Origin: Planctomycetota bacterium
GTDB taxonomy: Bacteria; Planctomycetota; UBA1135; GCA-002748355
Reading direction: 5' to 3'
Length of the DNA stretch: 64,000 bases
Assembly (NCBI GenBank): GCA_002685965.1
Contig: NYZE01000080.1
Coordinates: 12,464 to 76,463, forward strand
Shown: one piece after another, positions 1-64,000 of the stretch
Numbering within the stretch: the first letter of the stretch is position 1
Layout of the letters: each line of letters starts with the position of its first letter
Notes under the pieces: model-generated
The model's database searches: none
The model's input: the letters and a program-made list of their open reading frames with translations, nothing else
Told to the model about the DNA's origin: nothing
Translations under genes and position numbers: made by a program

Positions 1-761
1 GTCTCGGCCGGCAGCACCTTCGTGCCAGGCTCGTAGGTGGTCTCTTCTCCGCCCGGGTCGTGGTAGGTGATCCGAATATGGGGGTTGGCGACCGCTGTCT
101 GTTTCAGGTACTCGTCCACTGAGCGCATGCCGCGCCGAAATTCGGCCGCCATGTCGATCTCCACGCGCGTGCCATGCTTCTTGTCCCACTCACGCTCTTC
201 GTCAGTGTACTCGGGCTTGTTCTTCGTCGTGTTGAGGCGCACCTCGAAGTAGTGCGCCTTGGATCGCGGTCCGGTGCGCGACGTGATGCGCACCGAGTTA
301 CCCGTCGTCAATTGTCCGTACATCCCCGCCGCCGAGACGCCGATGCCCTGCTGGCCGCGGCTCTGCTTGAGGCGATGGAACTTCGAACCGTAGAGCAGTT
401 TGCCGAAGATGAGCGGGATCTGTTGCTTGACGATGCCAGGACCGTTGTCCTCGACGATCACCGTGAAGCGGTCTTCGTGCTTCGGGATGGGACGGATCTC
501 GACGATGAGTTCCGGCGCGATCCCGGCCTCCTCGCAAGCGTCGAGGCTGTTGTCCACGGCTTCCTTGACGCCGGTCAGGAGCGCCTTGCGTGGGTTGTCG
601 AAGCCGAGCAAGTGGCGGTTCTTGGTGAAGAACTCCGAGACCGAGATCTCGCGCTGAGTCAAGGCCAACGCTTCGGCCGAGCCTTTGCGCGCGCGCTTGC
701 GGCTGGTGTTCACCGTCTTTCTGCGTCGGCCGCTGCCCTTCGCGGTCGCGAAGAGATCCAT
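1..761 (-). CDS. top6B: DNA topoisomerase VI subunit B, N-terminal GHKL ATPase region (partial; 3' end lies beyond the window start)
   Basis: Absent from the ORF track because its stop is outside the window. My reverse-strand translation from the ATG at 761 reads [15 protein letters not shown]...[42 protein letters not shown]...[50 protein letters not shown]. These are Bergerat-fold N-box, G1 (EDNGPGI) and G2 (SRGQQGIG) motifs in a Top6B-like arrangement. Confidence 0.85.
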
Positions 762-794
762 CTGTCCGTTCTTGCCGCCATCCACTGTCAATGC

Positions 795-1559
795 CTACCC
801 CCTCTCCATCCAGACCGGCTCGGCGACCGGGTTACACAGACCCAGCGCCAACGCTTCGCTGCGAAAACGACGCAAGCCAGCCAAGTGGCGATCGTCGAGA
901 TCGTAGCGGATCAGCCCTCCCGTTCCGTCGTCCACCGCCTGCTCGATGCCGAGCGCCCGCGCGCGCCGCAGTTCGCCGACGATATTGCGAACGGTCCCAT
1001 CTTTGATGGCCTTGTCGCCACCCGCAACGAGCCACAGCGCGAAAACGAACGGTAGTCCGGTCCAGCTGCGCCATTCCTCGCCGAGGTCGAGTGCAGCGCG
1101 GCCGCCCGCGTCGGCCAACAGTCCAGCATCCCCGATCAACAGCACCGCGTCCGCATCGATGGCGTCCGGCGTCCGGGTCGGCTCGATGTCGAAGGCGTGG
1201 TCGATGGTGGCACCGAAGCGGCGCACCAGTAGCACTTGGGACAGGGCGACCGAGGTCGCGCTGCCGTTGTCCACAGCCAGGCTGCGCACCGCGGCGGGCT
1301 CGGTGCGGAGAAATAGGCGCACCGATCGCACGCGATCCTCGCAGGCGATGCCGAGGTCACTCATCGCCAGCCACCCGGGATGCCGGAAGGCTTCGATCGA
1401 CGACGCCAGCGCGGCGTCGAGCTCACCGGCGCGTAGCATCGTTACGAGATGACGTGGTGACGCGAGCGTCAGCTCGACGTTCTGCCGCTGCTCGAGCCCC
1501 GTTACCAGCGGGGCACCGACGCAATAGGACACTCCCCCGATGCGCATTCTCAAACTCAT
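795..1559 (-). CDS. mqnA: Chorismate dehydratase MqnA (futalosine route to menaquinone)
   Basis: Lies in ORF 795..1697. I place the start at the internal ATG at 1559 (MSLRMRIGGVSYCVGAPLVTGLE...). The N-terminus is MqnA-like and the rest looks like a periplasmic-binding-protein fold (...LPFVFALWLV...). The 46 codons upstream are Arg/Pro-rich and look non-coding. Confidence 0.75.
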   Translation of the reverse strand: MSLRMRIGGVSYCVGAPLVTGLEQRQNVELTLASPRHLVTMLRAGELDAALASSIEAFRHPGWLAMSDLGIACEDRVRSVRLFLRTEPAAVRSLAVDNGSATSVALSQVLLVRRFGATIDHAFDIEPTRTPDAIDADAVLLIGDAGLLADAGGRAALDLGEEWRSWTGLPFVFALWLVAGGDKAIKDGTVRNIVGELRRARALGIEQAVDDGTGGLIRYDLDDRHLAGLRRFRSEALALGLCNPVAEPVWMERG

Positions 1560-1723
1560 AGCTGACGGCGGCTGCCTCTGCGAGGCCCTTACTGGGCGGG
1601 TTTCACGGCATTGGCGCGGGCCATCTCCTGCCAACGCTGCCGGCTGTCCTGGCCGCGCGCATGGCCAGAAAGGGTAGACTTGAAGGAGCCGTCCCACCGG
1701 ACCTCCAACGCCAGAGTCCGATC

Positions 1724-4700
1724 ATGATGCGTGCACGCTTCCTTGCCGTCCTGGTGCCGCTCGTATGTGCTTCCTGCGGGAGCGGCATACTAGGAGGCGT
1801 TCTGCTCGGCAATCGCGGTGGTGGCGGCGGCGGCAGCGAGAGCCAACAGCCGAGCATCACGCTGGATCCGGCCGCTTTGCCACTCATCGCCGTGCAGTTT
1901 CCGACGACCTATCTTCCGTCCGTCAGAGTGCGGGTCCGCAACGTTGCCATCGACCTGCTCAAGCAAGAGCCGTTCGTTACCGTCAAGGTGAATGAGCACG
2001 ATGTCGCTGGTGGCACAGGGCCCGCGATCCTGTTGGGCGACACGCTGATCTTCGATCAGGTGGTCGACTACAAGGTCGCCGCGCTGTTTGCGGACAAGCC
2101 GTACAGGGATTTCCAGGTGTCCTTCTCGGTTGGCATCCGCGAGCCCAACGATCCGACCACCAAGGACGATGACGTCATCATCACGAAGAACGTCGCGCCC
2201 CCGGCTCGGTTGCAGTTTCTGCGCCCGCCTTTGATCACCGAACCGGTGGAAGAGAAGATCTTCGTCTCAGCGGCGGGCACGGACCGCATCCAGTTCGCGG
2301 TCAAGTTCCTGCGCGCGGACTCCCGGTCAGACGTCGACTTCTTCGTCGTGCAACGCGACTTCACGGTCAAGAGTGACAAGCCAGACGCCCTTCGGCCAGT
2401 TCCGCTGACCGGTGTCGACGTCACCAAGAAGGTTAACTCTACCGAGACGACCTGGCTCGTGTCCGGGGTAGTGCCCGCAGCGCGCTTCCCGTCGCGCGAC
2501 TTCATCTTGCTGGTCGATCACCAGGGCGGCAATGCGCTGCAAACCGATAGGGACTGGCCGGCGGTACCGCCGCCACAGGTCGTTTATGAGCCCAAGATCG
2601 TGCGTTGGACTGCGGGTCCGACACCGACTCTTGGCGGGTCGCTGGCTGCGATCGAGGGTTTTGCTCTGATCCCGGTCAAGAACGACACCGGTCAGATCGA
2701 GTACCTGTTCGACGCGATTGACCGGATCACGATCACCAGGAACGGGCGTTCCGTGGACGTCGCCAAGGAAGCGATCCGCCGGGATCTGTCGGGCGAGCAA
2801 CGCCTCGTCTTCCTGATGCCGCCCTCGCCCGACGGCCTTCCCGGCAAGGCGTCCATAGAGCTGGCGCTGTTGCTCGTGGACGGGACCCCGGTCAGCAGCC
2901 GGGTTGGGGCGGAAGAAACAGGGTCCGTGCGCTATGGCGTGCCGACGCCCGTGCTGGGGCCGCTCACGAGCCTCTTGCCGGAAGAGGCAGTCGACGTGCG
3001 CAGCGGCTGGTTCTTCTCGGACGATCTACCGGGTCAGGATCTCGCCCTGCTAACGCAGGTCGGTGAGGTCGCCGGACTGGCGCTGATGAGGCGCAACGGT
3101 CTTGGCTTGTTCCGCACCGCTGGACAGCCGATCACGACGCGTGTCGCCGGATACGAAGCCGGCCATGCACCGTTTGCTTTGCTGAGCGGGCAGACGGACG
3201 GAGTGGGTTTTGACGATTTGTTCGTCGTCGGCGGCGCCGAGCCGCCCAGCACCAGCGTCGGGAGCCATGCGTTACTCACGGCGACCGCCGACCTCGCCGA
3301 GCCGTTCACGCTGATTCGATCCACGTATGAGTTCCGGGGAATCAACGTCGACGCCTCCGCAGCCGACTTCGACGAGGACGGCAAGATGGATGCTGTGGTG
3401 CTGCCCGACGGGCAGGCTCCCGCGCCATCGCCAGATATATGGCTGTCGATCGCGGATCAGCCGCGCCGCGTCGATGTCACTGTGCCGACCGGGATTGGCG
3501 GCCGTCGGGTACATGCGAACGACTTCGACGGCGATGGCCACGCCGATATCGCGGTGGCGATGGATGTGGCGCCGTTCCGAGTCTACGTGGCATTCGGTGA
3601 TGGCCGTGGTGGCTTCAATCGCAGCCAAATCGTGAGCTATGCCGATGTGAAACCCGTGTCGCGAGGACTGACGGGCCTCGTGTCGTACGGCGATGGGCCA
3701 CTCACCAAGTACCGCCATCTCTGTCTCTTGTCCTCAGCCACGGTCGGGCCGAAGCAACATCCAGCGCTCGTCCCGATCCTCTTCAACCCGGCGAGTCGAA
3801 AGTTCATCGACGCGAGTGCGAACGACGTGCTCTTGCTGACAGATGTTGAGGGCGTCTTCACGCTCGGGGCAACGATGGACCTCGATGCGAACGGTGTCGA
3901 CGAGCTCGTCGTTGCCATACCGCGTGTGACCGGGTTCCTGCCGCTCACGGCGTTTCTGCTGCAGCGCGGCAAGCCGCTCGAACTCGAGGGCTTCTTCGGC
4001 CCGGACGATGGCCTCGAACAAGTCAAGGGGCTGCGCCAGGTCATTCTCGAGCGGAGAAGCGTGGGGCCGAACCTGGTCGGGCTCTTGGTCCTGCACACGG
4101 AGGACATTGGCGGGAACAAGGTCCCGGCGGTCTCCGTTCTGCCGCGGACGCGTAATGGTCTCACGCCGCGCAACTTGAGACTGGACCAGTCCAAGATCCC
4201 CGAAGGCGTTGCGATCGGCAACTTCGATGCGGACGCGGTCCAGGGTGACTGCGCGACTGCCCAGGCCGATGGTATTCGGATCCATCGCGCGTTTGCTCCG
4301 GCGCTGCACGAGCCGAAACCGAGCTTTGTCGCGTCCAACCCGGTGCCCGGCACCTTGGTGTCACTGCCGTTGCTTCCGACGGGCGACGGGATCTGCTGGC
4401 TTGAACGTGACGGTCGCCTTGCCGTGCGGCATCCGAACGCGACGAAGATCGCATACAGTTCAGACCTGCGGTCCTACCTTGCGGGCAACAGGGGCGCGGC
4501 CGTCGATGACCGTTCGAGGGTCTTTGTCCGCAACGTCGACTCGGACGGCCTCGTCGATCTGTGCATCACCCTGAAGGTGCAGCACAAGGACGAACGTTTT
4601 GCGGTCCTTTATCTACCCGGCAAGTCGGTCGCCGCCGGTGAGCTACCGTTCGTGCTGCCGAAGGCCGGGCTACTGGTCGACGCCGAAGCGGCCGCGTTCT

Positions 4701-5302
4701 CGGTGGGCAATCTGCTCAGTCACGATGCTCATGATGATCCTGGGATCGAGATGGTCTACGCCGTGCATGACCAGTTTAGGTTCGTCTGGATCGATGTCCT
4801 GACCAACGGCGTGTTCGAGTCGACAGCGCCACTCGGGGTCCTGGCGCCGGTCCACGTCGATCCGTCGGTCATGTCACCGGTCATGGCCGACTTGGACCAG
4901 GACGGAACTGAGGATCTGGCCTTCTTGGTGCCCAATGCCCGTCGCGTGAGGGTGCTGTTCAATCGCATTCGGCGCATCGGGCCGCGCTCCTACCAAGGCG
5001 CTCTGGTGTCCTTCCTCGGGCCGACGCTGTCGTATGCCGGGACGGCCCTGGGTCTCGTCGCGGCCGACATGAACGGCAATACGCTGCCTGACCTGGCGGT
5101 GGTCGGCACGGTATTGCGCAACAAGAGCAACGAGGGGTCGGTGTGCTTGTTCCGCAACCTCGGCCGGGGCTCGTTCGGGGAGTGCTATCTGTTCCCCAGC
5201 TTCAACTTCGGTTCCGAGCAGAAGGCGTTTGCAGTCGGCGATCTCGATGGCAATGGGATGAGCGATGTCATTCTGGGCCGCAACGTGTTGTTGAACCGCT
5301 GA
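1724..5302 (+). CDS. Very large FG-GAP/VCBS-repeat lipoprotein
   Basis: Lies in ORF 1661..5302. The ATG at 1724 gives MMRARFLAVLVPLVCASCGSG, a lipoprotein-type signal with a Cys, followed by a Gly-rich linker (GNRGGGGGGSES). There are several Ca-binding FG-GAP-like motifs: DFDEDGKMDAVV, NDFDGDGHADIAV, DLDANGVDELVV, DLDQDGTEDLAF, ADMNGNTLPDLAVV, GDLDGNGMSDVILG. Confidence 0.8.
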   Translation: MMRARFLAVLVPLVCASCGSGILGGVLLGNRGGGGGGSESQQPSITLDPAALPLIAVQFPTTYLPSVRVRVRNVAIDLLKQEPFVTVKVNEHDVAGGTGPAILLGDTLIFDQVVDYKVAALFADKPYRDFQVSFSVGIREPNDPTTKDDDVIITKNVAPPARLQFLRPPLITEPVEEKIFVSAAGTDRIQFAVKFLRADSRSDVDFFVVQRDFTVKSDKPDALRPVPLTGVDVTKKVNSTETTWLVSGVVPAARFPSRDFILLVDHQGGNALQTDRDWPAVPPPQVVYEPKIVRWTAGPTPTLGGSLAAIEGFALIPVKNDTGQIEYLFDAIDRITITRNGRSVDVAKEAIRRDLSGEQRLVFLMPPSPDGLPGKASIELALLLVDGTPVSSRVGAEETGSVRYGVPTPVLGPLTSLLPEEAVDVRSGWFFSDDLPGQDLALLTQVGEVAGLALMRRNGLGLFRTAGQPITTRVAGYEAGHAPFALLSGQTDGVGFDDLFVVGGAEPPSTSVGSHALLTATADLAEPFTLIRSTYEFRGINVDASAADFDEDGKMDAVVLPDGQAPAPSPDIWLSIADQPRRVDVTVPTGIGGRRVHANDFDGDGHADIAVAMDVAPFRVYVAFGDGRGGFNRSQIVSYADVKPVSRGLTGLVSYGDGPLTKYRHLCLLSSATVGPKQHPALVPILFNPASRKFIDASANDVLLLTDVEGVFTLGATMDLDANGVDELVVAIPRVTGFLPLTAFLLQRGKPLELEGFFGPDDGLEQVKGLRQVILERRSVGPNLVGLLVLHTEDIGGNKVPAVSVLPRTRNGLTPRNLRLDQSKIPEGVAIGNFDADAVQGDCATAQADGIRIHRAFAPALHEPKPSFVASNPVPGTLVSLPLLPTGDGICWLERDGRLAVRHPNATKIAYSSDLRSYLAGNRGAAVDDRSRVFVRNVDSDGLVDLCITLKVQHKDERFAVLYLPGKSVAAGELPFVLPKAGLLVDAEAAAFSVGNLLSHDAHDDPGIEMVYAVHDQFRFVWIDVLTNGVFESTAPLGVLAPVHVDPSVMSPVMADLDQDGTEDLAFLVPNARRVRVLFNRIRRIGPRSYQGALVSFLGPTLSYAGTALGLVAADMNGNTLPDLAVVGTVLRNKSNEGSVCLFRNLGRGSFGECYLFPSFNFGSEQKAFAVGDLDGNGMSDVILGRNVLLNR

Positions 5303-5572
5303 GCCTCACACGCGCCACCAGGCGTCGAATGTACCCGGCACACCTTGCACGCGGCACGTGGCCACTCCGCCTCCATCGGCCGCCTGCACTCGTCGCAGCA
5401 GCGATGCTCGCCCGAACGGAGTCAGTAGGTCCTTGGGCGATGCGTGTTCCGGCCACTCTTGAGGCAAACCTGGGGTAGGACGAAGCCTCCCTGGCTCCCA
5501 CCCTCAGAGGGATGTCAGCTGGGTCGTGCTCGCCCGGGGTAAGGTCGCGTGCTTCGGGAGGACCATCACGAC

Positions 5573-5839
5573 ATGAATTTTGAAGGCATCGCGCTCTTCC
5601 TTGCTGCGATTGGCGCCTTGTGTGTGGCCATCTGGGGCCACCTCTCGAAGCAGCGATCCGCGTTTGTCGGCGTGATCGCTGCGGCGTTGGCTGTCCTGGC
5701 GGCTTGCGGAGCCTGGTACGCCTGGACTGAATCACAGTCGATGCCCTGGACGGTTGGCTATGGAGTGGTTGCGGTGATCGGCGTCACCTCGGCCATGCGT
5801 CAGTGCGTGGGCTGCCGCTCGTCCAGGAAGGACCCCTAG
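5573..5839 (+). CDS. Small hypothetical membrane protein (about 3 predicted TM helices)
   Basis: Lies in ORF 5549..5839. The ATG at 5573 is preceded by GGGAGG about 12 nt upstream. The sequence is hydrophobic (MNFEGIALFLAAIGALCVAIWG..., VGVIAAALAVLAACGAWYAW, VGYGVVAVIGV). I recognise no family. Confidence 0.45.
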   Translation: MNFEGIALFLAAIGALCVAIWGHLSKQRSAFVGVIAAALAVLAACGAWYAWTESQSMPWTVGYGVVAVIGVTSAMRQCVGCRSSRKDP

Positions 5840-5948
5840 GGTTGTGCCGATCGCCGCGTCGGCCCTACCAGTGGTCTGCGCACTGGCGCGAGAAGATCGA
5901 CGGGGACGACGCCTAGAGCGGATCGCGCCCATGAAGCTGGGAGTAGAT

Positions 5949-6548
5949 CTAGAGGCTGCCTGCGTGGTTCGTGAGATAGTCCTTCACGCCCTCGTCGCTC
6001 GGGGCCATGCCGGCCTTGCCGGTCGCCCAGCCTGCGGGGCAGACCTCGCCGTGCTCCTTGAAGAACTGCACACCATCGATCGCCCTCAAGAGCTCGTCGA
6101 TGTCGCGTCCGAGGGGCAGGTTGTTGACGACCGCGTGCCAGCAGATGCCGTCCGGGTCGATGAGGTAGGTGCCGCGCGCAGAGAAGCCTGATCCCTCGTG
6201 GACCACGTCGTAGTCCTTGGACATCTGCTTCGTCGTGTCGGCGATGAGGGGATACCCGACCGGACCGATGCCGCCATCATTGATGGCGGTCTCCCGCCAG
6301 CGGGCGTGGGTCTCAGCGTCATCCATGGAAACGCCCAAAACTTGGACGCCTCGCTTTTCGAACTCACCCATGCGGTGGTCGAAAGCGATGAGCTCGGACG
6401 GTCAGACGAAGGTGAAGTCCTTCGGGTAGAAGAAGAGCGCCACATACTGGCCGGAGTAGTCAGACAGGCTCACATCTTGCGTGCTGCCGTCAGCCATCAC
6501 GGCCGGCGCAGTGAAGGCGGGCGCCGCGTTGCCGATGAAGTTGGTCAT
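5949..6548 (-). CDS. Typical 2-Cys peroxiredoxin (AhpC/Prx1 family) with in-frame TGA at the peroxidatic Cys position; probable selenocysteine-containing Prx
   Basis: The ORF track shows only the C-terminal 140 aa (5949..6371), which ends in ...[10 protein letters not shown], the resolving Cys. Reading upstream in the same frame from the ATG at 6548 gives [75 protein letters not shown]. The TGA (6404..6402, codon 49) sits exactly where the FTFVCPTE motif has its catalytic Cys. The total is 199 codons, a normal Prx length. Confidence 0.75.
6351..6388 (-). promoter_or_regulatory. Candidate bacterial SECIS hairpin downstream of the Prx UGA
   Basis: The mRNA reads UCGCUUUCGACCACC-GCAUG-GGUGAGUUCGAAAAGCGA. 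It forms a 10-bp lower stem (one bulged A) and a 5-bp upper stem (one bulged A) with the apical loop GCAUG. The hairpin begins 13 nt after the UGA. The apical loop starts with G and lies about 29-33 nt after the UGA. I folded this by eye only. Confidence 0.45.
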
Positions 6549-6864
6549 TTGAGGTTTCAGTCCTGTGTTCGACGAGGATCAGAAACTACCCCAGAGGAGG
6601 CCAATGGAGAAGAAGTAGGAGATCAAGAGATGTCGTGCATCCTCCAACCCAGCCTCAGGTGCTCGCCGACGGTGCCGCTCGCTTGCGCTAGGTGTTTGGG
6701 AGCTGTGAACTGTATCGCGCTGCCGTTCCGACCTACGTCGGCGGTGACCTCGCTTATGCCGTCGTCCGCAAGGACGAGCAACCTTGCCATGAACCGCGAC
6801 GAGAGGTTAGTCGTCGCTACTACAACCCGTCCGTGCATGCTGCGGCATTCGCGTTGCCAACCTG

Positions 6865-8670
6865 GTGGAACATACCCTTTACCTTCTCGTCCTGATCGTC
6901 GCCGCCGGCGTCGGCGCGCAATGGCTCGCGTCGCGGCTGCGCGTGCCGCCGCTGCTCTTGTTGCTCATGACGGGGCTGGTGCTCGGCAAGCCCGTGCTCG
7001 GATGGATCGATCCCGAGCAGTTGTTCGTCGGGGTGCGTTCCGTCGATGGCAAGACGACCGGTGTCGATCTGCTGCGACCGCTCGTGGCGATGGCGGTTGC
7101 GTTGGTGCTGTTCGAGGGCGGGCTGACGCTGGAGATCAAGGAGGCGCGGCAGGTCGGCCGCACGTTGCGGCGTCTACTGGTATCGGGACTCTGCCTCGGC
7201 TTCGGGCTGACGACGCTGGCCGGCGTCTGGCTCGGGGGGCTCGACCTGGCGACCGCCGCAACCCTCGGTGCGATCCTCGTCGTGACCGGGCCGACCGTCA
7301 TCCTGCCGATGCTGCGCTCGGCCCGCATCGCGCTGCGCCCGGCCACGCTGCTCAAGTGGGAGGGCATCGTCAACGATCCTCTCGGGGCCCTGTTGGCCCT
7401 GTTCGTCGTCAAGGCGGCCGAGATCGTTGGCACGGGCCAAGGGACGTTCTCGGGCCTGGCGATGACGTTCGTCTGGACCGGCAGCGTGTCGATCGTGGTC
7501 GGTGTTGCCGCTGGATGGGCGCTCGGTAAAGCACTCGACCGTGGCCTGATCGCCGAGAACCTCAAGAGTCCAGTCATCGTTGCTTCGGTCCTCGTCGTAT
7601 TCGCGGTCGCCGAGCATCTTCACCACGAGATGGGCCTAATCAGCGTGACCGTGATGGGGGTCGTGCTCGCCAACGTCGAGAACCACAGCCTCGAGGATAT
7701 CCGGCGCTTCAAGGAGCAGATCACGACCCTGCTGATCGCCGTGCTCTTCATCGTGCTGTCGGCGCGGCTGGAGCCCGAGCAGATCAGCAGCGTGGTTGGC
7801 AGGCCACTGATCCTCATCGCGATCATTGTGTTCGTCGTGCGACCTCTCGTCGTGTTCGTGGCTGCCATCGGCTCCAAGTTGCCGTGGCGGGAGAGGCTGC
7901 TCGTCGGATGGATCGCGCCGCGCGGCGTCGTCGCTGCGGCAGTCGCCGCGACCTTCGCCCCCGGCCTGGAGGTGGCCGGTGCGAAGAGCGCGGGCGAACT
8001 CGTGCCAATCGTGTTCGGTGTCATCGTTGCGACCGTGGTCCTGCACGGGCTGACGATACGGCCGTTGGCGCGGCGGCTCGGACTGGCCGCGACGGACGGA
8101 AACGGCGTGCTCATCGTCGGTGCCTCGGTGTGGGTCGTGACGCTGGCGCAGGCACTCGCCAAGGCTGGTGCCTACGTGGTGCTCGCCGACACGCGCTACC
8201 GCCGGGTGTCTCAGGCGAGACAGGAGGGCGTCGAGGTGCACTATGGCGATGTTCTGGCCGAGGAAGCTGCGATGGAGTTGCCGATGGAGCGTGTGTCCTG
8301 GCTCTTGGCGGCCACCGACGACGATCACTACAACGCACTCGCATGCCTGCGCTTCGGCCCTGAGCTCGGCCGCGAAGCGATGTTCCAGCTCACGCCGCAC
8401 AGGGGTGAGCCGGGGACCGAGACCCAGGTGCACATGGCTGGTCAGCGGCCTTGGGGCGACGACGGCACCTACCGCACGATCACGGCACGCTTCTGGAAGG
8501 GTGCGACGTTCAAGGTCACCAACCTGAGCGACGAGTTCGACGGCGCGGCGTTCCGTGACAAGAACCCCGACGCCCTCGTGCTCTGCTGGGTGCACCAGGA
8601 TCACCTGCGCTTCGCTGACGCCGCTGACGCGATGCCGCCGGACGGTGCGCGAGTTGTCTACCTGGACTAG
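6865..8670 (+). CDS. CPA1-family cation/proton antiporter (Na+/H+ exchanger) with C-terminal RCK/TrkA-N-like domain
   Basis: 601-aa ORF with a GTG start. The N-terminal ~400 aa is polytopic and typical of Na_H_Exchanger proteins (MEHTLYLLVLIVAAGVGAQWLASRLRVPPLLLLLMTGLVLG...IAPRGVVAAAVA). The C-terminal part is a Rossmann-like segment (GVLIVGASVWVVTLAQALAKAGAYVVLADTRYRRVSQARQEGVEVHYGD). Confidence 0.85.
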   Translation: MEHTLYLLVLIVAAGVGAQWLASRLRVPPLLLLLMTGLVLGKPVLGWIDPEQLFVGVRSVDGKTTGVDLLRPLVAMAVALVLFEGGLTLEIKEARQVGRTLRRLLVSGLCLGFGLTTLAGVWLGGLDLATAATLGAILVVTGPTVILPMLRSARIALRPATLLKWEGIVNDPLGALLALFVVKAAEIVGTGQGTFSGLAMTFVWTGSVSIVVGVAAGWALGKALDRGLIAENLKSPVIVASVLVVFAVAEHLHHEMGLISVTVMGVVLANVENHSLEDIRRFKEQITTLLIAVLFIVLSARLEPEQISSVVGRPLILIAIIVFVVRPLVVFVAAIGSKLPWRERLLVGWIAPRGVVAAAVAATFAPGLEVAGAKSAGELVPIVFGVIVATVVLHGLTIRPLARRLGLAATDGNGVLIVGASVWVVTLAQALAKAGAYVVLADTRYRRVSQARQEGVEVHYGDVLAEEAAMELPMERVSWLLAATDDDHYNALACLRFGPELGREAMFQLTPHRGEPGTETQVHMAGQRPWGDDGTYRTITARFWKGATFKVTNLSDEFDGAAFRDKNPDALVLCWVHQDHLRFADAADAMPPDGARVVYLD

Positions 8671-8687
8671 GGGGGCGACCCGATGAG

Positions 8688-11198
8688 CTACTGGATCTTG
8701 AAGCTCTGCGAGTTGCCGAGTGTCAAGGTGGCACCGGAGACGAGCAGCTGTTGCCAATGGAGCTGCAATCCGATCAGCCCAGGGTCGTTCGGGATCGGCT
8801 CGTCGATCGTCAGTCGCCTGGCGGTGCCGTAGGCGGTGGCTGACAACACGAATAGGGTATTCGGGTCCAAGAGCAGCGTGCCGATACCCGGGACCTTCAC
8901 GTTGGCGGCGCCGCCTGACAGCAGCGGGACTGCCACCGCACCGGGTGCGCCGTGGTATGCAAAGCGTGCGGTGCTGCCGCGGTGCGCGCCGCCGAGCAGG
9001 GTCAGTGACGCGGGTGTGACGATGCCCTTGACCTCGAGGTCGTCGACGCAGGCTTCGACCAGCGATGCGGACACCGTGTCCTGAGCGTTGAAGCGGAAGC
9101 GCATCTCGTTCGTCATGGTGCCGGGAAGGTTGACTTCGATCTGTTCCCAACCGGACGTGTGGTTGCCACGGCGATAGATCTCCGTCCAGCTGCTGCCGCC
9201 GTCTTTGCTGAGTTCGACGGTGAACGGATCGCCCACAACCGATTCGGAGTAGTAGAGCCAGATCGACAGCGCTGGCAGTGCGACGTGGCGCAGATCCATG
9301 ATCGGCGACAGCAAAGACGTCTTGCCGTTGTCGACGTCGTAGTTGCCAACGCTGTTGCCCGCCCGCGCCTCCGTGACCCAGCACATGGTTCCGGTCGGGC
9401 TGTGGTCGGCACCGGGCTGGTAGTCACGACTCTGGTAGACGGTGCGCTGCGGCACCGCACGCTCGAACTTGCCGGTGGTTGCGGTGTCTGCGGTCGAGCG
9501 GCGGAAGCCCAGGTCCTTCTCGAAGTCCGACCCGACGAGTAGTACCGGCTCCGCGAACGGAAGGTCGATGGTGACCTTGTCGACAATGGTCTCGTAGGCG
9601 ATCGACAGCTCGACGCGCGCGAACGCTGCCTTGTAGTTCTGATCGACCTTGAGCGACAACGGGCTGGCGTTGTTGTTCGCCGAAGCGAACTTCGCGATCG
9701 TGCCGAAATTGTGCGTGCCCTTGGTGATGGTCACGCCACTCGACAGCGACTTGAGCGAGGCCGTGACCGGCGTCAACGACGCGGCCGCGCCGTTGTTGGC
9801 CAGCGTGATGCGCAGCAAGCCCGTCTCACCAGGATCGACCTTGCCGTTGTTGTTGCCGCCCGGGCCTTCGCTCAGCGCCGACTTGTCGACGGTGACGTTG
9901 GCACCGGCGAGCACGGCGAACTGCTGGAACATGTGCTGCTGCCGGTTCGAGATCCGCACCTGGTTGGTCGGGTTTGGCCAGAAACCACCCTCGCTCGAAG
10001 TGCCGAGTTCCGGCGTATAGCCGTACATGCCGTGCGCTACGTGGTAGTGGTCGAGTGCGGTACCCGCTGCGATGTAGAGCGTCGTGCTCGCCGGTCCGAC
10101 AACCATCGCCGGGTTCTTCGCGAGCGCCCGCGCGTTGATCGTCTGGTATTCGCTGTGGTTCGGGGGTGGGCCGTTCTTGTAGCCCCACGGATAGAGCAGC
10201 AGCTCGCCACTCGTGTGGCACGAGTTGCCAATCACGAACTTTCGCGTCGTGATGAACGCCTCGAACGCCGCGATTTCCGGTTCCGAAAGCGGGCTCGTGC
10301 CACGGTAGGTGCTGGAGCTTGGGTTCGTGCTGTTGCCGCCGTTTGGGGCGGTCCAGCCCGTTGTCCAGTTGCGGTTCAGGTCGACACCGTAGACGCCGCC
10401 GCCGTTGTTGCGCCGGTTCTTGCGCCACATGCCACCGCCGTTGGGGCTGTTGCGGCGGTTGTACTCGTAACCGTCTGGGTTGACGCACGGCACGAAGTAG
10501 CACTCGCGGTTGTTGACGATGTAGGTAGCGACCGTGTCCTTGCCGTAGTTCGACAACAACCAGTCCATGAACACGAGCGTCGTCGTGCAACTGACTGGCT
10601 CGCGCGCGTGGTGCAGCGCGTCGTAGAGCACTTCTGGCTCGAGTTCGTCCTTGTTGACGTTGTCGGAGATCTTGACCATCCAGAGGTCACGACCCTCGAT
10701 CGACTTGCCGATGCTGACCTTGGTCGTGCAGATGGCGGGGTGGTCCTTGGCGAACTTGTCGAGGTGGGCGACGATCTGTACCCACGTGTAGTGGCCCCCC
10801 ATGCCGCCCTGTCCGACGGCGGGCGTCAGGTCGTTCGGGAACTTAAACTTTGATAGCTCCTTGCCGATCGTGTCCTCGAGGTTGCGCACGGCCACCGTGT
10901 AGTCGAGACCGGCAGCCTTGATCTTGTCGATGTCCGAGTCTTCGGCGATGACTTCGACCTCGCGCGCCGGAATCTCGAGCGCGTTGCATGCTGCCAGGTC
11001 CAGGTCGAGTGCCAGCAGCTTGTCCAGCGTTCGCGCGTCTTTGACGATCACCTTGACCAGGTGGTGATCCGGCTCGGCGGCCGGAGGAGTCGTTGCCACG
11101 GCGTTGATCGGAGTGACTGCTTGGAAGCAGAGGGGCAGTAGGAGCTGGGCGAACATGCAGGCCTCGCTAACGGGACGCAGGGAAGAAGCTCGACGCAT
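8688..11198 (-). CDS. Secreted zinc carboxypeptidase, M14 family, with MAM-like and C-terminal beta-rich domains
   Basis: 836-aa ORF. M14 motifs are present: ALHHAREPVS (HxxE zinc ligands), VNPDGYEY, DLNRNW. The N-terminus has a signal-like segment (MFAQLLLPLCFQAVTPINAVA), so the start could be 11198 or the ATG at 11156. A MAM-like region (...MCWVTEARAGNSVGNYDVDNGKTSLLSPIMDL...VDDLEVKG) is followed by a ~110-aa tail. Confidence 0.85.
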   Translation of the reverse strand: MRRASSLRPVSEACMFAQLLLPLCFQAVTPINAVATTPPAAEPDHHLVKVIVKDARTLDKLLALDLDLAACNALEIPAREVEVIAEDSDIDKIKAAGLDYTVAVRNLEDTIGKELSKFKFPNDLTPAVGQGGMGGHYTWVQIVAHLDKFAKDHPAICTTKVSIGKSIEGRDLWMVKISDNVNKDELEPEVLYDALHHAREPVSCTTTLVFMDWLLSNYGKDTVATYIVNNRECYFVPCVNPDGYEYNRRNSPNGGGMWRKNRRNNGGGVYGVDLNRNWTTGWTAPNGGNSTNPSSSTYRGTSPLSEPEIAAFEAFITTRKFVIGNSCHTSGELLLYPWGYKNGPPPNHSEYQTINARALAKNPAMVVGPASTTLYIAAGTALDHYHVAHGMYGYTPELGTSSEGGFWPNPTNQVRISNRQQHMFQQFAVLAGANVTVDKSALSEGPGGNNNGKVDPGETGLLRITLANNGAAASLTPVTASLKSLSSGVTITKGTHNFGTIAKFASANNNASPLSLKVDQNYKAAFARVELSIAYETIVDKVTIDLPFAEPVLLVGSDFEKDLGFRRSTADTATTGKFERAVPQRTVYQSRDYQPGADHSPTGTMCWVTEARAGNSVGNYDVDNGKTSLLSPIMDLRHVALPALSIWLYYSESVVGDPFTVELSKDGGSSWTEIYRRGNHTSGWEQIEVNLPGTMTNEMRFRFNAQDTVSASLVEACVDDLEVKGIVTPASLTLLGGAHRGSTARFAYHGAPGAVAVPLLSGGAANVKVPGIGTLLLDPNTLFVLSATAYGTARRLTIDEPIPNDPGLIGLQLHWQQLLVSGATLTLGNSQSFKIQ

Positions 11199-11458
11199 TC
11201 TAGCGCGAACAAATCGTAGTGTGTCGCCCCAGATTGTGCTGGCCCCACTGATGACACGGCGGTCGCGCCCCGACGCCTTGTCGTTTCAGGCCGCCACTGC
11301 GACTCTGCATGCCTATCGACTGGCGCTGGCCGGGGGCTCGCCGTCATGCATGCGGCGGCCGTTGGCCGTGCCATCCGTAAGCTGGGTGGTTTCTTCTCAC
11401 CCACCGAGAAGGTCAGCTTTCTGTCACCGACTGCCGACCTTGCCGTAGCCTTGGGCGA

Positions 11459-13303
11459 ATGCGGGCCGTCGCACTTGTGCTGTTGCTCGTCGCCGGTGTC
11501 GGTGCACAGACGACCTTTCGTTGGGTCGAACGCAGCCACTGGTGGCTGGACACCCATCCGGTGCGGCTCCGCGTCGGCAGCGCAAAGGCCACTCTCGTGC
11601 TGCTCGGGTTGCCCCGCCTGGTTTGGTCGCTCGGTGCGCACGACATCACCGCTCACGGTACTGCAGCGGGGATCGAATGCCGCGTCCGTGCATTGCCGAC
11701 CGAGGACCTTCTGGTGTTCGACGTGCGCTCCAGGGATCCACTGCTGCTGCGCGTCAAACTTCCCGGTGTCTCCTCGGGTGGCCCCGACCTCGCCAATGCG
11801 CTCTTTGGTGGGCGTCAAATGGCTCTCTTGGCGGTCGGTGGTGGGCTCGTTGTGGGGGCCGATGCTTGCCGTATCCAGCTGCCGGCTGGCGGGGGCACGC
11901 TGGTCTTCTGTCTCGGTCGCGCCGCGCGCGATAGCCAGCAAGTCGCTGCCTTGCGGCTCGGGGCGCGTCATCGCCTGGAGCTGGCATCCGTGCAGGACGC
12001 GGCCTGGTTGCGACAGGGCCTCTTGCTGCACTCGCCATCGGCGCCGATCAACAAGATGTTCCGGCGTGCCCTGCTCCAGTTGCGCGCCCAGATCGCGCCG
12101 AATGGCCGAGTGTTCGACGCCAAGCGGGGCGCCGGCTTCGGGGTAGCGATCCGGCCAACGGTCTCCAGTGCCGCGGCCTTGTGGGTTAGCGGGCACCGCG
12201 CGCTTGCACGGAGGATCGTCGCGGCCTTGCGTGATGAGACCATGCCGCAGCTCCTGGCCGCGCACACCCGCCAGTTGCGCCGACTCGGCTGGTTGCCGGC
12301 TGCCCCACCCTTCAAGGACGACCCCGTAATCGGCGACCTTGCCGGGCTGCCTCTACACGAGTGGTTGACGACCAGACAAGGTCTCGGCCACCTCCCTGAG
12401 GCCCCGGAAGCGTGGGTGCACGCCGGAACCGGACGCCTGTGCTTCCTGCCGGGTCAACCACGTCCGACTGCCTGGCACCTCGTAATCGGCACCGCGTGGT
12501 TACCGCTCCCGGTCGAGTGGCGAGTCGCTGCCGCTCGAACGTGGCCCGACGCGCTCCGCGAGCTACTGCAACCCGATGGCACGTTCGCGCTGATGGGTCG
12601 GTTTGGCACCGACCGCGCGTCGCCGCCCTCGCCCCTTGCCACTTGTTTGCTCGCTGAGTGGCGCCTGGCACGTGGCGACCGCGATGGCGCTGAACGTGCG
12701 CTACGCGCCGTCGCCGTTCGTACATCAGGCTGGCTTGCGCACTCTTGGCGGCGTGCGGATGACCAATCGGCTGCTGCTGCTGCTCGATTCGTGCTCACCG
12801 CAATCGGTCTCACCCTGCGTTCCGGCGCAGGCGCCTGGCAAGTTGGGCTGCCCGAGAGTTGGGACCGTGTGACCCTGGCGGGTTATCCGCTCGGCGAGGC
12901 GCGCGCGGAGGTGACGCTGGAGCGGGAACGAGGCTCGCTCCGGATGTGCGTCCGCGGTGGGCGCCGCCTGCCTGCGTTCCGCTGTGTCGCCTCCGGCGGT
13001 GCGGTTGATGTCCCACAGGGTGGAACGGCCGTGGCGGGCGTGTCAGTGGGTGAACGCTTGCTGACGCTACCCGAACGGCTCCCCGACACCGTGCGCTGCT
13101 ACACGAAGGCGGGCGAGGAGTACCGCGTCCAGCTGGCCGAGACGCTGGCAATGATCAGGCGCCTTCGTCGGAAGCAGACCGCCCCGCGCGTGGTACGCGT
13201 GCGCAAGTCGCTGTCGCCACAAGAGGAGGCCAGGGCGATCGACTCTTTGCGTGGGCTCAGTCGCTTCATCGAGCGACAGTTCGAAGCACGAAACCGGAAG
13301 TAG
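11459..13303 (+). CDS. Secreted hypothetical protein (possibly a six-hairpin glycosidase-like fold; unassigned)
   Basis: 614-aa ORF with a clear signal peptide (MRAVALVLLLVAGVGAQT). The frame is long and uninterrupted, with coding-like composition. The C-terminal beta-sandwich-like segment and basic tail were not assignable by eye. Confidence 0.6.
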   Translation: MRAVALVLLLVAGVGAQTTFRWVERSHWWLDTHPVRLRVGSAKATLVLLGLPRLVWSLGAHDITAHGTAAGIECRVRALPTEDLLVFDVRSRDPLLLRVKLPGVSSGGPDLANALFGGRQMALLAVGGGLVVGADACRIQLPAGGGTLVFCLGRAARDSQQVAALRLGARHRLELASVQDAAWLRQGLLLHSPSAPINKMFRRALLQLRAQIAPNGRVFDAKRGAGFGVAIRPTVSSAAALWVSGHRALARRIVAALRDETMPQLLAAHTRQLRRLGWLPAAPPFKDDPVIGDLAGLPLHEWLTTRQGLGHLPEAPEAWVHAGTGRLCFLPGQPRPTAWHLVIGTAWLPLPVEWRVAAARTWPDALRELLQPDGTFALMGRFGTDRASPPSPLATCLLAEWRLARGDRDGAERALRAVAVRTSGWLAHSWRRADDQSAAAAARFVLTAIGLTLRSGAGAWQVGLPESWDRVTLAGYPLGEARAEVTLERERGSLRMCVRGGRRLPAFRCVASGGAVDVPQGGTAVAGVSVGERLLTLPERLPDTVRCYTKAGEEYRVQLAETLAMIRRLRRKQTAPRVVRVRKSLSPQEEARAIDSLRGLSRFIERQFEARNRK

Positions 13304-13313
13304 CCCTGCAGAG

Positions 13314-14393
13314 CTACTTGCTGTGCCCAGGCTTCTTGGTTCGCACCTCGTTGGGAATGCGCAGTTCCCAACCTCCTTCTGCGGTGGCGCCGATCAGGAG
13401 CACTCGTTCGCCCAGGCGCGTGTGACGTTGCAGCAAGTTCTCGCCTGCCGGTGCCCACGATGCCGTCGGTCCGGCGATGAGTCGGAACATGTCGCTGAGC
13501 TCTCGCAGAAGGTTTGGCTGACGCTGTAGTTGCGGCGGCAAGTGGCTGGTGAGGTCGAGCACGCGCAGGTTGCGGATTTGCACCCCCTCGGCTCCTCTCC
13601 GATCCATGCGGGCAGCCTCGATCAACGTGACCATGCGTTCGATGTCGCGGCGTGAGTAGCTACGGCCCCGCGCGGACCGGACAACCCGCTCGAGGTTTTT
13701 CTCGATCGAGACGAGTCCGGTGCGCAGCTTGGTTGGCAGCACCACTACCCTGCCATCGAGCATGTTGACGACCTGCACGCTCAACAGCGTCTGCTGACTC
13801 TTCGACTGCAGGGCGCGGAAGGCCTGGTTTGGCTGCATTCGCCGGTAGCGCGGTGCAGCTTCTTGCAACTCGACGACCTGATGTACGCAGTTCTCGACGC
13901 TGTTCCTGCCGAAAGAGACCGGATCGATTGGCCTCGGGATCGGCAGCGACACACGCTCGAGCCCGCCCAATCCTGAGTTGCTGGCCGACCTGGTGCTCGC
14001 AGGGTTCTTCGTGACGGGCTGTCCCTTGTTGAACTCGTCGATGATGAGCCCCAACGACAGCAGTAGCGCAGCCGCGGTCACGGCACCGGAAGCAAAGAGC
14101 TTGATGCGATGGCTGAGCGCGACCGGTCCGCGCAGGATCTCTGGTCGAGCGCCTTCGCCCGCAGAGATTCGCTCGAACAGGTTGGCCTGAAAGTCAGTCG
14201 ACACCTCGTGGACTGGCAAGGCTCGCGTCATTGTCTGCAGTTCGCGGCAGCTATCGAACGCCTTGCGGCAAGTCCGGCATACCAAGAGGTGGGTGCGGAA
14301 GGCTTGTGCCTCCCGCTGGCCGAGACGCTGATCCACAGCCTCGCTGACGAGACTGGCGGCTTGCCTGCAGCTGAGCGTTGACTGGGAGCTCAT
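13314..14393 (-). CDS. Anti-sigma factor (zf-HC2 type), single-pass membrane protein with ~230-aa extracytoplasmic domain
   Basis: The N-terminus carries an HxxxCxxC motif (THLLVCRTCRKAF). One TM helix follows (LFASGAVTAAALLLSLGLII). The start overlaps the stop of the upstream ECF sigma gene (ATGA at 14390..14393). Confidence 0.75.
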   Translation of the reverse strand: MSSQSTLSCRQAASLVSEAVDQRLGQREAQAFRTHLLVCRTCRKAFDSCRELQTMTRALPVHEVSTDFQANLFERISAGEGARPEILRGPVALSHRIKLFASGAVTAAALLLSLGLIIDEFNKGQPVTKNPASTRSASNSGLGGLERVSLPIPRPIDPVSFGRNSVENCVHQVVELQEAAPRYRRMQPNQAFRALQSKSQQTLLSVQVVNMLDGRVVVLPTKLRTGLVSIEKNLERVVRSARGRSYSRRDIERMVTLIEAARMDRRGAEGVQIRNLRVLDLTSHLPPQLQRQPNLLRELSDMFRLIAGPTASWAPAGENLLQRHTRLGERVLLIGATAEGGWELRIPNEVRTKKPGHSK

Positions 14394-14947
14394 CTGGAGT
14401 CGAGGTGAACGCGCAATGTCCGGAGAAGCTTCTGTCGTGCACGGAAAAGACGGGTGCTGACAGTCTTGAGTGGGATGTCGAGGATGGTGGCTGCTTCCTC
14501 GTACGAGACACCTTGGCTTTCGCAGAGCAGGAAGACCTCGCGAAACTTGTTCGGCAGCTCACGAATCGCTCGCTGCAGATCAACGCTCATCTCGTTCTCT
14601 TGTGCTCGGACGTCAGGTGAGGCGCTCGGGCGATCGGGAGGCGTCGGATCACGGTCGTCGTCATCGGCCAGGTCGCGGAAGTTGCGCGGCTTGTGCTTGC
14701 GGCGCCGCAGACGGTCCAGGCAGAGGTTGCGCGCGACGCGATAGAGCCACGGCCGCCATGCCACCTCTGGCACCTGGTGCAGGTGGCGATACAGCGCCAG
14801 GAGCGCATCCTGCGCCACGTCCTCGGACCAGTCCCCGTCGTCCCCGAGCATTCGGGCCGCGAACGTCGACAAGGGCTCCGCATAGTCGTGCACCGCGCCC
14901 TGGTAGGCGGAGAGCAGGACCGAGTCTTGATGAGTCATGGAGGACAT
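14390..14947 (-). CDS. ECF-family RNA polymerase sigma factor
   Basis: Region 2 reads DVAQDALLALYRHLHQVPEVAWRPWLYRVARNLCLDRLRRRK. Region 4 reads LQRAIRELPNKFREVFLLCESQGVSYEEAATILDIPLKTVSTRLFRARQKL. The track ORF extends to 15004. I prefer the ATG at 14947 (MSSMTHQDS...), but 15004 is possible. Confidence 0.85.
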   Translation of the reverse strand: MSSMTHQDSVLLSAYQGAVHDYAEPLSTFAARMLGDDGDWSEDVAQDALLALYRHLHQVPEVAWRPWLYRVARNLCLDRLRRRKHKPRNFRDLADDDDRDPTPPDRPSASPDVRAQENEMSVDLQRAIRELPNKFREVFLLCESQGVSYEEAATILDIPLKTVSTRLFRARQKLLRTLRVHLDSR

Positions 14948-15233
14948 AGAACGCGAGGGCGGCCGTGTGGGACGCCGCGGTCGGCGCAAAACTCCCTGAT
15001 CCACACCATTCCCAGCCTACCTGCAGGTGGCGACTCCAGAGTGGTGATCGGCACGCCGAGGTCGATTCTCGCCCAACTTCCGTGATTGCCTAGGGTTGGG
15101 TGACCCACGGGGCCGTCAGGATCGACGGGGGTCGTGGTGACGATGCGCCGGTCCAGCGGAGGGCGGGGGTTCGCCCAGGGGCCGCGGTGGACGGTCCGCT
15201 GCCGGTCGCCGGGCCGGTCTGTACACGAAAGGC

Positions 15234-15770
15234 ATGACCATGGCGCAGGCGATCGCTGTGGCGGAGGGACTCGATCGCTGCGCCAAGTGGAACGACGTGC
15301 GACTGCTCCGTTACTACGGGAAGGACACGGTCAAGAGGCACCGCGTGAACATGAGCGGAGTGTTGCTCGCGCAGGAGCCGAATTTCTTGGTTCTGCCCGG
15401 TGACGTTGTCTATTGCCGAACATCCACGATCGCCGACATCCACGATTTCGTTGGGCTCTATATCAAGCGCTTGCTACCAATCGCCATCACCGGCGCCGCG
15501 CTGCCGGTCCCTGGCGGGGGACAGTGGAGCCTTCAAAAAACTTTCAGGCTTGCCCAATCTTTCCGGGGACTCGTGCGTAGAACGCACATCGGCCCCCGTG
15601 CCCGCGCCCATGTGGGCAACCGGAAGGTCCCCCCCCCCTTCCACAGGACGCTTGAAAGACGATCGTGTAGGCAGGCTGACCTGCCGGGGAGTTCCCTGGA
15701 ATGGCAATGGCGCGAACCCTCTACCTTTTCTCTCCCGAAGAAGCCGGGCGCGAGTCTCTTCGTCGGCTAG
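15234..15770 (+). pseudogene. Remnant of a polysaccharide export protein (Wza/KpsD-type SLBB domain only); 3' run-on probably not genuine coding
   Basis: GMTMAQAIAVAEGLDRCAKWNDVRLLRYYGKDTVKRHRVNMSGVLLAQEPNFLVLPGDVVYCRTS matches the SLBB beta-grasp pattern of export proteins (tl.qAi..AGG ... v.l.R ... L.pGDvv.v). The N-terminal Poly_export domain and the first SLBB strand are missing, because the in-frame upstream stop is at 15138. The tail after about 15530 is low-complexity and overlaps the next gene by 70 nt. Confidence 0.4.
15629..15638. repeat. Homopolymeric C10 (G10 on the other strand) tract
   Basis: Direct reading gives ggaaggt-cccccccccc-ttccac. The tract lies 63 nt upstream of the ATG at 15701. 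Confidence 0.9.
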
Positions 15771-16129
15771 TGAACATCCTCGAGCGAGGTGGAACCGTAC
15801 CGAGCGAGGATCTCGCTTCGTTCGAAGAGCTCATGGCGAAGCTCGAGGGCGGACAGGTGGACTGTTTACTTCTGGACGGTCGAGCCACCGGGGCGGAGCT
15901 CCTCAAGCGTCTCGGTGAACCCGACCCGGAGCGCTTGCTCTCGATGTCGCTCGCCGAACTCGAGAAGCGGCACATCCTGCGAGTGCTCGCGAGCACGCGG
16001 AACAACAAGACGCGGGCGGCGCGGATCCTCGGGATTGACACCAAGACGCTCTACAACAAGCTCAAGAGCTACCAGGCCAGCGAGAAGGCTCGCTTGAGAC
16101 GCCTGGAGCAGAGTTCAACCACCGCCTGA
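15701..16129 (+). CDS. Small Fis-type (HTH_8) DNA-binding regulator with a truncated receiver-like N-terminus and no AAA+ domain
   Basis: The C-terminus is LAELEKRHILRVLASTRNNKTRAARILGIDTKTLYNKLKSY, the classic NtrC/Fis HTH. The N-terminal ~75 aa resembles half of a receiver domain (LYLFSPEE...VDCLLLDGRATGAELLKRL). Confidence 0.7.
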   Translation: MAMARTLYLFSPEEAGRESLRRLVNILERGGTVPSEDLASFEELMAKLEGGQVDCLLLDGRATGAELLKRLGEPDPERLLSMSLAELEKRHILRVLASTRNNKTRAARILGIDTKTLYNKLKSYQASEKARLRRLEQSSTTA

Positions 16130-16162
16130 AGGCGGGCGGGCCGCCGACTGGCGGAGCGACGG

Positions 16163-17215
16163 TCAAAGAGCCTCCCGGCACGCATCGAAGACGGCGCTGG
16201 GTGCAATCTCCTCCATGCAGACGTTACGTGGACAACGAACGTCGCGTCCCTGGCACGGCGCACAGGGTAGGTCTCGTCGGAGGACCGCTGTGTAAGAGCA
16301 CGGTGCCCATGGACCCGTGAAAGAGACCGGGCTCGGTCCGTACAGACCGATCAGAGCCGTGCCGACGGCGGTGGCGATGTGCAGCGGGCCCGTGTCCACG
16401 GTCACGACCACGTCGGCGAGGCTTGCGGCGGCCGCCAAACGCGACAGTGGTGGTCGTATCAACTGCAGCGGTGCGCTCGTGCAGCCGGAGACGATGTGGT
16501 TGACCCACCGCGTCTCCACCGAGCTGCCCGAGCTGACGACGACCTGTAGCGACAACTCGTCGGCCAGCCGATCCATCAACACGCGCCAGTGTTCGACGGG
16601 CCAAACGCGCCGTCGCACACCGCGGCGCAGCTTGAAGCGGAAGGTCTCGTCGCAACCGGGATGGAGCAGTGCGAACGGCACGCCACGCGCGGGCAGGAAT
16701 GCGCGAGCTGCGTTGAGCTCCGCCTCGGGGAGTGCCAGGCGCAGGGGTCCTGGGGGTTCCGGAAGGCCGATCGGTCCGAGGCGTGCCAGGGTCTGCTCGA
16801 CGACGTGATGCGTGCGGTCCGTTGGTGTCGGGTCGTTGGCGGGGAACACGAACGGGATGCGCGCCGAGCGCGCGAAGTACAACAGCTCCTTGCGCGGACG
16901 CAGTGCGAGCAATAGATCGAACTTGCCTTCGATCTGCTGCGCCAACCTGCTGCCCTGCCGACCTGCGAGGGCACTCTCGCGACCTGAGAAGGCGAGCACC
17001 TGGTCGAACATCGGATCATGGTCAACGAGCGCACGGCTATACTCGTTGGTGAGCAGGGTGATTCGCGCCTGTGGCCATCGCTCGTGAAACGCGGCGAGCG
17101 CTGGCGTTGTCATCAAGAGGTCGCCGATGCGCGAAGCGCGCACAGCGAGCACATTATGGACCAGGTTGCGTTCGAGTTGCTCCAGAACCGCAGCTGCGTC
17201 GGTGCCTGGCATCAC
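16163..17215 (-). CDS. Glycosyltransferase family 9 (heptosyltransferase-like)
   Basis: 350 aa. GT9 hallmarks are present: NVLAVRASRIGDLLMTTPALAAFHERWPQARITLLT, LLHPGCDETFRFKLRRG...WPVEHW, and LADVVVTVDTGPLHIATAVGTALIGLYGPS. Confidence 0.8.
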   Translation of the reverse strand: MMPGTDAAAVLEQLERNLVHNVLAVRASRIGDLLMTTPALAAFHERWPQARITLLTNEYSRALVDHDPMFDQVLAFSGRESALAGRQGSRLAQQIEGKFDLLLALRPRKELLYFARSARIPFVFPANDPTPTDRTHHVVEQTLARLGPIGLPEPPGPLRLALPEAELNAARAFLPARGVPFALLHPGCDETFRFKLRRGVRRRVWPVEHWRVLMDRLADELSLQVVVSSGSSVETRWVNHIVSGCTSAPLQLIRPPLSRLAAAASLADVVVTVDTGPLHIATAVGTALIGLYGPSPVSFTGPWAPCSYTAVLRRDLPCAPCQGRDVRCPRNVCMEEIAPSAVFDACREAL

Positions 17216-17255
17216 GACCGTAGCGTATCCCGCCGGCGACGGATACGTTCAGGGA

Positions 17256-19643
17256 ATGCACCGCACGCTTCCCACGTTCGCACTCTTGTCGCTGTGCACT
17301 TTGGCGGGTGCACAGCGATTCGACGCGTCCCGCACCGGTCTCCCCGAGCGCAGCGCGAAGGTCGTTTCGTACACGATGCGCGTCCGTCTGGATCCCGTGA
17401 CCAAGCAGGTCACGGGGACGCAGCAGATCGGATACCGCAACATCACGCGCGGCCGCACCAACGAGCTGCGGTGGCACATGTATCTGAATGCCTTCCGCAA
17501 CCTTCGCTCTACGCACTTGCGCGAGTCGGACGCTGCCGCGCGCGAGCGGTACAAGACCAAGATCGAGTTCGGAGAGGTGCGTTTTCTCCGCCTCACGAGC
17601 GTCGACCACGGTCGTGAGCACGACTTGCTTCCCGGGTTGCGCTGGGTGCAACCCGATGACGGCAACCCTGACGACCGCACCGTTTGCGTCGTGCCACTGC
17701 CCGGCACGCTCGAGCCGGGCGAGACGATCCACCTCGAGACCGAGTTCGTCGCCAAGTTGCCCAAGGCCTACCGGCGCACTGGCTGGGGGCCAGGCAACTT
17801 CTTCATGGTCGCGCAGTGGTTTCCGAAACTCGGCGTGCTCGAGGACGCGGGCAGCGGCAAGGCGTGGTGGAACTGTCACCAGTTCCACGCCTGGACCGAG
17901 TTCTTCGCCGACTACGGCACGTATGACGTAACGATCGAAACGCCGAAGGGCTGGCCGGTCGGCGCCACCGGCAAGCTCGTCGGCGCGGTTGCATCGAGCG
18001 GAGAATACGACGTGCGGCGCTTCGTACAGCAGGACGTGCACGACTTCGCCTGGGTCACGGATCCCGACTACGTCGAGCATCGCTTCACGTTCGTCGGCGC
18101 CAACCAGATCTCACCGCGTATGCGGGCGATCTTCGGCAAGGCGCTCGGCCATGGACCGCAACAACTCGAGTTGACCGACGTGCACGTGCGTGTGCTGTTG
18201 CATCCCGAGCACGATTCCGCTGAGCAGCGGCATCGCCACCAGCGCGCCGTCGAGACTGCGATCCAGTTCTACGGCGAGCGGTTCGGCCGGTATCCGTATG
18301 AGACCCTGACAGTTGTCGATCCCGCGATCGATGACAACGGCGATCGCCTCGGCGGCGGCATGGAGTATCCGACGCTGATCACTTGTGGTACGCGCCTCTA
18401 CCCGCACCGACGGCAGTTGCGCCCAGAGGGTGTGACTGTTCACGAGTTCGGACACCAGTACTGGTACGGCTTGTCGGGCAACAACGAGTTCCAGGAGAGC
18501 TGGCTCGATGAGGGGGTGTGTTCCTACACGGAGGGTCGAGCACAGGATCTGGCCTACCACGAGTTGCGCGCAACGGAGGAAGGGGCTCCCGCGGTGGGCG
18601 ATCCAGTGTTCGTGACCTCCTTCGGCCCGGTGTCCGTCATCGGCCGTGTCCCGGCCACGCTCGCCGGCAGCGGCAGTGGTGGCTGGGCCGCAGCCACCAG
18701 GCTCGAGCGCATCGATGTGCCCTGCATGCTGCGTGGCGTGTCGACCCTGTTCGGCGCGTCGCCGACCTGGGTCGATCGCGTCGACAAGGATGCCGAGTTC
18801 CGCGGTGTGCTGCTGCCCGACCTGCCCTTCCTCGACTATTTGCGCGACCTACCCTTCCTGACCTACGAACGCGACCTGCCGCAACGCAACCTGTACAGCG
18901 ACCGCGCGATCTATCTCGGTGCGCCGAGCAAGGACCCCGTCGTGCAACCGGCCTGGACGTATCTCGATCGTCAGAGTTACCGGGTCAACTCTTACCAACG
19001 GCCATCGACCATCCTGTCGACGCTCGAACGCGTCATGGGGCCTGACCAGTGGTGGCCGTGCCTGCGGCGATTCCACGAGCGCGCCCGGTTTGCCCACCCG
19101 ACGACCGAGGACTTCCTGCGTGAAGTGAGAGCCTTCGGTGGCGCCGCCGCCGAACTTCTCGCGCGCGACCTCTTGCTGACGACCAAGACCCTCGACTACG
19201 GCGTGGAGTCGGTGGAACGCGTGGCTGATCCGAAGGCGTTCGGTCGCTTCGACGACACCGAGTCGAACGATGAGCGCGGCGATGCGGTCGTTGTCAAGGT
19301 GCGCCGCTTCGGCGACATCGTTGCACCTGTGGTCGTACGCTTCGTCTTCGAGAAGGAGTCTGTCGATGAGGTGTGGCCTAGCGAGGGTCAGGGTGCGTGG
19401 CGCGGGTTTCGCTTCGGCCCGTCGGTGCTCGCCGGGCGAGGTGAACTGCTGCAAGTGTTGGTCGACCCACCCGATGCGACGCGGGAAGTCGGCTATGGCC
19501 CGGCAGGCGTTTACGTCGTCGACACCAACCTTCTCAACAACGCTTGGCAGAAGATCCCGAACCCCTCAGCGTCGCGCCGCCGTGGTTTGCGAGTGTGGGT
19601 CTACGTGAACACCGTGCTGAGCTTCTTCGGGGCGATTGGATGA
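17256..19643 (+). CDS. Secreted M1-family zinc metallopeptidase (aminopeptidase N-like)
   Basis: Lies in ORF 17127..19643. The ATG at 17256 gives the signal peptide MHRTLPTFALLSLCTLAGAQ. Motifs present are GGGMEYPTLIT (GxMEN variant), VHEFGHQYWY (HExxH) and WLDEGVCSY (distal Glu). Confidence 0.85.
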   Translation: MHRTLPTFALLSLCTLAGAQRFDASRTGLPERSAKVVSYTMRVRLDPVTKQVTGTQQIGYRNITRGRTNELRWHMYLNAFRNLRSTHLRESDAAARERYKTKIEFGEVRFLRLTSVDHGREHDLLPGLRWVQPDDGNPDDRTVCVVPLPGTLEPGETIHLETEFVAKLPKAYRRTGWGPGNFFMVAQWFPKLGVLEDAGSGKAWWNCHQFHAWTEFFADYGTYDVTIETPKGWPVGATGKLVGAVASSGEYDVRRFVQQDVHDFAWVTDPDYVEHRFTFVGANQISPRMRAIFGKALGHGPQQLELTDVHVRVLLHPEHDSAEQRHRHQRAVETAIQFYGERFGRYPYETLTVVDPAIDDNGDRLGGGMEYPTLITCGTRLYPHRRQLRPEGVTVHEFGHQYWYGLSGNNEFQESWLDEGVCSYTEGRAQDLAYHELRATEEGAPAVGDPVFVTSFGPVSVIGRVPATLAGSGSGGWAAATRLERIDVPCMLRGVSTLFGASPTWVDRVDKDAEFRGVLLPDLPFLDYLRDLPFLTYERDLPQRNLYSDRAIYLGAPSKDPVVQPAWTYLDRQSYRVNSYQRPSTILSTLERVMGPDQWWPCLRRFHERARFAHPTTEDFLREVRAFGGAAAELLARDLLLTTKTLDYGVESVERVADPKAFGRFDDTESNDERGDAVVVKVRRFGDIVAPVVVRFVFEKESVDEVWPSEGQGAWRGFRFGPSVLAGRGELLQVLVDPPDATREVGYGPAGVYVVDTNLLNNAWQKIPNPSASRRRGLRVWVYVNTVLSFFGAIG

Positions 19644-20566
19644 GCGCCTTCCCGAATCTCGTTGGATGCTTAGCGATTGGACCGAAGGCCATCGGTCGCG
19701 TGCTGCTGTCTCCGGCCAAGGTGGGCATTCCAGTCTTAGCTGTAGCGATCGTGTCCTTCCTGCTCGTGTTGCCGGTTTGGCGCGCCGTTGCCGAGGCGTT
19801 GGATCATCATCCGCTCGCCGGTGACCGCTTCGGACGTTTCCTCTACGCGGACCTGGAGCGGTTGCAGCCCTCGACCAACTTGAGCCTCGGCGCATCGATG
19901 CTCGCATCGATTCTGCTGTGGTCTTTCTTCGCCGGTGGAGTGCTCGTATGCGTCGGCAAGGGAAAGCGACGACGTTTCGATGAGTTCATCGGCGCCAGTG
20001 CGCGCTGGCTGCTGCGCTCGATCCGTTGCTGGGTCGTGTTCGCGGCCCTACTGGCCCTTTGGTCGTGGCTCCTGCTTGGCGTCGCCAAGCCCTACCTCGA
20101 GGCGGCCCTTGTCGAGGTCGGGAACGAGGGCTCCCAAGAACGCTTCGCCTTGGGTCTCAACGTGACTTGGTTGGTGGGCTTCGCGAAGCTGTGGGCACAC
20201 CGGCGGTTGTCGCTGGCTCACATGATCGTGACCGATCGCCGTTCGGCTCTGCTCGCCTGCATGCACACGGCGCTGCTCATCGTGCGGCGGCCGCTGCGCA
20301 CCCTGGCGGCCTTCCTCGGTCTGTTTGCGGTGTGGGCGCTGGGCTTGGCAGTCTCGGGGATGGGGTTGGAACGACTGCTGCAGGCCGAACATCACGGCCT
20401 TGCTCTCGCTGTCGGCGTCGTTGCTCTGGTCTGGTACCAGGTAGCGATCGCTGCGTCGTGGCTCGTGGCGCGTCAACTGGTCGAACACGACGTTGCGGCC
20501 CGTCCCGCTGGGGAAGAGGCTGGCATTCGTACGCAGCGCGACCTCGATCGGACCGAAGCCGCCTGA
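19640..20566 (+). CDS. Polytopic hypothetical membrane protein, translationally coupled to the M1 peptidase
   Basis: Lies in ORF 19544..20566. The internal ATG at 19640 overlaps the peptidase stop (ATGA 19640..19643). There are several long hydrophobic segments (IPVLAVAIVSFLLVLPVW, SMLASILLWSFFAGGVLVCV, CWVVFAALLALWSWLLLGV, AAFLGLFAVWALGLAVSG, LALAVGVVALVWYQVAIAASWLV). Confidence 0.6.
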   Translation: MSAFPNLVGCLAIGPKAIGRVLLSPAKVGIPVLAVAIVSFLLVLPVWRAVAEALDHHPLAGDRFGRFLYADLERLQPSTNLSLGASMLASILLWSFFAGGVLVCVGKGKRRRFDEFIGASARWLLRSIRCWVVFAALLALWSWLLLGVAKPYLEAALVEVGNEGSQERFALGLNVTWLVGFAKLWAHRRLSLAHMIVTDRRSALLACMHTALLIVRRPLRTLAAFLGLFAVWALGLAVSGMGLERLLQAEHHGLALAVGVVALVWYQVAIAASWLVARQLVEHDVAARPAGEEAGIRTQRDLDRTEAA

Positions 20567-20666
20567 GACGCACGACGCGTTGCCCCTGCGCCGACGCACT
20601 CAGGGTCAAGCGGAAGTCCGGTCGGGCGTCTTCCTTGTGCGAGTGGCCCATGCTACGGTCCCAAAC

Positions 20667-21771
20667 ATGTCTCTTGCCGACTTTCAAGACCGCTTTGGGC
20701 TCGCCACGACTCGTCTGGCGCAGTTGAAGGTGGGGCTTTGACTTCGACGGCAATCTGAAAGGCCTCGCCGAGGCCGAAGAGAGCATGCTCAAGCCCGGCT
20801 TCTGGGGTGACCAGGGAGCCGCCGGCAAGGTGGTCGCGGCCCAAAAGCGCGCACGTGCCATCGTGGGTCCGATGCGTCATGCGGACAGTACGATGGAGGA
20901 TCTTGAGGTCTTGCTCGAGCTTGCCGAGGAAGACGAGGCTGCGGTGACAGCGGACATCGAGGAGGCGCTGTCAGCGCTGGAGGAAGGTCTCGACAAGGCC
21001 GAGTTCCAGTTGATGCTCGGTGGCGAGCACGATCACCGCAACGCGATCCTCAACCTGCAGGCGGGTGCAGGTGGTGTCGATGCGTGCGACTGGGCCGAGA
21101 TGCTACTCAGGATGTACCTGCGCTGGGCCGAGCGCATGGACTTCGATTTCGAGGAGATCGACCTGCAAAGGGCGGAGGAAGCCGGCATCCGTTCGGCTTC
21201 CGTGCTGATCAAGGGTTCCTACGCCTACGGCTGGCTCAAGGCCGAGCAGGGGGTGCACCGGCTCGTGCGCATCTCGCCGTTCGATGCACAGAACCGGCGG
21301 CAAACGAGTTTTGCCTCGGCGGAAGTCGTGCCCGAGTTCGACGACGACATCGAGATCGAGATCCCGGAGAAGGAGCTCCGGGTCGATACGTTCCGCGCGA
21401 GCGGCGCAGGCGGTCAGCATGTCAACAAGACTGAGTCAGCGGTTCGATTCACGCACCTCCCGACTGGGATAGTCGTGAGCTGCCAAAACGAGCGTAGTCA
21501 GCACAAGAACCGTGCCACGGCGATGAAGGTCCTGCGGGCCAAGCTCTATCAACTCGAACTCGCCAAACGCGAGGATGCCCTGAAGGGGTTCTATGGCGAT
21601 CGCGGGTCGATCGCGTGGGGCAACCAAATCCGTTCGTACGTTTTGCAGCCGTACCAGATGGTCAAAGACCTACGCACCACTCACCAGAACGGCAATGCGC
21701 AGGCTGTGCTCGATGGCAACCTGACGCCGTTCATGGAAGCGTGGCTCAAGATGCGCAGAGGGGACAAGTAG
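20667..21771 (+). CDS. prfB: Peptide chain release factor 2, expressed via programmed +1 frameshift at codon 25
   Basis: Frame 0 runs from the ATG at 20667 and encodes MSLADFQDRFGLATTRLAQLKVGL, followed by TGA at 20739..20741. The +1 frame from 20740 continues DFDGNLKGLAEAEESMLKPGFWGD... to 21771. RF2 hallmarks are present: SPF (RISPFDAQNRRQTSFA) and GGQ (SGAGGQHVNKTESAV). Confidence 0.92.
20728..20742 (+). promoter_or_regulatory. RF2 autoregulatory +1 frameshift site (SD-like element + CTT TGA C)
   Basis: The sequence AGGTGGGG-CTT-TGA-C matches the classical prfB shift cassette: an internal Shine-Dalgarno-like element, the slippery CUU, and the weak UGA-C stop. Confidence 0.85.
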
Positions 21772-21775
21772 CACG

Positions 21776-23395
21776 ATGACGACACCGCACGCACTCATCT
21801 CGGTGTCCGACAAGACTGATGTCGTCGAGTTCGCGCGAGCGATTGCGGAGACCGGGTACGCGATCCTCTCGACGGGGGGAACGGCGAAGGTGCTCGGAGA
21901 CGCTGGCATCGCTTGCCGACAGGTCAGTAGTTACACGGACTTCCCGGAGATCATGGACGGGAGGGTCAAGACCCTGCACCCGAAGATCCATGGCGGTTTG
22001 CTCGCGCGTCGCGACAAGGAGAACCACTGCGACGCCATGGCCGAGCACGGGATTGAGAGCATCGATTTAGTTGTCGTGAACCTCTATCCGTTCGTCGAGA
22101 CCGTGCTACGCGAGGGGACGACTCGAGCGGAAGCGATCGAGCAGATCGACATTGGCGGGCCGTCGATGATCCGTGCAGCTGCGAAGAACCACGACTTCGT
22201 CTGTGTCGTTTGTGACCCGAGCGACTACGCCGAGGTGACCAGGGCACTCAAGGTGGGCGCGGTGACGCAGGAACTGCGCTCGCACCTTGCAGCGAAGGCA
22301 TACTCGATCACCGCGGACTACGACGCTGCGGTGTCGTGCTATCTCGCGGGCGAATCCTCGTTGCCGCGCATTACGCCCGCGTCGCCGGTAGCGGCAGTCG
22401 AGCCCGCGCAAGCACCCGAATCCAGTCTCGGTGAGGTCTTCCACGTCAGCGGCGATCGGATCCGCTCCCTGCGCTACGGCGAGAACCCACACCAAGAGGC
22501 GGCCTTCTACGGTTTCACTGGCGCAGCGGGCGCGACCATGGCGGCCGCCGAGTTCCTCGGCGGCAACAAAGAGCTGTCGTACAACAACATTCTCGACCTG
22601 GATGCGGCGATCGGCCTCGCCCGTGAGTTTCCGCCCGTGATGCCGGCGTGCGTCATCGTCAAGCACGGTAATCCGTGCGGCGCCGCCGTTTCCGACGGCG
22701 ACCTGGCGGCGGCTTGGGCGAGTGCGCACGAGTGTGATCCACTCTCTGCATTCGGTTCGATCGTTGCGTGCAACGTCGAAGTCGATCGCGTCGCGGCGCA
22801 GCAGATGGCGGCTCCCGGGAAGTTCATCGAAGCGGTCATCGCGCCGTCATTCACCGCGGATGCCATCGAGGCGCTGCGTGGAGCGAAGTTCGGCAAGAAC
22901 CTGCGCATCTTGGCCACCGGTGACCTGTCCGAATACGCGCCGGGGCTGGCGATTCGCTCCGTCTCGGGGGGCTTCCTCGTGCAGACCGAAGATCTGCCGC
23001 GCCGGGAACTGGAGCTCGAGTTCGTCACCCAGCGTCGGCCGAGCGACGAGGAGATCAAGGACCTGCGGTTTGCGCACGTGGTGTGCAAGCACGTCCGCTC
23101 CAATGCCATCGTGATCGCAAACGAGGGCCGTGCAGTCGGCGTCGGAGCTGGGCAGATGAGTCGTGTTGACTCGGTCGAGATCGCGGTGCGCAAGGCCCGG
23201 GACAACGCTGTTGGCGGAGTGCTGGCGAGCGATGCCTTCTTCCCGTTCCCCGACGGCGTCGAAGCCGCTGCCGCGGCCGGTATTACCGCCGTGATTCAAC
23301 CAGGCGGATCACGCAAGGACGCGGACGTCATCGCGGCCGCCAACGAACACGATGTCGCGATGGTCCTGACCGGCGTTCGACACTTCCGACACTAA
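21776..23395 (+). CDS. purH: Bifunctional AICAR transformylase / IMP cyclohydrolase
   Basis: 539 aa. The N-terminal MGS-like domain reads ALISVSDKTDVVEFARAIAETGYAILSTGGTAKVL...DGRVKTLHPKIHGGLLARRD. The C-terminal AICARFT domain reads ...VKHGNPCGAA...ASDAFFPFPDGVEAAAAAGITAVIQPGGS. Confidence 0.92.
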   Translation: MTTPHALISVSDKTDVVEFARAIAETGYAILSTGGTAKVLGDAGIACRQVSSYTDFPEIMDGRVKTLHPKIHGGLLARRDKENHCDAMAEHGIESIDLVVVNLYPFVETVLREGTTRAEAIEQIDIGGPSMIRAAAKNHDFVCVVCDPSDYAEVTRALKVGAVTQELRSHLAAKAYSITADYDAAVSCYLAGESSLPRITPASPVAAVEPAQAPESSLGEVFHVSGDRIRSLRYGENPHQEAAFYGFTGAAGATMAAAEFLGGNKELSYNNILDLDAAIGLAREFPPVMPACVIVKHGNPCGAAVSDGDLAAAWASAHECDPLSAFGSIVACNVEVDRVAAQQMAAPGKFIEAVIAPSFTADAIEALRGAKFGKNLRILATGDLSEYAPGLAIRSVSGGFLVQTEDLPRRELELEFVTQRRPSDEEIKDLRFAHVVCKHVRSNAIVIANEGRAVGVGAGQMSRVDSVEIAVRKARDNAVGGVLASDAFFPFPDGVEAAAAAGITAVIQPGGSRKDADVIAAANEHDVAMVLTGVRHFRH

Positions 23396-23397
23396 CG

Positions 23398-23799
23398 ATG
23401 GACATCGCGAAGGCTGTCGAAGAGATCCGCCTGGGCGCGTCGATCCACGACCTGTTCAGGGATTTCCTGGCGTCGCAGCTGTCGGTCTCCACCGGTGAGC
23501 TGCGGCGCACACTCAGTGACCTCACGGTGGAGCGTCAGCGCCAGCTCAACGACGAGGCGCTGGGCTTTACAGGCAGCCTCTGTCGTCAACTCGGCGAGCG
23601 TTTCGACGGCGACCCGCGCATGTGCCACGTGCTCCTCGAGTGGCTGCGCACACACAAGGACTACGAAGCGTTCGACGTACTGCTGACGAGCTTCGACTTT
23701 CCCGCACGTTTGCAGGTACTGGCGGAGGGCAGGCGATTGTTTCCGGCAACGCTCACGTCGCACTGGCGAGACGGTCCGCAGCCAGGCGCGCGCTACTGA
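23398..23799 (+). CDS. Hypothetical protein (133 aa), immediately downstream of purH
   Basis: The ATG is 3 nt after the purH stop. The frame is open with coding-like composition, and I recognise no motif. The 3' end overlaps the convergent etfA stop by 7 nt. Confidence 0.45.
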   Translation: MDIAKAVEEIRLGASIHDLFRDFLASQLSVSTGELRRTLSDLTVERQRQLNDEALGFTGSLCRQLGERFDGDPRMCHVLLEWLRTHKDYEAFDVLLTSFDFPARLQVLAEGRRLFPATLTSHWRDGPQPGARY

Positions 23800-24773
23800 C
23801 GCGTTGTGCGGATCGCTTCCGTCAGCGCCGGAAGAACTTCGAACGCGTCACCGACGATTCCGTAGTTGGCGACCTTGAAGATCGGCGCTTGCGGGTCCTT
23901 GTTGATCGCCACGATGAACTTGGACGTCACCATGCCAGCGAGGTGCTGGATCGCACCAGAGATGCCGACCGCGATGTAGAGCATCGGCGCGACGACCTTG
24001 CCGGTCTGGCCGACTTGCTCCGAGTGCGGTCGCCAGCCAGCATCGACGACCGCGCGTGAGGCGCCCATTGCGGCGACGCCGGGGCCGAAGGCCTCCACGA
24101 GTTGCTCGAGCAAGGTCCAGTGCTCAGGGCCCTTGAGGCCACGACCGGCGGAGACGACGACGGAGGCTTCCTGCAGCGGGACATGGTTCACCGAGGCGGC
24201 AGAGATTTCCTTGACGATGGCGAGCAGGTCCCCGTCCGGAGCGGCCACGTTGACGACCTCGCCAGCGGCCGGGGCCTCGCTCGCAGCGAAGGCATTCGGA
24301 CGCAGCGTCACGCAATAGTGCGCTGCGTTCGGTCGCAGCTGCTTGATGGCCTTGCCGGCGAACACCGGCTTGCTCGCTTGCAGCACACCGTCGACCACCG
24401 ACAGCTGGGTCGCGTCCGTCGTGCAAGCGCCGTCCAAGAGCTGGGCGACGCGCGGCGCGAGGTCCTTGCCCATTGCGGTGTGCGCGAACAGCACCGTGCC
24501 GGCGCCGGACTGTTCGGCGCATGCAGCGATGGCGCGAGCGCAGCCGTCGCCGCTGTGAGCAGCCAGGACATCGCTCTCAGCAACGAAGACCTTGGTCGCC
24601 CCGTGCTGCGCCGCCTGTGTCGCGAGATTACGAATGCCCGCACCGACGATTGCCGCCGAAACTGCACCGCTGAGGTTGCCGGCCGTTTCTCGGCCGGCAG
24701 CGAGTGCCTCGAACGAAGCCTTCTTGATCTGGCCGTCTTGCTGTTCGACGAAAACCAGCACGTCGTTGGACAT
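23793..24773 (-). CDS. etfA: Electron transfer flavoprotein subunit alpha
   Basis: 326 aa. The C-terminal FAD-binding signature is [55 protein letters not shown]. Confidence 0.9.
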
Positions 24774-24803
24774 CTGCGTTGCCCTCTTCCCTTCAACTAG
24801 TCT

Positions 24804-25550
24804 CTAAAGGACCTTGGCTTCGTTCTGGAGCTTGTCGATGAGCGTCGTCACCGCGGCTGCGCCCTCGCCCAAGATCGACGGCGCCGGGCGCTCCGCAGGC
24901 GGCTCGAGCGCCACGACTTCCACTTTGTTGTCGGGCGGCGTCGCCGCAGCTTCGTCGAGCGGCTTCTTCTTGGCGGCCATGATGCCCTTCAAGTTCGGAT
25001 AGCGCGGTTCATTGAGACCCTTCTGGCACGTGATGACGGCCGGCAGTTTGCCTTCGATGGTCTCCCGCCCACCTTCGATGTCGCGCGTTGCGGCGAACGT
25101 GTCGTCGCCGATCTCCAATGAGTTGACGTCGGTGGCGCAGGCGAAGCCGAGCAACGTTGCCACGCGCGGACCAACCTGGCCGGCATCGTCATCGACCGCT
25201 TGCTTGCCACAGAAGATCAAGTCCGGCGCCAGCTCTTTGCTCTTCTCGGCGAGCACGCTCGCGACAGCCGCGCTGTCCGGGTGGTCTTCGCACGTCAGCA
25301 GGATGGCCTTGTCGGCGCCCATGGCCAGGCAGGTGCGTAGGTCCTTTTGCGCCGCCGACGTGCCGAGCGTCATGACGGTTACCGTGCCACCCCTGGCCTC
25401 CTTGGTCTTCAGCGCTTCCTCGACCGCGAACTCGTCGTACGGATTGAGGACGAACTCGACACCTTGGGCGTCGTAACTCTTCCCGTCCGCCGCGATCTTG
25501 ATCTGACTGTCGGTCGCGGGGACGCGCTTGACGAGGACGAGGATCTCCAT
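24804..25550 (-). CDS. etfB: Electron transfer flavoprotein subunit beta
   Basis: 248 aa. MEILVLVKRVPATDSQIKI...VLNPYDEFAVEEALKTKE is typical of EtfB. The gene is directly upstream of etfA. Confidence 0.9.
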   Translation of the reverse strand: MEILVLVKRVPATDSQIKIAADGKSYDAQGVEFVLNPYDEFAVEEALKTKEARGGTVTVMTLGTSAAQKDLRTCLAMGADKAILLTCEDHPDSAAVASVLAEKSKELAPDLIFCGKQAVDDDAGQVGPRVATLLGFACATDVNSLEIGDDTFAATRDIEGGRETIEGKLPAVITCQKGLNEPRYPNLKGIMAAKKKPLDEAAATPPDNKVEVVALEPPAERPAPSILGEGAAAVTTLIDKLQNEAKVL

Positions 25551-25643
25551 GGCTTGTCTCCAGAGGCGCCGGGCAAAGGGCGAGGCACCTTAGAAGCGCC
25601 GACATCCCGATGACAAGAGCGCGCCCGGGATCGCCTTTTGGCT

Positions 25644-26588
25644 CTATTGCCGGACCTCGCAGAGCAAGCGGTCCCAGTCGAAGGCTGGCCCGGGATCGGT
25701 CTTGTTGGTTTGGACGTGGTAGTGGCCGATGAGACCGGAGTACTGGCGAAACTCGTCGTCGCCCAGGGCCGTCGTTCGCAGTTGGCCTTCAGGAGTCCGC
25801 GGGTAGTCGACGCGGAGCCGAGGAAAGATCTTCGCCAGGGCTGCGGTGAGCTTTGCCAGGGCGGCGTATTGCTGGTCGGTGAAGTCGTATTGCCAGAGAT
25901 CCTGGCCCTGAATGTTGCCGGCAACGAGTTCAGCGCGGCTCGGACGAGCTACGAAGTTCGGTGTGCGCACGCCGGTGTTCTTGATCCGTTTCGGGAAGCG
26001 CACGTAGGGCCCGTTCTCGTCGACCCGGTACCACTCGAGCAGCGCGCGGTGCTGCGCCCGCGGATATGCCCCGATGTGGGCGATCTCGATACCGACCGAA
26101 CGGTCGTTAGCCCTGGTCCCATGCCAAGCTCGTTCCGCGAGGTCGAGCGTTTGGTAGATCGTGCCATCGACGTCGAGCAGGAAGTGGACGGAGAGCTTTC
26201 TCAGGTCGTGCAACACCCGAAAGCACTGGCGCGAAGTTCCGCAAACGTCGTAGTGGATCACGAACTGATCGACGACGGCCTGCAGGTCTTGGATGTGCCA
26301 CACACCGCTGGCCTTGACCACCGCCGGCGCGGTGCGCCGCGTGCTGTAGCGCCGACCTGGAGCAAAACTCCATCCACGCAGTTCGTCCGGAAAAGCAGGA
26401 GCGTCGCTGTAAGCGTCATAACCCCCAGGCTCGGACCAGAGGACTACTCGCGTCCCGGTATGGAACAGCCGTCCGCAAACCGAGATCTCGTCGCCAGCGC
26501 AGCCCCGAGAGTCGGCTTCGATCGCGTCCCAGTTGTTCGCGGCGCAGGCAGGCAGGAACACGCAGGTCGCAATCAGGAATGAGCGCAT
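25644..26588 (-). CDS. N-acetylmuramoyl-L-alanine amidase (Amidase_2/PGRP fold) lipoprotein
   Basis: Lies in ORF 25644..26927. The internal ATG at 26588 gives the lipoprotein signal MRSFLIATCVFLPAC. The amidase core reads VDQFVIHYDVCGTS...VHFLLDVDGTIYQTLDL..RAWH...GIEIAHIG...LIGHYHVQTNKTDPGPAFDW. Confidence 0.8.
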   Translation of the reverse strand: MRSFLIATCVFLPACAANNWDAIEADSRGCAGDEISVCGRLFHTGTRVVLWSEPGGYDAYSDAPAFPDELRGWSFAPGRRYSTRRTAPAVVKASGVWHIQDLQAVVDQFVIHYDVCGTSRQCFRVLHDLRKLSVHFLLDVDGTIYQTLDLAERAWHGTRANDRSVGIEIAHIGAYPRAQHRALLEWYRVDENGPYVRFPKRIKNTGVRTPNFVARPSRAELVAGNIQGQDLWQYDFTDQQYAALAKLTAALAKIFPRLRVDYPRTPEGQLRTTALGDDEFRQYSGLIGHYHVQTNKTDPGPAFDWDRLLCEVRQ

Positions 26589-26814
26589 CGGGCGGTGGGT
26601 GTGGCGAGCCGCCATATCGATCGGCATTGTCACGACTGGCGGCTCCTGAGCACGCGCTTCTTCAGGTCGGGCAGGATTTCGACCTTGGCGCCAGCCGAAC
26701 GGTGTCGGTTTCCTGCGGCTCACCAGCCCGTTCGGGCTCCAGTGGTTCGTCTGGGACCGGCGACCGGGCGCGGCTTTCGCTGGACGGACCGACAGTCGCC
26801 GACACAATGCGGGC

Positions 26815-27687
26815 ATGACGGCGACGAAGATCGACGGCAAGGCGATCGCGGTGGCGATCCATGACGAGGTCCGGAGCGGTGCTGTCGAACTGCGCAGCAG
26901 GACCGGCGTCGTACCGGGGCTGGCCACAGTGATCGTCGGCGACGATCCAGCGTCTCGCTCCTACGTGAAGGCCAAGCGGCGGGCGTGCGTCGACGACGGC
27001 ATCGAGCCGTTCGGCTACGAACTCGCTGCCGATACGACGCACGGCGAACTGCTGTCTCTGCTGGCCGCTCTTGCAGCCGACTCGAGCGTGCACGGGATCT
27101 TGGTGCAACTGCCTCTGCCCAAGCACCTCGACGAACGCCGCGTGCTCTCGGTGATCCCCGTCGACAAGGACGTCGATGGGTTCCACCCGCACAACGTCGG
27201 GTTGCTCGGCGTCAAGGGCGCGGAACCGAGCTTCGTGCCCTGCACCCCGGCCGGCATCATCGAGCTCCTGAAGCGTAGCGACGTGTCTCTCTCGGGTGCC
27301 CGCGCTGTCGTGCTCGGGCGCAGCAAGATCGTCGGACTGCCCGCCGCACTGCTCCTGCTGCGCGAGGACGCGACGGTGACGGTTTGTCACTCACGCACGG
27401 CGAGCCTGGCTGACGTCACGCGCGAAGCCGATGTGCTCGTGGCTGCGATCGGCCGCGCCGAGTTTGTCACTGCCGACATGGTCAAGCCCGGCGCCGTCGT
27501 CATCGACGTGGGCGTAAACCGCGTCGATGACGCGAGCAGGAAGCGCGGCTACCGCCTCGTCGGCGATTGCGCCTACGACGAAATAGCCGAAGTCGCGCGC
27601 GCGATCACGCCGGTGCCGGGCGGCGTTGGCCCGATGACCATCGCCATGCTGATGCAGAACACGTTGCGCGCTGCCGAGCGAGCCTGA
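26815..27687 (+). CDS. folD: Bifunctional 5,10-methylenetetrahydrofolate dehydrogenase / cyclohydrolase
   Basis: 290 aa. The sequence KIDGKAIA...PGLATVIVGDDPASRSYVKAKRRAC...HGILVQLPLPKHLD...DKDVDGFHP.NVG...VPCTPAGIIELL...GRSKIVGLPAA.LLL...ATVTVCHSRT...ITPVPGGVGPMTIAMLM is typical of FolD. Confidence 0.92.
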   Translation: MTATKIDGKAIAVAIHDEVRSGAVELRSRTGVVPGLATVIVGDDPASRSYVKAKRRACVDDGIEPFGYELAADTTHGELLSLLAALAADSSVHGILVQLPLPKHLDERRVLSVIPVDKDVDGFHPHNVGLLGVKGAEPSFVPCTPAGIIELLKRSDVSLSGARAVVLGRSKIVGLPAALLLLREDATVTVCHSRTASLADVTREADVLVAAIGRAEFVTADMVKPGAVVIDVGVNRVDDASRKRGYRLVGDCAYDEIAEVARAITPVPGGVGPMTIAMLMQNTLRAAERA

Positions 27688-27732
27688 CCAAGACTCGAGC
27701 AAGCGGGTAGCCCAGTGTGCAGGGGGCAGCGC

Positions 27733-28773
27733 CTACTTGCCGGTGACCGACCCCAGCTTCTTGGCCAGGCTTGGCAGGTCAAGGACGTTGTTGTCCAACG
27801 TCGAGATGATGATCTTGGTCAGGTTGAGGTTCTTGGCAGCCTCGAGCGCGACGAGGTTCTTGGCGCCGCTGCCCTGCAGCGCGGTCTGTCGCAGACGCTG
27901 GGCCTCGGCCTCGGCGTTCTTTGTCAGAAGGTTGGCCGACGCTTGTTTCTCGGCCTTGAACAGGTCGGCGTCGGCGTGCGTCTCGACGACGTAGCGAGCG
28001 GCATCGGCGCGGATCTTGGCGATTTCCTTCTCGTTGTCGGCGGTCAGCTCGCGCCGCGTCTTCTCAAGCGTTTGCTTGATGACGGTCACCTTTGCCTGCG
28101 TGGCCGCCTCGATGATCTGCGTGTTACCGCGGAACTGCGCCGCCTCGCGTTGCGCGTTGTTGACCTCGCGCTCCTGATCCTTCAGCGCCTTGAGCTTGAG
28201 CTCCTTCTCATAGGTCAGGTTGAACGTGACGTCGCGCACGAGAATTGCGACGAGCTCGACGTGCAGCGAAGCGAGCCGGCGGCGTAGCAGTGTCTCGGAT
28301 TCAGCAGCCTTGTCGGTGCGCTTCTTTGGATCGTAGAAATCCTCGGTCAGCATGCTGCCGAACACGGGTCGCATCGCATCGATGGCCTCGTTGCGCACTT
28401 TGGTCTTGTAGTAATCGCCGGTGCCGAGTTCCTGGCGCAGCTTCCAGCACTCGCCCGGCTTGATGCGGAACTTGATCGTGACATCGAGGATGACGGTCTG
28501 GCCGTCGCGCGACTTGACGTTGAGCGGCCCGTTAGGGTCGCCGTCGATCATCGACAGGGTCTGAACGGTCGAGTCGAACAGCTCCCAGCTGTGCAGGGGG
28601 CCGAGGTCGAAGTGGAAACCCGGAGGGTAGTCCTCCTGCTGCAGACCGGAGCCCCACTCTTCGGTGAGCACGCCGACCTGGCCGATCCGGACCTTGACCA
28701 CGCACAAGCGTGCGAAGATGCCGGTGGCGGCGAGTAGAAGAAGACCAGAGGAGGCGATGGCCGTGACCTTCAT
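27733..28773 (-). CDS. SPFH/band-7 domain membrane protein with long C-terminal coiled coil
   Basis: The N-terminal TM helix is MKVTAIASSGLLLLAATGIF. The SPFH core reads VRIGQVGVL...VKSRDGQTVILDVTIKFRI. A heptad-rich tail follows. The start overlaps the upstream SPFH gene stop (ATGA 28770..28773). Confidence 0.8.
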   Translation of the reverse strand: MKVTAIASSGLLLLAATGIFARLCVVKVRIGQVGVLTEEWGSGLQQEDYPPGFHFDLGPLHSWELFDSTVQTLSMIDGDPNGPLNVKSRDGQTVILDVTIKFRIKPGECWKLRQELGTGDYYKTKVRNEAIDAMRPVFGSMLTEDFYDPKKRTDKAAESETLLRRRLASLHVELVAILVRDVTFNLTYEKELKLKALKDQEREVNNAQREAAQFRGNTQIIEAATQAKVTVIKQTLEKTRRELTADNEKEIAKIRADAARYVVETHADADLFKAEKQASANLLTKNAEAEAQRLRQTALQGSGAKNLVALEAAKNLNLTKIIISTLDNNVLDLPSLAKKLGSVTGK

Positions 28774-29915
28774 CGTTTGCCTCCCTTCACTGCAGCTGGC
28801 GCGCCTTCGACCGACAGCCTCTGCACGACTGGCGACGTCGCGTAGGGCAGACCTTCGATCTCTGCCCGCCCCAGCGCTTCGGCGACGGCGCGCATCACGA
28901 GGTTGTGACCGCCCTCCCCGGCGAGCGCTGCGACGAGGTTCTTCAGCGACTCGGCCTCCGCCTTGGCAGCCGCCAAGACGCCCTTGGCGTCACGTTCGGC
29001 CTGATAGAAGATCGCCTCGGCTTCGACCTTGGTCGTGTAGGCGTAGGCCTCGGCTCCTTTGCTGTCCTTCACCGCGACGGCTGTGGCCTCGATCTGCTCC
29101 TTCTGCAGCGTGCCCTTGATCTTCTCGATCTCGACCTCGGCGTCCTTGTCGGCCTGGACGATCTGTCGCTCTTGGAAAGCCCTAGCTGTTTCGGCGGCGA
29201 CCTTCTGCCGCTCGACCTCTTGCTTGGCCTGGTTTTTCTCGTCGATCTTGTCCTCGTACTCTTTGTAGAAACGGAACTCATCGGGCACGACCTTGAGGAC
29301 CTCGATGCCGTGCACGTTGAGCAAGGCGTTAAGCTCCTTCTCGCACACACGCGCCTTCTCGTCGCGCGCGGTCGCATCGTAGAAGCCCTCAGCCTCCAGC
29401 TCACCGAACACGTATCGCGCGACGGCACGACTGTAGTCGCGAATCCATTTCTGTCGGTAGGCGTCGACCGGCTCGCCGCGGAGGCGGCGGCGGCCGCGGC
29501 GGCCGCGCGGGCCGTACTCCAGTATGCGGACGCGGTCTACGCCGGACTCTCCCACGAGCTTGTTCAGAATCGTCTTCTCGTCGAGTAGCAACCGGTAGTT
29601 GACCTCGACGTCGAGCGATACGTCAGCGCCTTCGCTGGTCTTGATCTTGACCTCACCTTCCTTGCCCCTCATCCCGAGCGTGTGGATGGTCTTGTCGATC
29701 GTGTGCAGATCCGTCATCCAACCGTTGTAGAAGAATGATCCGGGCTGGGTCCGCACGGCCACGTTGCCGGTCAGATTGTTGATCAAGATGCCGACGTCGC
29801 TCGCGTCTACCCGACCCAGCCTGACTGAGGTCACCAAGCCGACGACGACGACGACGGCGGCCATGATGGGTAGTAGCGGTAGTCGCATCGTGCCGCCTTT
29901 GAAGTCGATCCTCAT
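28770..29915 (-). CDS. SPFH/band-7 (flotillin-like) membrane protein
   Basis: Lies in ORF 28770..29981, with my preferred start at the ATG at 29915 (MRIDFKGGTMRLPLLPIMAAVVVVVGLV). The SPFH core reads GILINNLTGNVAVRTQPGSFFYNGWMTDLHTIDKT...IKTSEGADVSLDVEVNYRL. An Arg-rich insert (GPRGRRGRRRLRGE) is followed by a flotillin-like Ala/Glu-rich coiled coil. Confidence 0.8.
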   Translation of the reverse strand: MRIDFKGGTMRLPLLPIMAAVVVVVGLVTSVRLGRVDASDVGILINNLTGNVAVRTQPGSFFYNGWMTDLHTIDKTIHTLGMRGKEGEVKIKTSEGADVSLDVEVNYRLLLDEKTILNKLVGESGVDRVRILEYGPRGRRGRRRLRGEPVDAYRQKWIRDYSRAVARYVFGELEAEGFYDATARDEKARVCEKELNALLNVHGIEVLKVVPDEFRFYKEYEDKIDEKNQAKQEVERQKVAAETARAFQERQIVQADKDAEVEIEKIKGTLQKEQIEATAVAVKDSKGAEAYAYTTKVEAEAIFYQAERDAKGVLAAAKAEAESLKNLVAALAGEGGHNLVMRAVAEALGRAEIEGLPYATSPVVQRLSVEGAPAAVKGGKR

Positions 29916-30139
29916 GTGCTTCTCCTCAAGGGTGAGAGGGTGGGCCCGCAGCACCTGCAGGCATAGAGAATGCGCAGGCAAAGCCGGAAAGATTCACATT
30001 GCCTGAAGGCCGAATCAGACCAGTTCTGCGCTGCCCTTGAACCGTGTCTGAGCGTGGTCTAAGGCATCGGCTGGCGCGCGACCGGGGCGTTCCGGCGCCA
30101 GACCCGCGCCATAAGTCCTTTTAAGCTTGTGGTTTCCAA

Positions 30140-31339
30140 ATGAGTCAAGACATCGTCATCCTCGGCGGCGCACGTACGCCGATGGCTGAGTATTCCGGCA
30201 CGCCGGGTTCTGGCAAGTTGAAGGACGTGAGCGCCATCGATCTTTGTGTGCATGCCACGAAGGCCGCGCTCGAGCGCACCGGGATCGCTGCTGACCAAGT
30301 CGAGCACATCGCGGTCGGCAACGCGCTGCAGACGTCGACCGATGCGATCTACGGCGCGCGGCACGTCGGTCTCAAGGCTGGCCTGCCGATCGAAACGCCA
30401 GCGGTCACGCTCAACCGGTTGTGTGGCTCGGGCATTCAGTCTGCGGTCACGTGCGCGCAGATGATGCAGCTCGGCGAGGCGAAGCTGACGGTCGCGGGTG
30501 GCATGGAGAGCATGAGCCAGGCGCCGTTCGTCGCGCGCGGCATCCGCGATGGCATCCGCTTTGGCGTGCAACCGCAGCTCGAGGACTCGCTGTTCTCATC
30601 GTTGATGGATCCCTACTGCGGTCTCTACATGGCGCAGACGGCCGAGAACATCGCCCGGCAGTCGAACATCTCACGTCAGGCGCAAGACGATTACGCGCTG
30701 CGCTCGCACCAACTCGGCGCTGCGGCCGTTCAGTCCGGCGTGTTTGCCGACGAGATCGCGCCGATCGAAGTCCAGAAGGGACGCAAGACCTTCGTCGTCG
30801 ACACAGATGATCACATCAAGCCCGACACGACACTCGAAGCCCTGTCCGGACTGCGCGCGGCGTTCGGCAAGGAAGGGACGGTCACTGCCGGTAACGCTTC
30901 TGGCATCGTCGACGGCGCCGCCGCACTGGTCCTCGCGACTGCGGATCACGCGTGCGAACTCGGCAAGGAACCGATTGCCAAGATCCGTTCATGGGGCATG
31001 GCCGGCGTTGCGCCCGACGTCATGGGCATGGGGCCCGTGCCCGCGATCAAGATCGCTGTCGAGCGTGCCGGGCTGTCGCTGGAAGACATCGACTACTTCG
31101 AGATCAACGAAGCGTTCTCTGCCCAGTATTTAGGAGTGGAGAAGGATCTCGGTCTCGATCGCGACAAGTGCAACGTCAACGGAGGCGCGATCGCATTGGG
31201 CCATCCGCTCGGTGCGACGGGCACGCGACTGCTACTCACCCTGCTCTATCAGCTTCGCCGCACGGGCAAGTCGTTTGGGTGCGCCTCTGCGTGCATCGGC
31301 GGTGGCCAAGGCATCGCGATGATCCTCGAATCCCTGTAG
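30140..31339 (+). CDS. Acetyl-CoA C-acetyltransferase (thiolase II)
   Basis: 399 aa. The sequence is VILGGARTPM...NRLCGSGIQS (active-site Cys)...GNASGIVDGAAALVL...NEAFSAQ...NVNGGAIALGHPLGATG...ACIGGGQGIAMILE. Confidence 0.9.
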   Translation: MSQDIVILGGARTPMAEYSGTPGSGKLKDVSAIDLCVHATKAALERTGIAADQVEHIAVGNALQTSTDAIYGARHVGLKAGLPIETPAVTLNRLCGSGIQSAVTCAQMMQLGEAKLTVAGGMESMSQAPFVARGIRDGIRFGVQPQLEDSLFSSLMDPYCGLYMAQTAENIARQSNISRQAQDDYALRSHQLGAAAVQSGVFADEIAPIEVQKGRKTFVVDTDDHIKPDTTLEALSGLRAAFGKEGTVTAGNASGIVDGAAALVLATADHACELGKEPIAKIRSWGMAGVAPDVMGMGPVPAIKIAVERAGLSLEDIDYFEINEAFSAQYLGVEKDLGLDRDKCNVNGGAIALGHPLGATGTRLLLTLLYQLRRTGKSFGCASACIGGGQGIAMILESL

Positions 31340-31429
31340 CCTCTTCCGAGTTGTCCCTCTGGGACGTCAGAGACGTCCGCGCGAGCGCGTTAGGGAAGGC
31401 GTGCTCACCCTTCCGAGGCAAAACAATCA

Positions 31430-33433
31430 ATGCAGCCAACGAGAAGAACATCCGTGCGGATCACCGGCAGGATTCTCTACCTGACCCGGGATCCCGACCT
31501 GCTGCAAAGGCAACTGGACGGCGAGGACCTCGAATGGGATGAGTCGATCGAGTTGATCGACAACATCTCCACCGATGAGATCACGCCGAGCTGGATCTGC
31601 TACTACTACGACGAGAAGCTGGCGGACTACGCGCTCATCGGACTCCGCGGTGGCCTGATCAAGCCGAACGCGATCAAGGACGGCGACTTCGGAGTCATCG
31701 TCTCCGGGCTCTCCAAGGGATGCGGCAGCTCTCGCGAGACAGCGCCGTTCAGCGAGCTCAAGGCTGGTGTGCATCTGGTCGTTGCGCGGAGCATCGAGAA
31801 GATCTACAGGCAAAACTGTCAGAACATCGGGCTGCTCACTTCGACGGACTTCGGGTTACTCGATTGCATCAAGCGTGGCGAAGAGCTGCCGATTGACGCG
31901 TTCACCGACGGGCTCGACGAGATCTCAGCGCAGGTCGTGGAGCACGGTGGACTGTTCGCATACAACCGGGCTCGGCTCGCCGGTCACGTCGCGCCACCAA
32001 TACCGAAGCGTTCGCCGCGGCCGATGACGATCTGCGAGAAGATCATCGCAGCCCACGCGATCAGCGATGCGAGCACAGGGCAAACCGGCGTCGACGCCGT
32101 GGTGCCCGGCGACTCCCTCTTCGCGCGGACGGACGTGCGCTTCACGCACGAGTACGTGACGCCGATGGCGGCGGCTCTTTTTCGTTCGGGGCTCGGTGAC
32201 GATGCGACGGTCAGCGAACCCGGCAGCGTGTTCGCGTTCCGCGATCACCTGACGTTCCTCGATTCGGTCATGCCGGCCGCACACCGCGAGCTCGGGCTCG
32301 ACGTGCAGGCTGCGAGCCTGGCGACGGCGCAGGAGGAGTTCTGCGCCGAGCAGGGCATCAAGCTGTACGGCGAGGTGACTCGCGATGGCAAGCTGGTCGG
32401 CTCAGAAGCGATCTGTCACAACAAGGTGATCGAGGAGCTCGCAAACCCGGGCGACCTGGTAACCGGCACAGACTCGCATACCTGCATGGCTGGCGCGCTT
32501 GGATGCTTCGCGTTCGGCGTCGGCTCGACAGACATGGCGAATGCCTGGTTCACCCGCGACGTGCGGGTGCGGGTTCCCGAGACAGCGCGGTTCGTGCTGC
32601 GCGGCAAGCTCAGTCCCGGCGTCGTTGCCAAGGACGTGATCCTGCAGTTGTTGTCGATGGACTTCTTCAAGAGCGGTGAGGGCATCGGCAAGGTGCTGGA
32701 GTTCGCCGGTCCGGCCGTACGCGACATGGAACTCGACGAACGTGCCACGCTGACCAACATGGCTGTCGAGGCTGGCGGCTTCACCGGCATCGTCGAAGCA
32801 GACGAGGTGGTCGTCGACTACTTGAAGGATCGACGCTCGCTGTCAGTCGAGCAGCTGCGTGCGGGCATCGTGCGCGCCGACGAAGGCGCGAGCTACTGTG
32901 CGAGCTTCGACGTCGACCTGGCCAATCTCGAGCCGATGGTTGCGACTCCGGGCGATCCGCGTAACGGCGTTCGACTGACGCAACTCGGTGACTCCGTGAC
33001 GATCGACATCGCCTACGGCGGCTCGTGCACGGGGGGCAAGAAGGCTGATATGGCGATGTATGCCAACGTGCTCGAGCAAGCGAAGCAGGCCGGCATGAAG
33101 ATCGCCGATGGTGTCCGCTTCTTCATCCAGTTCGGCTCGCAAGAGATCCGCGCGGACGCGATCGGGCAGGGCTTCTACGCCCTGTTCGAAGAGATGGGGG
33201 TCGAACTGATCGATCCTTCCTGTGGCGCCTGCATCAAGGCAGGCCCGGGAGTCTCGGAGCGTGCGGACGAAGTAACGATCTCAGCGATCAACCGCAACTT
33301 CCCGGGTCGTTCTGGACCAGGGCAGGTCTACTTGGCTAGCCCGTTGACTGTTGCGGCGTCGGCTATTGCGGGTCACATTTGCTCCGCGGACGAACTGTTC
33401 GCGGCGAGTAACCTTGCTCCGGCCGGTCAATAG
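31430..33433 (+). CDS. Aconitase-family dehydratase, single polypeptide with swivel (LeuD-like) domain N-terminal to the catalytic (LeuC-like) domains
   Basis: 667 aa. Residues ~1-190 are LeuD-like (NISTDEITP...GVIVSGLSKGCGSSRETAP...ARSIEKIYRQNCQNIGLL). Residues ~200-667 are LeuC-like (MTICEKIIAAHA..., GTDSHTCMAGALGCFAFGVGSTDMANAW, YGGSCTGGKKADM, CGACIKAGPG, AINRNFPGRSG). Confidence 0.8.
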   Translation: MQPTRRTSVRITGRILYLTRDPDLLQRQLDGEDLEWDESIELIDNISTDEITPSWICYYYDEKLADYALIGLRGGLIKPNAIKDGDFGVIVSGLSKGCGSSRETAPFSELKAGVHLVVARSIEKIYRQNCQNIGLLTSTDFGLLDCIKRGEELPIDAFTDGLDEISAQVVEHGGLFAYNRARLAGHVAPPIPKRSPRPMTICEKIIAAHAISDASTGQTGVDAVVPGDSLFARTDVRFTHEYVTPMAAALFRSGLGDDATVSEPGSVFAFRDHLTFLDSVMPAAHRELGLDVQAASLATAQEEFCAEQGIKLYGEVTRDGKLVGSEAICHNKVIEELANPGDLVTGTDSHTCMAGALGCFAFGVGSTDMANAWFTRDVRVRVPETARFVLRGKLSPGVVAKDVILQLLSMDFFKSGEGIGKVLEFAGPAVRDMELDERATLTNMAVEAGGFTGIVEADEVVVDYLKDRRSLSVEQLRAGIVRADEGASYCASFDVDLANLEPMVATPGDPRNGVRLTQLGDSVTIDIAYGGSCTGGKKADMAMYANVLEQAKQAGMKIADGVRFFIQFGSQEIRADAIGQGFYALFEEMGVELIDPSCGACIKAGPGVSERADEVTISAINRNFPGRSGPGQVYLASPLTVAASAIAGHICSADELFAASNLAPAGQ

Positions 33434-33463
33434 CGAGCCAGCATCACTGCCGACACACCGAGA

Positions 33464-34531
33464 ATGAGCAAGACATACGATATTGCCTACATCCCTGGCG
33501 ACGGAGTCGGGGAGGAGGTTGTCCGCGAGGGCCTCAAGGTCCTCGACGCGGTCGAAGAAGTGTTCAGCTTCCGAACCAAGCGAGAACGGCTGCCCTACGG
33601 GGCCGACCATTTCCTTGCGACCGGCGAGACCATGCCCGAGGCTGCGTTCGATCGCCTGCGTGACATGCACGCAATCGTGCTTGGCGCGATCGGCGATCCA
33701 CGCATCGAAGTGGGCAAGCTCGAGTTCGCGATCATCGCGGGCATGCGCTTCAAGCTCGACCTCTACGTCAACTTGCGCCCCATCAAGCTGTACGACGCGC
33801 GCTTCTGTCCACTCAAGGACAAGACGCCCCAGGACGTCGACATGCTGATCTGTCGCGAGAACACAGAAGGGGCCTACGCCGGCATCTACGGCCACATGAA
33901 GCACGGCACGGCGGACGAGGTCGCCCATCAGTCGATGATCTGGACCCGCAAGGGCGTCGAGCGGATCATCCGCTACGCCTTCGAGCGAGCGCTCGAACGA
34001 CCGCGACGCAAGCTGACGCTCGTGGACAAGGCCAATGCGCTGCGTTCACAGGACCTCTGGACGCGTGCCTTCGCCGAGGTCGGCGCCGAGTATCCGGATG
34101 TCGAGACGGACCACGCTTACGTCGACGCGGCGTGCATGTGGATGGTCAAGAATCCGGAGTGGTTCGACGTCGCGGTCATGCCGAACCTGTTCGGCGACAT
34201 CGTGACAGACCTGGGTGCGATGATCCAAGGCGGCATGGGGATCGCTGCCTCAGGCAACTTGCACCCCGGCAAGGTCTCGATGTTCGAGCCGATCCACGGA
34301 TCCGCGCCCAAGTACCAGGGGCAGAACAAGGCCAACCCGCTCGCCACGATCATGGCGATTTCACTGATGCTTGATTACCTCGGCGAACGAGAGGCGGCCG
34401 CCGCCGTGGAGACCGTGACCGTGGAGTTGCTGCGGTCGGGCCGGATCCGCTCGCTGAGCGCTGGGGTGCACGGGACCGACGAGATCGGCACGTTCGTGGC
34501 CGACGGAATCAGGAGCCCGGTGGCTAACTAG
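33464..34531 (+). CDS. Tartrate dehydrogenase/decarboxylase-like (D-malate DH-like) member of the isocitrate/isopropylmalate dehydrogenase family
   Basis: 355 aa. The sequence is [15 protein letters not shown]...[22 protein letters not shown]...[10 protein letters not shown]...YVNLRPIK...[12 protein letters not shown]...LVDKANAL...[12 protein letters not shown]...[27 protein letters not shown]. The N-terminal half resembles TtuC-type more than LeuB-type enzymes. This judgement is from memory of family sequences. Confidence 0.75.
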
Positions 34532-34949
34532 TACCGGCACGCCATGCGCCACGCAGCAGCGTGCGTCTCTAACGGCGTCGCAACGTGCCAAGCGTGGCGA
34601 TCGGCGCGGTCGCTCCACCGCGGATCACATGGATGATGGGCCGTGTCGGTCCAGGACGGGTCGTTGTGCCAGGGGTTTTCGTCTCACGCATGGTTGGTCC
34701 TTGGTGATGGGCCAGGGAATACTCCCTACCGTATATACAGTTCGACTGGAAAACAACGCCTTCCGCGGCCCTGTTTGAAGTGGTGCTGAAGACTGCGAGT
34801 CTGGGAGCGGCCAACCGGGCCAGATCCTGTATGAGAGGCACTAGCGTCCGCGGTTGTCACGCCGGATTTACCTCGGTTTACTCCCAACCCGGCGGCGGGC
34901 GCCGTATTCAAGGACGTCGCCAACAAATAGGTTCGAAGGAGAGACCAAG

Positions 34950-35870
34950 ATGCGCGTGTTGCTACCCCTTGCCACGGTCCTGGCGCTCACGAGCGTCGCG
35001 TCCGCCCAAATCGTGATCACCGAGACCGAGACCCCCAAGCCCGGGACCGAGAAGGGCCAAGACGGGGCAGCTGCAAACTTGTTCTACAAGGCCTTCTGGC
35101 TCGATGTCGGCGACCGAAAGTTTGACCAGGCGACGGTGCTCTACAAGCAGTTCCTCGCCGCATCTCCGACGTCCAAGAACGCACCTCGCGCTGCCCGTCA
35201 GCTCGTCAACCTGCTCTATCGCACGGAGAAGCTGGACGAAGCAAAGGCAGCCGAGACGAAGTTCAAGGACCTGTTGGCCAAGGCGCCCAGCCGTCGTGGT
35301 GGTAACCGTGGTGGCGAGCGTGGTGGTAACCGTGGTGGTAACCGTGGTGGTAACCGTGGTGGCGAGCGTGGTGGTCGTATGGGCCGTGGCGGTGACCGCA
35401 GTGGTCGCGGCGGTGCCGGCCAGGTCGACCAGGCTCGTGTCCAGCGCTACGAGCGCATGATCAGCAACCTCGACAAGCGCCTCGCCGAGCAGAAAGAAGC
35501 CGGCAACGAGGAGCAGGTCAAGCGTCTGACGGCGCAGCTGGACCGGATCAAGAAGCAGCTCGCAACCGCCAAGCAGGGCGGCGGTGGTCAGCAAGGCCGT
35601 GGTGGTCAAGGTGAAGGCGGCCGTCAGAGTCGTCGCGGCAGCCGGCGCGGGGGCTTCGGTAGCTCCCTGGCTGAAATGACCAAGGAAGAGGCCGTCGAGT
35701 CGGTCGAGAACATGGGTCGTTTCCTGGACCGGATGCTTGAGCGCCTTGACGAAGACGCGGCCAAGAAGCTCGAGAGCACCTACAAGAAGCTCAAAGAGCT
35801 CGTCAACGCTGGAAAGCTCGAAGAAGCGCAGAAGGTGCGCTCGGAGATGTTCCAGCGCCGCCGTCGCTAG
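34950..35870 (+). CDS. Secreted protein with TPR-like N-terminal region, RGG/RGGN repeat block and coiled-coil C-terminus
   Basis: Lies in ORF 34854..35870. The ATG at 34950 is preceded by GAAGGAGAG and gives the signal peptide MRVLLPLATVLALTSVASAQ. The central block is RRGGNRGGERGGNRGGNRGGNRGGERGGRMGRGGDRSGRGGAG. A second Gly/Arg/Gln block (QGGGGQQGRGGQGEGGRQSRRGSRRGG) follows. Confidence 0.7.
   Translation: MRVLLPLATVLALTSVASAQIVITETETPKPGTEKGQDGAAANLFYKAFWLDVGDRKFDQATVLYKQFLAASPTSKNAPRAARQLVNLLYRTEKLDEAKAAETKFKDLLAKAPSRRGGNRGGERGGNRGGNRGGNRGGERGGRMGRGGDRSGRGGAGQVDQARVQRYERMISNLDKRLAEQKEAGNEEQVKRLTAQLDRIKKQLATAKQGGGGQQGRGGQGEGGRQSRRGSRRGGFGSSLAEMTKEEAVESVENMGRFLDRMLERLDEDAAKKLESTYKKLKELVNAGKLEEAQKVRSEMFQRRRR
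35295..35378 (+). repeat. In-frame 12-nt tandem repeat, 7 units (CGTGGTGGTAAC / CGTGGTGGCGAG variants)
   Basis: Direct reading gives CGTGGTGGTAAC CGTGGTGGCGAG CGTGGTGGTAAC CGTGGTGGTAAC CGTGGTGGTAAC CGTGGTGGCGAG CGTGGTGGTCGT, which encodes RGGN/RGGE/RGGR. Confidence 0.9.
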
Positions 35871-35891
35871 CCTCTAGCGATTCAGCCAACG

Positions 35892-35928
35892 AGCGGGCGA
35901 GGCATCCATCGGGGGTGCCTCGCCCGCT
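35892..35928 (+). terminator. Strong GC hairpin 22 nt after the RGG-protein stop (terminator candidate)
   Basis: AGCGGGCGAGGCA-tccatcggggg-TGCCTCGCCCGCT forms a perfect 13-bp stem, followed by TCAGTTCC. There is only a weak T tract. Confidence 0.55.
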
Positions 35929-36111
35929 TCAGTTCCGGCCACCGGCCCCCCGTGGGTGGACGGACGGACTGGTCGGGCCGGTGCAACATGCCCGAGACCT
36001 GGCAGCCATGTTGTTTGGCCGAATCGGTGGAGCCCAGGAACGGAACGCTTTGCTGGCCGGACGCTCGCGAGAGGGCTTGGAGACGACGCGCTACCCAGCC
36101 ATGCTCTCGTC

Positions 36112-37641
36112 ATGGGCGCCTTGCGACTCGACGGTGACGGACTCCAGCTGGCAGACCTCGCGGCCGTCCTGTCTGACGACCCGCCCGAGTTGGTGGTCAC
36201 CGAGGATGCCTGGGAGCGCGTTGATGGCTCACGCGAAGCAGTCGAGCGCGTTCTCGAGTGCGACGACACGGTCTACGGCGTAAACACCGGGTTTGGACGG
36301 TTGTCGCGCGTCCGGATCGACAGCCATCGGCTCGAGGAGCTACAGCGCAACCTGATCCTGTCGCACGCCACGGGCGTCGGGCAGCCGCTGTCGCTGGCGG
36401 TGTCGCGCCTGATGCTCGTTCTGCGTATTCAGGCGATCATCAAGGGGTGCTCGGGCGTTCGGCGCGTTCTCGTCGAACGCCTGCTACAGCTCTATGCGCA
36501 CGACCTGATCCCCGTGATCCCCGAACAGGGCAGTGTGGGTGCCTCCGGTGACCTGGCGCCCTTAGCGCACATGGCGCTGGTGTTGTTCGGGATAGGCGAA
36601 GTCTGGAGCGGCGACGAGCGCCGGTCCGCCGAGACAGCACTTCGCGAAGCCAACGTCGACACCCTCGCCCTGACAGCCAAGGAGGGATTGGCCCTGATCA
36701 ACGGCACGCAGTGCATGACCGCGATCGGCGTCGCGACCTGGCTGCACGCTACGACGCTGGTGAAGACCGCCGACGTCGCCGCGTCGTTGTCGCTCGAAGC
36801 CTTACGCGGTTCGGCGGAGCCCTTCCGCGAGGAAGTGCACCTTGCGCGGCCGCACGCTGGTCAAGTTGCGACCGCGGCGAACATGCGCCGACTGTTAGAA
36901 GGATCCGAGATCACCTTGTCGCACCTAGGGTGCGACAAGGTGCAGGATCCATACAGCCTGCGGTGCGTGCCGCAGGTGCACGGAACGGTGCGGGACGCGC
37001 TCAGCTACGGCCAGAAGGTGCTTGAGGTGGAGGTGAACGCGGCCACTGACAATCCGCTCGTGATGTCCGGTGGCAGCATCGTGTCGGCGGGCAACTTCCA
37101 CGGACAGCCCGTATCTCAAGCGATGGACCTGCTCGGAATCGCGTTGGCGACCCTCGCAAACATCTCCGAACGCCGTATCGAGACCATGGTCAACCCGGAC
37201 TTGTCCGGACTGCCCGCTTTCCTTGCCCACGATCCGGGGATGAACTCGGGCTTCATGATTCCGCAGGTCGTCGCAGCGAGTCTCGCATCGGAGAACAAGA
37301 GCTTGGCGCACCCCGCGTCGATCGACTCGATTCCGACATCTGCCAACCGTGAGGACCACGTGTCGATGGGCGTGACTGCGGCGCGGCACGCGCGGGACAT
37401 CTGCGCCAACACGGCCAAGGTGCTCGGTATCGAGGTGATCTGTGGCGCTCAGGGACTCTCGTTCGACCGCGGACTGCGCGCGGGATCGGGGCCCGAAGCA
37501 GCGTTTGCTGCCGTGCGCGCACGAGTGCCGGAGCTCGAGTCCGACCGCTGGCTAGCGCCCGACGTGGTCGTGGCCGAAGAGCTCGTGTCGAGCGGGACGA
37601 TCCTCGCCGCGGTCGAGGCGGTCATCGGGCAACTCGAGTAG
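36112..37641 (+). CDS. hutH: Histidine ammonia-lyase family enzyme (MIO-dependent)
   Basis: Lies in ORF 35956..37641, with my start at the ATG at 36112 (MGALRLDGDG...). The sequence is VYGVNTGFGRLS...NLILSHATGVG...GSVGASGDLAPLAHMAL, which contains the Ala-Ser-Gly MIO triad. It continues ...NGTQ...NPLV...GNFHGQP.... Confidence 0.85.
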   Translation: MGALRLDGDGLQLADLAAVLSDDPPELVVTEDAWERVDGSREAVERVLECDDTVYGVNTGFGRLSRVRIDSHRLEELQRNLILSHATGVGQPLSLAVSRLMLVLRIQAIIKGCSGVRRVLVERLLQLYAHDLIPVIPEQGSVGASGDLAPLAHMALVLFGIGEVWSGDERRSAETALREANVDTLALTAKEGLALINGTQCMTAIGVATWLHATTLVKTADVAASLSLEALRGSAEPFREEVHLARPHAGQVATAANMRRLLEGSEITLSHLGCDKVQDPYSLRCVPQVHGTVRDALSYGQKVLEVEVNAATDNPLVMSGGSIVSAGNFHGQPVSQAMDLLGIALATLANISERRIETMVNPDLSGLPAFLAHDPGMNSGFMIPQVVAASLASENKSLAHPASIDSIPTSANREDHVSMGVTAARHARDICANTAKVLGIEVICGAQGLSFDRGLRAGSGPEAAFAAVRARVPELESDRWLAPDVVVAEELVSSGTILAAVEAVIGQLE

Positions 37642-37745
37642 CGCCGTTACGCGATCGTGTGCGGTGAATACGCCGCCTGGGACCAGCATCGAGATCGACT
37701 GCCGTCGATCGACACGTTGCCGGTTCCGTTCGATCGAGTCGTCCG

Positions 37746-38822
37746 TCAGTTGCGCGGCCGCAGTTCGTTTGCGTGCACGCGCTTTTGCAGGACGACGCTG
37801 CCCTTCTGGCTCACGACCTGGAGAGTCAGGAGCGGGTCCTTCTGATTCCAGTCGATCTGAATCAGGCCGTAGTTCGCCTTGGTGTACTTGCAGCCGACGC
37901 GGTAGCGATTGACTTCGTTCTGCCAGGAGAGGTCCTGGTTGAGTGCACTCGAGGTTACGTCCCACAGCGGGTACGGCGCGTCCTCTCGGCAAACGGAGAT
38001 CTCGGCCGCGTGGCGGTCACCGCTGATGAAGACCACGCCGTGCGCCTTGGTGTCTGCAATCAAGCGGAACAACCGGGCACGTTCGGCTGGCATCGTCCCC
38101 CACCCCTCCCAGCCATGGTCGATCGCCACGACCTGGATGCTCGAGACAATGATGCGAACCTCGGCGGGAGTCTGCAGTTGTGCGCCTAGCCACTTCCATT
38201 GCTTGTCGCCGAGGAGGGTCGCAGCCGGATCATGGGTCGGGACGTACGGACCGAAGGCGCCTTCGCGCTTTTCGAGGTCCTGGCCGCCGAGTGGTTTGGA
38301 GTGCTTCTTGAGCGCACTGCGGAAGTAGCGGGTGTCGAGCAGGATGACCTGCACGCGCTTGTCCACCGGGCCAAACACCTGGGCCGTGTAGATCCCCTCC
38401 TGGGTGCGCCGTGGCGATTTGGCGGGTTCGTCGAAGAAGTCGAGGAAGGCCTGCTGCGACTCCTTCTTCATCGGGTACTCGCGCCCGGCATCGTTCTGGC
38501 CGTAGTCGTGGTCGTCCCACGTTGCGAGGATTGGGCACAGTCTCTTGAGTTCACCGTAGCCTTCGCTGGCACCGAGCTTCTTCCACTTGTCACGCATGAC
38601 CGAAATGTCCAGCGTGTCGGCGTAGATGTTGTCGCCGATGAACAGAAACAGCTGCGGCTTGTTGGCGATGATCGACTTCCAAACCGGCTGTGGACGGTTC
38701 TCGCGCATGCACGATCCGAACGCGATCGTGTGCAGTGGATCACTGCTTGCGCCCTGCGACTCGGTTTCCGCGCAAGAAAGAGCCGCGGACAGCAGAATCA
38801 GAATCGTCGTTCGCATGATCAT
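37746..38822 (-). CDS. PhoD-like metallophosphatase lipoprotein
   Basis: 358 aa. The signal and lipobox are MIMRTTILILLSAALSC. The core reads IAFGSCMRENRPQPVW...LFLFIGDNIYAD...ATWDDHDYGQNDAG...VVFISGDRHAAE. Confidence 0.8.
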   Translation of the reverse strand: MIMRTTILILLSAALSCAETESQGASSDPLHTIAFGSCMRENRPQPVWKSIIANKPQLFLFIGDNIYADTLDISVMRDKWKKLGASEGYGELKRLCPILATWDDHDYGQNDAGREYPMKKESQQAFLDFFDEPAKSPRRTQEGIYTAQVFGPVDKRVQVILLDTRYFRSALKKHSKPLGGQDLEKREGAFGPYVPTHDPAATLLGDKQWKWLGAQLQTPAEVRIIVSSIQVVAIDHGWEGWGTMPAERARLFRLIADTKAHGVVFISGDRHAAEISVCREDAPYPLWDVTSSALNQDLSWQNEVNRYRVGCKYTKANYGLIQIDWNQKDPLLTLQVVSQKGSVVLQKRVHANELRPRN

Positions 38823-40870
38823 CGCTTGGGGAAGACCGTGAGGTTGGGAATGTGTTCGATGAGCTCGCCGTAGTGATTGACGACGCTGATTGCCACACCG
38901 TCATCCGTCACGTCGAACAGCATGATGTTGGGCTGTGACGAGTAGCGGAAGAAAGTCGCTCCGTCAGCGCGCTTTGACCAATGCTCGTTCCAGGGCGTTT
39001 TTTCGCGGGCGTAGAACGGCGCGCCAAGGCCTCCGCCGATGAAGTACCAGATCGGGTGACCGAGTGGCAGTGGCGATGCCGATTCATGAGCGTCGGGTTT
39101 TCCGTCGCCGTTGACGTCCGCGTCGTGCCAGTTGATGACACCGTCCTTGTTCTTGTCATCCGTGGCGGGCACACCGAGCGGGACCTTGTTATCGACGAGA
39201 AGGCGGCTGTATGCGTGCTCGTCACTGCCGAGAACGGCGATGACCTTCGCGTTGGCGTGGATCGCGAGCATCATCTCGTTGCGCACGTCGATGATGCCCT
39301 CCTTCATCGGCACGACTCGTTTGCCGTCGAAGATGTGCGCGCGGACCCTGTTGTCGCCGAGGTACCACATCGCATCCTGGATGTGGCCGCCGTTCGGGAG
39401 CACCGGCTCCTGCATGTAGATGAACACGTAGCGGATCGTCGAGTCTGCTGCCGCGCGGTCCAGTTCGGCTTTGAGCCAGTCGATCTGATCACGCATCACG
39501 TAGCCTTCCGGTGATCCGCCGAACAGGTCCGAGGCGTACGAGATCCAGTAGTTGTTGTTCACGGCGATGCAGAGCACCGACCCGTATTGGAACGAGTAGG
39601 CCGTCTCACGGTACGGGGGCAGCTTAGGGTTGGAGCGTTTCGGGCCGTTGGTCGGCAGGACCAACTCGTCGGCGAAGATCGCTTCCGACGACTCGGTCGC
39701 ATAGGGCCAGCGATCGACGCTGATGCCGTAGGTCGTACCGTCGTCGAAGTTGTAGATGAGGCACTCGTGGTTGCCGAGCACCGGGTAGACGGGTCGTTCG
39801 GCCGCGAATCCCATGACGGCGTACTTCCAGCCGTACAACTGCGTGCGGTAGTCGTCCGGCGAGGTCGTGTAGCCGTTGACCAGGTCACCCCCCTGCAGCA
39901 GGAAACGTGCGCCCCGCGCGTACGCGACTTGCGTCAGACGATGCAGATCTGCGTAGTTGCAGCCCATGTGCGACTCGAGACCGAAGCCGGGACCCTGACG
40001 ACTGTCGCCGCCGTAGGCGAAGCGGAAGCCGCTAGAGCCCTTCGCGGGCGCGGTGCGTAGCCGGTACTTCCGCGTGGTTAGGCTGCCGACGGTCACGGAG
40101 TATTCGTACTCACGGTTCGGCTCGAGCCCCGTCAGCTGGATGTCGTGACGGACGTTGGCTTTCGGCGAGCGAAACGAGTCACCGGTGTCGAGTACGATGC
40201 CAGCGCTGATGGGTTCGCTCGTCACGAGAGTGATAACGCATCGAGTCGGATCGTCGCTGGTCACGAGGTTGACCAGTGGGCCTTCGACGATCGACGGCAC
40301 TACCTTGATCTCTGCGCCATTGCGCTCGACCCAGACGAATGTGTCATAGGTGCCGAGGTCGAGGTCGCGACCACTCTCCTGTTGCTTGAGCCGTAGCCGC
40401 ACCGCCAGCTGACCGTGGTTGGTCCAGTCTTCGCTGTTCAGATTCCCAGTGAACAGGGCAGCTGCATCGACCCTGGAAATGCCTTTGTCGACCGCGGTTT
40501 GCAGGCGCCAACGGGGATACGGGAAGCGTGCCTCTTTCGCTTCAAACGGGTACGGGCCGATCACCACGGTTCCGTAGATCCGCGCCGGGTCCAGTGGCAT
40601 GCCGTCGAGCGTTTGCTTGATGTGACCGAGGTTGATCTCGAGGTGATGCGGCAGACCGTTCACCTGAGCGCCTTGGCGGATCGCGCGGCGCACCTGGGCG
40701 ATGGAGAGCCGGTTGCGGATAGTGTTCGGGAAGCCCTGCCCGTGCGGGCGTCGCGGATGGTTGCGCACGAGCTCAGTGGCATGAATGGGCAGGCCCTTTG
40801 GGATCTGCAACTTGTCCTGCGCCGGCATTGCACAAGCGAGCAAGAGCAGGGCGAGGCCGTTTCGGATCAT
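38819..40870 (-). CDS. Secreted calcineurin-like metallophosphoesterase with N-terminal beta-sandwich region
   Basis: Lies in ORF 38819..40987. The ATG at 40870 gives the signal MIRNGLALLLLACAMPAQ. The core reads FRFAYGGDSRQG...LLQGGDLVNGY...VLGNHE.... The stop overlaps the PhoD-like gene start (ATGA 38819..38822). Confidence 0.8.
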   Translation of the reverse strand: MIRNGLALLLLACAMPAQDKLQIPKGLPIHATELVRNHPRRPHGQGFPNTIRNRLSIAQVRRAIRQGAQVNGLPHHLEINLGHIKQTLDGMPLDPARIYGTVVIGPYPFEAKEARFPYPRWRLQTAVDKGISRVDAAALFTGNLNSEDWTNHGQLAVRLRLKQQESGRDLDLGTYDTFVWVERNGAEIKVVPSIVEGPLVNLVTSDDPTRCVITLVTSEPISAGIVLDTGDSFRSPKANVRHDIQLTGLEPNREYEYSVTVGSLTTRKYRLRTAPAKGSSGFRFAYGGDSRQGPGFGLESHMGCNYADLHRLTQVAYARGARFLLQGGDLVNGYTTSPDDYRTQLYGWKYAVMGFAAERPVYPVLGNHECLIYNFDDGTTYGISVDRWPYATESSEAIFADELVLPTNGPKRSNPKLPPYRETAYSFQYGSVLCIAVNNNYWISYASDLFGGSPEGYVMRDQIDWLKAELDRAAADSTIRYVFIYMQEPVLPNGGHIQDAMWYLGDNRVRAHIFDGKRVVPMKEGIIDVRNEMMLAIHANAKVIAVLGSDEHAYSRLLVDNKVPLGVPATDDKNKDGVINWHDADVNGDGKPDAHESASPLPLGHPIWYFIGGGLGAPFYAREKTPWNEHWSKRADGATFFRYSSQPNIMLFDVTDDGVAISVVNHYGELIEHIPNLTVFPKR

Positions 40871-41028
40871 CGCTTTGCTGACTCCACGCCCGCGGCGCGC
40901 AGGATCGCGTCCAGGGGCTGGGGCTGCGGATCGAGGGACTCCTGGACGGTCGTGTCCCGCGCGGACAACACGCGCGCATTCACACAAGAGGCCGCGAAGA
41001 GCACGGCCGAGCAGGCAAGGTGCTTCAT
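40867..41028 (-). CDS. Candidate small lipoprotein (53 aa) leading the phosphoesterase operon
   Basis: An internal ATG at 41028 in ORF 40867..41121 gives MKHLACSAVLFAASCVNAR... (signal plus Cys). Its TGA overlaps the ATG of the downstream gene (ATGA 40867..40870). I saw no clear SD. Confidence 0.35.
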   Translation of the reverse strand: MKHLACSAVLFAASCVNARVLSARDTTVQESLDPQPQPLDAILRAAGVESAKR

Positions 41029-41142
41029 GCGGTCATCGTGGCCCGTGGGCGCGAGGCCGCAAGCGTGGATTCCCGTCCGCCTATCAGCGCTCGCGCCACG
41101 CGCGATTCGAGGATGTCCCATGCCGGGTCATGAGGTGTGCCC

Positions 41143-42510
41143 TCAGACTGTGCGCGAGAACATCGGCCCACCCTGGGCTCGCTGCTTGGCCAGATAGGCA
41201 TCGAAGGGCATGGCCGCGTTGCGCACGAATAGCTGGCCGAGTTCTGTGACGCGAATGCCGTTGTCGTCGAGTTCGACCACGCCGTCGTTGGCGAGAGGCT
41301 CCAGCTGCACCAGGGCATCGGCGTAGCGTTTGCGGAAGGCAGCAGCGCCACCGTGCGCGTCGTAGTCGAGGCGGAACCGACACATCAGGTCGAGGATGAT
41401 GCGACGCCGCGCCGTGTCGTCCGCAGAACGCGTGAGCCCGCGGTCGATCGGCAGTCGACCCGTGTCGATCGCCTCGCTCCAGTCCTTGAGGCCCTTGTGG
41501 TTCTGTGCGAATGCCGCGTTGATCTCGGAGATCGAAGACGCGCCGAACGAGAGCATGTCTTCGGCCGGGTGCACTGCATAGCCCATGAAGTTTCGGTGTA
41601 GCGTTCCATCAGCGAGCGCACGCATCATCGCATCTTGCGGTAGAGCAAAGTGGTCCATGCCGATCGCTTCGTAGCCGGCCTCGCGAAATTTCCGGTACGC
41701 CGTCAGGTACAGCTCGATCTTGTCGTGGCCACGAGGCAACGCGTCCTCGGGCAGGGCACGTTGGTGCTTCTTGAGCCACGGCACGTGGGCGTATCCGTAG
41801 CAGGCGATGCGCTCCGGCCGCAGTTTGAGCACTTGGTCGACGCTGTGACCGAACGACTCGGGCGTTTGATGTGGCAACCCATAGATCAGGTCGAGGTTGA
41901 CCGACAAGAAGCCGAGTGCACGCGCGTGATCGACGAGCAGACGCGTCGCCTCGACACTCTGGATGCGGTGCACGGTCTCCTGCACCTTCGCGTCGAAGTC
42001 CTGCACGCCCATGCTGATGCGGTTGAAGCCGCAGGTGCGCAGCACGTCGAGTTGCTCGATGGTCGTGACGGCAGGGTCGATCTCGATGCTCACCTCGGCG
42101 TTCTCGTCGAGCGGGAACAGTGCAACGAGGCCCGTGAACAATCGCTCGAGTTCGGTCGGCGACAGAAACGTCGGCGTGCCGCCGCCCCAGTGGTGCTGGA
42201 CGACCGGTCGCGCGCTGCCCAACGCATCGTGGGCCAGCCGTGCTTCTTGCAGGACGCGTGACACATAATCGTGCATCCGGTCCCGCTGGCGCGTGATGAC
42301 GACGCTGCATCCACAGTAGAGGCAAAGCCGTTCACAGAAAGGCACGTGCACGTACATCGACAGCCGCTCGGCGCTCGAGCCGGCCCGGATCAGATGTCTG
42401 CGGTAGTCGGCCTCGCCGAAGTCGTTCGACCACGAGGGAGCCGTGGGGTAGCTGGTGTAGCGCGGACCCGGAGTGTCGTAACGGGCGATGAGCTCGCGCG
42501 AGACTTTCAC
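41143..42510 (-). CDS. hemN: Oxygen-independent coproporphyrinogen III oxidase (radical SAM)
   Basis: The GTG start at 42510 overlaps the hemE stop (GTGA). The sequence is VKVSRELIARYDTPGPRYTSYPTAPSW...LSMYVHVPFCERLCLYCGC (CxxxCxxC)...GGGTPT.... Confidence 0.88.
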   Translation of the reverse strand: MKVSRELIARYDTPGPRYTSYPTAPSWSNDFGEADYRRHLIRAGSSAERLSMYVHVPFCERLCLYCGCSVVITRQRDRMHDYVSRVLQEARLAHDALGSARPVVQHHWGGGTPTFLSPTELERLFTGLVALFPLDENAEVSIEIDPAVTTIEQLDVLRTCGFNRISMGVQDFDAKVQETVHRIQSVEATRLLVDHARALGFLSVNLDLIYGLPHQTPESFGHSVDQVLKLRPERIACYGYAHVPWLKKHQRALPEDALPRGHDKIELYLTAYRKFREAGYEAIGMDHFALPQDAMMRALADGTLHRNFMGYAVHPAEDMLSFGASSISEINAAFAQNHKGLKDWSEAIDTGRLPIDRGLTRSADDTARRRIILDLMCRFRLDYDAHGGAAAFRKRYADALVQLEPLANDGVVELDDNGIRVTELGQLFVRNAAMPFDAYLAKQRAQGGPMFSRTV

Positions 42511-43529
42511 CGTGACCTCCGCACTTCGTCCACGACGATTTCGAGAGCGCGCGGGTCGGCGTGGCGCGAGATCCCGTGTCCAAGGTTGAACACGTGTCGA
42601 TCTCCGGCATCGGCGCACACCTGGGTGACTCTTTGCCGGAGCAGCGACTCATCGGCGAAGAGTGCGGCCGGTTCCATGTTCCCCTGCAGGGTGCGAAGCG
42701 GAGCCATCGCGCGTGCCTGGCGCATCGGCAATCGCCAGTCGAAGGCAAGGATGTCCGTATCGGCCTCACGCATGCGTCCGAAGTGCTGGGCGGCGCCGTT
42801 GACGTAGTGAATCGACACCGCTCCTGCGCGGCGCGCTGCGGCCAGTAGTCGTTCGCTGTGCGGCGCACAACGCTCGGCCCAATCCCCGGGCGATAGCGCC
42901 GACGCCCAAGAGTCGAAGACCTGGATCGCGTCGCAGCCGGCTTCGACGAGGGCGCCGACCAACGGCTCGAGACACTCAGCGATGCGCACAAGCAGCGCAT
43001 CGAATACGTCCGGCGCCTCGAACATGAGCCGCCGCACTCCGTCCCACGACTTCGAGCCGCGACCCTCGACGAGGTAGCAGGCCATCGTGAACGGCGCGCC
43101 GACGAAGCCGATCAGCGCCTTGTCGGCGGCGAGCTCTTCGCGCACGAGCGTGGCAGTGCCCAGCATCGCGGCAAGGTCCGCTTCCGGTTCGGGTATTCGG
43201 AGCGCGGCGACGTCCTCGATAGTGGCGACCGTCTTGGCGAGCACCGGACCAGGCTCGTAAGCGAGTTCGATCCCCATCGGCTCGACCGGCACCAGCAGGT
43301 CCGTGAACAGGATCGCCGCGTCGATGTCGTAGCGCCGCAGCGGCTGCAGCGTCACCTCGGCCGCGGCTTCAGGGTTCCGGCACAGCTCCAGGAATGACAG
43401 CTTGCTGCGCATCTCGCGGTACTCGGGCAAGTAGCGACCCGCCTGCCGCATGATCCACAGTGGTCGTCGCTCCGCCTGTTCGCCCCGTGCGGTCGCGAGG
43501 AAGGCCCCGTTAGGATTGCCGCGCTTCAC
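42507..43529 (-). CDS. hemE: Uroporphyrinogen decarboxylase
   Basis: The GTG start at 43529 overlaps the hemL stop (GTGA). The sequence is ...RRPLWIMRQAGRYLPEYREM...EVTLQPLRRYDIDAAILFTDLLVP...FNLGHGI. Confidence 0.9.
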   Translation of the reverse strand: MKRGNPNGAFLATARGEQAERRPLWIMRQAGRYLPEYREMRSKLSFLELCRNPEAAAEVTLQPLRRYDIDAAILFTDLLVPVEPMGIELAYEPGPVLAKTVATIEDVAALRIPEPEADLAAMLGTATLVREELAADKALIGFVGAPFTMACYLVEGRGSKSWDGVRRLMFEAPDVFDALLVRIAECLEPLVGALVEAGCDAIQVFDSWASALSPGDWAERCAPHSERLLAAARRAGAVSIHYVNGAAQHFGRMREADTDILAFDWRLPMRQARAMAPLRTLQGNMEPAALFADESLLRQRVTQVCADAGDRHVFNLGHGISRHADPRALEIVVDEVRRSR

Positions 43530-44743
43530 GCGAGCACATCGGTCAGAACGCGGGCGAGCTCGTCTACGTGTGCTTCCGTGTGTGACGTCGACAGGAAGCC
43601 GACCTCGAATGCTGACGGCGCGAGATAGATGCCGCGTTCGAGGCAGCCGTGGAAGAGGTCCCGGTAGCGGTCCGCCGCGCCTGCGCCGAGATCGCACCAG
43701 AAGATCGATCCCTGACGGACGAAGCCTTGGAGTCCGTGCACGCCTTCCTGGAGTCGACTGCCGAGCTCCTCGAGGCGCGACCATGCATCGTCGCGTTCAA
43801 GGATCTCGAGCGTGCGCAGACCGGCGGTCATGGCCGCTGGGTTGCCCGACAGCGTACCGGCCTGGTACACGGGCCCATTCGGCGCGAGATGTTCGAACAG
43901 CTCGGCGCGTCCGGCAAAGGCGCCGACCGGCAGGCCGCCGCCGATGATCTTGCCGAACGTGGCGAGGTCGGGCTCGATACCGTAGAGCTCTGCGGCGCCG
44001 CCCCTGGCGACACGAAAGCCCGAGATGACTTCGTCGAAGATCAGCAGGACGCCGTGCTCACTCGTGAGCGCGCGTAGCCGTTCAAGGAAGACGGGTCGCT
44101 GTAGCAAGAGCCCGTTGTTAGCTGGGACCGGCTCGATGATCACGGCCGCGGTCTCGGCGCCGTGCTGCGCGAAGAACTCGTCGAGTCGTCCCTCGTCGTC
44201 GAGCGGCAACACTGACGTGAGTTCGGCGATGGGTCCGGGCACGCCAGCCGACGACGGCGTGCCGAACGTCTTGGCGCCGCTACCGGCGGCGACGAGCAGT
44301 CCATCCGAATGCCCGTGGTAGCAGCCGTCGAACTTGACGATGCGGTCGCGTCCAGTCGCGCCGCGCGCGAGCCGCAGCGCGGACATGGTTGCCTCGGTCC
44401 CGGAGGACGTGAAGCGCACACGCTCGGCGCCCGGATACCAGGCCAGCACCTTCTCAGCGAGCAGGAGCTCGCTCTCGTGCGGTGCCCCGTAACTGAGGCC
44501 ATGCGGTGTCGCCTCGTGCAGGGCGTCGACGATCTCGGGGTGCGCGTGTCCGAGGATCAGCGGTCCCCACGACATGACGAAGTCGAGAAAGCGTCGACCG
44601 TCCGCGTCGACGAAGTGAGCACCTTGCGCTTCGTGCACGAATAACGGATCGCCGCCGACTGCCCCAAAGGCGCGCACCGGCGACGACACGCCGCCCGGCA
44701 ACGCGTTCTGCGCGCGCCGCCAGAGCTCCGCGTTCGTGGTCAC
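43526..44743 (-). CDS. hemL: Glutamate-1-semialdehyde 2,1-aminomutase
   Basis: 405 aa with a GTG start overlapping the hemB stop. The sequence is LPGGVSSPVRAF...DFVMSWGPLILGHAHP...RFTSSGTEATMSALRLARG...LLIFDEVISGFR...ATFGKIIGGGLPVGAF. Confidence 0.92.
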   Translation of the reverse strand: MTTNAELWRRAQNALPGGVSSPVRAFGAVGGDPLFVHEAQGAHFVDADGRRFLDFVMSWGPLILGHAHPEIVDALHEATPHGLSYGAPHESELLLAEKVLAWYPGAERVRFTSSGTEATMSALRLARGATGRDRIVKFDGCYHGHSDGLLVAAGSGAKTFGTPSSAGVPGPIAELTSVLPLDDEGRLDEFFAQHGAETAAVIIEPVPANNGLLLQRPVFLERLRALTSEHGVLLIFDEVISGFRVARGGAAELYGIEPDLATFGKIIGGGLPVGAFAGRAELFEHLAPNGPVYQAGTLSGNPAAMTAGLRTLEILERDDAWSRLEELGSRLQEGVHGLQGFVRQGSIFWCDLGAGAADRYRDLFHGCLERGIYLAPSAFEVGFLSTSHTEAHVDELARVLTDVLA

Positions 44744-45717
44744 AGCCAGCCTCCGGCGAGTGCGTCGCGCGCGTGGTATGTGATCAGCATGTCGGCGCCG
44801 GCGCGTTTCACGGCAAACATGTGCTCGCGCGCGAGGTCCTCACGGCGCGCGAGACCTTCGCGCGCCATCAACTCGACGGCCGCGTACTCACCGCTGACCA
44901 GGTAGGCCGCCACCGGGCGATCGACCGCCGCCTTGACGTCGGAGATGACGTCGAGATACGCGAGCGCCGGCTTCACCATGACCATGTCGGCGCCTTCCGC
45001 GATGTCGAGCAGCGCTTCACGCACCGCCTCGCCGCGGTTGCGATAGTCCATCTGGTAGCCCTTGCGGTCCTTCGGGCCTTCGTTCTTGGGCGCCGAGTCG
45101 GCGGCTTCGCGGAAGGGTCCGTAGAAGCTCGACGCGTACTTCGCTGCATAGCTGAGGATGGCACGGTCGCCGAACCCCGCCGTGTCGAGCGCTTCGCGGA
45201 TGGCGCGCACGCGGCCGTCCATCATGTCGGAAGGCGCAATGACGTCGGCGCCGGCCTCAGCGAGCGACACCGCCTGGCGTGCGAGGTGCGGCAGGCTCTC
45301 ATCGTTGGCGACCTTGCCGTCGCGCAGGATGCCACAGTGCCCGTGGTCGGTGTAGGTGCACAGGCACACGTCAGCAATGATGGTCAGGTCGTCCCCGAAC
45401 TGTTTCGCCAGTGCCGTGCAGGCACGGTGAGCTGGTGAGGCCGCGAGCACACCGGCGCTGCCGGTCGCGTCCTTGGCGTCGGTCACGGCGAAGAGCAGCG
45501 TGTGCCGAACTCCGTGCTCAAGGTCGGACTCCACTTGTGCCAGCAGTGGATCGAGGCCCATGCGCGAGATGCCGGGCAGCGCGGCGATCGGCTCGGTGCG
45601 CGTTTCGTCGCCGATCACGAAGTGTGGCTGTATGAGTTCTTCGGCTGCGATGTGTGTCTCGGCAGCCAGTTCGCGTAGCGATGCGGTGCGCCGCAAGCGT
45701 CTCGGGCGATCGGTCAC
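44740..45717 (-). CDS. hemB: Porphobilinogen synthase (delta-aminolevulinate dehydratase), Cys-rich Zn-type site
   Basis: 325 aa with a GTG start overlapping the hemCD stop. The sequence is RPRRLRRT..LR....LIQPHFV...DVCLCTYTDHGHCG...APSDMMDGRV...SYAAKYASSFYGPFREA...YQMD...VKPALAYLD. Confidence 0.92.
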   Translation of the reverse strand: MTDRPRRLRRTASLRELAAETHIAAEELIQPHFVIGDETRTEPIAALPGISRMGLDPLLAQVESDLEHGVRHTLLFAVTDAKDATGSAGVLAASPAHRACTALAKQFGDDLTIIADVCLCTYTDHGHCGILRDGKVANDESLPHLARQAVSLAEAGADVIAPSDMMDGRVRAIREALDTAGFGDRAILSYAAKYASSFYGPFREAADSAPKNEGPKDRKGYQMDYRNRGEAVREALLDIAEGADMVMVKPALAYLDVISDVKAAVDRPVAAYLVSGEYAAVELMAREGLARREDLAREHMFAVKRAGADMLITYHARDALAGGWL

Positions 45718-47288
45718 TGTCGGGCCTCCTTCATCGCCGTGATCAGTGCCCCGGCCGACGGAGTTGCGGCGATAGCATCACAGCGAATGCCGTTCTCTAC
45801 CATCGCCGCTGCGGTCGTCTCCCCTAACGCGAGCCGCTGTCCGTCGTGCTGGGAGCCGCTCGCAGCCCACGCACCCGTGGCTGACGGGGACGAGAACACG
45901 AGCCAGTCGTCGGTGCGAGTGATTGCCGGCTGCTCGATCCGCTCTGTCTGGTAGAGCGGTACTGCATCGACCGCGACGCCGTTCTCGCCGAGCACGCGCT
46001 CGAGATCGCCTTGCCGATCCGCTGCACAGGGGAACAGCACACGGCCGGACGTGATGCCGCTATCAATCAGGAAACGAGCCAGCGTCGCACCGCCGCTCGG
46101 TGGTTGCGGCACACGACACTCGAAGCCGAGTGAACGCAGCGCTGCTGCGGTTGCGGGACCGATCGCGAAGATCGGCGCGTCGACCGGTCCACTCACTTGT
46201 TCCTGGAATCGGGCAACGGCTCGGGCGGACGTGAACGCGATCGCGGCGGCTTGCTCGGTGTGCAGCGCCGCCTCGACCGGGATGGTGCGAGTCATGGCGA
46301 TGGTCTCTACCGTTGCTCCAGCTACACCGAGCGCCTGACCGAGGCGGCCGCCGTTGCCATCCGGACGCAGCAGCGCGACGCGCAGGCCTTCGAGAGGGTC
46401 GCCAACCAACGGACTCAGGTCCGCGGCGAGATCCGCGGCGAGCAGCGTCGGGTCTGTCCCTGTCCGCTCGGTGAAGACGCCGCACCCAGCGTGCACGCGC
46501 CCGAACAGCGATGTGCGCAGCCGATAGTCGTCGCCGTGCGGCGTGCAGAGCGCGCCCAGTGGCATCGAGCAACCTCCGCCCAGCCGGTGCAGTAACTCCC
46601 GCTCGGCGCCGACGCAGCGCGACGTCCCCGGGTGGTGCAGCTTGCGCAAGGCGCCGAGTAGTTTTTCGTCGTCCGCGCGACATTGCACCGCGAGAGCGCC
46701 TTGCCCCGGCGCTGGCAGATGGCGGTCGATGGGCAGCGTCATGCGCGTCAGTCCGCCGAGGTCGAGGTCCAGGCGATCGAGGCCTGCCGCGGCGAGAACG
46801 GTTGCGTCGTAGTCACCGCGGCGCACCCTGTCCACGCGCGTCGGCACGTTGCCGCGGATGTTCGTCAGCACCAGATCGCTCCGTTCCACCAAGAACGCCG
46901 AGCGGCGACGCAGAGATGACGTGCCGACGCGTGCACCGGGCCGGAGCGCCCCGTTCTCGATCCTGGCCGGATTCGCGACGAGCACGTCATTCGCGGCGAT
47001 GCGAGCGGGGATCGCTCCGATGGTGAGGCCTTGAGGATCGTCGACCGGCAGGTCCTTGAGGCTGTGCACCGCCGCGTCGATGCGACCTGCGCGCAATGCT
47101 TCCTCTAGCTCGGCGGTGAAGACACCCTTGCCGCCGATGGTAGGCAGCGGAGAAACGAGGTCACGGTCGCCGCGTGTTTCGATGATCTCGATCTGGTGGT
47201 CGAGGCCGGTTTGTCGCGACAGGGCCTCGCCCACCATGCGGGTTTGCGTCAGGGCGAGGTCACTGCCCCTGCTGCCAAAGGTGATCAT
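45714..47288 (-). CDS. hemC/hemD: Fused hydroxymethylbilane synthase / uroporphyrinogen-III synthase
   Basis: 524 aa. The N-terminal ~300 aa is HemC (ITFGSRGSDLALTQT...IIETRGD...GGKGVFTAELEEALRAGRIDAAVHSLKDLP...GTSSLRR...RGNV.TR). The C-terminal ~220 aa is HemD-like (LRVALLRP...FTSARAV...LVFSSPSA). Confidence 0.88.
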   Translation of the reverse strand: MITFGSRGSDLALTQTRMVGEALSRQTGLDHQIEIIETRGDRDLVSPLPTIGGKGVFTAELEEALRAGRIDAAVHSLKDLPVDDPQGLTIGAIPARIAANDVLVANPARIENGALRPGARVGTSSLRRRSAFLVERSDLVLTNIRGNVPTRVDRVRRGDYDATVLAAAGLDRLDLDLGGLTRMTLPIDRHLPAPGQGALAVQCRADDEKLLGALRKLHHPGTSRCVGAERELLHRLGGGCSMPLGALCTPHGDDYRLRTSLFGRVHAGCGVFTERTGTDPTLLAADLAADLSPLVGDPLEGLRVALLRPDGNGGRLGQALGVAGATVETIAMTRTIPVEAALHTEQAAAIAFTSARAVARFQEQVSGPVDAPIFAIGPATAAALRSLGFECRVPQPPSGGATLARFLIDSGITSGRVLFPCAADRQGDLERVLGENGVAVDAVPLYQTERIEQPAITRTDDWLVFSSPSATGAWAASGSQHDGQRLALGETTAAAMVENGIRCDAIAATPSAGALITAMKEARQ

Positions 47289-48433
47289 CCCGCCGACAGC
47301 AGCTTGACGTCCTTGATGTGCAAGTGCGCATGGCGCTTGGCGGCCCGCAGGACCAGATCGCGGAACAAGTCGCGATCGGTATCGGACAGGTGGCTCAGTT
47401 TGCCGTGCAGCGCCCGGTCGACTTCTGCCAGAGCGTTCTCGACGTGGAGATCGACGAGCTTGCCGATCTCTGCGCGCTTCTCGCTGACTTCCGAGAAGAT
47501 ACGTTCCGCGTGGCCCGGGACTAGCTCTCGTTCGTCGTCCGCGGCTTGCTGACGCCGTGCATTCTCCACCGCCGCGAGACCGGCGACGTCGTCGAGATCG
47601 AGGACGGTCAGCTCAGGGTGCGAGCGAAGGTCATCGGGCAGCACCGAGGGCTGGCTCACGTCGATCAGGACACTGGCCGTGTCCGGGCGCAGCGCCAGCT
47701 TGCCGCCGCGAACGGCGAACAGCACGCCGTCGAGCTCCGGTGGGTCGCTCAAGAAGTCGTCGAGGCCCTGAGCCGTGCCGCCGAAGTGGGCTGCGAGCGC
47801 CTCGGCCCGCGCGCGCGTTCGGTTGACCACGACTGGGTTTCGCACGCCGTGTCGCGTCAGGAACTCGAGCGCTTGGCGGCCTGTTTCACCGGTACCCACG
47901 ACGGCCAGTCGCGCACCCGCCTGCGCCAATCGTCCCGCCGCGACCGAAGCAACCGACGGCTGTCCACCGCACAGGTCACAGCGGCTGCGCAGTTCGCGGG
48001 CGGCAGCGATGACGCGCGTCCAGAGCATGTGCAGACCGCGGCTCAGTAGTCGCGCTTCTTCGGCTTCCTGAAAAGCGCGCCGCACCTGTCCGAGGACCTG
48101 TTCTTCGCCGATGACCATGGACTCGAGCCCGGTTGCGACGCACAGGAGGTGTGCAATCGCGTCGACGTTCTTGTGGCGGTGCAGCGGCACGCCGTGGTCT
48201 GTGCCGAGCACGAGCGCGGCCAGGTCGTCGGGCGCGCCGGCTTTTGTGGGGGCGGGCGCCTCGACGAGGACTTCGAAGCGGTTGCAGGTCTCGATCAGCA
48301 CCGAACCGCTGATCACACCCTCGCGCTGCAGTCGCGCCAGCATGGCGCGGATGGGCTCAGTCCGCACCGTGAGCGCGCGCATACGCGAAGGGGGTGCCAG
48401 GTGGTGGTCGCTGCCGAACATCTCAAGCCGCAT
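47285..48433 (-). CDS. hemA: Glutamyl-tRNA reductase
   Basis: 382 aa. The sequence is ...LIETCNRFEVLVEA (catalytic Cys motif)...SMVIGEEQVLGQVR...LAVVGTGETG... The stop overlaps the hemCD start (ATGA 47285..47288). Confidence 0.9.
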   Translation of the reverse strand: MRLEMFGSDHHLAPPSRMRALTVRTEPIRAMLARLQREGVISGSVLIETCNRFEVLVEAPAPTKAGAPDDLAALVLGTDHGVPLHRHKNVDAIAHLLCVATGLESMVIGEEQVLGQVRRAFQEAEEARLLSRGLHMLWTRVIAAARELRSRCDLCGGQPSVASVAAGRLAQAGARLAVVGTGETGRQALEFLTRHGVRNPVVVNRTRARAEALAAHFGGTAQGLDDFLSDPPELDGVLFAVRGGKLALRPDTASVLIDVSQPSVLPDDLRSHPELTVLDLDDVAGLAAVENARRQQAADDERELVPGHAERIFSEVSEKRAEIGKLVDLHVENALAEVDRALHGKLSHLSDTDRDLFRDLVLRAAKRHAHLHIKDVKLLSAG

Positions 48434-48579
48434 GACCGCACTTTCGGCCGCCGGGGCCCCTGCTTTGTCACGCCCCTGTCATGGGAGTGAATTCCGAAAA
48501 TCGTGCAGAGTCGCCTTGCGGTCCCCAGCCGTGCGCGCCTGAGCCTACAATGGGAATCTTGGACCCACACGAGGAGCCA

Positions 48580-49947
48580 ATGGGTTGCCTAGCGCGAGTG
48601 TTTGTCGTCGTCAGTTTGTTCACGGCTCCGGCATCGGCGCAGGCCGACTGGACGCTGCTGACCACGACGACCAAGCCGGGCTCGCGCTTCGGTTGTGCTG
48701 CCGTGTATGAGACGCATCGCCTGCGTTTCCTGATGTTCGGCGGCGGCACGTGGCAGAACCCGTCATTTTATGGTGACACCTGGGGTTTGACTCTGGCCGG
48801 CTGGGTTCAGCTCAGGCCAACCACCAGCCCGTCTGCGCGGGGCGGCCACAGGATGGCATTCGATTCTCTGCGCAATCGCACGGTGTTGTTTGGCGGGACG
48901 AACGGAAACACGGAGACCTGGGAGTGGGATGGGTCGAACTGGTCGCTGATCCCGACGAACCCGACGCCGCCCGGTCGCGCCTTTCACTCGATGTCGTACG
49001 ACCCCGTGCGCAAGGTCGTCGTCATGTTTGCTGGCACGTCGGTGGTGTTGGGCGACATGAACGATACCTGGGAATGGAACGGCACCAGTTGGACTCGCAA
49101 GAAACCGACTGTGAGCCCGCCGCGTCGCTGCTACCAGGGCATGACCTACGATCCGGTCAGCAAGCGTGTGCTGATCCATGGCGGGTTCGATCCAAAGATT
49201 CGTCGGAGCCACCGCGACACTTGGGCGTGGGACGGTGTGAACTGGACTCAGATCGCGACGAACGGTCCGCGTGCCTTCGGCGCCGGTCTTGTCTACGACG
49301 ACCTGCGGCAGCGCGTCGTCCTGCACGGCGGCTATGGGTCGGGTGGCACGACGCACGAGTGGGACGGGAAGGCGTGGACCGTCCGCTTGCCGAAGAACCC
49401 GCCACCGCTCGCTGGAAACGCGGCCTATGCCTACGACCGCGTGCGCCAGCGCGTCGTTCGTTTCGGTGGCGAGGGCAACAACCAGGCCGTGTTTGACACG
49501 ACATGGCTCTACGGCACCAAGGAGGTCGCCACCTACACGGCATACGGGACGGCCTGTGCCAGCAGCGCTGGCACACCGACGCTCAGCGTCGGAGGAGCGC
49601 GGCCGTGGATCGGAGACACCCTCTTCGTCAACCTCTCGGGTGCACCAGCTGGCACGCCGGTGCTGATGTCGTTCGGGTATTCCAACAAGCGTTTCGGCTT
49701 GTTCAAGTTGCCCCTCGACCTGACGCCGATGGGTGCGCCGGGTTGCTCGGTGCTCGCGTCACTCGACTGGCTCAGCGCGGCCGTCACGGATACGGCGGGC
49801 AAGGCTTCGCACCCGATTCCCCTCCCGCTGGCGCTGGGACTCGTAGGGGTGGCGTTCTACAACCAGTGGTTGATCTCTGATCCGAAGAAGAACGCGCTCC
49901 AGCTTGTCACCTCCAACGGAGGCGCGGCGACGATCGGTGTGCGCTGA
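48580..49947 (+). CDS. Secreted Kelch-repeat beta-propeller protein with C-terminal beta-rich tail domain
   Basis: Lies in ORF 48481..49947. The ATG at 48580 is preceded by GAGGAG and gives the signal MGCLARVFVVVSLFTAPASAQA. A repeated ~50-aa unit occurs at least 5 times (P..R.gh.m.yD..r.r.vlFGG......DTWEWdG..W). Confidence 0.8.
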   Translation: MGCLARVFVVVSLFTAPASAQADWTLLTTTTKPGSRFGCAAVYETHRLRFLMFGGGTWQNPSFYGDTWGLTLAGWVQLRPTTSPSARGGHRMAFDSLRNRTVLFGGTNGNTETWEWDGSNWSLIPTNPTPPGRAFHSMSYDPVRKVVVMFAGTSVVLGDMNDTWEWNGTSWTRKKPTVSPPRRCYQGMTYDPVSKRVLIHGGFDPKIRRSHRDTWAWDGVNWTQIATNGPRAFGAGLVYDDLRQRVVLHGGYGSGGTTHEWDGKAWTVRLPKNPPPLAGNAAYAYDRVRQRVVRFGGEGNNQAVFDTTWLYGTKEVATYTAYGTACASSAGTPTLSVGGARPWIGDTLFVNLSGAPAGTPVLMSFGYSNKRFGLFKLPLDLTPMGAPGCSVLASLDWLSAAVTDTAGKASHPIPLPLALGLVGVAFYNQWLISDPKKNALQLVTSNGGAATIGVR

Positions 49948-50014
49948 GTCAGCGCAGACGCGCAGAGCGAGGCCTCTGGACAGTCTCATGCGGCGATAGC
50001 TTGGACGCTTCGCG

Positions 50015-50039
50015 CCGGGAGGGGTCGGCCCGCTCCCGG
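50015..50039 (+). terminator. GC-rich hairpin with UCGG tetraloop about 70 nt after the Kelch gene (terminator candidate)
   Basis: CCGGGAG-GGG-tcgg-CCC-g-CTCCCGG forms a 10-bp stem with one bulge. There is no U tract, so its function is uncertain. Confidence 0.35.
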
Positions 50040-50346
50040 ACCCTTCTCAAGCAGCCTTGTCGGGAGATTCATGCCCCCCTTTATGCGACCCCTGCCTGCG
50101 TAATCTTCTGCAAGTGGTCATGCGGTCCGACTGTCCTTTTTCTCGGTCCGCCAGGACCACCGAATCGGTCAAAGGGGCCCTGCTCGTTCTGCTCCTACCC
50201 TGTTCGGTGCGCCAGGGGCTCCGCAAGGACACAGCGCGGAGTTTCCGGACTGCCGAAAAAAGTGGGAGATGGTTGTCGCGGGCCGAGGTTGTCACCTGGA
50301 TCATTCGCCGCAGCGAACTTCGGCTGATTAGACAGGCGTAACGACC

Positions 50347-50862
50347 TTGCTCACTGCACAGGCGGTCTTCTATTACATGGCGGCTGCCAGCGTAGCGAGT
50401 GGGCTACTCGCGGTGACCCGCAGGAACCCGGTCCAGAGCATGCTCTGGGTGCTGGCGCTGTTCCTCCATGTCGCGGGCATCTTCCTGCTGCTGAGCGCGG
50501 AGTTCCTGGCGGCGGTTCAGGTGATCGTCTACGCGGGCGCCATCCTGATCTTCTACCTCTTCGTCGTCATGCTGCTCGACCTCCCGGACGAGGAGGCCAA
50601 GCCGCGTTTCGGGAAGCACTGGCCGTTCGCCGCCTGCGTCGGAGTCGCCACTACGCTGCTGGCCTGGCTCGCTCAGGGCGCGGTCGCGCCGGCGGCAGGA
50701 CGCTTGCCGGACACGGGGGCAGCATTCACGGGCAGCGTCGCCGAGCTCGGCAAGGCGCTCTTCGGACCGTTCGCGTTGCCCTTCGAGCTTGCGTCCCTCG
50801 TGCTGCTCGCGGCGATCGTCGGCGCCGTCGTGCTCGCCAGAAAGAGGGGAGAACGCACATGA
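50347..50862 (+). CDS. nuoJ: NADH-quinone oxidoreductase subunit J
   Basis: 171 aa with a TTG start. The sequence is VFYYMAAASVASGLLAVTRRNPVQSMLWVLALFLHVAGIFLLLSAEFLAAVQVIVYAGAILIFYLFVVMLL. Confidence 0.88.
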   Translation: MLTAQAVFYYMAAASVASGLLAVTRRNPVQSMLWVLALFLHVAGIFLLLSAEFLAAVQVIVYAGAILIFYLFVVMLLDLPDEEAKPRFGKHWPFAACVGVATTLLAWLAQGAVAPAAGRLPDTGAAFTGSVAELGKALFGPFALPFELASLVLLAAIVGAVVLARKRGERT

Positions 50863-51164
50863 TCGTGCCCATGAGCACGGTCCTGGCGGTAAGCGCCATC
50901 CTGTTCGGGATCGGCGTCTTCGGCTTCCTCGCCAGACGCAACATCATCCTCATGCTCGTCTCGACCGAGGTGATGCTGAACGCGGTCAACCTCAGTCTGG
51001 CGGGATTCAGTCAACACCTCGACGACCCGCGGGGTCAGGTGCTCGCGCTGTTCGTGATCGCGGTCGCGGCTGCAGAAGCCGCCGTTGGGCTCGGAATCGT
51101 CATCGCGCTGAACCGCAACAAGCCCGGGGCAGGCGTCGGCGACCTGACTGATCTCAAACAGTGA
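50859..51164 (+). CDS. nuoK: NADH-quinone oxidoreductase subunit K
   Basis: 101 aa. The sequence is ...FGIGVFGFLARRNIILMLVSTEVMLNAVNLSLAGF...FVIAVAAAEAAVGLGIVIAL. An ATGA overlap joins it to nuoJ. Confidence 0.9.
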   Translation: MIVPMSTVLAVSAILFGIGVFGFLARRNIILMLVSTEVMLNAVNLSLAGFSQHLDDPRGQVLALFVIAVAAAEAAVGLGIVIALNRNKPGAGVGDLTDLKQ

Positions 51165-52636
51165 CCTTCTCACTGGTGCCACTGCTCGCTGTGCTCGTCC
51201 CGGCCTTGGGGGCAGCCCTCATTGCGTGCACGGGTCAGCGCCGCGCCAACCTCAGGGAGTTCTGGTCCATCGCGGCGGGCGTCGCGTTGCTGGCGCTCGT
51301 CGTGAGCATGATTCCGGAAGTCCGCGCCGGCAACGCAGTCGGAGCGGTGCTGTTCCAGATCCTGCCAGGACTGTCACTGGCGTTTCGCGTGGATGCCTTC
51401 GGCCTGCTCTTCGCCTCGGGCGCGTCGCTCTTGTGGATCCTGACGTCATTTTACTCGATCGGCTACATGCGCACGCTCGAGGAGCACGCGCAGACGCGGT
51501 ACTTCTCGTGCTTCGCCCTGGCGCTATCCGCGACGATCGGTGTCGCGTTCTCGGCCAACCTGTTCACGCTATTCCTGTTCTACGAAGCCCTGACCCTGGT
51601 CACGTACCCGCTCGTCGGTCACAAGGAGACTGCCGAGGCGAAAGCGGGCGCCCGCAAGTACGTCATCTACCTGCTCGGCGCGGCGAAGGTGTTTCTTCTC
51701 GCCGCGATCATCCTGGTCTACGACCTGACGGGGACGCTCGACTTCCAGAGCGGCGGGATCCTGTCGGCGGCGCATGTCGCCGAGCACCCGACGCTGCTCT
51801 TCGTGATCTTCGGGCTGTTTCTGTTCGGCTTCGCCAAGAACGCAATCATGCCGCTGCACGGCTGGCTGCCGGCCGCCATGGTCGCGCCGACGCCCGTGAG
51901 CGCGCTGCTGCACGCGGTGGCGGTGGTCAAGACGGGGGTCTTCTCGACGCTGCGGGTGTTCCTGTTCATCTTCGGCCCGACCGCGATGCGCAGCATCGGC
52001 GCCGACCAACTGGCCCTGATCGCGGCCTCGGTGACGATCCTGGTTGCGTCTCTGCTGGCGCTTGGGCAGGACAACCTGAAGGCGCGGCTCGCCTTCTCCA
52101 CGGTGAGCCAACTCTCCTATATCATCCTCGGTGCCGCGCTGTTGAATGCGAGCGGCGTGCTCGGCGGAACCGCGCACATCACCAACCACGCAGTGTCGAA
52201 GATCACCCTCTTCCTCTGCGCCGGCTCGATCTACGCGTCGACGCACAAGACTGAGATCAGCCAGCTGTCAGGGTTGGCCAAACGCATGCCGTGGACGATG
52301 GCGGCGTTCGCGATCGCGTCGCTGAGCATCATCGGCATTCCGCTCACGAGCGGCTTCGTGTCCAAGTGGTACATCGCGCTCGGCACGGTGGACAGCCAGA
52401 GCTTCGTTGTGCTGGGTGTGCTCCTGACCAGTTCGCTGCTCAGCGCGGCCTATCTCGGCCCGATCATCTACAAGGCCTACTTCGAAGAGCCACCGCCGCT
52501 CGCGGCAGGCGAGGCCGACGAAGTGCGCGAGGTGCCTTGGATCGTCGCGCCGTTGACGATCAGCGCTGGCCTCAGCCTGCTCTTCGGTGTCATGCCGGGA
52601 CCCGTGCTGGATCTGGCGGGGAGGGCGCTGCAGTGA
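51161..52636 (+). CDS. Additional antiporter-like subunit (MrpD/NuoL-core type, Proton_antipo_M family), no C-terminal extension
   Basis: 491 aa with a GTG start overlapping the nuoK stop (GTGA). It carries the canonical family motif MPLHGWLPAAMVAPTPVSALLHAVAVVKTGVF and a TM5-like Glu (FLFYEALTLVTYPLVGH). About 14 hydrophobic segments are present. Confidence 0.85.
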   Translation: MTFSLVPLLAVLVPALGAALIACTGQRRANLREFWSIAAGVALLALVVSMIPEVRAGNAVGAVLFQILPGLSLAFRVDAFGLLFASGASLLWILTSFYSIGYMRTLEEHAQTRYFSCFALALSATIGVAFSANLFTLFLFYEALTLVTYPLVGHKETAEAKAGARKYVIYLLGAAKVFLLAAIILVYDLTGTLDFQSGGILSAAHVAEHPTLLFVIFGLFLFGFAKNAIMPLHGWLPAAMVAPTPVSALLHAVAVVKTGVFSTLRVFLFIFGPTAMRSIGADQLALIAASVTILVASLLALGQDNLKARLAFSTVSQLSYIILGAALLNASGVLGGTAHITNHAVSKITLFLCAGSIYASTHKTEISQLSGLAKRMPWTMAAFAIASLSIIGIPLTSGFVSKWYIALGTVDSQSFVVLGVLLTSSLLSAAYLGPIIYKAYFEEPPPLAAGEADEVREVPWIVAPLTISAGLSLLFGVMPGPVLDLAGRALQ

Positions 52637-52893
52637 ACTTCCTCGAGCGGCAACTCGAAGACCCTGTTCGCTTCGCGCGGCTCAAGCGCTGGGGCCTGAT
52701 CTTCCTGGCCCTGACACTCGTCGCCGAGATCGTTCTTCCGCTGATCTTCGGCAGCCACGGACACTTCTCGTTCGAAGACTTCCCTGGATGGGGCTCGATC
52801 TACGGGTTCGTCTCGTGCGCCGTGATCATCATCGTCTCCAAGGTGATCGGCAAGCTGTGGCTCATGCGCCGCGAGGATCACTATGAGTCCTGA
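52633..52893 (+). CDS. Small 2-TM membrane protein embedded in the nuo operon
   Basis: The GTG at 52633 overlaps the preceding stop (GTGA). The product is (M)NFLERQLEDPVRFARLKRWGLIFLALTLVAEIVLPLIFG...GWGSIYGFVSCAVIIIVSKVIGKLWLMRREDHYES. It appears in the ORF track only as the tail of ORF 52291..52893. Confidence 0.55.
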   Translation: MNFLERQLEDPVRFARLKRWGLIFLALTLVAEIVLPLIFGSHGHFSFEDFPGWGSIYGFVSCAVIIIVSKVIGKLWLMRREDHYES

Positions 52894-54649
52894 GTGGATC
52901 CATCCAGGACTGATCCTGATCGTCGGCGCGTGGCTCTTGCCGTTCCTCAAGGGCAACGCCAAGCGCGTCGCGATGCTCGCCGTGCCCACCGCGGCGCTGA
53001 TCGACTGTTTCCTCATGTCGGCCGGGACGCACGGCGTCGTCAGCGTGTGGGGATACGAGGTCGTGTTCGGGCGCGTCGACAGCCTGAGTCTCGTGTTCGG
53101 CTACGTGTTCTCGATCATGGCGCTCATTGGCATGGTCTACGCGCTGCACGTCGACGACAACGCCCAGCACGTCAGCGCCCTCACGTATGCCGGTGCCGCG
53201 CTCGGCGTGACGTTCGCAGGAGACTTCCTGTCTCTCTACGTCTTCTGGGAGGTGATGGCCGTGTCCTCGGCGCTCCTGGTCTGGCTGCACCGCGAGGAGG
53301 CCTCGGTCGCCGCTGGCTTCCGCTACCTGATGACGCACGTCTTCGGCGGGCTCTTGCTGCTCGCCGGCATCGTGCTCCTGTGGCGCGAGACCGGGTCGTT
53401 CGCGTTCGATGATCTGAAAGCGTTCTCGGGCAGCGCGGCGTGGTACCTGATCCTCGCTGCGTTCCTGCTCAACGCCGCGGTGCCGCCCCTGGGCGCATGG
53501 CTGCCGGACGCCTACCCCGCGGCCACGGTCACGGGCGCGGTGTTCATGACCGCGTTCACGACCAAGTCGGCAGTTTACGTCCTGATCCGTGGCTTCCCGG
53601 GCACGGAGCTCTTGATCTGGCTCGGCGCGATCATGGCGCTCTACGGCGTCGTCTACGCCGTGCTCGAGAACGATGCGCGTCGCCTGCTCGCGTACCACAT
53701 CATTAGCCAGGTCGGCTACATGGTGTGCGGCGTCGGCATCGGCACCGCGCTTGCAATCAACGGCGCGTGCGCGCACGCCTTCGCCCACATCCTCTACAAG
53801 GCGCTTCTCTTCATGGGTGCAGGTGCCGTCATGCAGGTCACCGGGCTGCGCAAGCTGAGCGACATGGGCGGGCTCTACAAGACCATGCCGCTCACGGTGT
53901 TCCTCTACATGATCGGTGCGTTCGCCATCTCGGCCGTGCCGTTGTTCAGTGGCTTCGTCAGCAAGTCCATGATCGTGTCGGCTTCGGCGGAATCGCACAT
54001 GACGGCGATCTTCCTGATGCTGACGCTCGCATCCGCCGGCACCTTCCTGCACACGGGGCTCAAGCTCCCCTACTACATGTTCTTCGGCAAGGACTCAGGA
54101 GTCCGAGCCAAGGAGCCGCCAAAGAACATGCTGGCAGCGATGGCGATCGCTGCCGTCGCGTGCACGATCATCGGCGTCTTTCCGGGACTCCTCTACCAGG
54201 CGTTGCCAAGAGCAGTGGAGTACGCCCCGTACACGCTGCAACACGTAACCGCCACGACGGGCATGCTGGGCTTCACGGCACTCGGTTTCTTTCTGCTGCT
54301 CAAGCACCTCGATCCCAAGCTCACGATCAGCCTGGACACGGATTGGATCTACCGCCGCGGCGCCGCTCTGTTGACATGGGTGGCACGGAAGCCTCTGACC
54401 GTTCTCGAGTACGGCTTCGTTGGACAGATCTATGAGTTCGTGTTTCGTCGTCCCGTGCTCGGCGCGGCGGGTCTTCTGCGCGGTTTCGACAGCTTCGTCG
54501 TCGATGGCCTCATCGTCGGCGTGGGACGGTTGACGCTGCGACTGAACCAGCTTCTGCGCACCGCGATCAGCGGCCACGCGCAGCACTACGGGTTGGTCAT
54601 GGCGGCGGGGATCCTGCTGCTCCTGGCCCTGGCATTGATCGCCGTATGA
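52883..54649 (+). CDS. nuoL: Divergent NuoL-like antiporter subunit with C-terminal lateral-helix/anchor extension
   Basis: 588 aa. The core motif is divergent (LGAWLPDAYPAATVTGAVFMTAFTTKSAVYVLIR) and a TM5-like Glu is present (FWEVMAVSSALLVW). The C-terminal ~130 aa (...DTDWIYRRGAALLTWVARKPL...FDSFVVDGLIVGVGRLTLRLNQLLRTAISGHAQHYGLVMAAGILLLLALAL) resembles the amphipathic helix plus final TM of NuoL/MrpA. Confidence 0.75.
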   Translation: MSPEWIHPGLILIVGAWLLPFLKGNAKRVAMLAVPTAALIDCFLMSAGTHGVVSVWGYEVVFGRVDSLSLVFGYVFSIMALIGMVYALHVDDNAQHVSALTYAGAALGVTFAGDFLSLYVFWEVMAVSSALLVWLHREEASVAAGFRYLMTHVFGGLLLLAGIVLLWRETGSFAFDDLKAFSGSAAWYLILAAFLLNAAVPPLGAWLPDAYPAATVTGAVFMTAFTTKSAVYVLIRGFPGTELLIWLGAIMALYGVVYAVLENDARRLLAYHIISQVGYMVCGVGIGTALAINGACAHAFAHILYKALLFMGAGAVMQVTGLRKLSDMGGLYKTMPLTVFLYMIGAFAISAVPLFSGFVSKSMIVSASAESHMTAIFLMLTLASAGTFLHTGLKLPYYMFFGKDSGVRAKEPPKNMLAAMAIAAVACTIIGVFPGLLYQALPRAVEYAPYTLQHVTATTGMLGFTALGFFLLLKHLDPKLTISLDTDWIYRRGAALLTWVARKPLTVLEYGFVGQIYEFVFRRPVLGAAGLLRGFDSFVVDGLIVGVGRLTLRLNQLLRTAISGHAQHYGLVMAAGILLLLALALIAV

Positions 54650-56112
54650 GTGACTTTCCCGTACTGACCGTCACGACCTTCCTGCCGATGGCGGGTGCAG
54701 CCCTGGTCATGCTGCTCGGTCGCGATCGGTTGGCGCGCTGGATCGCGCTCGTGACCACGCTCGCCACGCTAGGCGTCTCGGTGCCGCTCTGCCTGAGCTT
54801 CGACAAGTCCAAGAGTGCGCTGCAGTTCGTCGAGGTGCACGAGTGGATCCCGAGCTGGAACATCGCCTACGGCATGGGCGTGGACGGCATCAGCATTCCG
54901 TTCATTTTCCTCGCCGCGCTTCTGACTATCCTCTGTGTCGGCGTTTCGTGGACTGCCGTCCGCACGAGAACGAGCGAGTTCTACGCCGCGCTCCTGGTCT
55001 CCGAGACGGCGATGATCGGGCTCTTCGCAGCGTCCAACCTGTTCCTGTTCTTCGTATTCTGGGAACTCATGGTCATCCCGATGTTCCTGCTCATCGGTGT
55101 GTGGGGAGGTCCCGGGCGCGTCTACGCAGCCGTCAAGTTCCTCATCTTCACGCTCGCGGGAAGCGTGTTGATGCTTGTCGGCATGATCGTGCTGCACAAC
55201 ACGTGCGGCACGTTGGACTTCAAAGCGCTCGCGGCGGCCAAGGACAGCTTGCCGGCCGCGCACCAGGCCTGGCTCTTCGCCGCGTTCCTAGCCGCCTTTG
55301 CGGTCAAGGTGCCGATGTTCCCGGTGCACACCTGGCTGCCGAACGCGCACACCGAAGCGCCGACGGCAGGCAGCGTCATCCTGGCGGGGATCCTGCTCAA
55401 GATGGGCGCGTACGGGTTCCTGCGTGTCTCACTGCCGATCTTGCCGGAGGGCGTGCAGGCCTTCCTGCTACCGATGCTCGTCATCTCGGTCGTGGCCATC
55501 GTCTACGGCGCTTATGTGACTCTGGTGCAGACGGACATGAAGCGCCTGATCGCGTTCTCGAGCGTGAGCCACATGGGTTTCGTGACGCTTGGCATCTTCA
55601 CGCTCGAACAAAGCGGCGTCGAAGGCGCGATCCTGCAGATGATCAACCACGGGATCATCTCCGCGGCGCTGTTCTTGTGCGTCGGCATGATCTACGAGCG
55701 CACGCACACGCGCGAAATCAAGGATTACGGGGGAGTCGGCAAGGTCGCACCGATCTACGCCACCATGCTGGCGTTCTTCTGTCTCGCGTCCGCCGGCTTC
55801 CCCGGTTTGAACTCGTTCATCGGCGAGGTGCTGATCATCGGCGGTGCGTTCAAGACCCAGAGCTGGCTCGGCGCGATGGCGGTCTGGGGCGTCGCGCTCG
55901 GGACGACATACCTGGTCTGGCTCTACTACCGCGTCGTGATGGGCAAGACCAACGAGGGGCTACGAGGGCTGAAGCTTGAGCTCAACGCGCGTGAGATTGC
56001 CACGCTGGTGCCCCTCGTGGCGTTGGCTGTATGTCTCGGCCTCTATCCCGAAGTCGTGCTGTCCTATCTGCACGTGCCGGTCGCCGAACTCCTGGCGGGA
56101 GTCAAGCCATGA
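54646..56112 (+). CDS. nuoM: NADH-quinone oxidoreductase subunit M
   Basis: 488 aa. The sequence is ...WNIAYGMGVDGISIPFIFL...FFVFWELMVIPMFLLIGVWGG...PVHTWLPNAHTEAPTAGSVILAGILLKMGAYGF...FSSVSHMGF. Confidence 0.9.
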   Translation: MSDFPVLTVTTFLPMAGAALVMLLGRDRLARWIALVTTLATLGVSVPLCLSFDKSKSALQFVEVHEWIPSWNIAYGMGVDGISIPFIFLAALLTILCVGVSWTAVRTRTSEFYAALLVSETAMIGLFAASNLFLFFVFWELMVIPMFLLIGVWGGPGRVYAAVKFLIFTLAGSVLMLVGMIVLHNTCGTLDFKALAAAKDSLPAAHQAWLFAAFLAAFAVKVPMFPVHTWLPNAHTEAPTAGSVILAGILLKMGAYGFLRVSLPILPEGVQAFLLPMLVISVVAIVYGAYVTLVQTDMKRLIAFSSVSHMGFVTLGIFTLEQSGVEGAILQMINHGIISAALFLCVGMIYERTHTREIKDYGGVGKVAPIYATMLAFFCLASAGFPGLNSFIGEVLIIGGAFKTQSWLGAMAVWGVALGTTYLVWLYYRVVMGKTNEGLRGLKLELNAREIATLVPLVALAVCLGLYPEVVLSYLHVPVAELLAGVKP

Positions 56113-57557
56113 TCGGCACCGTCGTCACACAGAAGGCGAGCGGCCCGGTTCTCGATGACCTCGTCCTCGTCGTCCCGGAGCTGATCTTCGTCGGAACGGC
56201 GTTGCTGCTGATCCTGATCGCCCGGCGCATCCGCAAGACGCCGGTGGCGATCGTCCTGACCGTCGCCGCTGCCGTCGCCGCAGCACTGAGCGCTGTTTGG
56301 TTCGCCCCAGCCGAACCCACCACCGGGTTCGCCGGCATGATCACCGTGGACGGCTATGCCACGTTCTTCAGAGTGCTCATTGCCGCGACCGTGGGCATGA
56401 CGACGCTGCTCTCGGTGCGCAGCATCGTCGGCGAAGAGGTGCCACGCGGCGACTACCACGCGCTGCTCCTGCTGGCGGCAACCGGGATGATGTTCTCGGC
56501 ATCTGCGATCGATCTACTCACGTTGTATCTGGGCCTCGAGCTCACGACGCTGTGCGCAATCGTCCTGGTCGGCATCAAGGTGGACCGACCGTTGGCGAAC
56601 GAAGCCGCGATCAAATACTTTCTGCTCGCGTCCTTCGCCTCGGCGTTGCTGCTCTACGGAATCGCGCTGACCTATGGTGCAACGGGCGCCACGGACTTCG
56701 CGGGCATCGCGGCGGCGCTCTCAAAGGAAGGTCTAGCGAGCGCCCCGTTCCTGCTCGTTCCCCTCGGACTCGTGACCGCAGGGCTCGCGTTCAAGATCGC
56801 CGCCGTGCCGTTCCACGCCTGGGCGCCGGACGCCTACCAGGGTGCCTCGGCGCCGGTCGCCGCGTTCCTCGCCGCCGGCTCCAAGGCGGCGGGACTCGCC
56901 GCGCTCGGGCGCGTTTGCCTCGTGGCGTTCGGCTCTGAGACCGAGGTCCTCTCGCTCTTGCTCGCTGGGCTCGCCGCGCTCTCGATCATCGCCGGCAGCG
57001 TGCTTGCTCTGTCGCAGACCGATATGAAGCGGCTCCTCGCCTACTCCTCGATCGCGCACGCAGGCTACGCAGTCCTCGGCCTCCTGGCCGGCACCGGCGA
57101 AGGCGTCTCGGCGATGATGACCTACGCCTTCTTCTACGTGTTCATGACGCTTGGAGCATTCGGTGTCGTGATCGCTCTGGGCAAGCGCGGCGAAGAGCTC
57201 GACCGCTACCAAGGTTTGGCTTCGCAGCGCCCCGGAATGGCAGCGCTGATGCTGCTCTTCCTGTTGTCGCTGACCGGCATCCCCCCCACCGCCGGGTTCG
57301 CCGCCAAGTTCGTGATCATCCAGAGCGCCGTGCGCGCCGACCACATCGCGCTGGCGATCCTCGCCGTGGTCTGCAGTGTGATCTCTGCCTTTATCTACAT
57401 GCGCGTCGTGGTGCTCATGTACATGAAGGATCCGCAAGAGGCCGCACCATCGCGTGTTCCGATCGCCGTGACTGTGGCGATCGCGCTCGCGGCGCTGGTC
57501 ACTTTGGTTGGCGGGATCTCACCTGGCAGCCTCACTGCTTGGGCGGTGTCGCCTTGA
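56109..57557 (+). CDS. nuoN: NADH-quinone oxidoreductase subunit N
   Basis: Lies in ORF 56031..57557. The ATG at 56109 overlaps the nuoM stop (ATGA). The sequence is ...LYLGLELTTLCAIVLVG...AIKYFLLASFASALLLYG...PFHAWAPDAYQGASAPVAAFLAAGSKAAG...YSSIAHAGY. Confidence 0.88.
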   Translation: MIGTVVTQKASGPVLDDLVLVVPELIFVGTALLLILIARRIRKTPVAIVLTVAAAVAAALSAVWFAPAEPTTGFAGMITVDGYATFFRVLIAATVGMTTLLSVRSIVGEEVPRGDYHALLLLAATGMMFSASAIDLLTLYLGLELTTLCAIVLVGIKVDRPLANEAAIKYFLLASFASALLLYGIALTYGATGATDFAGIAAALSKEGLASAPFLLVPLGLVTAGLAFKIAAVPFHAWAPDAYQGASAPVAAFLAAGSKAAGLAALGRVCLVAFGSETEVLSLLLAGLAALSIIAGSVLALSQTDMKRLLAYSSIAHAGYAVLGLLAGTGEGVSAMMTYAFFYVFMTLGAFGVVIALGKRGEELDRYQGLASQRPGMAALMLLFLLSLTGIPPTAGFAAKFVIIQSAVRADHIALAILAVVCSVISAFIYMRVVVLMYMKDPQEAAPSRVPIAVTVAIALAALVTLVGGISPGSLTAWAVSP

Positions 57558-57597
57558 ACAACTCCCTGTACATTGCTGCGATCGAGGTCATGGGCTC

Positions 57598-57951
57598 ATG
57601 AGCGAGTACATCGGAGTCGCCGTCATGTTCGTCATGGCAGGAGGCATCGCTGCCTTGATGGTGTTGCTCGCTTCGACGTTGGGAAAGAAGAACCCCACAC
57701 CGGAGAAGCTCGCGCCATTCGAGTGCGGCCAGGAACCGTTCTCGCTGCCGATGGGACGGCTGGCGGTCAAGTTCTACCTCACGGCCATCCTCTTTATTCT
57801 GTTCGACGTTGAGCTCGTCTTCCTCTACCCCTGGGCCGTCGTCTTCGGCGAATTGGGAACCCTCGGGCTGATCGAGATGGGCATCTTCCTGGGCGTCCTG
57901 ATGATCGGATTCGTCTACGCGTGGGACAACGGCGCCCTGGACTGGAAGTAA
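57598..57951 (+). CDS. nuoA: NADH-quinone oxidoreductase subunit A
   Basis: Lies in ORF 57508..57951, starting at the ATG at 57598. The sequence is ...[45 protein letters not shown]. Confidence 0.9.
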
Positions 57952-57971
57952 CGTCCGGAGAGCATCGAAGC

Positions 57972-58472
57972 ATGGCACACGAGAACTCATTCCTGACCAG
58001 CAAGCTCAACGACGCCATCGGCTGGGCGCGAAAGTATTCGATCTTCCAGTACCCGTTCGTTACGGCGTGCTGCGGCATGGAGTACATGGCGGCTGCGTGC
58101 TCGCACTACGACGTCGATCGCTTTGGCGCCGGCCTGCCGCGGTTCTCTCCGCGCCAGGCCGACGTGCTCTTCGTCGTCGGGACGATCAGCCACAAGATCG
58201 CGCCGGTCCTGCGCACCATCTACGACCAGATGGCAGAGCCCAAGTGGGTCGTCGCGTTCGGCGTCTGCACGTGCACGGGCGGCTTCTTCGACAACTACGC
58301 AACCGTGATGGGGATCGACACGATTCTGCCAGTCGACACCTACATCCCGGGGTGTCCACCGCGTCCAGAGATGGTCCTCGACGGTCTGATGAAGCTGCAG
58401 GACAAGATCCAGCTCCAGCACTCGACCGGGCAACACCCGACCCGCGATCCCCGACCGGACTTCGACGTATGA
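57972..58472 (+). CDS. nuoB: NADH-quinone oxidoreductase subunit B
   Basis: Lies in ORF 57921..58472, starting at the ATG at 57972. The sequence is ...[15 protein letters not shown]...DRFG...[17 protein letters not shown]....[21 protein letters not shown]...[13 protein letters not shown]. Confidence 0.92.
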
Positions 58473-59080
58473 ACAACTCCGGAATGATCGAGGCCGTTTC
58501 GGCGAAGTTCGCGGACGGCGTGCTGGCTTCGCACGTGTTCCGGGGCGACGCGACGGTAGTCGTCCGTCGCGAGTCGTTGTTCGACGTGGCGCGATTCGTC
58601 AAGGACGACCCAGCGCTGTCGATGAACTTTCTCATGGACCTGTCGGCTGTGGACTACTCGACTTTCGGCAAGGGTCCAACGCCCGCGTTCTTCGCGTCGT
58701 CGGGCGTGGCGGTGAAGCCGTCGACTCAGATTCCGGACGAAGATCCGTGGCCTGGGCCCGGCTACGTTTCTGAGAAGAGGGGCGCTGATCCGGAAGAGTG
58801 GCGGTTCACGGTCGTGTACCACTTCTATTCGACGACGCACAAGCACCGGCTGCGCTTGGTGGTTCCTCTCACCGAGGATGACGCCGAGGTAGACACCGTG
58901 ACATCGCTGTGGGCCGGCGCCAACTGGCTCGAGCGCGAGGCGTGGGACATGTTCGGCATCGTCTTCCGTGGGCACCCCGACCCGAGACGCATCCTCCTGT
59001 ACGCCGAGTTCGAGGGGCACCCGCTCCGCAAGGACTACCCCGTCAACAAGCGCCAGCCCCTGATCGGGCCGCTGAACTGA
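58469..59080 (+). CDS. nuoC: NADH-quinone oxidoreductase subunit C
   Basis: Lies in ORF 58067..59080. The ATG at 58469 overlaps the nuoB stop (ATGA). The sequence is ...[10 protein letters not shown]...[18 protein letters not shown]...[37 protein letters not shown]...GHPLRKDYP. Confidence 0.9.
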
Positions 59081-59097
59081 CCCGGATCGAGGTGCCC

Positions 59098-60470
59098 ATG
59101 GAAACGACGCCAAAGCCGGAGACGATGACCGCCGAGGTCCATGCCAGTGGACTCGAGACGCGGGACATGCTGCTCAACATCGGTCCTGCGCATCCAGCGA
59201 TGCACGGGATCATCCGCATCGTCGCCAAGCTCGACGGCGAGCAGATCGAAGAGGCGGACGTCGAGATCGGCTACTTGCACCGGGGCTTCGAGAAGATGGC
59301 CGAGCAGGTCGACTACAACGGCGTGATGCCGTACACGGACCGGCTCAACTACGTCTCCCCTCTGATCAACAACGTCGGCTACTGCATGGCGGTGGAGAAG
59401 ATGCTCGGGATCACGGTTCCCGAGCGCTGCCAGTACGTCCGCGTCATCGTTTCGGAGATCTCGCGGATCACCGACCACCTCACGTGCGTCGGGGCGACCG
59501 CGATGGAGCTGGGCGCTTTCACCGTGTTCCTCTACATGATCAAAGCGCGCGAGTTCCTCTGGGAGCTCGTCGAGAAGGTCACCGGCGCGCGCCTCACCGT
59601 CTCCTACTGCCGCGTCGGAGGAGTGAAGGGTGACCTGCCCGACGACTTCGCCGAGCCGTGCAAGAAGGCCTTCGCAGAAACCCGCAAGGTCCTTGAGGAG
59701 TCGGACCAGCTGCTGACCCGCAACCGCATCTTCACCGACCGCATGGCTGGCACCGGTGTGATCTCTGCCGAGGACGCGATCTCGTACGGCATCACGGGTC
59801 CATTCCTGCGCGCCACCGGCGCTGACTTCGACGTGCGCAAGGACTCTCCCTACGCCGTCTATGACCGGCTGGACTTCGACGTGCCGGTCGGCACGACGGG
59901 CGACAACATGGATCGCTATCTCGTCCGCATGGAGGAGATGCAGCAGTCCATGAAGATCGTCGAGCAAGCGCTGCGCGACATGCCGCCTGGTCCGGTGCTG
60001 GTCAACCCGGAGACGGGGCGAGAGATTCCCGCGGCGGAGATGGTCGACCTCGCCAAGATGGGTGACATCAATGCCTTCTCGGGTGGATGCGCGGTCGCCG
60101 GTCCGACGCTCGAGGGCTCGGGTCGCGCGCATCAGCCATCCATAGCCACCGACGAGAAGCGCGTCTTCCTGCCGGCCAAGGAAGACGCTTACGGCAACAT
60201 CGAAGGGCTCATGAACCAGTTCAAGCTGGTCATGTTCGGCCATGGCATTCGCCCTCCGAACGGAGAGGTCTACTTCCCGGTGGAAGGCGCCAACGGCGAG
60301 CTCGGGTTCTATGTCGTCAGCGACGGAGCGGCGCACGCGTATCGCGTCCGGGTGCGGCCGCCATGTTTCGCGATCATGTCGGCGCTTGAGCACATGCTCA
60401 CAGGCGACATGATCGCCGACATGATCCCGACCTTCGGTTCAGTCAACATGATCGGCGGGGAGCTCGACAG

Positions 60471-60474
<4 letters not shown>
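59098..60474 (+). CDS. nuoD: NADH-quinone oxidoreductase subunit D
   Basis: Lies in ORF 58909..60474, starting at the ATG at 59098. The sequence is ...MLLNIGPAHPAMHGIIRIVAKLDGEQIEEADVEIGYLHRGFEKMAE...TDRLNYVSP..NN.GY...GEVYFPVEGANGELGFYVVSDG...YRVRVRPPCF. Confidence 0.92.
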
Positions 60475-62260
<1,786 letters not shown>

Positions 62261-62273
<13 letters not shown>

Positions 62274-63850
62274 CCATCGACGGCCGCGAGATCGAAGTCG
62301 CCCAGGGATCCACGGTCATCCAGGCGGCGGAGCAGCTCGGCATCTTCGTTCCGCGATACTGCTACCACTCGGGACTGTCGATCGCCGGCAACTGCCGTAT
62401 CTGTCTGATCGAAGTCGAGAAGTTCCCCAAGCTGCAGATCGCCTGCAACACGCCGGTCGGCGAGGGCATGGTCGTGCACACCAAGGGCGATAACGTCGAG
62501 GACGGCCGCCGCGCGGTGCTCGAGTTCCTCCTCGCCAACCACCCGCTCGATTGTCCGGTTTGCGATCAGTCCGGTGAGTGTGACCTGCAGAACTTCTATC
62601 TGAACTTCGGGCTCTACGATCCGCGGTTCCGCGAGCACAAGGTCAAGAAAAACAAGGCCGTCGAGCTCGGGCCGCACGTCATGCTCGATCAGGAGCGCTG
62701 CATCCTCTGCTCGCGTTGCGTGCGCTTCACGGACGAGATCACCAAGACCGGCGAGTTCGGCATCTTCAACCGCGGTGACAAGGCCGAGCTCGGAATCTAC
62801 CCGGACGACGTGCTCGACAATGCGTATTCGGCCAATGTCGTCGACATCTGTCCCGTTGGCGCTCTGACCGAGCGTGACTTCCGTTTCAAGGCCAGGGTGT
62901 GGTACCTGTCGAGCACGCCGACGGTGTGCAATGGTTGCAGTAAGGGCTGCAACATCGACATGCACTACGTGCTCGACCGACCGCACCTGAACGACGGCGC
63001 ACGCATGGTGCGGGTCAAGCCGCGCTACAACGCGAACGTCAACGAGTGGTGGCTGTGTGACGAAGGGCGCTACGGCCTCGGCTGGATCGACAAGGATCGA
63101 CTGACCAGCGTGCGCGGGCCGTCCGCGGATGCGACCTGGGACGACGCACTGTCTTCGATCTCGATTGCTCTGAAACAGAGCGGAGCGCGGATCGGCGTGA
63201 TCGCGTCGGCTCAGCTCACCAACGAGGAGCTCTTCCTCGTTCGGCAGGTCTTCGGCAAGGGTCTCGGCGCCCAGGTCAGCGCTGCCGTGCCGGAGCAACC
63301 CGGAACGAGCGACGACTTCCTGATCAAGGCCGACAAGAACCCGAATACAGCGGGCGCGACGCTCATGGGCCTGGCCGGCGACGGTGCGTCTGATGCGTCA
63401 CAGATCGTCGACGATGCGTGCGCCGGCAAGCTCGACGCGCTTTGGGTGTTCGGGCACGACCTCGCAGCGCTGTTCGGTGAGGAGAAGGCCCGCCAAGCCG
63501 CGGACAAGGTGAGCCTCCTCGTCTACTCGGGAACGAACGAGAACCCGACCGCAGCTCTGGCCCATTGGGTTCTGCCGAGCGCTGCCTACGTCGAGAAGGA
63601 CGGCACGTTCGTCAGCTGCGATGGCCATGTGCAACGCATCGGTTTCGCCTTCGCCCCACTGGCGGACTCGCGTGAGGACTGGCGCCTGCTCCTGCAACTC
63701 GCCGAGAAGCTGGAGCAGCCGTTCGAGTTGCGTGCGCCGCAGGACATCTTCAAGGCGCTCACTGAGGCGGAGGCGGCGTTTGCCGGCTTGACCTATGCGA
63801 CGATCGGGACGCATGGCGTTGGGCTCGCGACGGAGGCGGCCGCCCCATGA
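62261..63850 (+). CDS. nuoG: NADH-quinone oxidoreductase subunit G (short form)
   Basis: 529 aa. The sequence is MPKLTIDGREIEV...PRYCYHSGLSIAGNCRICLIEV...HPLDCPVCDQSGECDLQ...CILCSRCVRF...VDICPVGAL. It overlaps the end of nuoEF by 13 nt. Confidence 0.9.
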
Positions 63851-64000
63851 CCGAGCTCCTGATCACGAAGGTCATCCTCGCCGGCTTCGTCGTTTTCGCG
63901 GTGCTGAACCTCGCAGGGCTCCACACCTGGGTGGAGCGCAAGCAATCCGCCCTGATCCAGGATCGGATCGGCGCCAACCGCGCCAGCATCTTCGGCTTCC
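63847..64000 (+). CDS. nuoH: NADH-quinone oxidoreductase subunit H (5' part; continues beyond the window)
   Basis: The ATG at 63847 overlaps the nuoG stop (ATGA). The product MTELLITKVILAGFVVFAVLNLAGLHTWVERKQSALIQDRIGANRASIFGF is a typical NuoH N-terminus (..ERK..a..Q.R.GPN). Confidence 0.85.
   Translation, partial: MTELLITKVILAGFVVFAVLNLAGLHTWVERKQSALIQDRIGANRASIFGF

Follow-up and report, generated by a model that had tools for sequence, protein, structure and literature searches.

On the minus strand of a 64,000-nucleotide stretch of DNA, referred to here as the window, a peroxiredoxin reading frame contains an in-frame TGA at the position of the catalytic cysteine. The question is whether this locus is one gene in which UGA encodes selenocysteine (Sec), a damaged gene for an ordinary peroxiredoxin or two separate genes. 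An earlier note, made from the sequence alone, had favored the first reading. The analysis presented here makes it very probable that the locus (6548..5949) encodes one continuous peroxiredoxin with UGA-encoded Sec at the peroxidatic position, and the comparative support for this assignment is in all likelihood close to the maximum that sequence data permit.

The reading frame and the active site

The complete Sec-peroxiredoxin gene (5949..6548, minus strand) comprises 199 codons, from the ATG at 6548..6546 to the TAG at 5951..5949. The earlier note had traced the frame upstream through one TGA to the ATG at 6548, and translation agrees: the sole internal stop is the TGA at 6404..6402 (minus strand), codon 49, which would supply the Sec of a P42-x3-T46-x2-U49 motif. 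ORF listing splits the frame into a 48-aa ORF (6548..6402), holding the 48 N-terminal codons (6405..6548, minus strand), and a 140-aa C-terminal ORF (6371..5949, minus strand) that starts at Met60. The 140-aa piece had been described as the only part called as an ORF; it is called as described, and the listing also returns the 48-aa piece. Both fragments, with identical sequence, have been deposited publicly as two separate “peroxiredoxin” proteins. The expectation that automated annotation would truncate the gene is therefore borne out by public records, which hold fragments of 48, 140 or 125 aa.

The same split could be taken at face value, as a 48-residue peptide and an independently started 140-residue protein that form a split enzyme or have a C-terminal function. 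In support of a split, the two ORFs coincide with the output of gene callers, and an ATG lies 10 codons past the TGA. Against this, 8 of the 13 orthologues that carry TGA at codon 49 (TGA-type orthologues) have I, V or L instead of Met60; their next ATG follows 15 codons later, and callers give 125-aa fragments from Met75. In addition, the amino acids of the 10-codon stretch from the TGA to Met60, which would be untranslated under a split, are conserved, and the C-terminal piece would be without the whole PxxxTxxC/U active-site strand. Two products are extremely unlikely, and by comparison with the orthologues the 140-aa ORF is an artefact of a chance Met60.

Read as one protein with Cys put in at codon 49, the translation matches the Pfam profiles PF00578 (AhpC-TSA; 129.4 bits against a cutoff of 26; E = 9e-38) and PF10417 (1-cysPrx_C, the C-terminal dimer-interface domain; 40.8 bits against a cutoff of 21.1). 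Comparison with the PDB gave end-to-end alignments with human PRDX2 (1QMV; residues 5-195; E = 4e-60) and Helicobacter pylori AhpC (1ZOF; E = 7e-59). In both alignments the peroxidatic Cys of FTFVCPTE is matched by codon 49, which corresponds to TGC or TGT in orthologues of the Cys form, in agreement with the placement of the UGA at the catalytic Cys in the earlier note. The active-site residues P42, T46 and R125 and the GGIG motif are also conserved with respect to these structures. The resolving Cys of VCPAGW had been reported intact, and it is: Cys170 (6039..6041, minus strand), in EVCPAGW, aligns with the resolving Cys of EVCPAGW in PRDX2 and H. pylori AhpC. These features identify the window protein, at the level of homology, as a typical 2-Cys peroxiredoxin of the Prx1/AhpC subfamily with its resolving Cys kept. 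Since the active site and the resolving Cys are conserved, the same catalytic cycle as in PRDX2 and AhpC is expected.

The consequence for annotation is that a main peroxide-detoxifying enzyme of a marine clade is scored as truncated or missing. Across dozens of contigs and metagenome-assembled genomes (MAGs), the gene is entered in public databases as a pair of “peroxiredoxin” fragments with no link between them, and the correction applies to a widespread marine clade.

Codon 49 in related genomes

A scan of a genome collection found 33 related loci in species-representative genomes, nearly all of them Planctomycetota MAGs, and the orthologues are full length and colinear in 28 genomes. The earlier note had suggested alignment to Cys-containing orthologues, and this alignment pairs Sec with Cys at codon 49. 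The codon is TGA in 13 orthologues from species-level marine Planctomycetota MAGs (loci L011-L018, L021-L024 and L035; 82-89% identical to the window protein) and TGC or TGT in 16 others; in one further locus (L026) the gene is cut off at the contig start and codon 49 lies outside the sequence. Sec/Cys pairs are formed with L019 (TGC) and L020 (TGT), both 84% identical to the window protein. Relatives at 62-66% identity all have TGC, including the cultured Saltatorellus ferox Poly30.

A pseudogene, or an assembly or sequencing error, would put TGA in place of TGC or TGT through a nonsense change in an ordinary Cys-peroxiredoxin. A single base separates TGA from either Cys codon, Cys forms are found at 84-93% identity overall, and Sec machinery was not seen in the window, all of which would suit such an origin. 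However, the TGA is present in the 13 species-level MAGs, and the identical 140-aa fragment, always with the 48-aa AhpC-TSA ORF ahead of it, occurs on 24 or more marine metagenome contigs that were assembled independently from Tara and other survey data.

The pattern of substitution also argues against decay of the gene. Pairwise differences among 14 TGA-type genes (the window gene and the 13 MAG orthologues) gave synonymous and nonsynonymous fractions of 0.31 and 0.12, respectively, for the 48 codons upstream of the TGA and of 0.32 and 0.16 downstream of it. These values indicate that both halves of the gene are under the same purifying selection, and the TGA-type orthologues have no further stops or frameshifts. 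A tblastn synteny test found no neighbor genes common to the window and the MAG loci with 82-89% identity; the TGA has therefore persisted across genomes that are divergent enough to have lost synteny.

Sec and Cys forms are interleaved in a neighbor-joining tree. This interleaving fits repeated Sec/Cys conversion or gene transfer, and the tree is too weak to choose between them. Very close Sec/Cys pairs, among them one TGC convert that has kept the Sec insertion sequence (SECIS) hairpin described below, are useful for studying the gain and loss of Sec.

The hairpin downstream of the UGA

The earlier note had also described a hairpin (6351..6388), 13 nt downstream of the UGA, with G as the first base of its apical loop, and refolding gives the same structure. 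Its core (6351..6388, minus strand) has 15 base pairs and a 5-nt apical loop, GCAUG (6373..6369), which begins 28 nt past the UGA and whose first G is invariant in the TGA forms. A weaker lower extension spans 6395..6345 (minus strand).

Whether this hairpin deserves to be called strong, as it had been, depends on the null. Against dinucleotide shuffles it is unexceptional (z = -1.2 to -1.4), because the genome has a GC content of 64%; for a hairpin within coding sequence this rich in GC, such shuffles are an inappropriate null. A suitable null must leave the encoded peptide unchanged, and 3000 synonymous recodings were drawn from the codon usage of the window for this purpose. For the 38-nt core, the folding energy is -17.2 kcal/mol, compared with -10.5 +/- 2.1 kcal/mol for the recodings, i.e., it is 6.7 kcal/mol more stable, and about 0.07% of the recodings fold as well (p about 0.0007). 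The description thus holds with respect to synonymous recodings and fails with respect to dinucleotide shuffles.

The same hairpin folds in all TGA-type genes, whose core energies range from -14.8 to -20.4 kcal/mol, versus -6.3 to -14.2 kcal/mol in Cys forms. In the hairpin structure, the share of paired alignment cells is 97% for 14 sequences and 95% for 19, and structures slid by 1 to 3 columns leave 30-52% paired. Five pairs in total have double changes. Pair 29:39 switches between AU and GC in five sequences, with a His-to-Arg replacement (CAC to CGC) matched by a silent change from GGT to GGC; pair 30:38 switches from CG to UA in one TGA-type gene (L012); and further double changes occur at pairs 24:46, 25:45 and 27:42. 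In 500 column shuffles, the covariation score was never equalled.

Synonymous sites in the hairpin are constrained as well. Codons 54-67, in the hairpin, have a synonymous diversity of 0.13 versus 0.31-0.32 elsewhere, a 2.4-fold reduction, and locally rare codons are fixed in the stem (GCT, 11% of Ala codons; CGA, 10% of Arg codons). Conservation of the hairpin sequence is partly forced by a conserved 14-residue peptide, and the same peptide is present in Cys forms from Gammaproteobacteria (L040 and L043).

In a covariance-model search of the window, the hairpin was the only match (95.7 bits), with no second copy; the model is a poor discriminator, as Cys forms still score 51-61 bits through shared coding sequence. 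In Rfam, neither the gathering threshold nor a cutoff of E <= 10 produced a SECIS match for the hairpin or the window, which says little because Rfam coverage of bacterial SECIS elements is poor.

One Cys form departs from the others. P0005 (loci L164-L167) has TGC at codon 49 and is 91% identical in nucleotides to the TGA-type gene L013, with which it shares the same downstream genes. It keeps the hairpin, including the GCT and CGA codons, at -15.7 kcal/mol, and this reads as a relic SECIS after a recent conversion from Sec to Cys.

Folding energies, compensatory changes and synonymous constraint together identify the hairpin as a conserved, selected RNA structure that is specific to TGA forms, apart from the one TGC convert. 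A compensated and synonymously constrained hairpin that accompanies the TGA forms is a further point against a pseudogene or a sequencing error, a reading for which there is hardly any probability left and which the comparative data effectively refute.

The bacterial SECIS consensus, said to have been described by Zhang & Gladyshev in 2005, is reportedly a small apical loop with a G at a suitable distance from the UGA. The geometry of the window hairpin, whose small loop opens with G 28 nt past the UGA, fits this consensus. The compatibility with a bacterial SECIS proposed in the earlier note thus gains from the finding that the structure is selected and covarying, and that among the genes compared it goes with the TGA forms and the one convert.

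Decoding of the UGA and relation to known Sec-peroxiredoxins

Elsewhere in the window, UGA serves as an ordinary stop codon. TGA ends 28 of the 47 window genes and is the commonest stop there, and the window includes prfB (20667..21771), which encodes release factor 2 (RF2) and has the canonical CUU UGA C +1 frameshift site. These two observations exclude a change of the genetic code.

Genes for Sec decoding were sought in the window and its relatives. Pfam annotation of about 50 window ORFs included no SelA, SelB or SelD, and selA, selB and selD were also absent from the fetched flanks of relatives. Scans for tRNAs found no tRNA genes in the 64-kb window and no tRNA-Sec in 20 related loci. 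In a per-gene scan of the window for other TGA-split genes, the peroxiredoxin was the sole case in which an in-frame TGA is preceded by coding-like sequence, and a redox-motif scan of the relatives' flanks gave no credible second selenoprotein. Otherwise, the TGA-split scans of window and flanks returned just two antisense or edge artefacts. A TGA-split scan based on GC3 alone does not discriminate and misses the peroxiredoxin itself.

Complete Sec machinery has been reported in two Porphyra-associated Planctomycetes strains, Gemmata obscuriglobus and Isosphaera pallida (PMC4807772). The clade of uncultured marine Planctomycetota to which the window belongs is, from the evidence of this gene, a probable user of Sec.

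Read-through of the UGA could in principle proceed without Sec, by near-cognate insertion of Trp, Cys or Arg or by reassignment of the codon, with the hairpin as a generic stimulator. In other systems, RNA structure that follows a stop codon can promote read-through, and none of the sel genes turned up in the window or in the relatives' flanks. Reassignment, however, is contradicted by the use of TGA as a stop in most window genes and by an RF2 gene with a UGA-dependent frameshift site. In addition, the UGA occupies a catalytic position for which only Cys or Sec is chemically competent, only Cys alternates with TGA in relatives, and the hairpin has the geometry of the SECIS consensus. Furthermore, the TxxU motif is shared with Sec-peroxiredoxins (Sec-Prx), whose standing as a selenoprotein family is established (PMC13188914, PMC2398784). 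Non-Sec read-through is accordingly rated very unlikely, and Sec insertion at codon 49 is the preferred reading.

Under Sec insertion, a ribosome at the UGA would meet the in-frame hairpin 13 nt downstream, which would act as a bacterial SECIS. Its apical part would bind SelB-GTP-Sec-tRNA(Sec), and Sec would be inserted in competition with RF2; this delivery step is modeled on the established bacterial Sec pathway. In the finished enzyme, the U49 selenolate, within the P42/T46/R125 active site, would reduce peroxide and be converted to a selenenic acid. The latter would be resolved by Cys170 of the partner subunit to form an intersubunit selenenylsulfide, and a thioredoxin-type reductant would reduce the selenenylsulfide and close the cycle. 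The U49/C170 Se-S cycle is predicted by homology to PRDX2 and AhpC, and SelB binding, selenium incorporation and the identity of the reductant are likewise putative. In the window ORF annotation, no AhpF or Trx gene was found adjacent to the peroxiredoxin.

Sec-Prx proteins with the TxxU motif (pfam00578) are well documented among prokaryotic selenoproteins (PMC1088965, PMC2398784, PMC13188914). There are 43 Sec-Prx genes in Sargasso Sea data (PMC1088965) and 253 in the GOS data, where they are among the most abundant marine selenoproteins (PMC2398784, PMC9402790), and a 2006 genome survey counted 12, with five inferred Cys-to-Sec events (PMC1794560). The earlier note had regarded the class as known from a few bacteria and not new; the class is indeed known, and “few” understates its extent, given the 253 GOS genes. 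A text search of the Sec-Prx survey papers for “Planctomyc” did not find Planctomycetota named, apart from a single mention of Planctomycetes in the 2006 survey as a barely sampled phylum (PMC1794560). The present findings do not overturn current understanding, as Sec-Prx is a textbook-listed family that is abundant in ocean metagenomes. What they add is the annotation fix, probable Sec use in a Planctomycetota clade and a distinction between two types of Sec-peroxiredoxin.

This distinction concerns PrxU. PrxU of Eubacterium acidaminophilum is an experimentally verified Sec-peroxiredoxin (Sohling 2001, as cited in PMC13188914). The window protein scores 153.2 bits against the NCBIfam model NF040737 (peroxi_PrxU), and its best NCBIfam match, PRK15000 (“peroxiredoxin C”; 221 bits), is also under its cutoff of 301. 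By this profile test the window protein is not a PrxU equivalog, because the NF040737 score of 153 is below the cutoff of 270.

A metagenome scan with the pattern D-F-T-F-V-TGA-P-x-E gave at least 120 TGA-bearing peroxiredoxin genes. The majority among the matches listed encode proteins of ~233 aa with an N-terminal extension and Sec near residue 85; they are 36-41% identical to the window protein, nearly all are without the VCP motif, and they have a short GCGGC-NNNN-GCCGC hairpin. This majority is taken to be the PrxU type modeled by NF040737. A minority among the matches listed has the architecture of the window protein, with Sec and VCP: one (L120) comes from the same clade as the window, and five (L163, L075, L058, L078 and L062) come from organisms with a GC content of 33-50%. 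The minority shares the window's hairpin, with an invariant UCGCUUU...AAAGCGA lower stem. With these genes added to the hairpin alignment, the pairs that show double changes rise to five, and 95% of cells pair. On these matches, Prx1/AhpC-type and PrxU-type Sec-peroxiredoxins differ in architecture and have unrelated SECIS designs.

A more far-reaching and doubtful proposal is that the Prx1/AhpC type may be a selenoprotein lineage distinct from PrxU, combining Sec with a resolving Cys and intersubunit Se-S cycling. Its own long SECIS (UCGCUUU...AAAGCGA) would have stayed nearly unchanged during vertical descent or transfer among aerobic marine bacteria with GC contents of 33-64%, including the uncultured Planctomycetota clade, and within that clade the gene would have been converted back to Cys repeatedly. 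Provided that the subgroup has not already been recognized as such, it would offer a natural system in which to test the benefit of Sec in a typical 2-Cys peroxiredoxin; if the proposal is true, one possible benefit is protection from hyperoxidation in an oxic, selenium-poor ocean.

Several known systems serve for comparison. PRDX2 and H. pylori AhpC have a peroxidatic Cys where the window protein has Sec, and the predicted intermediate is a selenenylsulfide instead of a disulfide; a C-terminal YL is common to AhpC and the window protein. The E. coli fdhF SECIS is the paradigm bacterial SECIS and has a 5' bulged U. It has no sequence similarity to the window hairpin, in which the stem is longer (15 bp) and 3'-side bulges replace the 5' bulged U. 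PrxU shares with the window gene a UGA-encoded peroxidatic Sec in a DFTFVUP context and is thioredoxin dependent by annotation. Unlike the PrxU type, the window gene encodes 199 aa with Sec at residue 49, has the VCP motif and carries a different, longer hairpin. The closest counterpart is the Sec-Prx family of Zhang & Gladyshev, which resembles the window gene in its AhpC/TSA fold, T-x-x-U Sec, marine habitat, widespread Cys homologues and a SECIS directly downstream within the coding region. That family is broadly defined, whereas the window gene belongs to a Prx1/AhpC-type subgroup.

Genomic setting of the peroxiredoxin gene

The peroxiredoxin (Prx) gene of the window (6548..5949, minus strand) carries an in-frame TGA at the codon for the peroxidatic cysteine. 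Its surroundings (5400..8700) were compared with those of the Prx genes, 82-89% identical to it, in loci from species-representative, mostly planctomycetotal MAGs (L011-L024). The three neighbors tested encode an Na+/H+ exchanger (6865..8670), a small membrane ORF (5549..5839), and an FG-GAP protein (1661..5302), and none was shared within 3 kb of the MAG genes. Conservation of Prx is far above that of the surrounding genes.

A gene pair for topoisomerase VI, an enzyme that is uncommon in bacteria, lies a few kilobases from Prx (3..791, minus strand, and L001:15581-18701). Its B subunit has HATPase_c/Topo-VIb_trans domains and its A subunit TP6A_N/Toprim domains, and the pair adjoins a menaquinone gene of the futalosine pathway (VitK2_biosynth).

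UGA as a stop signal and other genes of the window

The release factor 2 gene, prfB (20667..21771, plus strand; NCBIfam TIGR00020, 3e-145), is subject to programmed +1 frameshifting of the canonical kind. From ATG 20667 a short ORF runs as far as GGG CUU UGA C (20733..20742), where it terminates, and a 328-codon ORF continues in the +1 frame. The arrangement is ordinary but bears out the use of UGA as a true stop in this organism.

Elsewhere, a compact heme biosynthesis cluster (41143..48433, minus strand) encodes HemN-like, HemE, HemL, HemB, fused HemC-HemD, and HemA proteins. Next comes a nuo (complex I) operon (50347..63850, plus strand), in which J-K-L/M/N-type subunits come first, then A-B-C-D-F-G. 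Several sizeable plus-strand ORFs, of 614 (11459..13303), 338 (34854..35870), and 133 (23398..23799) amino acids, show a good codon-position GC signal and had no Pfam matches.

Cysteine-form relatives and SECIS designs

A cysteine-form (TGC) peroxiredoxin in four loci (L164:3001-3600, L165, L166, and L167) shares 91% nucleotide identity, and the downstream genes PhoD and GCE_fung, with the TGA-type gene of MAG locus L013. It retains the selenocysteine insertion (SECIS) hairpin (-15.7 kcal/mol), with the rare codons GCT and CGA still in place; the hairpin appears to be a relic SECIS after a recent Sec-to-Cys conversion.

Among the metagenome matches listed (L044-L163), two groups of TGA-bearing peroxiredoxins can be told apart, and their SECIS designs are unrelated; two 2-Cys forms (L088 and L126) have hairpins differing from both. 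Within these same matches, proteins of the PrxU-type group (~233 amino acids) mostly lack the VCP resolving-cysteine motif, and the hairpin of this group is short (GCGGC-NNNN-GCCGC), whereas the typical 2-Cys group has a long UCGCUUU...AAAGCGA hairpin, conserved across 33% to 64% GC.

Follow-up and report, generated by a model that had tools for sequence, protein, structure and literature searches.

Introduction

The 'green complex I' is a variant of respiratory complex I that has two MrpD-like subunits in the place of NuoL (Degli Esposti & Martinez-Romero 2016, as quoted in PMC7415380). In this literature, four pumping subunits are counted and a five-proton stoichiometry is proposed. On a symbiotic plasmid (pSym) of Sinorhizobium meliloti, the genes of the green operon are ordered J-K-[MrpD-family, 487 aa]-[hypothetical, 84 aa]-[Na+/H+ antiporter D, 586 aa]-M-N-A-B-C-D-E-F-G. 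In Complex_I_3 of 'Ca. Manganitrophaceae', NuoL is likewise replaced by these two MrpD-like subunits, whose closest counterparts are reported to be those of rhizobial green complex I; this complex has five pumping subunits, as it also contains a second NuoM, and the lateral helix of its MrpD2 carries a 26-aa insertion (Yu et al. 2022, PMC9040806). A fourth antiporter-like subunit is also predicted, and a fifth proton proposed, for the 2M complex I, known from Nitrospira among others, but there the extra subunit is described as a duplicated NuoM, alongside a true NuoL whose lateral helix is extended (Chadwick et al. 2018). Our search of the PDB and the literature found no structure or biochemical data for green complex I.

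Here, we describe a nuo operon from an uncultured marine bacterium, known from a metagenome-assembled genome (MAG) labelled Planctomycetes. With a probability of about 80%, the locus is a complete 'green'-type complex I operon in which a triad of genes, X1-X2-X3, replaces NuoL, and four antiporter-like subunits are predicted in the membrane arm. This layout has already been described, and it occurs commonly across several phyla of bacteria. What we add is the conservation of gene order across phyla, the X2 family, the portability of the triad, the residue pattern of X1 and X3, and the length of the lateral-helix linker.

Results

The window, that is, the whole 64-kb stretch of DNA that was analysed, carries on its + strand the gene order nuoJ-K-X1-X2-X3-nuoM-N-A-B-C-D-EF-G-H, as assigned from open reading frames and Pfam/NCBIfam profile matches (Table 1). 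About 400 nt of non-coding sequence lie upstream of nuoJ. The junctions are GTGA for nuoK/X1 and X1/X2, an 11-nt overlap for X2/X3, and ATGA for X3/nuoM and nuoM/nuoN. X2 starts with GTG, with GGAGG 8 nt upstream, and X3 starts with ATG preceded by GAGGA. The initial annotation had placed a three-gene module at the position of nuoL within the nuo translation unit, and both the coordinates and the junctions agree exactly. The gene call for nuoN matches that on an identical contig (L001), and NuoM has the conserved residues E140, K221, K252, H335 and E394.

Table 1. Features of the nuo operon (positions in the window).
Feature	Position	Strand	Evidence
nuoJ (171 aa), first gene of the operon	50347..50862	+	Pfam Oxidored_q3, E 2e-38
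nuoK (101 aa)	50859..51164	+	Pfam Oxidored_q2, E 2e-27; NCBIfam NF004320 103.5 bits, cut-off 57
X1, core-only antiporter-like subunit (491 aa), 'MrpD1' of green complex I	51161..52636	+	Proton_antipo_M
X2, two TM helices (86 aa), unannotated conserved family	52633..52893	+	ORF, hydropathy, conservation
X3, antiporter-like with TM15, lateral helix and TM16 (588 aa), 'MrpD2' of green complex I	52883..54649	+	NF009310
X3 residues ~485-588, lateral amphipathic helix region and TM16 anchor	54336..54649	+	Hydropathy, alignment
nuoM (488 aa)	54646..56112	+	TIGR01972 587 bits, cut-off 263.8
nuoN (482 aa from ATG overlapping nuoM stop)	56109..57557	+	TIGR01770 393 bits, cut-off 332.6; ATGA junction
nuoA (117 aa)	57598..57951	+	Pfam Oxidored_q4, E 5e-36
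nuoB (166 aa)	57972..58472	+	Pfam Oxidored_q6; TIGR01957 200 bits, cut-off 142.7
nuoC (203 aa)	58469..59080	+	Complex1_30kDa on identical contig L001
nuoD (458 aa)	59098..60474	+	Complex1_49kDa on identical contig L001
nuoE-nuoF fusion (600 aa)	60471..62273	+	2Fe-2S_thioredx, Complex1_51K, SLBB, NADH_4Fe-4S in one product
nuoG, short form (529 aa)	62261..63850	+	Fer2_4, NADH-G_4Fe-4S_3, Fer4_Nqo3, Molybdopterin
nuoH start, continues past window edge	63847..64000	+	NADHdh gene after nuoG on identical contig L001

Profile searches within the 64-kb window found no canonical NuoL in the nuo operon, and the window has no antiporter-like genes besides the operon's own. In the window and on contig L001, no profile match to MrpB, E, F or G was found near the triad.

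X1 has a full Proton_antipo_M core (Pfam E 2e-57), a weak Proton_antipo_N match and no lateral helix. Its top NCBIfam model is NF006236, 'putative monovalent cation/H+ antiporter subunit D' (625 bits, under the cut-off of 663), and its score of 199 bits against the NuoL model is far under the cut-off of 407.5. The canonical residues E142, K226, H251, K257, H339, H343, K347 and K402 are kept in 79-80 of 80 orthologues. X1 has 14 TM helices and the full set of Glu (TM5), Lys (TM7), His and Lys (TM8), His-His-Lys (TM11) and Lys (TM12), and would be a working proton channel.

X3 also has a full Proton_antipo_M core (Pfam E 4e-46). It matches NF009310, 'Na(+)/H(+) antiporter subunit D', over its full length (734 bits, cut-off 564), its top PDB match is MrpD (E 4e-37), and it too is far under the NuoL cut-off, with 163 bits. 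In a neighbour-joining tree, the families of X1 (94% bootstrap) and X3 (88%) form two separate clades, distinct from NuoL, NuoM, NuoN and MrpD. With NuoM and NuoN, the two Proton_antipo_M cores give four predicted antiporter-like subunits for the membrane arm, as had been proposed. E123, K228, H298, H302, K306 and K361 of X3 are invariant in 82 of 82 sequences. In all of these, rhizobial and Mrp-type members included, the position of the TM7 lysine is taken by an asparagine (Asn197 in X3), which aligns with the TM7 lysine of MrpD, MbsH', NdhF and MbhH; the lysine is present in all other antiporter-like subunits compared. Steiner & Sazanov (PMC7419157) call this lysine essential and absolutely conserved among antiporter-like subunits, and its counterpart in NuoL is K229 (PMC4938563). 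Because it is absent, X3 may not be a fully canonical fourth pump.

That X3 is the only one of the three with a lateral helix and anchor, as the initial annotation held, was borne out by alignment of its C-terminus. The alignment runs unbroken to the end of NuoL models (residues 64-584 against 79-629 of 630 in TIGR01974, and reaching 611 of 615 in NF005141), and, in a comparison with cyanobacterial NdhF (6hum_F), the match to the lateral helix and TM16 (604-647) has a high posterior probability, the motif FDSFVVDGLIVGVG...SGHAQHYG being aligned to the NdhF lateral helix. By hydropathy, TM15 spans 455-473 and TM16 570-588, which leaves a linker of ~96 aa; the linker of E. coli NuoL has 80 aa, and those of two other canonical NuoL have 87-88 aa. 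The linker is thus just ~8-16 aa longer than that of NuoL, and X3 lacks the ~26-aa insertion that has been used elsewhere to argue for a lateral helix spanning an extra subunit. An AF2 model of X3 has helices at 487-502, 510-561 and 567-587, at a confidence (pLDDT 50) too poor for geometry.

X3 shares the architecture of TM15, lateral helix and TM16 with canonical NuoL/ND5 and the N-terminal antiporter domain of MrpA, while X1 resembles MrpA in its TM8 His and Lys and its TM11 H-x3-H-x3-K motif. Compared with NuoL, ND5 and MrpA, neither X1 nor X3 alone combines both sets of features, and both lie outside the NuoL clade.

The two TM helices assigned to X2 correspond to hydrophobic segments at residues ~20-40 and 53-77. 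X2 has no match in Pfam, NCBIfam or PDB. Its family is large and lacks annotation; 671 clusters were counted at 90% identity, and 780 representatives at 50%. Across the related loci its identity is 52-74% with many invariant residues; among those of the close set are the F45-x-F47-E48 motif, G54, Y57, G58, S61, C62, S69, K70, G73, K74, E81 and Y84; E32 in TM1 is nearly invariant. Both termini are predicted to be cytoplasmic, with conserved charged residues in the membrane, and X2 may serve the triad at a subunit interface or in its assembly.

The order J-K-X1-X2-X3-M-N-A-B-C-D-EF-G is kept, as far as the contigs reach, in all 80 related loci retrieved from species-level genomes of Acidobacteriota, Planctomycetota, Gemmatimonadota and Nitrospirota, and a single tblastn match covers EF in nearly all of them. 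The closest relatives, at 70-78% identity, are from Acidobacteriota, Planctomycetota and Gemmatimonadota, not from rhizobia. The initial annotation did not recognise the arrangement as a characterised one, but the identical order is that of the S. meliloti operon that the literature names green complex I. All subunits are orthologous to those of S. meliloti at 33-57% identity (X1 55%, X2 42%, X3 57%), and the counterpart of X3 there has the same Asn. Like the locus in the window, rhizobial green complex I has no 26-aa lateral-helix insertion. The differences are that nuoE and nuoF are fused in the window, that NuoG is short (529 versus 853 aa), and that the host is a marine bacterium and not a nodulating alphaproteobacterium with its plasmid. 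Unlike Complex_I_3, our operon has one NuoM and no insertion; unlike in 2M complex I as described, NuoL is replaced by two non-NuoL paralogues and a small protein.

Orthologues of X1-X2-X3 occur in the same order in group 3 Mrp clusters ('Ca. Nitrospira alkalitolerans', PMC7784846; loci L089 and L093), with identities to the window of 51-56% for X1 and 48-53% for X3, the latter with the same Asn. In these clusters, MrpE-F-G-MbhD-MbhE-MnhB-MrpC-MrpD precede the triad and a redox module is absent, whereas in the window the triad is part of a 14-subunit nuo operon. In the Mrp-type operons it adjoins MrpC and MrpD, which are homologues of NuoK and NuoN/M. In 5 of 5 looked-up contexts with visible neighbours, the X2 homologue lies between X1-like and X3-like genes. 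As Mrp-type antiporter operons account for two of these contexts, the X1-X2-X3 triad seems to be portable. The view that the module is an addition and not a split nuoL holds in that both large proteins have full cores, but the locus is better described as one in which a pre-existing portable triad has replaced NuoL.

Discussion

We propose that the triad, conserved and co-inherited in the place of the canonical distal subunit NuoL, assembles with the Nuo subunits into a membrane arm predicted to comprise the antiporter-like subunits N, M, X1 and X3 together with the channel that NuoA, H, J and K make up. X3, as the second antiporter-like subunit of the triad, would supply the NuoL-type clamp of TM15, lateral helix and TM16.

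It is conceivable that the triad belongs to complex I but that X3, instead of being a fourth full pump, is mainly a structural donor of the lateral helix or else a modified coupling element, so that ~4 H+ are still moved per 2 e-. X1 would then have taken over the pumping of NuoL and X3 its clamping, the function of NuoL being split over two full-length paralogues. The invariant Asn at the position of an essential lysine fits such a division, as does the distribution of NuoL/MrpA-like features, with the weak Proton_antipo_N match, TM8 His and TM11 motif in X1 and the lateral helix in X3 only. However, X3 also has an invariant Glu in TM5, Lys in TM8, both His and the Lys in TM11, and Lys in TM12, and this charged set therefore favours a functional hydrophilic axis over a decayed scaffold. 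Moreover, current models send protons through the TM8 and TM12 lysines, not the TM7 lysine (PMC7419157). We consider the division of labour somewhat unlikely.

The Mrp-type relatives raise two further alternatives. The triad could bring translocation or exchange of Na+ (or K+) to the X1/X2/X3 end, reflecting an origin in Mrp-type cation/proton antiporters: orthologous triads follow MrpD in Mrp-type operons, the 'group 3' Mrp clusters of the literature have extra mrpA/D-like genes downstream of mrpD, X3 is named a Na(+)/H(+) antiporter subunit by NCBI, and the coupling-point Asn and Glu of X3 and the conserved intramembrane acidic and basic residues of X2 could in principle ligate a cation. Yet the family name is an annotation label, not a tested function, and the solved Mrp structure routes Na+ through MrpA-C, MrpF, MrpG, MrpC and MrpE, not through the antiporter-like subunits (PMC7419157); all five are absent from the operon, and we regard cation exchange by the triad as improbable. 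That X1-X2-X3 are co-transcribed but form a separate Mrp-like complex, with Nuo assembling without a NuoL-type subunit or with one encoded elsewhere, is very improbable. Triads do occur outside nuo operons, and the window is too short to show a nuoL elsewhere in the genome, but nuoK and nuoM flank the triad with overlapping codons, its position is fixed in all 80 loci of four or more phyla and in rhizobia, and no MrpB, E, F or G genes are nearby. The operon would otherwise also lack a subunit with a lateral helix, which is present in every known complex I, and the MrpC/MrpD that accompany Mrp-type triads are homologues of NuoK/NuoN, a platform that the nuo operon itself offers.

If a four-antiporter arm is assembled, ~5 H+ could be pumped per 2 e-, or the enzyme could instead work in the reverse direction against a wider potential gap. 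Within such an arm, the residue patterns weakly favour the order N-M-X1-X3, because X1 would offer the TM12 Glu of NuoM a canonical Glu/Lys coupling pair, because the TM12 Lys of X1 could complete the Lys-less pair of X3, and because a lateral helix of NuoL length would span two subunits in the Mrp-type relatives, as in complex I.

Operon layout and assignment to green complex I

A single tightly packed operon for complex I runs on the plus strand from position 50347 to the end of the window, with three genes, X1, X2 and X3 (the triad), between nuoK and nuoM. The initial annotation had read the junctions of the triad as GTGA, GTGA, an 11-nt overlap and ATGA; direct reading of the sequence gives the same, with a further ATGA. 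The rest of the 64-kb window holds no antiporter-like gene beyond X1, X3, nuoM and nuoN, and no second nuo gene set was found within the 64 kb.

Features of the nuo operon and its upstream neighbourhood (window positions)
Feature	Position	Strand	Length	Remark
Haem biosynthesis cluster	43526-48433	-		divergent
Kelch/beta-propeller repeat protein	48580-49947	+	455 aa	hydrophobic N-terminus
nuoJ	50347-50862	+	171 aa	
nuoK	50859-51164	+	101 aa	
X1	51161-52636	+	491 aa	full Proton_antipo_M core (Pfam)
X1 K176 codon	51686-51688	+		TM6 lysine
X2	52633-52893	+	86 aa	no Pfam match
X3	52883-54649	+	588 aa	full Proton_antipo_M core (Pfam)
nuoM	54646-56112	+	488 aa	full Proton_antipo_M core (Pfam); passes curated NuoM model
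nuoN	56109-57557	+	482 aa	full Proton_antipo_M core (Pfam); passes curated NuoN model
nuoA	57598-57951	+	117 aa	
nuoB	57972-58472	+	166 aa	
nuoC	58469-59080	+	203 aa	
nuoD	59098-60474	+	458 aa	
nuoE-F fusion	60471-62273	+	600 aa	one fused protein
nuoG	62261-63850	+	529 aa	
nuoH	from 63847	+		continues past window end

The operon is a further case, from a marine MAG labelled Planctomycetes, of an already named kind of complex I. Green complex I (Degli Esposti & Martinez-Romero 2016, as quoted in PMC9040806) has two MrpD-like antiporter subunits and no single NuoL; here nuoK and nuoM enclose X1 and X3, and no protein of the operon passes a NuoL model at the curated cut-offs. The gene order, with J-K first and A-B-C-D-E-F-G after N, is that of the operon on the Sinorhizobium meliloti symbiotic plasmid (pSym): nuoJ-nuoK-'monovalent cation/H+ antiporter subunit D family' (487 aa)-'hypothetical' (84 aa)-'Na(+)/H(+) antiporter subunit D' (586 aa)-nuoM-N-A-B-C-D-E-F-G. 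The top tblastn matches of 13 of the 13 genes are collinear with this locus at 33-57% identity, S. meliloti X1 falls in the window-type X1 clade (94%) and S. meliloti X3 in the window-type X3 clade (88%), and tblastn of plasmids gave X3 homologues of ∼59% identity on Sinorhizobium and Rhizobium symbiotic plasmids. According to PMC7415380, ∼70 Alphaproteobacteria have green complex I as their second complex I operon; it shows a 'peculiar rearrangement of gene order' and is upregulated in symbiosis. Coexistence with a standard 14-gene nuo operon in one genome is also among the features given for it, and a figure legend in PMC4967309 gives its NuoG extra 4Fe-4S clusters.

The structural reading of the initial annotation, a complex I with four antiporter-type subunits, was thus right but not new, as a four-pump hypothesis is in print (Yu et al., PMC9040806). 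Its remark that the arrangement was not recognisable as characterised has to be withdrawn, since the layout has a name and the same order occurs in S. meliloti. No biochemical characterisation of green complex I was found in the literature searched.

Identity of X1 and X3

The Proton_antipo_M domain is present in X1, X3, NuoM and NuoN. X1 and X3 stay far below the NuoL models, with 199.3 and 162.7 bits for TIGR01974 (cut-off 407.5) and 207.6 and 177.4 bits for NF005141 (cut-off 556). The best NCBIfam model for X1 is NF006236, 'putative monovalent cation/H+ antiporter subunit D', where its 625 bits just miss the cut-off of 663; X3 is a full-length NF009310 protein, 'Na(+)/H(+) antiporter subunit D' (734 bits, cut-off 564). 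In a neighbour-joining tree with Escherichia coli NuoL, NuoM, NuoN, HyfB, HyfD and HyfF, Dinoroseobacter MrpA and MrpD and other relatives, X1 (bootstrap 94%) and X3 (88%) form clades separate from each other and outside those of NuoL (94%), NuoM (88%), NuoN (80%) and MrpD (69%). The nodes among the subfamilies are below 50% and leave the deep branching unsettled, so that 'MrpD-like' is a label only and does not demonstrate a sister relationship to MrpD.

That the C-terminus of X3 is NuoL-like, as had been proposed, is borne out by full-length alignments: X3 aligns in one stretch up to the last residues of the NuoL models, as it does with solved NuoL chains (up to residue 611 of 3rko_L, 603 of 4he8_L and 624 of 8e9g_L), and its segment FDSFVVDGLIVGVG...SGHAQHYG matches the lateral helix and TM16 of cyanobacterial NdhF at high posterior probability. 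The homology rests on these alignments, as the 146-aa C-terminal fragment searched alone against the PDB gave no match. No solved structure of a close homologue was found; the top PDB match to X3 is MrpD (E 4e-37).

Other explanations of the arrangement can be weighed against these data. A split nuoL, against which the initial annotation had already argued for an addition, and a recent duplication of nuoM are both ruled out, because X1 and X3 each have a complete 14-TM core, share only ∼25% identity and belong to separate old clades. The 2M complex I (Chadwick et al. 2018) likewise has one antiporter-like subunit more, in its case a second NuoM accompanied by a ∼26-aa insertion in the lateral helix of NuoL. 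In the window only one protein passes the NuoM model TIGR01972, and by hydropathy X3 has a TM15-TM16 linker of ∼96 aa (∼92 aa in S. meliloti X3), compared with the 80 aa of E. coli NuoL and the 87-88 aa of two further canonical NuoL proteins; X3 shows no insertion of ∼26 aa. A stand-alone Mrp antiporter would have MrpB/E/F/G encoded alongside. Genes of this type do adjoin the triad in L089 and L093, two of the metagenome loci discussed below, but neither MrpB, MrpE, MrpF and MrpG nor the C-terminal domain of MrpA was found in the examined region of the window, the operon included.

The coupling site of X3

We located the coupling-site residues by alignment with E. coli NuoL, NuoM and NuoN and counted the corresponding columns over ∼80 orthologues. 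The canonical set, a Glu(TM5)/Lys(TM7) pair, a TM8 Lys or His and a TM12 Lys or Glu, is complete in X1; in X3 Asn197 takes the place of the TM7 lysine and the other positions are kept.

Coupling-site residues of X1 and X3
Site	X1	X3
Glu TM5	E142 kept	E123 kept
Lys TM7	K226 kept	Asn197 in 82/82
TM8	H251 and K257 kept	K228 kept
TM11	H339, H343, K347 kept	H298, H302, K306 kept
Lys TM12	K402 kept	K361 kept

In HMMER alignments to four solved homologues, Asn197 stands opposite the TM7 lysine (MrpD K219, MbsH', NdhF, MbhH), and rhizobial and Mrp-type members of the X3 family carry the same Asn. The TM7 lysine is called 'absolutely conserved, essential for activity' in antiporter-like subunits in PMC7419157, where the proposed coupling point consists of Lys TM7, Glu TM5 and Lys TM12 of the neighbouring subunit; in NuoL the corresponding essential residue is K229 (PMC4938563). 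As this lysine is described as essential elsewhere and is Asn in X3, the X3 coupling point, judged from the alignments, is conserved yet non-canonical. This coupling point is the most unusual feature we found, and X3 may not pump as the other subunits do.

In X1, the combination of TM8 His and Lys is the one given for MrpA by Steiner & Sazanov (PMC7419157). K176, a TM6 lysine in 79 of 80 sequences, occupies the position of NuoL Asp178, the acidic partner of the TM7 lysine of NuoL, so that the charge is reversed at the X1 coupling site.

Lateral helix and subunit order

The ∼26-aa insertion is the argument used in PMC9040806 for a helix that spans an extra subunit. Since X3 lacks it, its lateral helix probably spans about two antiporter-like subunits. 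The distal arm could be ordered N-M-X1-X3, which puts X3 at its end, or N-M-X3-X1, where X1 would be distal and unclamped. By inference, we weakly favour N-M-X1-X3: the TM12 Glu of NuoM would face the canonical Glu/Lys pair of X1, the TM12 Lys of X1 could complement the Lys-less Glu of X3, and in Mrp-type operons a helix of NuoL length would cross X1 and MrpD and end at MrpC, parallel to the NuoL helix over M and N. An AF2 model of X3 from a 30-sequence alignment (mean pLDDT 50, pTM 0.45) was too poor for measuring the span of the helix and gave no help on the subunit order.

X2, a conserved small partner

X2 has two hydrophobic segments with basic residues clustered at both termini, from which we infer an N-in, C-in hairpin. 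It matches nothing in Pfam or NCBIfam, and its profile gave only chance matches to solved structures (E at least 0.27). We found 671 relatives at the 90% cluster level and 780 representatives at the 50% level (E ≤1e-3), mostly 70-130 aa long among the best 150 of the 780; the 120 closest relatives carry no Pfam domain. In the close set, the motif F45-x-F47-E48 and G54, Y57, G58, S61, C62, S69, K70, G73, K74, E81 and Y84 are invariant, and E32 in TM1 is nearly so. Across 122 diverse representatives, G58, Y84, K70, E81, G73 and C62 are still 83-95% conserved. Among the 150 representatives no convincing natural X1-X2 or X2-X3 fusion was found; a 282-aa metagenome protein (P0311), in which the C-terminal part of an X1 is joined to an X2-like end, looks like a frameshift or read-through artefact.

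Distribution

An NCBI protein from a marine 'Planctomycetes bacterium' MAG has the same sequence as the window X2, and the window X3 recurs unchanged on contigs from TARA and other marine metagenomes. A scan with one genome per species found close X3 relatives in 269 genomes. The 80 top-ranking loci (67-78% identity) belong to Acidobacteriota (Bryobacterales, Vicinamibacteria, Thermoanaerobaculia, Terriglobia), Planctomycetota, Gemmatimonadota and Nitrospirota. Up to the contig ends, all 80 keep the order J-K-X1-X2-X3-M-N-A-B-C-D-EF-G. The arrangement is thus common and extends well beyond rhizobia, a multi-phylum spread that we did not find in the literature searched, the 2016 green complex I paper itself lying outside that search. 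Many soil and marine Acidobacteriota and Planctomycetota appear to have the operon as their complex I, or as one isozyme of it.

Between MAGs of different phyla (Acidobacteriota, Planctomycetota, Gemmatimonadota) and the window, the whole operon is 70-85% identical, which suggests horizontal operon transfer, very slow evolution or mis-binned contigs. The nuoE-F fusion is apparently common to nearly all 80 loci, as one collinear match spans both genes. The NuoG of the window is short compared with the 853 aa of S. meliloti. Departures from the gene order also occur: at one compared locus (L060) nuoA and nuoB are encoded upstream and in the opposite direction.

The triad outside nuo operons

Six distant X2 homologues were examined for their genomic context. 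One (P0349) is on an 883-nt contig without neighbours; in each of the other five, the small gene is flanked by an orthologue of X1 on one side and of X3 on the other, as assigned by BLAST. In L089 and L093/L094 the context is Mrp-type and not nuo, MrpE-F-G-MbhD-MbhE-MnhB-MrpC-MrpD-X1-X2-X3. The L089 and L093 members pair together in both the X1 and the X3 tree, which we read as co-inheritance of the triad. With its occurrence in nuo and Mrp-type operons, X1-X2-X3 looks, on gene order and tree topology, like a portable three-gene module, and it stands where the distal subunit would be in both settings, the N-terminal domain of MrpA or NuoL.

We would give a chance of roughly one in four to a more specific proposal, that X1-X2-X3 forms a 'double-headed' distal module, self-contained and horizontally portable, with a non-canonical coupling point. 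Such a module would cap an Mrp-type antiporter or complex I, replacing the MrpA N-terminal domain or NuoL. X3 would have lost the otherwise universal TM7 lysine in favour of an invariant Asn, and its coupling point could be completed by X2, through conserved intramembrane Glu/Asp and Lys, or by the TM12 lysine of X1. If true, antiporter-like subunits would here be wired together in a new manner, possibly with a cation site; we found no description of this in the literature searched.

In current models of complex I and Mrp, adjacent antiporter-like subunits are joined by a repeating coupling point, Glu(TM5)/Lys(TM7)...Lys(TM12), and the number of such subunits is fixed. Green complex I, natural and widespread, would have one subunit more, an obligatory small partner and one subunit without the 'essential' TM7 lysine. 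It bears on whether stoichiometry scales with subunit number, on the dispensability of the TM7 lysine and on the maximum reach of one lateral helix, and its energetics matter for abundant uncultured groups, as the operon apparently serves many soil and marine Acidobacteriota and Planctomycetota. The window locus itself adds one further member to the family, nothing more; the points of interest are the obligatory yet unannotated X2, the triad shared with Mrp-type antiporters and the loss of the TM7 lysine in X3.

Further observations

The cyanobacterial NdhD5-Slr2008-NdhD6 cluster may be the same triad; slr2006-slr2013 is documented as Mrp-like. After nuoJ-K-L (650 aa)-M (526 aa), metagenome locus L093 (1-13399; also L094) continues directly with the full Mrp-type cluster, triad included, and then with a NuoN-like gene (473 aa). 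One gene string thus holds both a canonical NuoL and the triad, which may reflect a larger hybrid or no more than an insertion. In L096 (2-4908), another compared locus, a NuoN-like gene precedes X1-X2-X3 at the operon end.

Directly upstream of the window operon lies the haem biosynthesis cluster, in the order glutamyl-tRNA reductase, porphobilinogen deaminase/uroporphyrinogen synthase fusion, ALA dehydratase, aminotransferase and URO-D (Pfam assignments taken from the identical contig L001), and the Kelch/beta-propeller protein is encoded between this cluster and nuoJ.
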